Part shown: positions 1-44,599 of the stretch, one piece after another
Position numbering within the stretch: position 1 is the stretch's first letter
Layout of the letters: the number at the start of each line of letters is the position of its first letter
DNA from: Thelocarpon superellum
Lineage: Eukaryota
DNA: 44,599 nucleotides
Assembly: GCA_026025795.1 (NCBI GenBank)
Contig: JAPEUG010000109.1
Span: 1-44,599 of the forward strand
Direction of reading: 5' to 3'
The notes under the pieces: generated by a model
What the model was told of the DNA's origin: nothing
Seen by the model: the letters and a program-made list of their open reading frames with translations, nothing else
Database searches by the model: none
Translations under genes and position numbers: made by a program

Positions 1-609
1 ACTTCATGTGCATATCTCTCTTATGCGGAGCATTTGCCTCTCTCCTGCGTAGCATTTGGGCGGGAGCAGTCAAGTTTTGTTCCTTAGGTAGCCGGCTTGT
101 GTGACCGTAAAGCTGTGGCGCAGGGCGCACATGCACCTAACTCAACTATGCACTGGCGGGTTTCGACCCACGTTTTGGCGGCCTTGCTGTTATGCCTATA
201 TGCAGATCCGTCGGAAAGGTCAGTGCAGAATAGAAGGCCTCCAATGCCTTAATGATGATATCCTTAGGCATTCGGTGTCATGGTCGGGAAACAGAGCGTC
301 TTCAAAGCCCCGGAGTTCCTCCTCCGCGAGAGAGCCCCGAATGTCCTGACTGCGCCATGAATGTCCATGTCCCGCATGCGAGACAGTTTCTATAAAGAGG
401 GTCTTGATCACCTTGCGCCGGTCCCTTATCCCCCAGATCACTCACGCTTTCATTCAGAAATCCCTTTCCTTCCAAGAAACCTTCTTCACGCAGCAGCCTC
501 GATCCCAACGCAACATCTGCCAAACACTACCCATCCTTGGCACTTAGTTCTTCCTGTCCTCCCTCTTCTCTTGTTCTGTCTCTCACATTCTCACCTCTAG
601 CCGTCCATC

Positions 610-1227
610 ATGTTCTACTCCTCGCACATCCTGGTCGTGTGCGGCGCGCTGCTCACGCAAGCCATGGCGCACCCCCCACCATCAGACTCGAGTTCCGCGC
701 CGCAGTCCGCGGTGCAGTCATCGGGGCAGTCCTCAGGCCTGTCGCCCTACGACGCCTTCAGCAAGGTAGCCGCAGCGTGTTGCTCCAATTCGTCGCTTAG
801 CTCGGTCATCACCGCATACTACAACGCGCAGCATCTCCAGGATGAATGCCCCGGATACAACTACAGCGAGGTGCGCAGCTGGCTCGAGGCGGCCGGGGTC
901 GCCCCGACGCCCGATCCTGCTCTGCAGCTCAACACTACCGCCTCGCCCGTGGCTCAGATGGGCCCGCAGCTGTCAGAAAGCGAAACCAAGCTTGCCATCG
1001 CCTGCTATACTGATATCGCCGACAATATTTCCGGCGATTACTTGAATGGATTCTGGTTACAGTGGAGTTGTCCGGGGTATACCGCGGATGAGGTTCGTGT
1101 GTGGATCAACGGGACGAAGAACGCGACAGGCGCTCCGGCACTCACTGCCAGCGAGATCGCCAACGCTAGCATGGTTGGTAGCGCTAGGGTTTTTGGTACC
1201 CCTCTTGTCAAGATCCCGTCGTCCTGA
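610..1227 (+). CDS. Small secreted Cys-containing protein with two internal CPGY repeats (orphan, effector-like), 205 aa, intronless
   Basis: ATG at 610; hydrophobic signal peptide (ILVVCGALLTQAMA-H); Ser-rich linker; two related modules AACC...ECPGYNYSEVRSWL and IACY...SCPGYTADEVRVWI; CT-rich leader upstream. Confidence 0.75.
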   Translation: MFYSSHILVVCGALLTQAMAHPPPSDSSSAPQSAVQSSGQSSGLSPYDAFSKVAAACCSNSSLSSVITAYYNAQHLQDECPGYNYSEVRSWLEAAGVAPTPDPALQLNTTASPVAQMGPQLSESETKLAIACYTDIADNISGDYLNGFWLQWSCPGYTADEVRVWINGTKNATGAPALTASEIANASMVGSARVFGTPLVKIPSS

Positions 1228-1633
1228 GTCTAAGGGAGTGGTGGAACCGCCACCAAGTCATGATATCGTCGTGATGCCGCGAGGTGAAACTGCTTAGACC
1301 TGAGCCCGCCTGCTTTGCTTGCTTTGACTGTACTCAATCGTCGTTTCTGTTTCGAGCGAGAGCGAGGTAGCAACTGATTTCATCAATTTACACCGGTGCC
1401 AAAAACCTGTACAAGCATCTCGCAATGATACTAGACATGAGAGCGAGTGAGCGCCCTCGGCAAACGCGACAGCAGTGATCTTTGTCCCGGTGAGCATGAC
1501 ACTTCTTCAAACCTGGCCTGGCCTACAAAGTGAGCGGATGACTGCGGCCATGGTAGACAAAACAACGATCGTGCAGAGATATAACCCAATCAGATCTCCG
1601 CCCTCAGGATTCCATTCATCCCGCCCCGGCACA

Positions 1634-4600
1634 TCACACCTCAGTCTCGACATCTGGCTCCCGTCCGTTAAGTGACACCCGGTTCTTCAAGCGTCGGACC
1701 GCAAACTTTGCCTCGTCTTTGGCAAAGGCCGCGTTGCGGATCGGGCGCCACTGCATGAGCCCGCGTTGGCGGCGGTGATTTTCGCGCTCGTTGGCTTTGT
1801 AGGATTTGTACTGGCTCATTGGCCCTGAAGATGTGTGCGTCGAGCCCTTGCTGCTGCCGACGTCGTCGGGCGCCTGGCGGTCTGCAGCGCCATTACTACT
1901 CGCAAAGTCTTGCACTCCGAGGTCGCTGATCGAGCTGGAAGCGTCCCCATCGTCCTCCTCGTCGTCCTCGTTGCGCTCGTCATCCTCGGCCTTGGCATTG
2001 TCTCGCTCGTGGCTGGACTCGTTGGATTCCGACACGGGCTTTCTGCGCGGAGGTCCTTCAACGTACTTGGCCGGATCCTCCCCAAATGCCCCACTCCAAT
2101 CCGTGCCGTCCTTGGACAACCATTGCTTCCTTTCTTCCGGATCCGCTTGCTTCAGCACGTCGCGGCCGTCAGTGAGCGATTGCTCGTGCAGCTTTTTGAC
2201 CGCCTCGGGGATGTCTTTCGTCACCATGTTGTCGCGCACCCCCTCGGCTTTGCAGGCCTCCCAGGTCTCCTGAGTCTCACGGGAGTCATTGTCGCTTACG
2301 AACAAGGCGTGGTCTTCGTCCGTGCCGGCTTTGAATCGGCCCCGGAAGTGGAGTCGTCCCACTTCCTGCACGTCCTCGTAGCCCTTGAGCTCTTTCACGT
2401 TCTCCTCCGTCACGTAGTTCTGGATCAGCCGAGCCCCGTGATTGGTGCGCCAGATCGGAAGATTGATGTTGGTGTCCTCATTGTCCACCAGGTGATGGAG
2501 CCAGAGCACCGCATAGGCGTCGGCTTGCCGTTTGCCGGTCGTGTGGAACTCTAGCACCACAGGAGATCGATAGCGATACTTGACGGGGAGCCGCACTGCC
2601 TTCTTGCCGTCCTTCTTCGACAAATCCCAGAAGATGCCGTCTCCCTCCGGAAGCTTCTGGGCTTGGTTTCGTGGTACCTTCCCGGTGCTGCCACCGGTCC
2701 GCATCTTCAGCTTGGCATTGCTGGTGTAGTTGAGCGCAAGAATGCGGTCGGACGTAAACTCAAAGGTCCCGACGTCCCATCCCAGCATATTCGGCGGCAG
2801 CTTCGTTTCCACGCTCCGGAAGAGCAGCGACAGCCGGATGCGACCGAAACCCTAGCCAGACCATTAGCCAGCCCTATACACGCCATCCACACCATCTCAC
2901 GTACCACACCACCATCCAGCGGATACCATCGAGTCACCTGCGAACTGGACGAGAGCACCTCGGAGAGCTTGAGCGGTACCACACCAAGGATGGGGTCGTG
3001 CTCTCGTTGACGCTGGTCGCGGACCGTCACGGTAACGATGGCTGAGCGCCAGTCTCGCACGAAGCGCTCGGTTCCAGCGTTGAAGATAGGTTTACTACTC
3101 ACAGCTTTGGCGCGGGTACGATAGACCTAGGATGTCGCCATCAGTATTGGTCGTCGTCGACATCCGAGAAAACCCTATACACACCAATTGATCGTTCAAA
3201 AGGATCGTGCAGTAGCCATTCGGCAGGCGGCCGCCCTCCTCCTCAATGTTCTCGCCCGATGGTTTGGCGGGCTCGTATTCGCGACCCTTGCGGTTCCCTT
3301 GGCTACCGTGGATATTGTCAAGCTCAAGATTCACAATCTGATGGACAATGATGGAGCAGACTCCACTGGGCCAGAGCGGATCCGGCGGGGTGTGCGCGAC
3401 AGCATCCTCCTCGGCCGTGTCCAGGCTCCCTTTCTTGTCTTGGAGCTCCGGCTTATCTTTCAGGCTATCCGGTAGGTTCGTGTCCTTGCCGTGCGAACGA
3501 AGGGCCGGTCGGAACTTGGGTTTGCCGAAGAATCCGACTTCCCAGTGGAGCTCACCGGGCATACTGGAATCGGCCTCTAGGCCTCGCAGCTTCGACACAT
3601 GTGGATACATCTTACTCGGATGCTGTATCATCTTCTGGAGGGACAGTTCCACCTTGCCCACGATGTCGTCCGCACTCGACCGATCGCTGTCCCACAGCTC
3701 CACCGAGAGCTGTTCGTCCGCCTTGATCAGATCGGGTGTCACCAAGAGCGCCGCCGTTTCTTCCCAGAGCGGATTCAGGTCGTCCGTGATGACGCGCGTG
3801 CAGTACATGGGCTTGCCGTATTTGGAGAAGCTGATGGTAATGTAGGGATCGCTGCCGCCTCCTTTGCTGCCACGGCGGTCTTGTTTGCTCAAGTCGACAG
3901 CGCGGTGGATGCGGATCCAGAGGACTCCAAGGGCGTCGACCTCCTTCTGCACGTCGTCGCCCGCGAGCATCTTGCCCATGTCCAAGGTCATGGACTTGGG
4001 TGCCACGTACATGCTGGCTGCCGCGCCAATGGCATAGTTGACGAAGTTGGAGATGAGCGGGAGATTCAGGATGTTGACGCCACGCTGGACCATGGGGATG
4101 CAGCCGGCCTGGACGTGCGGAAGTCCCATCAGGGTGAAGGTGAGCGTTTTCAGGAACGGCGGCTCCGGCGACATCTGGAGACGGATGCGCACCGTTCCCA
4201 CCAGCCGCTGTAGCTCCACCCAGATGGGTAGAGGCAGGCCAAAGAGACCTCGCACGCCCAGGTAGAAGACGATCTGCATGTGCATGTTCCGCGCCTTTTC
4301 CGACACGGATCCGCTCGTGGGGGCGGCGTGGTAGGCAAAGGCGCATTCGATGTTGTAGTAGTCTCCGCCTTCCTCATCGGCCGCCAGCTCTTGCGGGTCC
4401 TTGTGCTTCTCATTCTCCGCGTGGATGCTATCTTTCAGCTCCTTGACATGATCGTCGGGCAGGGCACGTAAGCTGAGGATTCGGAGAGGGTTGTTCCCTT
4501 GGTTGATCTCGGCCACCCGGATGTTTTCTACTTCGCATTAGAAGAGGCTCACATGCTGCCGGAAGGGGTTGGGGACGGGATGTCCTCACCGACCACTTTG

Positions 4601-5471
4601 GGCATCGAGGCTTGCATGACATCTTCGAGGGTATCGGCAAGCCCGACGAACATGTCGGGGTCGATGAGGCCCCAGATTACTCCCATGAGCGTATTCATCC
4701 ATTCAACGGACTCGGGGATCAGATTCGCCGTAGCCGTCTCGCCTCGTTTCTTCTCGCTGTGCCATTCAACCTCGCGTCCACTCCGGACGACCTCCTTCAT
4801 CCATAGCCAGATGCCGGAGGCAACACATGCGGCGGTGGGAATTAGACCCCAGAGGGAGCCTCCAAAGAACTTTCCCAAGAAGATGATGGTTACTAGAACC
4901 CCGATGCAGAGCAGTCCCGCCCGTTTCTCGAGCCCGGCAAACGCGGGCTCGTAGCTGACGGACGGCGTCGGGTGAAAGAGGATATTGGTCTTCTCGCCAC
5001 GGATAGGGACATCGGAGGTGCTGTCCGGGTGGATGGGGTCGGGTGGAGCCGTGACATCCTGATTTTGCTTGTATTCCTCGCCGGACTGGGAGGCATCGGT
5101 TTTCACTGGGGTCGGCTTTCCTAAGTTGGCGTTGGGCACCGAGAGCTAAGTCCAGTCAGTTCTTCGTCTCATGGCCTGTGAACATTTCCAAGGGCACGGA
5201 CTTGAGGATTTTCGACATGGTTCATGATATTCTTGTGGACATCTTCGATCACGACCGTGTTACCCGTGGTCGGGTCGGTGACGGTCTTCTGGGTGCCCTC
5301 TTTCGACGCGGCCACCGGGCGATGCGGCTGAGGGCCACCTTCCTGCTGCTTCCGTGCCTCATCCAGTCGCCGGTCTCTCTCCGCCTTATCGCGGTCGAGA
5401 TTCTCGACAAACTTTTGAATGTTGGGGATGGGGTTTTTTCCCGAATAATGGCCTTGACCCATGGTCGCCAT
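1634..5471 (-). CDS. Mug190/tricalbin-like membrane contact-site protein (TM hairpin, SMP lipid-transfer domain, C2 domains), ~1202 aa, 5 exons
   Basis: Exons 5471-5202, 5145-4590, 4527-3185, 3126-2905, 2851-1634 joined by GT-AG introns, 3609 nt total. N-term YSGKNPIPNIQKF; TM pair then SMP start PESVEWMNTL...LADTLEDVMQAS; C2 motifs SDPYITISF, LWDSDRSSADDIVG; C-term GLMQWRPIRN. Confidence 0.88.
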
Positions 5472-6681
5472 CTTGTGTGACGGACGAGAGGGAATACTCG
5501 AGGAATCGTAAACGCGAGAGATCAGTTTCGTCACTTGCCTCGATCCTCGCACATCAATGACAAATGACGCAGGCGAGAGCCAAAGGCTTTTGGGAAATGC
5601 AGGTTGAAGCGAAAGAATTTGGCGGTCGGGGTTCTTATGACGAGAGGGTGTGAAGGGGAAGAGCGTGACACAGGTGTGGTTGCGGTGGCAATGAAGTCAT
5701 TGGCATCGGAGCTTCTCGAGGTCAAAGAGATTGGCATCGCTGCCATTCCAGAGACCGGAACCGGATAGCTATCGAAAGGAGGCTGTTTAGGGGCTACGTC
5801 ATATCTCCGCCTGCCGAGAAGCGCGCCTCCGATCGCTTCCAAAATGAATTACGCGGTGGCGCAACGACCCAATCACTGCTCCCACGGCCTCTACAGCGAG
5901 ATCGAGCGATTCCCGTCGCAGGATCGTACGGTTACCCGATGGAGGGTAGAAGATCCAGGATCGCCGTAGCCGGAAAAGTTCGCAGGAACACTGAACGATG
6001 GCTATTATGCACAATGGCATGAGCAGCGTTAGTGTGCACTTCCTGATCGCGCTTCGACAGCCAGCGACCGTACAGCGTCCGGGCTGGGAACTAACGTTAC
6101 TAAGTAGAAGCTCTACTATGCCCTTTCGGCGAGCACCTGCGAAGCGACCATCCCTGCGCCAAGCGTGGTTTTGGAGGAGAGTCTCGTGACTCCTCTTCCT
6201 ATCCGACCGCTTGCATCTAATGCTCACGGCGCGGTCAGTGAAGCAGTGAACTGCTAACCCGTGTCAGAAAGGGGAGTAATCAGAGTAAAATCGAAGAGAG
6301 GACCGGTGGTAACCACAGCTGCAGAGAAGAATTGGAAAATGGTAGAGACATGCATCGGGGCCGTGAGGCACAGTGCATGGTACGGGACAGGCGAACCGCG
6401 CACTCAGAAACTTGAGCAATGGCCACAGTCCTCGTACCTGCGGGCCAAAAATGCCACCAAGGAGACATGCAAGAGTGGAGCTCGGTGGATTCGTCATACC
6501 CCTGCGGATGACTGCTTCCGCGACTGCGTACGAGTGCAACGATACAAATCCGCCTCGAACGGCGGAGGAATACGACGTGGCACGCGTACTCATACCTAGA
6601 AGGCCTCGCCTACGCCATAGCCGTCATGTCCAATAGTGGACGACTTCGCAGGGATTGGCGCGGGAGCCACACAGCATTGTC

Positions 6682-6759
6682 TCCGTTGCTCCGGATCCAC
6701 TCCGCCGCTAACATCGCTCCCCTCAACCGCCTCCACCCCGCACTCCACCATCACCCCAC
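6682..6759. promoter_or_regulatory. Candidate carbon-regulation elements upstream of acetyl-CoA synthetase (CreA-type SYGGRG cluster, one CSRE-like site)
   Basis: CYCCRS (reverse of SYGGRG) at 6700, 6731, 6736, 6743, 6754; TCCGTTGCTCCG at 6682-6693 is one mismatch from the yeast CSRE consensus YCCRTTNRNCCG; about 380-460 bp upstream of the ATG. Short motifs in C-rich DNA, so chance is possible. Confidence 0.3.
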
Positions 6760-7140
6760 TTCCGTTCTGACCAAGAAAAAGACCCAGGCCCAGCTGATCA
6801 GGCGGCCGGCCGTGGAACCGCTCCCCCATTGGATGAGGAAATGAACTCCTCCCCCCCATGTAGCTAGAGAGAAGAACCGGCCGGCGACGGGCCCGAGTTG
6901 TCTCCCGTTGGCCGTATCTCACTTGGTCGGTGCACGGTGCATGGTGCACGGGGCAGCTGCCAGAGCTCTTCGGGAAGCCGGACAAGTCATGACGGGAGCT
7001 GCCCCATCTCCCCTCTCTTCATTGTAGTTGGTGCCTGTTATTCGTAGACCATCCGCTCCACCGTCCATCATTTGCACTCGCCCATCGGCCCAAGCATCTG
7101 CAATTGTCGTGACAGCTCGCCCCTTCTGGTGTTCATCACC

Positions 7141-9552
7141 ATGTCTGACGGGACTGTGCAACCACCGGCCGTGGAGGAGGCACGCGAAGTTCAGACGGTA
7201 AGCGCCGTCTCCAGACGCCCCCACCAGAGGCCCTGCGCACGCAGAGCAGGGTGGAGCTGGCCGCGAACGGTGGCTGACACGATGGCGACGTAGTTCCAAG
7301 TGCCAAAGCCCTTCTTCGAGTGAGTGAATGGAGAGCACGGCGAGACACCGTCGCTCGGTCAGCCGGAGAACCTCCACTTTTGGTGGCTAACGTTGTCGTG
7401 CCAGCAAACACCCTTCGACACCACATCTCTCTGGGGTCGACGAATACCAGAAGCTATATAGAGAGTCGATCGAGCAGCCGGATGCATTCTGGGGTCGTTT
7501 GGCGCGCCAGTTGCTGACGTGGGAGCGCGACTTCGACACAGTGCACTCGGGCTCCTTCGTCAACGGCGACAACGCCTGGTTCCTCGGGGGCCGGCTCAAT
7601 GCGTCATTCAACTGCGTCGACCGTCACGCCATCAAGGACCCCGAGCGCCCCGCCATCATCTACGAGGCCGACGAGCCCACGGCCGGTCGCATCATCACCT
7701 ATGGCGAGCTCCTGCGCCAGGTGTCCAAGCTTGCATATGTGCTTAAGCAGATGGGCGTCAAGAAGGGCGACACCGTAGCCATCTATCTGCCCATGATTCC
7801 CGAGGCCATCGTCGCCTTCTTGGCATGCACGCGCATCGGTGCCGTTCATTCTGTCGTCTTCGCCGGCTTCTCTTCGGACTCGCTGCGCGATCGGGTCATC
7901 GATGCCCAGTCCAAGGTCGTCATCACCACCGACGAGGGCAAGCGCGGCGGTAAGATCATCGCGACCAAAAAGATTGTCGATGATGCGCTGAAACAATGCC
8001 CCGACGTCCGGCACTGCCTGGTCTTCCAAAGGACTGGCACCGACGTGCCATGGACCAAAGGCCGTGATTATTGGTGGCATGAGGAGCTTGAAAAGTACCC
8101 CGCCTACATCCCGCCCGAGTCCATGAGCGCCGAGGATCCGCTTTTTTTGCTCTACACCTCTGGCTCGACGGGGAAGCCCAAGGGCGTCATGCATACCACC
8201 GGCGGCTACCTGTTGGGCGCCGCGGCCACAGGCAAGTACGTCTTCGACATCCACGACACTGATAAGTTCTTCTGCGGCGGGGACGTCGGATGGATTACGG
8301 GCCATACCTACGTCGTGTATGCGCCCCTACTCCTGGGCGTGGCCACCGTCGTCTTCGAGGGCACGCCAGCCTATCCCGATTTCTCGCGGTACTGGCAGGT
8401 TATCGAGAAGCATCAGGTCACACAGTTCTATGTCGCCCCGACGGCCCTCCGTCTGTTGAAGCGTGCGGGCGACCATTTTGTCAGCCACCCGATGAAGCAA
8501 CTGCGCGTGCTCGGCTCCGTGGGGGAGCCCATTGCGGCGGAGGTATGGCAATGGTATCACAACATCGTCGGCAAGGAGGAAGCGCACGTGGTCGATGTAA
8601 GTGGCGGCACTTTCGTGGACAGTGACGCCTTGACTGACACTCGGTGCAGACGTACTGGCAAACGGAGACGGGATCGCACGTCATCACTCCCTTGGCCGGT
8701 GTGACGCCCACGAAGCCGGGAAGTGCCTCGCTACCATTCTTCGGCATCGAGCCAGCCATCATCGATCCCGTGTCAGGGGTTGAGATTGAGGGTAATGACG
8801 TCGAGGGCGTATTGGCGATCAAGAAGCCATGGCCTAGCATGGCTCGAACGGTGTGGGGCGCGCACAAGCGCTATATGGACACCTACCTCAATGTTTACAA
8901 GGGATACTACGTACGCGCGGCCTTGGCCGACCATCCCTGAGTCCACTCTGTAGCCTCGCTAACAGCATCACAGTTCACGGGCGACGGTGCGGCCCGCGAT
9001 CACGACGGATATTACTGGATTCGGGGCCGTGTCGACGATGTGGTGAATGTCAGCGGTCATCGACTGTCGACGGCAGAGATCGAGGCGGCGCTGATTGAGC
9101 ACCGTACGTATCTGGATCAAGATGATTTCGCGGCGCAACAGACTGATCATCCCGCAGATGCGGTGGCCGAATCTGCGGTGGTCGGCATCACTGACGATCT
9201 GACCGGCCAAGCGGTCAACGCCTTCGTGGCGATCAAAGACGGACACGAGGCTAGCGACCACTTGCGCAAGGAACTGATCATGCAGGTGCGCAAGTCGATC
9301 GGGCCCTTTGCCGCGCCCAAGGCCATCTACATCGTGCCCGATCTGCCCAAGACGCGCTCTGGCAAGATCATGCGCCGCATTCTGCGCAAGATCTTGTCGG
9401 GCGAGGAGGACTCACTGGGCGATACCTCGACGGTACGTGTGTCTCGTCTTTTCGTGCTAGCCAGCGCTCGGATGCGCCCTGACCGGCCATAGCTCTCGGA
9501 CCCTGGCGTCGTCGACACGATCATCGAGATCGTGCACACGTCCAAGAAGTAG
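7141..9552 (+). CDS. facA: Acetyl-CoA synthetase (AMP-forming; FacA/AcuA/Acs1 orthologue), 666 aa, 7 exons
   Basis: Exons 7141-7197, 7294-7319, 7405-8596, 8650-8910, 8974-9103, 9158-9432, 9493-9552 (2001 nt). Motifs [59 protein letters not shown]. Confidence 0.97.
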
Positions 9553-11351
9553 CTCGGTGTCACCACTGATACGAACGAGGCACCTATAGGAGCCAGGAGC
9601 GAGCCACGGCCAAGTCTACATGTCCGCGGAATGTGAAGGTACTCGGACCAATCGTGCTGTCTGTCAATCTGTGATGTTTCTTGTCCCTCTCTTTGATCAT
9701 ACCTTGCGTCCTATGTAGTGCCAAATTGATTGGAATCCTCTCATTCTCGTTCCCCAGCGACACATATGATGAAAAGGGAAGATCTCAGGATGAAGGCCTC
9801 GTGATGCGTGATTCCAAGACGCACCGTGTCTTTGTAGGCTCGGCGAAAAAGATGCGCGCACGTGACGTGGCATGATCCCGGATGCAGAAAAATAGCATCG
9901 TGTAGGAGCGCGCACGTGATCTGGTCACGTGTCCACTCCTATTACTATCCCAGACTATGCCTAGATTAGCAATTCAGCTCTGATTTCTACAATCGTCTAG
10001 ATTTCTTCATGCAGCGTATAAACAGCGGAACGGTGCAATTCGAGCTTCTCGTGGGGGCATCTCCTGTGTATGCGTCGGAGGAGTGGATGGCGCAGAGTCT
10101 CAAGGTAGTTATTGAGTCCCTGCCCAGCGGGGAGTAGGCAGTTGAAGTCTACTTCTAGCTCTTCCCGATAACTTCCTTGCTCTTATCGCAACAAACATGA
10201 GCTCGACAGGACGCCAACTACGGGACGAGCGGACCACGCATCAAAGTACTTCGTACTGAATCCCTCTCGTCTGATTGCCCACTACCACAGGTCCTCCGCT
10301 GGTGCGCAGACACAGTATTGGTTGGCACCCGTCATAGCTGTGAGCTAACGGTTGCAAACGTTAAACACCATGGCAAGGGGAGGGGCTAGGTCGGACGGGG
10401 ATGTTGTTGCATCTCGGTCCTTCATCACTGCCCGGGCGCTAGAGAACCCACCAAAGCCCCACCTTGACCAAGCACAAGGCTGCCCGAGTCGAGAGCCGTG
10501 TTTTCCGCAGCTGCGCGCTGGTCGTGGAGGGGTGTGTGATACCTGGCCAACCATTCGCTTACCGCCGCCTGCTTTCAGTCCATGGGCAACAGCGCACTGG
10601 CGACGGGCTAGACGGGGTGTTATAGATCTTTGCCTTGTCCGACCGGTAAAGGCAGCATTCGTATTCGAGCACGAGCCGGCCCCGCGACCTCTGTACGGTC
10701 GCTAGCATCGCACGCGTGCGGTACTCGTATCTTTTACGCTGTACGAGTACTTCGTACCGTAGTAGTTGATCGCGTCAGCGTTGCCCGTGGGCTTCGTCCG
10801 CAGCAACAGTTGCTCTAGTCACCTGCGCACGGGTGCCCAGGCGCGCCACCCTTTCGCTCGACGGGCCCCCGGCACCGGTCGCCGCGCAACGACCGAGGGC
10901 GGTGGGTACGAGATACGACATAGGCACAAAATAATAATAGTGCGTAGTTGACGAACTCGTACGCAGTCCTCCCCACCAGGAATGGTTAATGGCGTCCTTG
11001 CATTGTCGCAGGTCCTCGTAATAGCCTACACCCAACCAACCACGGCGTAGTTACCCGTCCGCCCTGAGTATTGTCGGCGTCAAATCAGCCCCAATCTCAC
11101 GGATCACTGCCACCAGCCTAAGCCACGCTCATACCGTCGACCGCGGCCAGCTTGCCTCTCGTTCTCGACCGCCTCCCCCCTCTCTCACTTACTACTTCAT
11201 CTCGCTCCCTTCGCTCATGTACACCACAACCTAACCAGCTTCGTTGCGTCGCACGTCGAGCGGGCGATCGATCGGCGGCGTGCCCGACTCTCCGACTCCT
11301 CGATCCTCCCATGGTGCTGGTCTGTACCACCACCCTCGCGCTCTCGTCACC

Positions 11352-13857
11352 ATGCATCTCTTTCGAGCCATCGTAACTCTCGCTATCACCGCAAGCCTGA
11401 TCATCTCCCCCATCCATGGTAAGACTTTTACCACGTCGTCGTGGACGTAGTCGACTGACGCACTCCGGCCAGCGCACTCCCAACGGCGAAAACCCTTACG
11501 CTATCTCTCGTTGGTGGAGGATCTTCGCATCCAGACGCCGTCGCACCGCGTCCATGCCTGGTCCTCGTTTGACCTGCTCTTCGATCTTCACCAAGGCCAG
11601 CAACAGATCAAGTTGACCCTCGAGCCCAATCACGACATCATCGCCGAGGGCGCGTCTGTGCAATATCTGGACTCCAACGGGGAGGTGTCGCGGATCGAGC
11701 CTATCGTCCGGGAAGACCACAAGGTGTACAAAGGAGAGACGTTCGTCGAAGATGACCGCGGGCACTGGCGGCATGTTGGCTGGGCACGGGTGGTCGTACG
11801 CCGCGATGGCATCCATCCGCTCTTCGAGGGCGCTTTCACCGTCATGAATGACGACCACCATGTGCAGCTGCGGTCCAGCTATATGCAGACCAAGCACGAG
11901 CTGGACCCAGATGCCGAGGCCACCGACGACGAGTACATGGTCGTCTTCCGCGGCTCCGACGTTGGCCTTCCCTACGCCACCGAGCTGAAGCGATCGTATG
12001 ACGACGAGCTGTTGTCCTGTACCGCCGACCGGCTGCACTTCAATGTGCAGCCCAACCATCCAGTATTCAGCAATGTCTTGCGCCGAGACACCCGCTTCTG
12101 GGGCGCCATGTCGACCGCATCGCTCTTTGGCAAGCGCCAGATCGACACCAACGGCATCCCCAGTGGCGGCGGCAACTCCGCCGGCGTCAACCTCAAATCC
12201 ACCATCGGACAGACGGCCGGCTGTCCTAATTCGCGCAAGGTGGCCCTGGTGGGCGTGGCGACGGATTGCGGCTACACGGGCTCCTTCAACTCCACCGAGG
12301 CGGCACGCCAGAATGTCATCACGCAGATGAACTCGGCCTCGACCGTGTACGAGAAGACATTCAACATCTCCCTTGGCCTGCACAACTTGACGGTCAGCGA
12401 TGCCAACTGCCCGGGGGCGGTACAGAGCTCGGCGCCATGGAACACGGCCTGCGCCGACAACACCACGATTCAGGACCGACTGAACAGCTTCTCTGCCTGG
12501 CGTGGCACCAAGGTTGACAACAACTCGCACTGGACCCTGCTCACGAAGTGCAACAGCGGCGCCGCCGTCGGCCTCGCCTGGCTCGGTCAGGCCTGCATCG
12601 CCACGGCCGACACGAGTAACTCCAACGAGACTACGACGGGCGCGAACGTCGTAGCTCGGACGTCTACGGAGTGGCAGGTGATTGCGCACGAGACGGGTCA
12701 TACCTTTGGCGCAGTACACGACTGCACCAGCCAGACATGTACCGATGGCACCACGGTCAACGCCCAGCAGTGCTGCCCCTTGAGCAGCAGCACCTGCGAC
12801 GCTGGGCAGCAGTACATCATGAATCCCTCCACCGGAGACGGCATCACCCAGTTCAGTGCCTGCACCGTCGGCAATATCTGCAACGCCATTGGCCGGAACA
12901 GCGTCAAGACGACGTGCTTGTCGGACAACAAGGGAGTGACGACCATCACCGGCAGTCAATGCGGCAACGGCATCGTAGAGACGGGAGAAGAGTGCGACTG
13001 TGGCGGACCTGACATCTGTGGTACCGAAAACTGCTGCGACGCGACGACGTGCAAGTTCAAGAATAACGCCGTGTGCGATGACGCCAATGACAATTGCTGT
13101 CATGGCTGCCAGTACGCCACGGCCAACACCGTTTGTCGCGCCAGCACCGGGCAATGTGATCCGCAGGAGGTATGCTCGGGCACCAATGGGACCTGCCCGC
13201 CGGACGTCAAGGCACCGGATGGTATGTACACCCGGCGACACGAGTCGAGGGATCGGACAACGAAGTCGCTGACCATGCTCGCTAGGCCAAACGTGCGGCA
13301 ACAGTTCGCTCAGCCTGACGTGCGCTAGCGGGCAGTGTACGTCGCGCGACCAGCAGTGCCAGACGCTGATGGGCTCCTTGACCTCCGACAACGATACGTA
13401 CGCCTGCGACTCGGAGAACTGTCAGATCTCGTGTGCCTCGCCACAATTCGGACCGAACACCTGCTACGGCATGCAGCAGAACTTCCTCGACGGCACGACG
13501 TGTGGTGGCGGGGGCAAATGCGCCAACGGACAGTGCCAAGGCTCGTCCGAGGCCAAGGTGATCGGCAGCTGGATCAGCAACAACAAGGGCCTGGTCATTG
13601 GTGTGGCATCGGCGGTTGGGGGGCTTCTCCTCCTGTCACTGCTGAGCTGCATCTGGCGATGCTGCAAGCAGCGACGACGAAGACCACCGGGCAGCAAGAT
13701 CATGTCGCCGTCATGGGGCCAACAGCCGCCGCCCTATTACAGTCAGATCCCGAAGCGCGGCCAGGCTCCGACGGGCAGCAATTACTCGACCGACGCAAGT
13801 CATTACTGGCAGCAGCCGCCAACATACCCCGCCGGGCCTAGCGTGCGCTACGCATGA
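11352..13857 (+). CDS. Fungal ADAM family metalloprotease (AdmB-like): signal peptide, prodomain, M12B domain, disintegrin, Cys-rich/EGF region, TM helix, Pro-rich tail; 795 aa, 3 exons
   Basis: Exons 11352-11418, 11473-13221, 13286-13857 (2388 nt). Zn motif HETGHTFGAVHD, Met-turn YIMNP, disintegrin start CGNGIVETGEECDCG, KR processing site FGKR|Q, TM GLVIGVASAVGGLLLLSLLSCIW. Confidence 0.94.
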
Positions 13858-14072
13858 GGGGGGTTGAGGAAGTGGGATTGGGACTCTGCACGGCGCCGAT
13901 GGCGATGGCATCGTTTCGGGCGTTTAATGGGGCATGAACATTGTTTGCTTGGGGCATCTCATATCATATGGGCAAGGCGGCATCTTGGGTCTGTAGGACG
14001 ACGACGACGACAAGGGATGGAAGCAAGGACGCTGGGCGGGGCACGGGGTGTACATGACAGGCTAGGCAAGCT

Positions 14073-14112
14073 AAGGCAAGGCAAGGCAAGGCAAGGCAAG
14101 GCAAGGCAAGGC
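14073..14112. repeat. (AAGGC)8 pentanucleotide microsatellite
   Basis: Eight perfect AAGGC units between the convergent 3' ends of the ADAM gene and the unknown gene. Confidence 0.95.
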
Positions 14113-14369
14113 ACGAGTGGCATATGGTCTCTTCGTCAGTGGACGGCTCTCTTCTGTGCATACTTTGATCATGTTGTCCATCGTCCTACCTCGCCACATA
14201 CTTACTCCCGTCTTCGCCGAGGATTCTATCGATAGATAGGTGGCAGATAGCACGAGTACGATACGAGTACGGAATGTGATTGATTGACTGCAAAGCCTGA
14301 TGATTCTCCCTACTATCTAGACTCTACTTTCCTTCGCCGATTGGCCGGGACAATGCAAATGAGCGTAAA

Positions 14370-16469
14370 TCACGATCTATCTTTTGCTTCCAACGCAGAC
14401 CCGACGGCAGCAGAAAGCGGCATGGTGTCATTCCTGTCCAATACCCCCTTTGCGATCCTGGCCTTGGTCTCAAGTAGGACATGCTGCCACGCGAAGACGC
14501 GGAGCGAGTCCGCCGTCCCGAGTGCCTCTGCCTCATACTTGGACCGCTCCCAGTGCGTGGCTATCTTCTCGTCCGTCTCGCGCATCTGGCGCGCCACGAT
14601 TGCCTCTTCGCCTTCTCGCTCCTCATCGGGATGTGCGAGGGGGAAGGCGTAGTGCTTGTGGCTTGCGAAGAGCCCGAGCGCGAGCCGGTCGTGATCGGCG
14701 GCAAGGAAGGTGGCGATGTGCTCTACATTGTTGGCGCACGCGTCGTCGTCGTGGACGGAGCTGGTGGTTGAATGTGGAGATGATGCCGCCATGTAGTCCA
14801 CGTAGGATCCGGCGATGCTGTTGCCCATTGCGATTATGTGTGGCGTATCTTGATCGGGATCGTGCAAGAGCTGGTCGGCGCTGACGTGCGAGACGTGCCA
14901 TGTGACCTTGTGGCCTAGCGTGAAGGGGGATGCGACCTCGGTGTCGTCTGCAGCTGCCATGTCTTTGAATTCTAGCCGTGCAAGAAAGAAGTTGGAGTGG
15001 AATCCTAACCGGAATCGTCAGGAGAGCCGATTCGGAAAAGGGGTCATTGGATAATGGGTCTTACCATGTTTGCAGAATCGTCTGTCAACCATAATAACAG
15101 TATCCTGGTCCCTGCTCCACATTTCTCGCAGCAGGAGATAGCCCACATAGCAGGGCATCGATGTGATGTGTTTCACCGATCTCTGCGTAGTCTGCGCTAG
15201 TAATCTGGGCACATCATCAGCAACGAAACCCTCTGCCTACGCCTGCGTCTGCTCTCACCTTCCAATGTTGGCCTTGGACAAAGACCTAGTCGCCATTGAC
15301 TGTAGCCATGCACAGCTCAGGTCCGCAAGCCAGATCTGCAGCGCTTGGAACTCCAATGCAACCTTTCGACCGGCATTCGCATGCTTGTAGTCTCGGACAC
15401 TGTAATCGATACAGTCTCGGACCAGCTCGATTCCATAGTCGGCTGCGGTGTTGGGGTCCAGTCGAGCGCCCACGACGTTCTGCAATCGACAGAAAACCTT
15501 GTACTTGGACAGAATGTATGAATATACCAGGAAGCGCGTGATGACTTTGACGTCAAGCAACTTCCATTCCGTGGTGATCAAGTCGTTCTCTTGCCCGGTA
15601 CTGGGGATGTCACCAAGCGAGGTCAGATGTAACAGCAACGCCTCAGAAGCCTCCTTTGACACTGCCTCATTCCCAGAGAATCGCGTTGAGGGCTTCGGCT
15701 CGCAGCAGGGCGCGTCTTCATGACTCAAGACGTATTGTTCCTGCCGGCTCGTGCCTTGAATTCGCCAGTTTAGCGCAACGACGCGGCGTGATCGTCTGAT
15801 CAGCAGGAGTACTCTCTTGGCAAAGTTCAGCGCGGAGCAGATGGTCCGGTAGAGGACGCCCTTTGGTCGAGGCAGATTGCTTGTTGTCTGCAGGAGCTCG
15901 CGCGACGAAGCCGAGGAAGAACGGTGCTCGTTTGCCCTAGTCGTCGACTGCAGCGCTACGAAATCGTTGTAAAGCGAGGCTGGCGAGGCGGCAAGGGAAA
16001 GTTCCAACCATTCCAGCGCCTTCAGGATGCCGTCGGGAGAGTCGTGTTTGGCCCCAAATCCAAGCTCCGATGGGTTGAATCGTCCGTGAGTGAGTTTTGA
16101 GCAAGCTTCCTTTGCTGCCTTGCGGACCTTGACCAACCTGTCTTGTGCTTCCACCAGCCATGAAGGCGTCGGGTCCTTGTCGGATTGGCAACCTTGCAGG
16201 AAGCCGCGATGAGCCATGACGACTTCCCTCAGCATGCCAGCTCGCAATTGGCACGATGTATCGCCCACGTGTGCGTCAAACGCCATGAAGCCGATTGAGT
16301 CCGGAGCATCGTTGCGTCCTAGTAGCAGGTCACGGAACAGATCCAGGGCATCAATTGCATCCGAGGAGCCTCGAATCACGTCTTTGAGAATTGCCGGATA
16401 AAACATTCTCTTCTGTGGGGTGCTGAACGCAGCGAAAGATGGGCAGGGAGGAAAAAGAAAGCTCGCCAT
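14370..16469 (-). CDS. Protein of unknown function, ~661 aa, 3 exons; probable cytosolic enzyme
   Basis: Exons 16469-15259, 15204-15065, 15004-14370 (1986 nt) joined by canonical introns 15258-15205 and 15064-15005, which fuse three separate ORF-track entries in frame. Globular blocks FDAHVGDTSCQLRA, RFLVYSYILSKYK, LADLSCAWLQ, MPCYVGY, DRRFCKHGFH, FASHKHY, FAWQHVLLET; no signal peptide. Start could be the downstream Met (MFYPAIL). Confidence 0.82.
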
Positions 16470-17723
16470 ATTCTTGCAGGGGCAACGATGTTTCGACGCA
16501 ATGAATGGATAAAAGATTTCAGGTACCCAAGGGGGAACGTAATTGTGACGTTGTGTCTGTGCCTGTCGATTGAGCGTGTTCGAGGTCGCTGCTAGCTTGA
16601 TGATTCGTCAGGAGCACCAAGAAATCTCACAGATGGCTTATATGATGATGACACTCCGTTCCTGTTTTGCCTAGCATCTTGGAGGTTCGGGAGCATCCGC
16701 AGCGGACGCCAATCGGCTCCCAAAGTGGCTTCCTGCGCCGAGACACGCTGGGGGGCTTCTTGGCTGAACCGTGGCCAAGGAGAATGGGTGAGACCATCCG
16801 AGGAGCGGCTGATGCTACGGCAAGGCTTGCCTCCTTTCAACCATCACAGCTCCAACGACGGCTGCGGCATGCATTGTGGCTGGCGCAGCAGCCGCTGTGT
16901 CTCCGTGGCTCCAGATGGTCAGCACGAGGCATCACGTCAAGGGACAGCACGTTGTAAAGATACGTGCCTACCCTTGTCGGGAGTAACATCGGCAGGGGTA
17001 CTGAGCCTCCACAACATTTGCCTTTCGGTGCCAGTCCAGTTCTTCCAGAGAGTCTTGGTCCAAATCGGCACTTCTGGCCGGAGGTGGGACTTTGACCAGA
17101 AGGTAGCATCGTCAGATCCGTGGCCAAGCACTTCGGCGTTGGAACCGCAAACTGAGACCCGGATTCAGGCGTCAACCACGCGGTCAAGAACGAAAAGTAT
17201 GTCTATGAAAGGGCTGGGCACTGATGGACACAGGAGAGCGCGGGGTTACACTTGGACAAACAAGGTGCTGAGAGCTGTGAGGTGGGACGTCGGAGGAGAA
17301 CGCTACGGTCGAAAATCCACATTGCCCAACTGACTGCTGCCCGGCTTAGCGAAGCGCGCGCTGGACCGTCGGCCTCCAGACTCTAAGCGGAAGGTTCCCC
17401 TCCCTATTCCTCCGCAGGCACAGGTAAACCCCTGGAGACGAGTAAGGCGAGAGGCGGAAGTGCCAAGGTCATCACTTACCTTTACACGAGCTGGCAATGT
17501 TTGTGTGGCCTCTCCAAGGCACAGTGCCCACGGTGCTATATAGCATGGGTTACTTGGTTACCGCTGCAATGGCTGCATCAGCTGGCCCCGAGAGCTTTGG
17601 TGCTTCTGTCTCCATCCCAAAGTCCACTCCCACGGTGACATCTCGAGCTCCAGACGTCCTGATCCAAGTGCAGCCAGAACAGAACGCACTCAAGATCCCG
17701 TACCAACAGTCATCTTCGTCGAA

Positions 17724-19729
17724 ATGGAGATCAATGCTCGGCCCTGGATTCTTCCTAATCTTTCACTGCACGAGTTCGGTGATGCTCATGACGCTTTCCG
17801 CCTTCTGGTCGTCTCGCTAGCTTCAGTCCTCTTCATCTCTATCTATCGGAGTCAGTGGAGTAATGTACGTTTCATGGCCTGTTCGAGCCTCCTGTTACTG
17901 CAATGCTCATACCTTCCCTCCGCAGGCCTCGGCCAGTTTCAAGAACAAACAGGGCCAACGCATCAAGGAGATCAAGGAGGACAGTCGATTCAGCCGATTC
18001 TCCCACGGGTTGGTCCTCCGGGGCCAGGGTCAATGGGCCACCATGCTGATCAGACCAGGCTTGAGCTGTCCCAGCAAGGCCAACGCCTGGCTGGAAGCGA
18101 ACCATATCTTGTTCGAAACGGTCGAAACAAGGAGCTTGTCATCAGCGCCCCGGATCAAGCCAGGGAGTTCTTCGCTCACGATGCCAAAGGTTAGCCCGCG
18201 AGCATCCTCTTCTACGAGCCTTGATGAACTGATCTTCGTTATAAGACCACATGAAGCCCGCGAATATGAACCTGGGCCACTACTTTGGACGGTACGCTAC
18301 AAAGTCAGGTCGGGTTCGGTGCTGGCCATTGTTTGACGCGAAATCTTACCTAGAGTTCTGGGAAACTGCGTGGGCGTTCAGGGCGGGGCCAAATGGAATT
18401 CGATGCGTGCGCTTTTCAACCCCGAATTCTCTCACCTGGCAGCGAAGAACATGATCCCACTTTTCACGCAAGAGTTCAGCAAGTGGGCGGCCGAGCTCTC
18501 GCAAGATGGCACAGTGGTATCAAAGGGAGAGGAGAAGTTTGTGATCGACGCCGCGGGCGCTTGTCGCATTCTGCCGTTTCGCCTCATTGCCAGAACATGC
18601 TACGGAAACATGCTCACGGACGAGGTACGGCTCCGCCTCAGGCGGGCAGCGACCCTGACTGACACATGTAGACCTTTGACAAGCTCTTGTCGTTCAATGA
18701 GGTGCACGAGCAGATCATGTGCCAGGCGGTATTTGGACGGTGGACAACTTCCAAGTATTATGGCATGCTCCCGACCAAGGCCAAGCGGCAGATGGATCAG
18801 TTCCAAAAGGGCTGGGAGGCCTTCAATCTGGATATAGTCGTGGAGGCGCGAAAGGTACGCCATGGCGTGGAGTGGAATCTCGCCGAGAGCTTACGTTGCA
18901 TACTGGCTAACACCTGACCCTAGAGCGGGACGTCGTGCCCGGCAGAGAAGATCTACGATGGAGTCGATCCCAAAGGAGACATCAGCAAGCAGGAGGTAGG
19001 TCTTCTGCCATGCCTCTCGGCTCGACCCTTGACCAGCGTGAGACTAAGAGGCTGGGCACAGTTCTTGGAAACGGTTGACGAGATCCTCTTTACCAACATC
19101 GACGTGACGTCGGCCGTGCTTGCCTTTGTCTTGATCAACCTGGCCGCGAACCGGCCCTTTCAAGACAAGCTTCGCACCGAGATCCGCGAGCAGCTAGCCG
19201 CCGCCAGTGGGGATATAGGCCATTATCTCGCCAAGACGGACACGCTGCTCAACTACGCCAGCATGGAATCCGTTCGTATGAGTCCAGCGGCATGTACGTT
19301 CTTGAACGCTCTCTTGGCAGCCGTAATGCCATCGTGCAAGAGACTAAAGCGCATCTAGGGTTTTCGCTGCCGGAGCGCACGGCCCAAGACAAGGTGATTG
19401 GCGGATATCTGATTCCCGCGGGCACGCCCGGCATCATCGACTGGAAGCGACTCAATACGCAATCCGAAGTGTGGGGTAGCGACGGAGAGACGTTCCGGCC
19501 GGAGCGATTCCTGGAGATCTCGCAGAAGCAGTACCGCTACAGCCTGCTCCGCTTTGGTGTCGGGCCGCGCAAGTGCCTGGGTAAGAACATGGCCGATGTC
19601 ATGATCAAGCTGGCCATGATCATCGTGCTCGAGAAGTATCACCTCTCGGGCGTGGACGGTCAAGTGGCGCTGCGGAAGGACCGCTTCACGTGCACGCCAC
19701 AGCAGCTGGTGAAGTTCTCCAAGGTTTAG
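17724..19729 (+). CDS. Cytochrome P450 monooxygenase, GliC-like secondary-metabolism type, 509 aa, 9 exons
   Basis: Exons 17724-17864, 17926-18008, 18059-18189, 18246-18291, 18354-18624, 18672-18854, 18924-18995, 19062-19293, 19359-19729 (1530 nt). N-terminal TM anchor; heme motif FGVGPRKCLG; ExxR (ESVR); PERF; atypical I-helix DEILFTNIDVT lacking the usual AGxxT. Confidence 0.93.
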
Positions 19730-20820
19730 TAGCTGCCGAGTAAGCGGGTAGACAGGAAGGTGTGATGGCTATGCATTGGAGGAGGGTTTACGTGAACCGA
19801 ATGGGTGCAGTAGGTAGAGGCGATTATGTCCGACAAGAAGAGCCAGCATTTCCCGATCAGGAGGCCAAGCATCCAATCGAACATTTAACGAGCCGTTGCG
19901 CGCGTAGGATTTCCAGGTGAAACAGGCAGCGCACTGATCAACAACTAAGCCATGTTGGCGCTCCCTCTCCGTCCCTCCCCTCCACTGCCCTCTTTCCCTA
20001 ACGGGAAGGAAGTTTGACAGGAGAGCAGAGCGAAGGTGAAGACGACAAGAAGAGGACAAGGAGAAGGTCACGCTGGTACGACAAGGCCCCGTCCTGCGCC
20101 CGGCCATCGCCCACCCAGTCCCTCTCCCTAAGCAGGGTGGGACGTGGATTCGGTAGGAGGAGCGTCTACACCAGACACGGTATCGTGCTTGCCGGGCTGG
20201 GTGCACCGCCCACCCTTCCACTAGCGATCCTTCCTCTTGCCGGTCTACCCGTCTCGTGGCGTACTCGAGGCCTCACTTTGACATCCATGTTCCACCCGAC
20301 ACATTCCTGGCTTATCCCACCGGCCTCTCCTCTACATTCATGCCATGGGACGACATGGATCTAGAGCGCCATTGCATTTAGCTTGCTCGTTTCGGGAGCC
20401 TTTATATTTGTAGCGCATGATTCTCCATATAGCAGTCCCGTCGTCGCTGAAACGGAGTCGACCCTACGACGGTGTTACCGCAACGGCTAGAGGTCGCTAA
20501 CCAGGTTGCCGAACCGATGGTTGGCTTCCCTCCACGCACGCGCACCAGCTCGTGCTAGCCCTAGGAACGCTTATCGCGGACTTGATGCTTGGAGTTTCTC
20601 ATCCTTCGTCAAGCGCGACTTTCTTGCAATGCCACAAATGCCGTGAGGTGAAACGTGATGGAGGCTGCACTGACCTCAACTACGCTCGTCGTTTCGAGGA
20701 GCTATATAGACGGTGGCTCTTCATCTTCGCTCGAGGCTGGTGCCCACCGATCTCTTCATTCTCCCGATCGTTTCCTCAAGCAGACTCCGTCAACTACCGG
20801 GCATGGTAGCTTCGCCCACA

Positions 20821-22221
20821 ATGCTTACCAGACATCTCTCTCTGCTGCTCTCTCTCACTCTGCTGCTGCCGCATCTCTCCTTGGGAGCTCTCTCAGCGCC
20901 GCGACCAGATGTGCTTGCAGATTCGGCCTGGTGGTACCGACGAGACCTTGAATCTATCGGTACGGTGAACACGAAGGATGGTGCTGAGAACTTGACCAGC
21001 AGCGGAGTAGAGACGAGCGGCAGCGAGACACCTCAATCATCCGAGGCTCTTGATTTGAACGCACTGCTCGGTGGTGTGCCAGAGAACGGCAGCGGCAACG
21101 ACGTCACCGATCATCTACCCGGCTTCGTCCTCCAATCGAACAATCAAAGCGGGACCGCGTCACTACCCGCAGCCGATGCTACTGAGAACGCAAATACCAC
21201 CTCGACGAGCTACCGCTTGCGATACAATTGGCCCAACGGGACCAACAGCGTTACTGCCGATAACGTCACGTTGGAGGGCGAACATGTCGTGGGCAGGAAT
21301 CTCGTCCAAGATATAAGACAGATGCTGGCGTATGCACAAGCCCAACCGGCGACGTCAGCCTCGACACATCTCGAAGCGATTGGCGGGGAGCTGACTATGT
21401 ACGTGTGGGCGAGTGCCTCGAACCCGAACTCTTACCTCAACTGGACCGGAGTCGGACAGATCATCCAGGTCTTTCTCGACCGAATGTCCTCACTCGATCC
21501 GACCCAAGTCAACGCGACCTTTGTTGGCGTCGTCGAGCCGAGTCAGGGGCAGGAAGAGGCGGCTACCGGCGACGCGGACGCGCCTCGGGCTCCCCTCTTC
21601 TACGTGATGATGCATCGACCGTTTTTGGAGGTGAATCTGACAGCGGCCGAGGTGGCCGCGACCAACCTTACGGTTCCAGGCCTGCCCGATGACGACGTGG
21701 AAGTCTCTGGTGGCGCCGCCCGGACTCTCAAAGCGAGCTATGTCTCCAAGAGCGGGCCGGGTTCCGTATATTCGATCCAGGACACAGATGTGGCCATGAC
21801 CGCGTATCGATTTCAGTGGTATACGTGGACCACGGTGCTTACCTCCATGGCCGTGGCAGTCACGAACGAAGCCAGACGTCGCAGTTTGGACTTTATCAGT
21901 CGGGACACGTTCCAAGGCTACCGACAACTCGCGGTGAGAGGCAAGCGTGGGTATTGGATTCAGTTCACGCTGGCGCAAGGCACAACCTGGAGTGCTAAAC
22001 GCTGGCAGCTCATCACCGACCTGATCAACAAGCTGGTGCGTAACGAGGCGGAAGATAGCGACCTGAGCCCCGTCCTTGGCGTCCGAAGGATGTATGCGAT
22101 GGGTGGCCAGTTCTTCGGGCCCGACGGCAGCGTCATTGGCACGTGGGGGTTTCGTAAGGGCTCGCCGACGGGATGGTGCTCGTCTTTTGGTTGCCTCGGT
22201 CAGGCTGTGGTGGGAGATTAG
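20821..22221 (+). CDS. Orphan secreted glycoprotein, ~466 aa, intronless
   Basis: Long uninterrupted ORF; signal peptide from ATG 20821 (MLTRHLSLLLSLTLLLPHLSLG-A); Kex2-like YRR|D; many N-x-S/T sequons; low-complexity N-terminal part then two globular segments. Confidence 0.75.
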   Translation: MLTRHLSLLLSLTLLLPHLSLGALSAPRPDVLADSAWWYRRDLESIGTVNTKDGAENLTSSGVETSGSETPQSSEALDLNALLGGVPENGSGNDVTDHLPGFVLQSNNQSGTASLPAADATENANTTSTSYRLRYNWPNGTNSVTADNVTLEGEHVVGRNLVQDIRQMLAYAQAQPATSASTHLEAIGGELTMYVWASASNPNSYLNWTGVGQIIQVFLDRMSSLDPTQVNATFVGVVEPSQGQEEAATGDADAPRAPLFYVMMHRPFLEVNLTAAEVAATNLTVPGLPDDDVEVSGGAARTLKASYVSKSGPGSVYSIQDTDVAMTAYRFQWYTWTTVLTSMAVAVTNEARRRSLDFISRDTFQGYRQLAVRGKRGYWIQFTLAQGTTWSAKRWQLITDLINKLVRNEAEDSDLSPVLGVRRMYAMGGQFFGPDGSVIGTWGFRKGSPTGWCSSFGCLGQAVVGD

Positions 22222-22938
22222 AGTCGAGCAGCTTACTTGCATGCTGGTCGCTTGACAGAAGGAGACCACAGCACGATCCAGCACCTAGCCACTCCCCCCC
22301 CTGAGCGTACGAGCACGAGTATCGGTTCCTTGCCCCGCCCAAGTCATCACGCGGTGAGCATAGGCATCCGTGTTGGTTGGCTGGCTGGCTGGCGGACGCT
22401 TCATATCGGCCTGCTACATCAGGACAGGCACGGGGCGGGGCGAGGGATTGGCCATCTCGACGGGTACAGTGGTAGGATAGGTCAAGTCAAGTGACTACTG
22501 CGACTATCTCTATTTTCTGTCCCTCTCACCCTCACCCTCACCGCCACCGCCTCCGCCCACGTCGCTGTCGCTATCAGTAGTGTCGGTGTTGGTTTTGCTG
22601 TGCCGTCTCACTGCCTGCATATGCAAGTATCCGTATCTCGTCGACTTTTCGGCATGTTGCTCCCCTGGTGCAGTCTCAGTGTTGGTGGCGGCTGTTCGTG
22701 ACACCTGGCGAGCGCGTGTCCTCGTCTCATCCCCACTCCTCGCAGTTCGACTCAACGCAATTGCTATCGCAATCGAAACTTGTATTCTTCTGATTAGGCC
22801 ATGAGATATACGGTCCATGGAATGGGCAGAAATGGCCTGATGTAGAGGGGATCAGCCAATCCCCTGGGTTTTTCCAATGCCGTTGTCGTGGAGATTGCCA
22901 TATGCTCTCTCGCCAGTCTCGCTTCCTTCTCCTTTCAT

Positions 22939-24628
22939 CTACCTAGCCTTGAGGCTACGTAGTCTCCAGGCACAGTGGATGAGAACCGAGCCGAATATCA
23001 TCGAAGTGCCCGGAAAGATGATGAGACCGAGGAATGAGCCATGCGAGCCGTCCAGAATGGCTCCTTGGATGGGAAGGCCGGTGAGCGATCTGCACGGCAC
23101 CCCCTCGACATGTCAGCTTGGTCCCATAGTCATGCTCGGGAAGGAAATTGCGGGGAACGGGAGGACAAACGCAAAGGCCACGACGTTCATGGTGCTGCCG
23201 AGCATGACACCCAGGTTCTCCGTCTTGCCGTCGCACAGATCCACAACACATGGTGTCATCAGGCTGACAAACGCACCGCTTGCGAAGCCGAAACCGAGCG
23301 TAAAGATAATGAGACCGGCCATGGAGCGATGGTAGTTCAGTGGTAGCCAGATGCCGAGCACGAGAATGCCAGAGGCATACGCCATGGTGGTCATGACGGC
23401 AAAGTGCCCCAGTCGGTCCGCAATGTGCGACGGGAGGACTCGCCCAGGGATCGAGGCGGCACTGGTGGGCGTCAGCATGCCATCACGCCATACACCATGT
23501 GCCATTACATCAAGCTTACTTCGTGATCGAGACAAGATACAGGGCAATCTTAGCCGAGTCCTCGCTCTGCGACGCGAAAAGCGCCATGAAGTTGAACGGG
23601 CCGAATACACCCCAGCTATCTCCGAGTCAGTCAATCGACGTAGCCCGGGAAAGAGCCAAACGTACAAGAAGAGAAAGGCCCCGGAGACATAGAGCAGAAA
23701 TGGCGGGGAGCGAAAGGCAGCCAGACTGGCAATCGACCGCTTTCCTTGCCAGCCCTTGGGCTTGTGGAGCGGCGAGATGAGAAGATTGGCCGCAACAAGC
23801 AGGATGCCTAGCATGAGTGCGGTCCAGCGAAGGGTCGGGGCAAACCCAATCCGATCGAAAAGTGTGGTGAGGAAGATGGGGAAGACGACGCCTCCTGGAA
23901 AGGCCGAATTAGCGCTGGCTCGGTCAAGGGGCCGATCAAACCCACCGAGCGAGGATCCGCTGGCCACAACACCCACGGCAAGCGCCCTTTTCTGGTGAAA
24001 GTACTGCCCGGCGACGACGAGTCCTGGATGGAGATCCAATCAGCTCTTGTAACGGCTCGCACTCGGCCGGCTGGTCAACGAACCTGGCATGAAGACCCCG
24101 GCCGCTCCGACACCGAAGCAAACGCTCTGTGCCAGGAAGATCTGCCAATACTCGGTGCAAAAGCTCAATGTCAGTACCCCCAGAACCACTAGCACTGATG
24201 CCGGGATCATGACCGGTCGCGGGCCGTACATGTCCACCAAGAGACCAACGGCTTGAGACAGGAAGAACATGAGGAACAATTGAAAGGTCAAGATCCAGGA
24301 GATGGACGAGGATGAGTAGGTAGTCAAGATGACTTCTTCATATTGAAATTGGAAAATTCCCAGACTGGGCTTGTCAGTCCATTGCCCTCTTCTCCTGCGT
24401 GGGAAGGGCGCATCAGGGTGCGGACGGGAACACTGACGCATTGATGAAGCCAAACGAGCAGAATTGACAAAGAAAGCCTCCGAGCACGGCTAACCAGGCC
24501 TGCGTTCCGCCATCGGGCGGGACAGCCTGCGTTGGTGCGACTGGCACGACTTCCTCTGCTTTCTCCGTGCATGCTGGAGCCAGGTCGCAATCCTGGCCCG
24601 GTCGGAGTTCCTTCGCGCTTGACGCCAT
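22939..24628 (-). CDS. MFS transporter, monocarboxylate porter (Mch/MCT) family, 438 aa, 7 exons
   Basis: Exons 24628-24438, 24364-24084, 24023-23946, 23894-23666, 23615-23520, 23461-23171, 23089-22939 (1317 nt). Family signature PDGGTQAWLAVLGGFLCQFCSFG; motif-A-like GLLVDMYGPR and IADRLGH; QYFHQKRALAVGVVASGSSLGG. Confidence 0.92.
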
Positions 24629-25303
24629 CCTACAAGCATAAGAGAGAGGTGATGAAGGGAGAGCAAGATATCGTGTTCAGCTGGGACGATAACAAGCTGG
24701 GTCGGACCAGACCATTTTGTATCGTTTTGAGCATCTCTCGAGCGTATAAGGGCGATGCCCACAGGCATCGCATCTCTTGTGCCTCCGGGCTCTGAACAGC
24801 GGTCATGATGGAAATCGGCCTCTCAACCGTCTCGGACAAGAATTACTCAAGTAGGATCATCCGGACCTGTGGTTCTGGGCCCAGGTATCTGGGGCTGACA
24901 GCAGCCCGGAGGCAAGGGTCGCCCGGCCCGCCGCTTGAGCTCTCCGCTCGCACGGTCCATGGACGAGCAACATAGGACTAGCTGATGCTTTCGGACATGG
25001 CCTGAATAGGCTCAACTGGAGGCGACAGGCTGTTGGGCCTCTGTTGCGCCACTGGAGTGAAGATGCTTCAACGGATCATGGGTGTCCAACAGGCTGCACC
25101 TGTCTCGGCCGTGTCTCGGGCGATGCAACTTGACAGGGCTGCACGTAAGCAAACTCGCCTTTGTTGGAGGGATTCAGGAAGGTCCCAACTTGGCACGAAG
25201 CACTGTGTTCGAGTCCTCTCGTGAGCTCTCGCTTACTAAGAACCCACGGCAGTACCAACCAATAATTTGGTTATCGTACCCTTTACCTCTCACCTGCACC
25301 GGT

Positions 25304-25387
25304 GACAGCAACAGCGACAGCAACAGCAACAGCGACAGCGACAGCAACAGCGACAGCAACAGCAACAGCGACAGCAACAGCAACAGC
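25304..25387. repeat. (RACAGC)14 hexanucleotide microsatellite with 36-bp higher-order unit
   Basis: Units GACAGC (G) and AACAGC (A) in order G A G A A G / G A G A A G / A A. Confidence 0.95.
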
Positions 25388-25474
25388 AACATCGACCTTA
25401 TCTTGACTTTCCTTTTGCGTATCTTGCCCATCACGCGCAGATGGCGACATGCATGAGGAAGGGTCTAATGCCTG

Positions 25475-25510
25475 GGGGCGGCGGGGCGGCGGGGCGGCGG
25501 GGCGGCGGGG
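25475..25510 (+). repeat. (GGGGCGGC)4+GGGG octamer repeat, potential G-quadruplex
   Basis: Four perfect 8-mers plus a fifth GGGG tract. Confidence 0.9.
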
Positions 25511-26130
25511 CTAATGGCGGGCGAGAATACGAGTACCGCGACAGCGAGAGCCTTGAATCCGCACACTTCATACCATAGGAGCACACAAAGCCGATTCTTC
25601 GCGGCTAGCAGACGCACGGAGGCTGCCGCACATCCGGACTGCGGTTTCGTCCGTGGCTTCCTGCTTAACCCCTGAGCCTCCGGCGTGTCGCCGGTCGCAA
25701 TCGCAGATGGGCGTGACGCCGGTCAGAAGGCGGGCGGAAATTGCACTACTTTTAGATGCCTCTATACACGACATGGCTTTCCGCCAATCCAGTGTCTCCG
25801 GTAGGCTTGATCGCTCACCTCTCTTCCATTACGGTGTCTTCCGGCCAAAGGGCGTAGTCGATGGTGGAGATGGCAGCCTCCCCTCATGGACCTGTGTACC
25901 TCACGACGGAGATCATCACCAACTACGTTCCGACGTACGTGGCGACGATGCCAGAAAGTTGGCAAGGTATGTCAACAGTCCATCAATTTGGGAGGATAAG
26001 TACAAGTACACTTGAAGTGAAGTAGTAGCATCCACGGTTCCTCCGACATACCTCGCGGAGGACACCCGGTTTCCGTCTCTGCAGCCACATATGCCTGACG
26101 GGCCCAAGTCACTTGTACCTTCTGGTCTCG

Positions 26131-27489
26131 TCACGCAAAAGTTCCATCCTTGTACTTTGACTGGGACATGGGCTGCAGGTCATGGGGATTGGCCGAGGTC
26201 TGCCACCACGAGTTCTGGAAGACAAAGTTCGGGTGACCACCTTGGTTGAAGTTGATCCCGCTATAATCCCCCAGAGTGCCGGCGGGGCCCTGAAGCGGTG
26301 GGGCAAACCCAGGGCGAGGCGGCTGCTGAACGATCCAGCAATCGATCAGGGTGGCCGGCGTGGCCGACCCCACCAACCCATATTGTGCAAAGTCGCCATT
26401 CGTCGTCATTCCCTTGACGGTGAAGTTGCTGTTGTTCTCCGTCCCAATCACCGGCAAGATGCTCCCTCCCACGGTCGATTCACCAAGGCCGAGGTTGTAG
26501 CCCACCACCGTGTGCCTGTTCAGTTCGATCGCGCCGAGGGAGTCAGTGGAGAGGATGCCGTCGGATTCCAGACGCGAAAAGTCCCACGTGGCGCCATTGT
26601 ACTGGCCGGGATCGGGCCGACTGATGTGCGTCGGGTCGCTGTCATCGAAGCCCCAGCAGCCATGGTGGGACTGGCGCCATGCGGTCCGGTTGTAGCCTTC
26701 GGGCACTTGGAAGGTCACTGTCGTGCCGTCCACGGCCGACATGCGTGCATACGTCCATTGCTCGCCCTGGTCGATCCAAAAGGTGCCGCCCAGGATGGTG
26801 AAGCCGGGAGATTGGTTGATGTACAGCATCTGGCCCGGTCGCCGATCGAGATTCTCCGGCGTGATCTGAATGACAAAGGTGACGCCGCGGAGGTCGAGCG
26901 TCCAGCCGCCGTCGTAGAACTGAATCACGATGTTCGTGCCCGGGAAGGTGTTGGTGTCGGAATTGGCGGGGTGCACGGGCCCTAAATTATACGTGTAGAG
27001 GCCGGGCTTGATCTTGAGGAACTTCGACGGGAGCTTGTTGGCCTTTTGCTGCTCGCCCCACGCTTCGAAGGCCAGAGTGTCAAAGTTGATCCCGTCCGGG
27101 GGCGTGTAGATCGCTGCGCCCTCGGGCACCGGATCGAGAGGCGTCGGAGCGCACCAGTTGTCCCCGTTGATGGGGAAGCTCGCGGGACCGACTGGCGACA
27201 GCGTGCCAGACGCACAGGAAAGTTGAGTGAACCCCGGGCCTGGGGCAGAGGGCGACGTCCCGATAGCCGCCGCCGCCGCCTCCGTCCCGGTGGGAGTGGC
27301 CGAGTCTCCCGCAGGCGCATCGGACGACGAGCTACCTGGCGCGGAAGATACTGCTGATGACGAGCTGGCTGCGGCAGGGCTACCGTCCGGATTGACCATG
27401 ACCCATTGGATGTCGCAATTGTCGTCGGCGATCGGGGCACCAGAGACCAAGGCAGCCAGCAGGCCGAGCACAAGGGGAAGATTCCTCAT
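26131..27489 (-). CDS. Secreted protein, probable right-handed beta-helix (pectin-lyase-like fold), 452 aa, intronless
   Basis: Signal peptide MRNLPLVLGLLAALVSG-AP; Ser/Ala/Pro linker; beta-helix-like pattern LKIKPGLY...WTLDLRGVTF...GFTILGGTFWIDQGEQWTYARMSAVDGTTVTFQVPEGY...NNSNFTVKGMT. Coding status is solid, the fold is an inference. Confidence 0.75.
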   Translation of the reverse strand: MRNLPLVLGLLAALVSGAPIADDNCDIQWVMVNPDGSPAAASSSSAVSSAPGSSSSDAPAGDSATPTGTEAAAAAIGTSPSAPGPGFTQLSCASGTLSPVGPASFPINGDNWCAPTPLDPVPEGAAIYTPPDGINFDTLAFEAWGEQQKANKLPSKFLKIKPGLYTYNLGPVHPANSDTNTFPGTNIVIQFYDGGWTLDLRGVTFVIQITPENLDRRPGQMLYINQSPGFTILGGTFWIDQGEQWTYARMSAVDGTTVTFQVPEGYNRTAWRQSHHGCWGFDDSDPTHISRPDPGQYNGATWDFSRLESDGILSTDSLGAIELNRHTVVGYNLGLGESTVGGSILPVIGTENNSNFTVKGMTTNGDFAQYGLVGSATPATLIDCWIVQQPPRPGFAPPLQGPAGTLGDYSGINFNQGGHPNFVFQNSWWQTSANPHDLQPMSQSKYKDGTFA

Positions 27490-28959
27490 GATGAAAGGTA
27501 GTAGGGAATGACTGCACCAAGATGGAGTCTACACAAGACCTAATGGGTATGAATGAACGAAGGAGCTGTAAGAGCTTGGACCACAGGCTCAGCCCGGTCA
27601 CAAAAGGAGGACGAAGTCTAACGAGTAAGGAACGTGATGACCGCCCTCGAGCCGGTTGGAGATGAGAGGATGAGGATGAAGTGAACGGCCTCGCACCGAC
27701 TGCTGGCGGGGCTGGCCATCGACCTTCATATACAATGACCCATCAGGAAATGAGCACAACTTGGCTGGCGCTTATACAGCCCGTCCATGCATCGATGCAA
27801 TCAGTTATGTTTGTGTCAAACTTATGTACGTTCAAGTTGCGATTTGATCTGGTGATTTCCCAGCCGTGCCCCCCTCGGCAGTATTGCCGTTGTTGGACGT
27901 GCTAGAGTGGCGGTGGGGTGACAGCAGAGGCACCTAGAAGGCGGCAAGACGTCAATGACAGCGAAGAAAATAGGCTTCCTTGGCTAGTGAATGTTTCATC
28001 CGATCGGCGGCACCAGCCGCGCCGCCCCTGAATTTGCGGCGTGCTCCCGCCAAACGAGATGACCGACAAGCAAAAGGCTGCAAGGGTGAAATAAGCGAGC
28101 CGGTCTGTGGCAAGCACACTTCTAACGAGGATCATTACCCGTACTGATGTCTGCAAACTGCCCATTGCACCCATCATAGGTGCGAAGACAAAGAAGTGCA
28201 TGTCGTAACGTGTCAGGTACTGAGCAATCACCCTGTTGATAGCATGACTAGTAGTCAAGAGCATGGTCTATGGATCGACCCGATAGTGCTGTGAAGGGAA
28301 CCATCACTCATGCGTCGTCGCATTGTTCGTCAGAGAGAGCAGAGTTTGGAAAGACAACCTCCCTAAAGACAGGCGCCTTGTCTTCACGGAGGTTTCGTGC
28401 GGCTGGCGCAGGTGGTCGAGCTGCCGTAGATGTCTGTTCCACGGGTCGGCGAAGCGCAAGCCGCACTACGCTTACGAGGTGCAGCCAGGCGGCCAGGCTT
28501 TGCACCAACGCTTCCTCATCTCGGCAACACGATCTCGCGTGAGCTACTCCGGAGCTACTCGGATTTGTGTCCAAATTCTTCCAAGTTGAAGGGAGTGAGT
28601 ACTTGGGGAACTCTGGCCCCCTCTACACCCTCCCACAAAACCTCACCGGAGACCGATCGAGGAAGAGGTGAAACTCTCCGTTTCGGAACTCCTTCTGATC
28701 TCTACTCGACCACGGTTCCTCGTCCGCCTGAAAGATGGGATTTGTCCGGCTCGTTGGCCCCAACTCTTTGTTCTCACCGTGTACCGATCATTTTCGGTTT
28801 GACTTTACTCGAGTTCATTCAAGTGCATCTGATGTCCCTCGACTCAACGCAAGCTGAAGATAAACACATGTGTGAACCCAAGCAATACATGACTCTCTCC
28901 CCTCCCTCTCCGATCATCCCCTCTCCTTTCCCCCTCCCTGCCCTCATTTTTCCTCCTTT

Positions 28960-28996
28960 CATCAACCGAACCATCGACCGAAGCATCAACCGAACC
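28960..28996. repeat. Three imperfect 12-bp tandem units (CATCRACCGAAS) downstream of ssn6
   Basis: catcaaccgaac catcgaccgaag catcaaccgaac. Confidence 0.8.
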
Positions 28997-29300
28997 CCCT
29001 CGCATGCGTCATGCCTACCGATAACGATGCTGTGCAATGTCCCTTCATCTGTTCGTCCACCGTCCACCATCCACCCCTCCACCCCTCCTCTCCTCCGTCC
29101 CCATCCCTCTATCCGTTCGTCGCTGCATTGACGAGAATGTGGCCATCAGATACCGGACCCGGATGGGAGTATTGATGTACACTCTGATGATGATCGTGAC
29201 CCTGACCCTGAAAGTGACAGAAGAGAATCCGATACTGTAATTCAGCCCTAGCTCCCCTCCACCGTCCCTACTCAGATCAAGAACAGAGCCCGCATGACGC

Positions 29301-29346
29301 CGCAAGGAACGGGGCCACTCAGACGCAAGGAACGGGGCCACTCAGA
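29301..29346. repeat. Perfect 23-bp tandem duplication including the ssn6 stop codon
   Basis: CGCAAGGAACGGGGCCACTCAGA at 29301-29323 and 29324-29346; the ssn6 TGA (TCA on + strand) is at 29342-29344. Confidence 0.95.
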
Positions 29347-32191
29347 CTTCAGTCTTGGGCTGTCCATTCATCACGCCATTGGTCGGGTGGCTGGGGGGTG
29401 CCGAGGGAGGACTACTCCGGCCCGGGCCTTCCGTCGGCGCCGTTCGTTTCTCTTCCTCGCCATCGTCATCGTAGTTCTCGTCCACCTCCATCTTGCGCGC
29501 CGCCGGCTCGTGTTGCTCCCGCGGCTCATCCTTCTGAGCCTCCGACACCGGCGGCAGTTGCACCGGGTGATGCATCGGAGGTCCTAATGGCGGAGGGGGC
29601 GCCGCCGCATGGTGGGGAGGCGCGTCGGGCATGTGGTAGTTCTCATTGGGGCGTCGTGGCTCTTCCGCCCGGCGCGCTTCCGAAGAACTTCGTCGGTGTC
29701 CTTCCGCTATTGGGGGGCTGCGGTCCGGCGGGGAGGACCGATGGTGATGATGATCCTCCAGTCGCGCGCGAGTCTCTTCCGATGCCGGCTTCTTCGCGCC
29801 CACGCCATCATCCTCCCACTCTCTCATCCGCTTGAGCGCCGACGGAGGCCGCTCATCGCGGTCGCGAGCGGCAGCTTCCGCCGCGGCCAGGGCGGCCGCG
29901 GGAGGAGGGGCGCCACTCGCGATGCCGCTGGGGAGCGAGGGATTCGGGAGGTGCTGATGCGGCTGGTGCGGGTATGACGAGTTGGGTGACGAGGCGCGGT
30001 CATCCACGATTGGTCGCACTTCCGGCGGCGGGCTGTTGCCCCGGCCAAATGGCGGCATGGGCCCTGGTGGGCCACCCGCGTTCGGCGGCCCATTCGCCGT
30101 CGGCGGTGGGATGGTAGGCGTGGGAGCACCGTAGTTGGGGTTGGCGATACGATTGGGTGGGGCCGGCTGACTTTGGTGCGGCGCCGGTGGCAGTTGGGGC
30201 CCTTGGTGATGGTGCGGTGGCGGCGGCTGCTGCGTCATGCTCGATGGGGGCGGGTACGACAGCGGCTGCACGTTGATCTTGGGCGAGGGCGACATGGCCC
30301 GACGAGCCGGCGCGGGCCGCGGTGCCTCTTGGTACCCTCGCATGTGGTCCTGCCGGATCGCATCCAGTCGAGGACTGGCCGGTCGGGGCGGTGGCGGTGC
30401 TCTGACGCCATCACGTTGGTCGTAGGGATTCTGCGGTGGCGGCGGCGGCGGCGGCGGATTCTGTAGATCCGCGATGCGTCGCGGCCAGTCCCCCGCAGCG
30501 CCGCTCGGCGGCGGTCCGGGCTGCGGTCCCGGGCCCGGCGGGGGTGCGCCCCACTGCGGTCCGGGCGGTCCACCGACACCAGCCGCTTGGTAGGCCTGCG
30601 GATGGACATCCTGCGGCAAGGGCGCACTGTTCTGGTTGGGCATGCCGTTAGCTTGTCCGCTGCGCAACAGCGCCAGCCGCGCCTTGATGTGCACGTTCGC
30701 CGGGTCAAGTTCTGCCGCGCGCTGATACGCATCCAGAGCATCGTTGATCTGGTTGTTGCAGGACTCGTACTACGACCCAACGTCAGGACATGTTGCCCAG
30801 CATCCGCGCAGAGGCAAACTTACCAGCGTCCCAAGATCATACCACACTTCCGAGATGTACGGATTCAACCGAATGGCACGCGAGTATGCGTCGAGCGCGT
30901 CACGGTACTGGTTGATCTGATAATATAGCACGCCGATGGAGCACCAGAAGGTCGGGTTACGGCCATCTCGGTACACCGCTTGCTGATAAGCCTCATAGGC
31001 CTTCGGGTATTTCTGCTGCGACATGTAGCAGCGCCCAAGGAGGTACCAGCTTTGGGCGTCGGTGTTGTCTGCGCAAATCGTCAGTCTGGTGGGTCCGTTG
31101 CGTATGGCTGTCGTTCGTCGACCTAGACGCACCTGAGTTGACGGATTTCTCGAGATACTCGATGGCGTGCTCTTGGCTGCTGAAGCTGTTGCTCTGCTGA
31201 TGGTGTAGCCAGCCGAGCTGCTGTAGGACCTTGGCATGATCCGGGTCGCGATCCAGCACTCGGCGGTATGCGGCCTTGGCCGAGTCATACTACGCCCCCG
31301 TTAGCGCTCCGCGTCGGTGCTCACGATGGGTAGATCGCTTACGTCTTTCTGTTGCTCATGCACATGTCCAATCTGAAACCAGATATCCTCGTCCGTCAGC
31401 GGGCGCGGAGGATCGTTGACGATGTATTGGAAGCACTATGTTGCTGCGTTAGCGATGAAACAAGATCCTTCGGCGATGGAGGCGCGGTACCTCGAGACTT
31501 TGTTGATACTTTTGCTGTTGCTTATAGATGATGCCCAACCGGAAGTAGATCTCGTTGGCCTTCTCAAAATCGGGCTGCATGGTCATGACCTGGGAGAAGG
31601 CCTCCTCGGCATGCTCGAGCGAGCCGTATCGGTCGTAGAGAATACCGATGCCGTACCAGAGTTTGGGTTCCTACGCGCACGTCAGCTGCCACTGCATGAC
31701 GCATCTGATCGAAGCTCACATACCTTCGGATCGCGCAGGTGATAGAGAGCCTGCTGGTAGGCAGTGTACGCCTGTTGTAGATCGTCCATCATGAGGTAGC
31801 AATGCCCGAGGCTGCCCCAGACATCGCCATTGTTGCCCTCCAAGCTGAGGATATTCTTGAGGTACTCAACCGCCTTAGGAAAGTTTTCTTTGGTCCGGAG
31901 GATGCATGAGATGGCATTCATGGCCGGGATGGACCACTGGTTGTGTCGCATGGCCTGCTCGTACGCAGACAGCGCGCCATCCAGGTCTCCCATGAGTTCG
32001 GTCAAGCTTCCGATCTGCAGCCAGACCGCCTCGTTGATCGCCGTCAGATGTTGAGTGTTGGACTTAGGCTGCGCCGGAGCAGCGGGCGGATGATGGCCAT
32101 TGACCTGCGTAGAATGTTCATACGGTGGGCCACGCGAGTTGTGGTGCGCGTGCAGAGGCCCGGGTGGGGACTGGTGGGGATGGCTCGCCAT
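29342..32191 (-). CDS. ssn6: General transcriptional corepressor Ssn6/Cyc8 (TPR array plus long Pro/His-rich C-terminus), 856 aa, 6 exons
   Basis: Exons 32191-31724, 31670-31491, 31435-31343, 31289-31133, 31068-30824, 30769-29342 (2571 nt). TPR motifs WGSLGHCYLMMDDLQQAY, KLWYGIGILYDRYG, ANEIYFRLGIIYK, DGRNPTFWCSIGVLYYQINQYRDALDAY; C-terminal EPAARKMEVDENYDD. Confidence 0.96.
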
Positions 32192-33034
32192 CGTCAATCC
32201 GTAACTGCTTTGTTCCTAAACGATACTAGATGGCAACCGTCCAAGCTCTGGCTCTCGCAGCGACCGAGGACGCGACGACGATGGCGACGGTCGTCACCAC
32301 GATCCCGAAGGTTATGGTCCGTGCACAGAGGCAAGCTGAATGATGCGACGGCACCGTGGCGCGAGGTGGAGAGCGTGGGCAGGGCACAGGCGGGGTAGAA
32401 TTGGGAGGGTCTTGGTGCGGCGACAGCACACAAGCTGATCGTGAGACGGTGATGGAGAAGTCGAGCTTCAGACGAGCAGAGGTAGCCCCGGGGGCGGCAG
32501 CGCGGCCGTCGGCGCACGTTCGGCGCTGGCGACTGGGCGTTGAGGACGAGAAAAGTTCACGCTGGCCGCGATCGGGTAGCGGTGGCGGCGTCAGCAGCGT
32601 GTTGGGAGCCCGAGCATAACGGGTGGTGGGAGGTGGGTGCGGCAGCCGGGGAGGACGGCGGAGGTGACGGTGATGGGAGAGGAAGGGGATGGGGAGGAGA
32701 GGGCGGAGGAGGAGAAGGTGCCTGGGAGCCGGGGGCGGTGACGGGACGAGGGAAAATGCAACGCGAGAGAAACGGGGAATGGGGGCGATCAGGCCATCGA
32801 CCAAAGGCAGAAGGCAGAAGGCCGAAGGGCAGAATGGCGCCGGCGACAGCGTGGAATCGGCGGCGGGCCAAAGCTACTCGTACGCACCTGCGGGCAGTAG
32901 TCGGTAACTACTGCCCAGAGTCTACGTTTAAACGACCAGCGCCACAGGGTTAGGGGAGATGCCACGACGCTAGGCCGCCTTCTGAAGCCCCGGCGGACAA
33001 GCGACATGGGTCCTGGGATGGGGTGCGAGGGCGA

Positions 33035-33066
33035 GCGTCGGACGGAGGGGGCGTCGGACGGAGGGG
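33035..33066. repeat. 16-bp tandem duplication in the ssn6 upstream region
   Basis: GCGTCGGACGGAGGGG twice (33035-33050, 33051-33066). Confidence 0.85.
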
Positions 33067-36000
33067 GGCGAGCAGCTGCTGGGGGGGCCATGGGGCAATG
33101 CCACCACCGACCGACACCCTGGCTCCCCTCGGACCAGGGCCGGCAGCCACTCGATCATCCCAGCACACGCTGCGCTGCGGAACTCATATCGGCGGATATC
33201 ACCACTGAGCCACGAGCGTCATGCACGGCACTGTCCTCGACCGCCGGCACACCGCGCAGCGCGGCGCGCTCCGTCATGCTGCCACTGGCACCACCACTGC
33301 TGCTGCTGCTGCTACACGGTGTCGACGCCCGGTCGCATTCCTCCAATTCGTCACCTTCGTCCTCGTTGGGGCCCTCGCTCCTCCCCCACCCACCCACCCC
33401 GGTCGCCCCTCCCCCTCACCACCACCGCACAACCGCCCAACCCAAATAACCGACCTGCTCATGCCATGGCCCTCCCTCGAGGCTAGCATGGACGGAGTAG
33501 TGCACGCTGAAGTATAACGAACCACCTGTAACATAAAATTGACGGTCCACCCAGCCCTTCCCTGCGCATTGGCCGCATCTGGCGGGTCGATCCCTTGCTT
33601 AGAACTACTGGGCGACGGGGCGACAGGGAGGTGGTAATGGTAGTAGCGGGGGTAGCGGTGGTGGTCCTGGGGGAGGTGGTGGTGGACGTCTCGGCCGTGC
33701 TGACGGGCGGGTATCGCAGCGAAACGTCACCGACGCCCTGAAGAGCCGACCGGCACCAGCAGCAGCACGACAGGGACTGGAATTTGAGTCAAGCGGTCCG
33801 TCGTGTGCGCGAGCGCGCGGCGCCCGCCCGAAGCCCACTAACGCGTCGTCGCTCGGTAGCGGTCGGGCAAGGTGAGGTAGGGCAGGCCGGGTGCAGCAAA
33901 CTCGGCTCCCGTGGCGTCGCTGCAGCACACCGCGCTGATCCTGGCCCGGTCCCGCAGGGGGGGCTCGGTGGCTCTTGGATTCGCTCTCGCCATTTTTGCG
34001 CGCGCTCGCGCGTTGGCCCGACTAGTGCCCCTACCGAATAGCCTACCCACCTGGGCCACCACCACCGCCGCGACCAGCACCTGGGCACTTGCTCAACTGT
34101 GGTTCACGCTAGAACTAGCCCCCAGTCGCTCCGAGAAGGCGCTCCCCCACATCCTCACCCATACCCATGCCCACATGAGCTGCGAGCTGCACGCAGCGGT
34201 ACTCGTTGTCCTCGCGCTGGACAAGGCGGCCGATCCACTCTGCTGCCGACCAGCACTCTGGCCACGCTCGCCGCGCTCGGCTGCTGAACAACGCTGGCCG
34301 ATCCGCATCCTGACCAAGTGTCACAAATGCTAGCTCCGGCCATCCCAGCCTGCCACGGTCAGCCTGCCACCGCCGTCCCCCGGCTACGCCTGCTGCCACC
34401 TGTTTCCCCACCCCTCCTCTTTGGAACACCCTTCCACCCATCCCCCTTCCCCCCACCCCTGGCCTGCGTGCCCGCTTAGCTCCGTCACCCTCGCCCTTCT
34501 TCGATCTGCTCGTGCTCGTACCCATGCGAGCGGATGCCGATGCGCTGCCTATCCTCGTCGCTTGGCCCGGAGAAAAATCGAGATCGCGTACAATCGGCCG
34601 CGCCCAGGGTCGCGGCCGTCCGCTAACCAGAAAATCCACCACCCTCGCATCCTGCCGTCGTAGCCACCCTGCGGGCGCCGGCCGACAACGCAGCGCCTAC
34701 GCCTGCCCCGGAGCTCATCCGCCCGGACCACCCCCAATCCTTTCCAAGCCCTTCCATCCACACGCACCCGTCATCCGTCGACCTGGGGGTGACTAACGAC
34801 GCCGTCGCGCCGGCACAGACCTCTGTCGGAACAGCCGCTCCGGAAGGAGGCTCTGGGGGGGTGTGGGCGAAAACGAGATGGCGTTGACACCCTCTCCCAG
34901 TCGATCATGCCGGGGCGCATCGTCATGGCTCGCAGTGGCACCTCCTCTAGCATGATTCTAGCGTATCACCACCCTGCCACTCCCGCTTGCGCCCATTTCC
35001 CAACCGCCGGATCGATAGGTCAGATTGCACCAAGGCTCCCACGCCCCAACCCAGCTGGGGCTGCTCCCCAATCACTGGCGCCACTGCACCACGCGACGCC
35101 TGGGAACGCCCTCGAGCTAGGCTAAGGTACCGCTGCATTCACCGTGCGTGGAAGTAGGGAGCCACAAGTAACTTGCCGCGCCCGGCGCTCTGCTTGCCTC
35201 TGGCCGCCACCGGCCCCGTACCTGTCCGGTACATGAATGACAGTCATGATGAGTGGTTCCTCCGCCTGCTCTTTGGCGGCCTCTTTTTGATCGCGTGCCC
35301 TGCCTCGTCGTGATGGTACCGTCCGCGTCATGGGTGGTACCGGATACCGCGGCCATAGCGCCGCGTACCGCTCGCCTGTTTGCCCTCCCGGCACTCCTTG
35401 CCTCGAACGGCGGCGGTGTTTCATGCCCGAAGCAGGACCAGGACTCTCACCAACGCTGCAATGCACGCTCGGCTGATCCGCGCTCCATCCCTGCCTCCCA
35501 CTGCTGGGCCTCCCCCCTCTCCGTATGCATGACCGACGCCTGGACCAGCTGCCAATCCGACAGGCGATAAATTACAACGCAAACGATCCACGTTCGGGCG
35601 CTTGCAGCCTCCCCGACCGGTCACTTCCTGGAACGATCCTCCCGCTCCTTCGCTCCCTAAGCGAGCGCGCCGTCCGTCGCAGAGCACAATGGGAAGCCGA
35701 ACGTGATCGCTCAAGAACCTGGTCAGCGTTGGGACGGGTAAAGTATATCATCGGGGGTCGATCGCGTCGTCCCTCAGGCTCGGGCGGGCGACGCTCATGC
35801 ATCACCAGCCGAGGCGGCGGCGGCATCGTCGCCGGCTCCAGCGGCCCCCGGTTGACACCCTGACCGTGCGCCGGCCTCTCCGGCGCCGGCAGCGCGTCGA
35901 CATGACCAACGTGGAGCAAGTTTGCCCGGAGCCAAGCACGCTTAACCTGAAGATGATTCACCTGCGTGGCGGCGGTTCCATGTCACCGCGCCACCCGATG

Positions 36001-37462
36001 TCCGGGCGCGCCCACCTCGACGCCCGTTGTAACCCTCACACCTGCAGCCGACTCGTCCGGTCGACAGGCCAAGTGGCGCGGTCAAGTGTCAAAAGCTCGG
36101 TGGCCCACTACCCCGTGGGACTCCACCGGGCCCATGTCACATCTTCCGTCATGCCACGGCCGACCAGATGTTTCACCAGATCCTGGCCATGACTCGGCCG
36201 GGATGCGCTATGACCACCCTTTACGCTGAATTCCTTCCTTCTTCCGGCCTTAGCTCATCCTCCGCGTCCGACTGGGCCCGATGAATCTGAGTTGCCCTTG
36301 CGACGAAAACCGTGCATGGGCTTCACCTCGCTGACTACGAACGCTACCCCTGGCCCGCGGGCATGCCCATCCTTTGTACACTCCGAGCATAAGTATGCCG
36401 TCGTGGTACGGCAGCAAGATTTGCTCACCTGTCGGTTGGGTAATCGACCTGTCGTCGTGCAGAGGGGTGAAGTGTGACCATGGCGACCGGTCGCGCGCAT
36501 CACCAATATTACGGCCATCAAATGCCATCCGCCTACGAATTGGGCGTTGTACCGGAGTGCCGCGACATGGAGCTTCTCCCGATCTAAGGCTTGGAGGAGG
36601 TCTGGCTTGACGCAGGGACTGCAGACTAGATATCACACAGGACGAGGCCGCGGGGAACAGGATGGGACTATTGAGCACCAGGATGTACTGCTTATTCCCT
36701 GCGAGATGCAGCAAAAGAGGGTAAGAGGTTCGGCCTGATCATCGCGACTCGTCATTCGTCGTAGGAGGGGCTGCTTTGAAGGAGTCGTGAGGGCTTCCCC
36801 TCTCTGTGAGGGAACCCTCGCGATAGTCACAGCGGGTGGCGGGGTGTTCAGTAACTAGGTACAGGGGTGTTTCTGACTTGCTTCCCTACGATTGCATCCT
36901 TTCGCCACATAGACCCCCTCTTACAGTGCTCCGCAAAAGGACTCACCCCGCCAAAGTAGCCTCTCCTACCAACGTCCATTTCTCTGAGCATTGTCACTTG
37001 GCACTTGAAGGGGGTCTTGTGCGCGGCTGGTACCCTTTCATCACTTGGCGTCCCCACCAGCTCGATCATCTGGTAGCTTAAACGATGTTTTGAACTTGTC
37101 AACGCTCCTTGCCTCGACCTCCCAGAGAATCTCTTAGTTGAAATACAACGACCGCTAAGCATACCTGCAAGCAAAAGCCGATTCATTTGACTGTCTCAAC
37201 AAGTCAAGCGGTCGCAGAGGTACTACCAGCAGCTTTGCAAGGACGTTATCGGGCAGGGTCAACCCTGGCTTTCGCCGCCGCGCGCATCCATCACACTATC
37301 TACGTCCTCAAGTCAACCAAAGTGGCGTGGCTTCAGTTCCTACCATTCGCGGGCTTCCATAGTCGGGGCCTCTCATCATCTTCGACCTGATATAGCTTCA
37401 CACTTGCAAGCCAGCAACCGCTTTCTAGTGTCGCTGGCACCGTCCACCGCCAACGTCAAAAC

Positions 37463-38305
37463 ATGGAGAGCGCAGATCCCCCGTCTTCAACTCTGTCACT
37501 CTACCACGATGGCCCCCTACCATCTTTCACCGAGGAGCAGATCTGTGGAGCTCTCGATCTTCGACCAGCTCGTCCAAGCACAGTGCTCCAGATGACACCA
37601 ACGATGGTTTTGAAGGTCGAGTCGAGGTCAACGCCGAGGCCGAGGCATTACAGCTCATCACCCAACAGGCTCCGAGTGTACCTGTGCTTACTGTGCTCAA
37701 TGTCCATGAAGGCGAAGCTCCAAGGGGAGCCTCTGAGCCGCCACTGGCCTAGGGTATCACAAGAAGAGCGTGCACACATAGCAGCACAGTTGGCCTGTCA
37801 CGTACACAAGCAGCGCAAGATCTGTTGATCTTTCCTTGGCACAGGCAGTGGCGGCCTGTGCCCTGACAGTATCTTCAAACATCCGCATGGGCTTGCATTG
37901 TGCCAGAATGCATCATATGGCCCATATCAATCCCGTCGCGAAATTTGAGACAGCATGGTGCAGGCCTTGCGCAATTCGCGACCAGCTGGACAATGAGATT
38001 TGCTTGACAAAGAGACAGGCTGCAATTTGATCATGAAAAATAGCCTGGACGATGACGAAATGATCCTAACGCATGGTGATTTGCACATGGTAAACATCCT
38101 CGCCGAGAATGGCCTGGTGACAGGCATAGTGGATCCGGGAGAGGCTGGCTACAATCTCAACAAAAGAGAATGTGTCGAGGCCAAGATGCGCCATGGCCAA
38201 CCACTATGGGAAGAGGCCATCAATGGCGTCGTTCCGATTTTCCCAGCAAGATTGGATCTCTGGAAGTATGTGATCAGCGACAGGAGGGCATATTTTGGAA
38301 TCTGA
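37463..38305 (+). pseudogene. Degraded aminoglycoside-phosphotransferase (APH)/choline-kinase-like gene
   Basis: Brenner motif THGDLHMVNIL and GIVDPGEAG (DWE altered) in the 3' part; the conserved EAEALQLITQQAPSVPV block lies in a different frame (from ~37627); in-frame TGA stops at 37826, 37946 and 37994. Confidence 0.8.
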
Positions 38306-39155
38306 GAGCTACCTTGGGCAACCACCGTGAAATGTATCAGATCAAAACTCCTCCCATCACAAAGGTCTCCCATGATCGCCCTAGCGCCGCCGCCAAGCCT
38401 GATACAAGTTTCCCAACTAGACTTGCCCACATTTGAGAAGTGCCGGCTAGGACAAGCTCTTCCGCCTCAAGCCCCAACAGTAGTGAGTAGCAAAACACTG
38501 CTGTGGCTGACACACTGTGCAAATCGAAAGGGTGATTTGTAAAGGAAGACGCAACTGGCAACATATGCGCATGAACGATTATGGCGAATTCAAGTAGTTT
38601 TGGAAGGAGAGCCAGGGGTCGTGTTGCTCGTCCTTGCGCAAATGCAACAAGTTACATAAGGAAACGCATGAAGAATGCGCGCCTTTGCTGCCAATCCATG
38701 AAACCCACAGAGATTATGCATTTAGCCCCATGGCAACTACAGGCTTGTGGGCGTCAACATCGAAAAGACCAGGTGCCTTGAAAATTGCATGTCATGTGAT
38801 CCATTGGACGAGATCCTTCATAAGACTCCCAACTTCGCTGCAGCGTGCAGGATACCCGGCGCTTGGAGAGTCTCCTACACGTCGAGCCTCTTGCTGGTTG
38901 ACTGTCTATGCGTCAATTCAACGCCCTCATTTAGAATGCTCGACCTTCTATGCCTTCATGAAACAATGTACGAATACAGTATCCCGTGTTACCACAGATT
39001 GGAAGATAAGAGCCTCTGCTGCTCCCTCATTAACTCGGTTCTTTGCCATCGCACAGCAACAATTTCCTCTCCAGCTCCTAGACTTTCACCCCTCTCCCAT
39101 CTCAATCGCCTGTCTAGATTTGCCTCCGAGCGTGTCCCATCACTTCGCCAGCACA

Positions 39156-39859
39156 ATGATTAAATATCCCTAGGTCGCCTTGCTTGGTTTGGTTACAGCC
39201 CTGGCTCGGGCTACCAATGCCACGAACTTCTAGCCAAAGACTCAGCATGGCGGAAACAAGAGTATATACAACACCACTTACCGTGAATATACCCTTCCTC
39301 TCTCCCCTTACGACTTCCTCTCTCTCCCCCTATAAGTGTCGATTGGATGCTGAATCTATCTTCACCAGTGGCACTAGTCCAGCAATAACCCAATCCCAAT
39401 GCCGCCCCAGGTGAGGCAACCATTAGCGCTGTTCTGGTGGACAAAGTACCGGATGGTCAGACCGTGACATACGACAAGGCCTATCAGAGGATTACAGTCA
39501 ACACGCCTACCGACGGCCTTTATCATCTGGCTATCAACCTTACCTCCCCCTACTTCTCCAAAAAGGAGAACACCAAGGCCCAAGCCTTACAAGATGCACA
39601 GCAGGAACAGGAGATTCAGGCCGATCCCACCCACAATCCCGACCTGCAGCCGGTATATGGTGTCCAATACGATACGGATACCACGTGCCAATTCAATGGT
39701 GCCGACATGCTCTGGCCCACGCCGGCGGAAGCTGGTTCGGTGAGCGATCCATTTGACTCCTGTTCCTTTTTTCGTGTCCCAATCGTCTATGGTTGTCTTC
39801 CCGTTGGCAAGGCTAACCCAGACCTGACGGCAAAACAGCCTGTTCCCCAGAGGTTGTAA
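39156..39859 (+). pseudogene. Secreted-protein gene with three premature stops and one intron
   Basis: Reconstruction MIKYP*VALLGLVTALARATNATNF*PKTQHGGNKSIYNTTY[intron 39283-39368, GTGAAT...GCTGAA...CCAG]LALVQQ*PNPNAAPGEATISAVLVDKVPDG..., continuous with the 39437-39859 ORF; stops TAG 39171, TAG 39231, TAA 39386. Confidence 0.65.
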
Positions 39860-40775
39860 ACACCACTGCATCCCTGAAGTTTATCCCAACCCCGGACGAC
39901 GGTTTGGAGCATCGGAATGCGACCGCATCTACTTAGTTCGGGAGTCAATGTAACATTACAATCCCATCGCCAACCATCTCCATTGCCAACAGCAGTCCTG
40001 TGCAACTTGTTAAGTCTGACGGGACAAGCAGCGCAGCCAGTGAGGTGTTGCTGGCTGCCTAAAGTTACGGACAATGTGTCCATTAGAGAGCACAAATATC
40101 CACGAGGCCCCCCACCCCTGCCTCGGCCCGATGTCGCCGCTGTAGCTGTGTATGCTTTACCAGACACTCATTCGAATAAATTCCGTTCCATGCCTCGATT
40201 CATTAGCCCCAAGTGATTCTTGAAGATCAATGATTTTGGAGACGTGGTTAAACACGAGCAGTACAACGTATCTGCTATGACGAGGATGCGAGCTACGTAT
40301 GCCAACATGAAGTGACTATCCGTGGAAGAAAGATGCGGGGAAAGAAGAGCAGCTGCTTTGTATACTCGTAATCCCGTACAGGGGGTGCAGGACAGCGGGG
40401 CTCTGACGAGGATCCACTCCGCCAAATGAGTGCTTGTGATGGACTGACAGGCTATAACGGCGAGCAAAGGAAGGGAGTGATTGCCGCGTGAAACCCTTCT
40501 GTTGGCAGTAAGCAATGGAGATGGCGGAAGAGTTCGGCGGCGGCAACTAGGCCCGTGGATGACGGACCGGCACGAAATTGACCCCGTCGCAGTTCGGCAA
40601 ACGTCGTACGGCAGCCGGCGTGCGCCTTGACGCAGTCGTGACGCGCTGCTACAAATTTGGGACTGCATTTTCTCGCTTGAGTGAGGGCAAAAGTCAGCCC
40701 ACTTATGTCGTCTTGAGCGACCCTCCATCACCTCCACACCAATGCGTTGCAAGTGACCCATCAACGTTCGCCGCA

Positions 40776-42244
40776 ATGTCTCATGTAAGTCATTTGGTTC
40801 TGGAACTATCATGATATATGCTGATGGTGATTAACTGACAGAGAAAATTTGTAAGTCGGATTGGCCGTCACAATTGCAAAGAAAATGGCGCCGAGCGTAC
40901 CCCGCGGAGCATGCTCAGAACACTTCCTTCACGGACTCCATCACTGATCACATCATGCTTGCAGGAGGCACCCCGCCATGGGTCCCTGGCATTTCTGCCG
41001 CGGAAGCGTGCGTCCCGTCACCGAGGTAAGGTGAAGAGGTTAGTGGTATTCCGACGATTGCCCCGCTATGCGACAAGCTCATGTATTCCCCTTCATAGCT
41101 TTCCCAAGGACGATCCCAAGAAGCCGGTGCACCTCACCGCGGCCATGGGCTACAAGGCCGGCATGACGACAATCGTCCGTGACTTGGATCGACCGGGTGC
41201 CAAGATGAATAAGAAGGAGATTGTCGAGGCCGTGACGGTGATTGAGACGCCCCCGATGATCGTGGTCGGGCTAGTTGGATACATCGAGACGCCGCGGGGC
41301 CTGCGATCGCTCACCACGGTCTGGGCCGAGCATCTTAGCGACGAGGTGAAGCGCCGCTTTTACAAGAATTGGTACAAGAGCAAGAAGAAGGCCTTCACCC
41401 GCTACGCCAAGAAGCACTCGGAGAACTCGGGCGCTACCATCACGCGCGAGCTCGAGCGCATCAAGAAGTACTGCACGGTCATCCGTGTCCTCGCTCATAC
41501 TCAAATCCGCCAGACGCCGCTCAAGCAGAAGAAGGCGCATTTGATGGAGATCCAGGTCAACGGCGGCAGCATCGCGGACAAGGTTGCCTTCGCCCACGGC
41601 CTGTTCGAGAAACCCGTGGAGATCAGCAGCATCTTCGAGCAGGACGAGATGATCGACTGCATCGCCGTCACCAAGGGCCATGGCTTCCAGGGTGTGACGA
41701 GCCGCTGGGGCACCAAGAAGCTTCCCCGCAAGACGCACAAGGGTCTCCGCAAGGTCGCCTGTATCGGCGCGTGGCATCCTTCGCACGTGCAGTGGACTGT
41801 GGCTCGCGCGGGTCAAGACGGATATCACCATCGGACCTCGACCAACCACAAGGTCTACCGGATTGGCAAGGGCGACGACGAGAGCAATGCGTCGACCGAG
41901 TTTGACATCTCCAACAAGAAGCAAATCACTCCGTAAGATCACCTTCCCAGCAGTGGAGCTCACCTGGATCAGGCTTAACATCCTTTAGGCTCGGTGGCTT
42001 CGTGCGATACGGCGAGGTCAAGAACGACTTTGTCCTTCTCAAGGGCGGCGTTCCGGGAGTCAAGAAGCGCATCATGACGCTCCGAAAGTCGCTGTTCACG
42101 CATACGAGTCGCAAGGCTCTGGAGAAGGTGGAGCTCAAGTGGATCGATACGTCGTCCAAGTTCGGACACGGCGCGTACCAGACCGTGGCGGAGAAGCGAC
42201 AGTTCCTGGGCACGCTCAAGAAGGACCTGGCTACCGCTGCGTGA
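40776..42244 (+). CDS. rpl3: 60S ribosomal protein L3 (uL3), 393 aa, 5 exons including two 9-nt coding segments
   Basis: Exons 40776-40784 (MSH), 40842-40850 (RKF), 40965-41038, 41099-41932, 41989-42244 (1182 nt). [49 protein letters not shown]. Confidence 0.98.
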
Positions 42245-42527
42245 TATTGCTCCCTTCCTCCTATTCTGCTGTGGTAGCCAATGCGACAAGATCATTCTCG
42301 TGGGTCATGTTCGAACTCTCGGGTTTCGGTCGTAGAATCCATGACGAACGAGGCGGAAGATTCAACCCTCAAATAATGATGACCTAAGAAGGATTTGTTG
42401 CAGCATTAGCGAAGTCAAAATTGTAAAGCCGGAATATCGTGAAGCCTACGTCCATCTCGGCCTAAGATCACGCACGCGCAGTTAAGAACCCAGAGACTAG
42501 ACGCTCGCCGACACATCCACTACCACG

Positions 42528-43107
42528 ATGTCTTCGGACGCGGACTATGCCTCGTTCCTCGACCAAGTGGATCAAGATCCAGCAGGCAACAAGGCAACGG
42601 CATCAGCCACGTCATCCCGCCGTGCTACGACCAAGGCCGTCAATACTGCTGTGCCCGCATCTCTCCAAGAGTACGATGGAGTCTATGCTTCGGATGCGGA
42701 TGAACCTTTCGAGCCCGTCAGTCTAGAATGGAACAAGGAGTCGTGGCCCTCGGAGGGTATGGGTCTCCTTTTGCCTGCAGAATGATGCTCTCTCGACTTG
42801 GTCAAGGACCTGGGACATCCCTTCTGGGATCGAGCTGCGCTGACTTGGTGTACATGGACTGGTAGATGAATTCAAACACCTCATCGCATATCAAGGCACG
42901 GTGATCCGAGTCAGCGTCGCTGAATGGGACGGGCGCGGACAATACAAGGATGCCATTGACGCCATTACGAACGCTGCGAAAGGCACCGGAAGGCCTCAGG
43001 TCTTCCGCGTCGAGCATGATCAAACCCGCCTGGAATACTACGTCGTCGCACTAGATAAACCGAACGCGCGCCTCGTGGGTCTCAGAGCCAAGGCCGTCGA
43101 GAGCTGA
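42528..43107 (+). CDS. Small conserved hypothetical fungal protein, 156 aa, 2 exons
   Basis: Exons 42528-42756 and 42866-43107 (471 nt), intron GTATGG...GCTGAC...TAG; familiar fungal pattern SDADYASFLD...YASDADEPFEPVSL...VFRVEHDQTRLEYYVV...LVGLRAKAVES. Confidence 0.85.
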
Positions 43108-44599
43108 TAGTCGACATGGCGATGATGGCCGCAAACATATATCCTCTGGCGTCATGGACGGACCAGATCCGCAAGACAACGGGATCAATGTAGGAGAATT
43201 TCAGATTCCTCGGCACTTAATCATTGACTCTGTTAATCGTTGTCTACGAGCTTAGCAGGAGCATTGAAGAAAAGGCTTCAACGGTCAATCCTCAGATTGC
43301 GGGCGCTTCCTTGCCGTGGAAGCATTTTGCATTTGAACGTGCTCCTTAGTGAATTCGAATGCTGCAAGCTTAGCATGATGTCGTCCGTAAATGTGCATTT
43401 ACATTGTCTTAGCTCTCTCCCGTAGTTTCTCTCCATCGCTGATCAAGATGGTACCGACATGCTGCGCATCAAATGGCAGCATTGAGGGAGCATTACGGCT
43501 ACGTCTCGAAGATTCGCTAAGCCCAGGGCGCTGGGTTTCCTCCACGGACTGCTCGAATGAGTAGAAACGAGTCCTTGTATGCAGGCGGGGTCAAGACGCA
43601 CCACGATAAGAACTGCGACAAGAGCATGTCAACTTGGGCGCGAGCGATCGACATCAGCAGATCAGCGCGCGTGGCGAGACCTATCTTGTCGGGAGGGGTA
43701 AGAGGATGTGTTGGCCGCCGTTATCAGACCCGGCCCCACCGCGCTGCCGTGCGCGCCTGGCGGCGGCTGGGGCCCTAGTGGTCCAGCCAAATTCCAGGCA
43801 ATTCGGGACCCAATAATGGCGCTTCCCACCTGTCCTGACCCCTCTCGGACGCCGGCCATCAGACCACAACGCAAGGCGGCCTCGCCGACGAGCTGAAGAG
43901 AGTGTCTAGCGATCTTGCAACGGTCCATAGAAGTCACTTGAACGCATCTTCGCCTTCGCACGCCCGGTGGCGCCGGCGACGGCTATTAATAGGGTAGGCC
44001 AATGACGGAGGAGGCCCTATTGGTAGCGAACAATGATGGCGATTTTAGCACTGCCACAGCCGACGAGGGCGCAGGTCATCTCTTTTGCCTTTCGGTGACA
44101 TGGGAGTCGCGCCGGCACGAGTACCACCAGGACTCGGACCCGGCCTCAGACTCCCTCGTACGCCGTACTCGTCACGCTTCGCCACCCGACCGGCAGCGGC
44201 GCTGCCGGGGCTCGGCCACGTGACCTCGGCTCCCGCCGTCTCAGGGGATGTGCAGCATGCGCGCCGGTCGATTCTGGCTCACTAAAGCAGCCGGGACCTG
44301 CCGCTTCAGATTACGTGAAGCCATGGCCAGATGCGCCGGGTAGGGTTCTCGACCAGCCACGGATCGGGCTTTGTCGGGGTGCCGCCGTCCACGCCGCAGC
44401 GTGCTGGGTGGGCGCGGAGATGGAGGTGGAATCCCACGGGCTCTTCCGACTCCTGCGACGCTGCATGCGCTACGACTTGTAGGAGGGCGGTAGGAGGGTT
44501 CGGTTAGATTATCTACGGCCGGGAGAAGGGCGGCCCTCGATCGGGAGGACGAGTCCGAAGAGGACTTGGGCTCCCTCCATTTCCTCACGTATGCCACTG

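Follow-up and report, generated by a model that had tools for sequence, protein, structure and literature searches.

A head-to-head Pul1-family gene and cytochrome P450 in Thelocarpon superellum as a candidate two-gene cyclodipeptide pathway

What might a divergent pair of fungal genes make together when one encodes a P450, the other a protein without a Pfam family, and no canonical core enzyme accompanies them? We examined such a pair in Thelocarpon superellum (GCA_026025795.1, contig JAPEUG010000109.1, positions 1-44,599, forward strand; this whole stretch of 44,599 nucleotides is the window hereafter). From sequence comparison, the 661-aa protein most likely builds an amino-acid-derived scaffold that the P450 tailors, and we put at roughly 70% the probability that the pair encodes a cyclodipeptide route independent of NRPS, like that of PUL1/PUL2 in yeasts but here in a filamentous ascomycete.

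The gene pair and its surroundings

Splice models resting on sequence and homologue alignment gave the following features.

14370..16469, minus strand: Pul1-family putative cyclodipeptide synthase, 661 aa (exons 16469-15259, 15204-15065, 15004-14370)
16470..17723, unstranded: shared divergent intergenic region, 1,254 bp, with a TATA-like TATATA at 17537
17724..19729, plus strand: cytochrome P450, 509 aa, 9 exons
17724-17864, 17926-18008, 18059-18189, 18246-18291, 18354-18624, plus strand: P450 exons 1-5 of the gene model
18672-18854, 18924-18995, 19062-19293, 19359-19729, plus strand: P450 exons 6-9 of the gene model
19077-19109, plus strand: Pul2-like I-helix motif DEILFTNIDVT of the P450 (residues 315-325)
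19553-19582, plus strand: heme motif FGVGPRKCLG of the P450

The three exons of the minus-strand gene are separated by GT-AG introns (54 and 60 nt) and read through to one stop at the end; the P450, which a preliminary description labelled "GliC type", has eight GT-AG introns of 47-69 nt, an N-terminal hydrophobic anchor, ExxR and PERF motifs, and a last exon matching Pfam p450 at E 8.6e-22. Both reading frames are intact and keep all conserved residues, bearing out that description of the locus as a spliced 661-aa gene head-to-head with an intact P450 across about 1.25 kb. A 245-codon stop-to-stop frame in the intergenic region has no Pfam match. The flanks are likewise as described, with an ADAM/reprolysin-disintegrin gene on the left by Pfam and, on the right, a protein that Pfam does not match and that has a hydrophobic stretch at its N-terminus. 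An MFS transporter gene that the description lacked lies at about 22.9-24.7 kb, 3.2 kb past the P450 with an orphan gene between; it looks like one of the monocarboxylate type.

The absence of canonical core enzymes also held: Pfam scans of 29 distinct ORF pieces, drawn from 268 window ORFs of at least 80 aa, detected no NRPS, PKS, terpene cyclase or isocyanide synthase domain, and a six-frame motif scan of the window turned up neither a T-domain nor a KS motif, while its sole C-domain-motif match lies within the intergenic DNA. An AMP-binding gene at 7.4-9.5 kb is of the acetyl-CoA-synthetase type (ACAS_N domain). The GC3 of the pair (0.66 and 0.72) falls towards the lower limit for window genes (0.67-0.81) and is not diagnostic. 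Of four DNA runs examined, three moss metagenomes from a single study contain a near-identical strain at a depth of about 2-5; among the differences listed (40/75), nine codons are changed in the Pul1-like gene, four of them silently, and eight in the P450, three silently, with no stop and none hitting an invariant residue. These differences are too few for selection to be measurable.

Homology to yeast Pul1 and the conserved residues

By profile comparison, the 661-aa protein, in which the preliminary description saw no assignable motif, is a filamentous-fungus homologue of yeast Pul1. An HMM built from yeast Pul1 alone scored it at 91 bits (best of 200 shuffles, 5.9) and hhalign matched it to Pul1 over 431 columns (99.89%, E 7.2e-33), together indicating full-length homology to the Kluyveromyces lactis and Metschnikowia pulcherrima proteins at a local identity of 21-28%; identity to Candelaria/Candelina proteins is 43-44% over about 660 columns. 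Pfam scans assigned no family to the three exons or to either yeast Pul1 and gave nothing better than E 0.07 on 14 homologues, and a PDB sequence search returned 0 matches at E<=10. The Thelocarpon gene differs from yeast PUL1 in containing introns and in its filamentous-ascomycete host; its product exceeds the yeast protein by about 180 aa, includes a variable insert (residues 167-272 of a relative, P0002, where pLDDT is low), and has additional conserved residues (C448, H453, H535, C540) that the yeast proteins lack.

The family forms 229 clusters at 50% identity that are patchily spread from chytrids to mushrooms and moulds; our quick, unrooted tree covers 47 rows, named or near full length, from 196 proteins. 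Prokaryote genomes and viral contigs yielded no relatives among 88 and 56 matches to two strict fungal-derived patterns. In literature outside subscription papers, we found no study of filamentous PUL1 homologues or of Pul1 fold or mechanism.

The following residues stand out in an alignment of 50 proteins, with conservation counted over the rows that carry a residue (46-48 for the invariant positions).

16242..16277, minus strand: N-terminal motif D65-A-H67-x-x-D70-x-x-C73-x-x-R76, from alignment columns
16253-16251, minus strand: Cys73, proposed nucleophile at a helix start (conservation and the equivalent Cys in two models)
14658..14660, minus strand: His566, invariant (48/48)
14483-14481, minus strand: His625, proposed general base (invariance and structural-alignment range ends)
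14469..14483, minus strand: C-terminal strand with His625 (48/48) and Glu629 (45/48)

D65, H67 and C73 are found in 46/46 rows, R76 in 43/45 and D70, at -3 of the candidate catalytic Cys, in 44/46; D65, H67, C73, H566 and H625 are invariant in yeast and non-yeast members alike. The K. lactis equivalents of C73 and H625 are C78 and H455.

These residues hint that the active site of the Pul1 family is one borrowed from cysteine proteases. In both structural models a helix begins at the Cys (C70 in P0002, C78 in K. lactis), giving the same D-x-x-C at a helix start as in OTU deubiquitinases, which have a papain-like fold (OTUB1, nairovirus vOTU, and Wolbachia and Simkania OTUs); 110-193 residues superpose on these structures, and the starts of the aligned ranges imply an insertion of 2-4 residues before the Cys. 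The invariant His on the last strand maps to the OTU catalytic His, namely OTUB1 His265 in both models and nairovirus OTU His151 in five vOTU entries, a register read from the first and last aligned residues that assumes no end gap and a numbering offset of +1000 in 4ddg. Unlike OTU and papain-like enzymes, the family has no Asp or Asn at His+2, where the residue is hydrophobic, and carries a near-invariant Glu at His+4. Foldseek gave no match at E<=0.001 against the PDB and viral libraries, in VIA-align most rows superpose helical bundles on the N-terminal hairpin, and one VIA-align listing holds helical rows only (nuclear receptor, GPCR and other helical folds), with no OTU among those listed. 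CDPS and RCDPS structures are likewise absent from the structural matches listed, which does not count against them. Leads from the ESM Atlas, Mak10/NAA35 for P0002 and dsrm for Pul1, all fell under 0.9 and were rejected as noise.

A proposed pathway and its alternatives

In yeasts, PUL1 and PUL2 (KLLA0_C19184g/KLLA0_C19206g in K. lactis; MPUL0C04990/04980 in M. pulcherrima) form a published two-gene cyclodipeptide pathway to pulcherriminic acid. The Thelocarpon pair shares with it the five invariant polar residues, full-length core homology, an adjoining P450 and the lack of a canonical NRPS. The I-helix signature of the P450 recurs in Pul2 (supplementary rows of PMC12342472) and in the P450 linked to a further Pul1-family gene, at locus L002; compared by eye over segments only, 19/44 and 16/41 residues are identical to M. 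pulcherrima Pul2 (family CYP5251), and 16/44 and 16/41 to the L002 P450. Thus the preliminary idea of a scaffold maker with a tailoring P450 gains from Pul1 homology, the Pul2-like I-helix and the L002 link, but the class is not unprecedented, given yeast PUL1 and PUL2. Compared with the PUL cluster, the window has no PUL4-like regulator, its six frames showing no Zn2Cys6 motif save one Cys-run artefact, though an intron-split motif could escape; nor was PUL3 identified, the MFS gene being a possible counterpart.

We propose that a cytosolic Pul1-family protein would, as homology suggests, join two amino acids in activated form as a diketopiperazine; the substrates would most likely be aminoacyl-tRNAs, because no ATP-activation domain was seen. 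At the OTU/papain-like pair Cys73-His625 the first aminoacyl group would be held in thioester linkage and then handed to the second amino acid, after which the dipeptidyl intermediate would cyclise, a chemistry that we think somewhat probable. The membrane-anchored P450 would then oxidise the ring, through N-oxidation and aromatisation in the manner of Pul2 or through hydroxylation at carbon, to pulcherriminic acid or an analogue, and the two genes would be co-regulated from their common upstream region. The same two-step logic is seen in Bacillus, where the CDPS YvmC, reported to be non-homologous to Pul1, and the P450 CypX give the same product as yeast PUL1/PUL2; we found no CDPS Pfam match, nor any of the CDPS motifs looked for, in the 661-aa protein. 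More tentatively, at a little under even odds, Pul1 may be the sole member studied so far of a class of cyclodipeptide synthases that spans the fungi and works independently of NRPS, with an OTU-like Cys-His core repurposed via an aminoacyl-thioester, and this locus a minimal synthase-plus-P450 pathway, with no Pfam-recognised core domain, to an undescribed oxidised diketopiperazine.

The Cys/His core is also a protease architecture, and the protein could instead be a cysteine hydrolase or transpeptidase with an OTU fold, related to Pul1 and acting on peptides or proteins. It might, for instance, excise a dipeptide from a peptide donor and cyclise it, or carry out an unrelated acyl transfer, and the P450 would then take the resulting product or some other substrate derived from amino acids. 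The 661 aa show neither a tRNA-binding nor a CDPS motif, many similar loci occur in one agaricomycete-like group, none with a linked P450, and reviews of 2022 and 2025 state that the mechanism of Pul1 and its substrate, free or tRNA-charged leucine, are unknown. We nevertheless regard this as unlikely: of the family members only Pul1 is backed by genetics, and its expression in a heterologous host leads to cyclo(Leu-Leu), the conserved core is surrounded by large conserved insertions, and both other NRPS-independent synthase classes use aminoacyl-tRNA, the RCDPS also needing a Cys (PMC11610942). The preliminary description had cited both AnkA and xanF/xanG as precedents, and the logic there is similar, a Pfam-less hypothetical protein adjoining a tailoring enzyme. 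However, an AnkA-type arginine cyclodipeptide synthase locus or an isocyanide-cluster fragment is already disfavoured and very improbable here, given the positive assignment to Pul1: the DDxxE motif of RCDPS (AnkA/AvaA; PMC11610942), themselves fungal hypothetical-protein cyclodipeptide makers, is absent from the 661 aa and from the conserved, Cys/His-centred columns of the family, while XanF is described as having a methyltransferase domain, for which the 661-aa protein gave no Pfam match, and XanG as Dit2-like.

Incidental adjacency, with a Pul1-family gene that acts alone or is a decaying relic and a P450 that belongs elsewhere, is what might be read from the 14 loci without a P450 and from L002, the one further linked locus directly seen, where the layout differs and the P450 is 29-36% identical. 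The head-to-head arrangement, the rare I-helix common to all three P450s, the single P450 heme motif in the 44.6 kb, the intact frames and the co-occurrence of yeast PUL2 with PUL1 (PMC6723986) make it a poor prospect.

Implications for the Pul1 family

The link to Pul1 is itself modest news, one non-yeast database record being already auto-named PUL1. The analysis names a candidate fold and two testable residues for the Pul1 mechanism, K. lactis C78 and H455, for which a simple yeast pigment assay already exists, and it takes a pathway so far known from a handful of yeasts into a family with a patchy distribution over the fungi. As the family has no Pfam model, domain-based cluster mining would miss such loci, which are candidate sources of new diketopiperazine metabolites, possibly iron chelators. 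If the proposed chemistry is true, peptide bonds would be made on a repurposed protease fold, adding a third structural answer to those of CDPS and RCDPS.

The divergent gene pair and the family of its core protein

Sequence comparison places the core protein of the window in the Pul1 family. This protein had been described as an enzyme without an assignable motif, head-to-head with a P450; exon joining gave uninterrupted reading frames for both genes at the positions then claimed, with an intergenic gap of 1,254 bp.

Genes of the divergent pair
16469-15259, 15204-15065 and 15004-14370, minus: Pul1-like gene, GT-AG introns of 54 and 60 nt, 661 aa uninterrupted
17724-19729, plus: P450, nine exons, 509 aa

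The splice model of the Pul1-like gene draws support from homologues in Candelaria and Candelina, which are 43-44% identical across about 660 columns. No transmembrane stretch was found in the gene's product; the N-terminus of the P450 carries a hydrophobic anchor. Within the shared intergenic region lies an inverted CGG-N9-CCG triplet pair (17066-17080), a candidate for the kind of site bound by Zn2Cys6 factors. Across window 11000-23000, a near-identical strain occurs in three moss metagenome runs from a single study, a hint of a moss-associated fungus.

Searching 5,158 candidates with exon 1 gave 33 relatives, each of them unnamed or hypothetical, dispersed across Pezizomycotina. A profile of 14 relatives matched 229 clusters (E<=0.001) out of 1.84 billion representatives; the names checked, for 30 of the 150 clusters listed from these, covered moulds, mushrooms, chytrids, Basidiobolus, Calcarisporiella and one bdelloid rotifer record, and included a Psilocybe protein bearing the automatic name 'putative cyclodipeptide synthase PUL1'. 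Queries with two unnamed profile matches (E 4e-26 and 1e-15) returned nine proteins, including a K. marxianus protein named PUL1 and K. lactis KLLA0_C19184g, which is PUL1 according to the accessible text of PMC6851878. Against an HMM from eight yeast-type sequences the window protein reached 91.0 bits (E 4e-30), compared with 5.9 for the top of 200 shuffles, and profile-profile comparison with the yeast type gave 99.89% (E 7.2e-33, 431 columns, both ends covered). Pairwise identity to yeast Pul1 is low, at 21-28% over local segments.

We do not class the window protein as RCDPS, since it lacks DDxxE, or as CDPS, of which neither profile nor motif matched; xanF/xanG are set apart by description, XanF carrying a methyltransferase domain and XanG being Dit2-like in the available portion of bioRxiv 2020.07.23.217810. 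Nor is an OTU deubiquitinase our reading: a residue that defines those enzymes is missing, and the fold score does not decide the matter. By homology of its core protein, the pair would work as PUL1/PUL2 do; the class assignment stops at the Pul1 family and claims no full PUL cluster, no PUL4-like Zn2Cys6 motif having been found within the window.

A quick tree without a root was built from 47 rows, chosen from 196 proteins as named or near full length. It grouped the window protein within a set of 27 rows (SH-aLRT 97), and every named one of these belongs to Pezizomycotina. Seven yeast-type rows form a long branch of their own (SH-aLRT 100), and the remainder are basidiomycetes and early-diverging fungi. 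Within the limits of an unrooted tree, this pattern agrees with a single ancient fungal family that was lost many times. P0132, a family protein recorded from the rotifer Adineta steineri, clusters with mushroom sequences (SH-aLRT 100), reflecting either gene transfer or contamination. Non-yeast members share a conserved Cys/His set, C448, H453, H535 and C540 (15075-14850, minus; C540 in 42/42), that yeast Pul1 lacks; this set may be a zinc site marking the non-yeast form.

The P450 partner and linkage in other loci

The P450 carries the I-helix DEILFTNIDVT, ExxR, PERF and FGVGPRKCLG. Its I-helix motif had been called 'GliC type'. It differs by one residue from DEILFANIDVT of M. pulcherrima Pul2, as given in the accessible part of the PMC12342472 supplement; the motif so labelled is therefore equally a Pul2 motif. 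The yeast pathway comprises PUL1 and the P450 PUL2, assigned in the available text of PMC6723986 to family CYP5251, co-occurring with PUL1. Two ungapped blocks, compared by eye with the Pul2 sequence available there in part, are 19/44 and 16/41 identical; against the P450 of metagenome locus L002 they are 16/44 and 16/41. Because of these identities and the shared I-helix type, we place the window P450, on sequence, in the same subgroup as Pul2, meaning subgroup membership and not orthology.

A metagenome scan yielded 17 loci carrying Pul1-family genes, three of them ascomycete-type (two <2 kb). The third, L002, holds a Pul1 homologue, an O-methyltransferase and a P450 inside about 8 kb (3413-11434), with a translation-factor gene on one side and a Yju2-like one on the other; its P450 is 29-36% to that of the window with the same I-helix type, and the locus is a richer variant of the window's cluster. 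An FAD-binding oxidoreductase lies farther along (13190-14872). The other 14 (L004-L017) form one tight, distant, agaricomycete-like group, 71-84% to the family protein P0172. Neither P450 match nor heme motif was found in their 1.2-17.6 kb of DNA each, so linkage of the family to a P450 is not universal; this suggests stand-alone, possibly multi-copy use. In L010 the family gene sits beside kinase-like ORFs.

Neighbouring genes

The window contains 268 ORFs of at least 80 aa; 29 distinct pieces entered the Pfam scan, which detected acetyl-CoA synthetase, MUG190-like, ribosomal L3, MFS and weak TPR domains. As the preliminary description had it, NRPS, PKS, terpene cyclase and isocyanide synthase domains were absent from these pieces, and the pair lies between an ADAM-type metalloprotease on the left and, on the right, an orphan without Pfam match.

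Genes to the right of the pair
20710-22221, plus: orphan protein of ~470 aa between P450 and MFS gene, hydrophobic N-terminal stretch, no Pfam match
about 22940-24700, minus: multi-exon MFS transporter (Pfam MFS_1), 3.2 kb past the P450
26131-27528, minus: second apparently secreted protein, Ser/Ala-rich linker, exon without Pfam match
29342-31400, minus: TPR protein, weak TPR Pfam matches, long Pro-rich tail

The orphan gene has a GC3 of 0.67, similar to the Pul1-like gene. The MFS gene (about 22.9-24.7 kb), previously overlooked, encodes what we take to be a monocarboxylate-type carrier and a possible exporter for the pair; the TPR protein presumably resembles the Ssn6/Cyc8 co-repressor. The stretch that separates the ADAM gene from the 3' end of its Pul1-like neighbour contains a short GGCAA tandem repeat (14071-14112).

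Proposed mechanism and product

The accessible portions of PMC11610984 and PMC12715866 describe Pul1 as having no relationship to CDPS and leave open how it works and on what substrate; bioRxiv 2025.03.18.643849 models Pul1 without, in the part available, naming fold or active site, and the PUL cluster is described from yeasts only in the available text of PMC7409158 and PMC10833146. Our search of the openly available literature found no work on Pul1 homologues in filamentous fungi, nor any on the Pul1 fold; older papers or supplements may report homologues.

In the likeliest mechanism, Cys73, activated by His625, would be loaded with an aminoacyl group through a thioester bond; attack by a second activated amino acid would follow, and the dipeptidyl intermediate would then cyclise. 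Because no adenylation or other ATP-using domain was detected, aminoacyl-tRNA, which bacterial CDPS and fungal RCDPS also use (PMC11610942), would be the most probable donor, with a peptide donor the main alternative. The P450 would next oxidise the ring, possibly yielding pulcherriminic acid or an analogue bearing other side chains. A Pul1-family locus in a filamentous fungus supplies a testable mechanistic lead.
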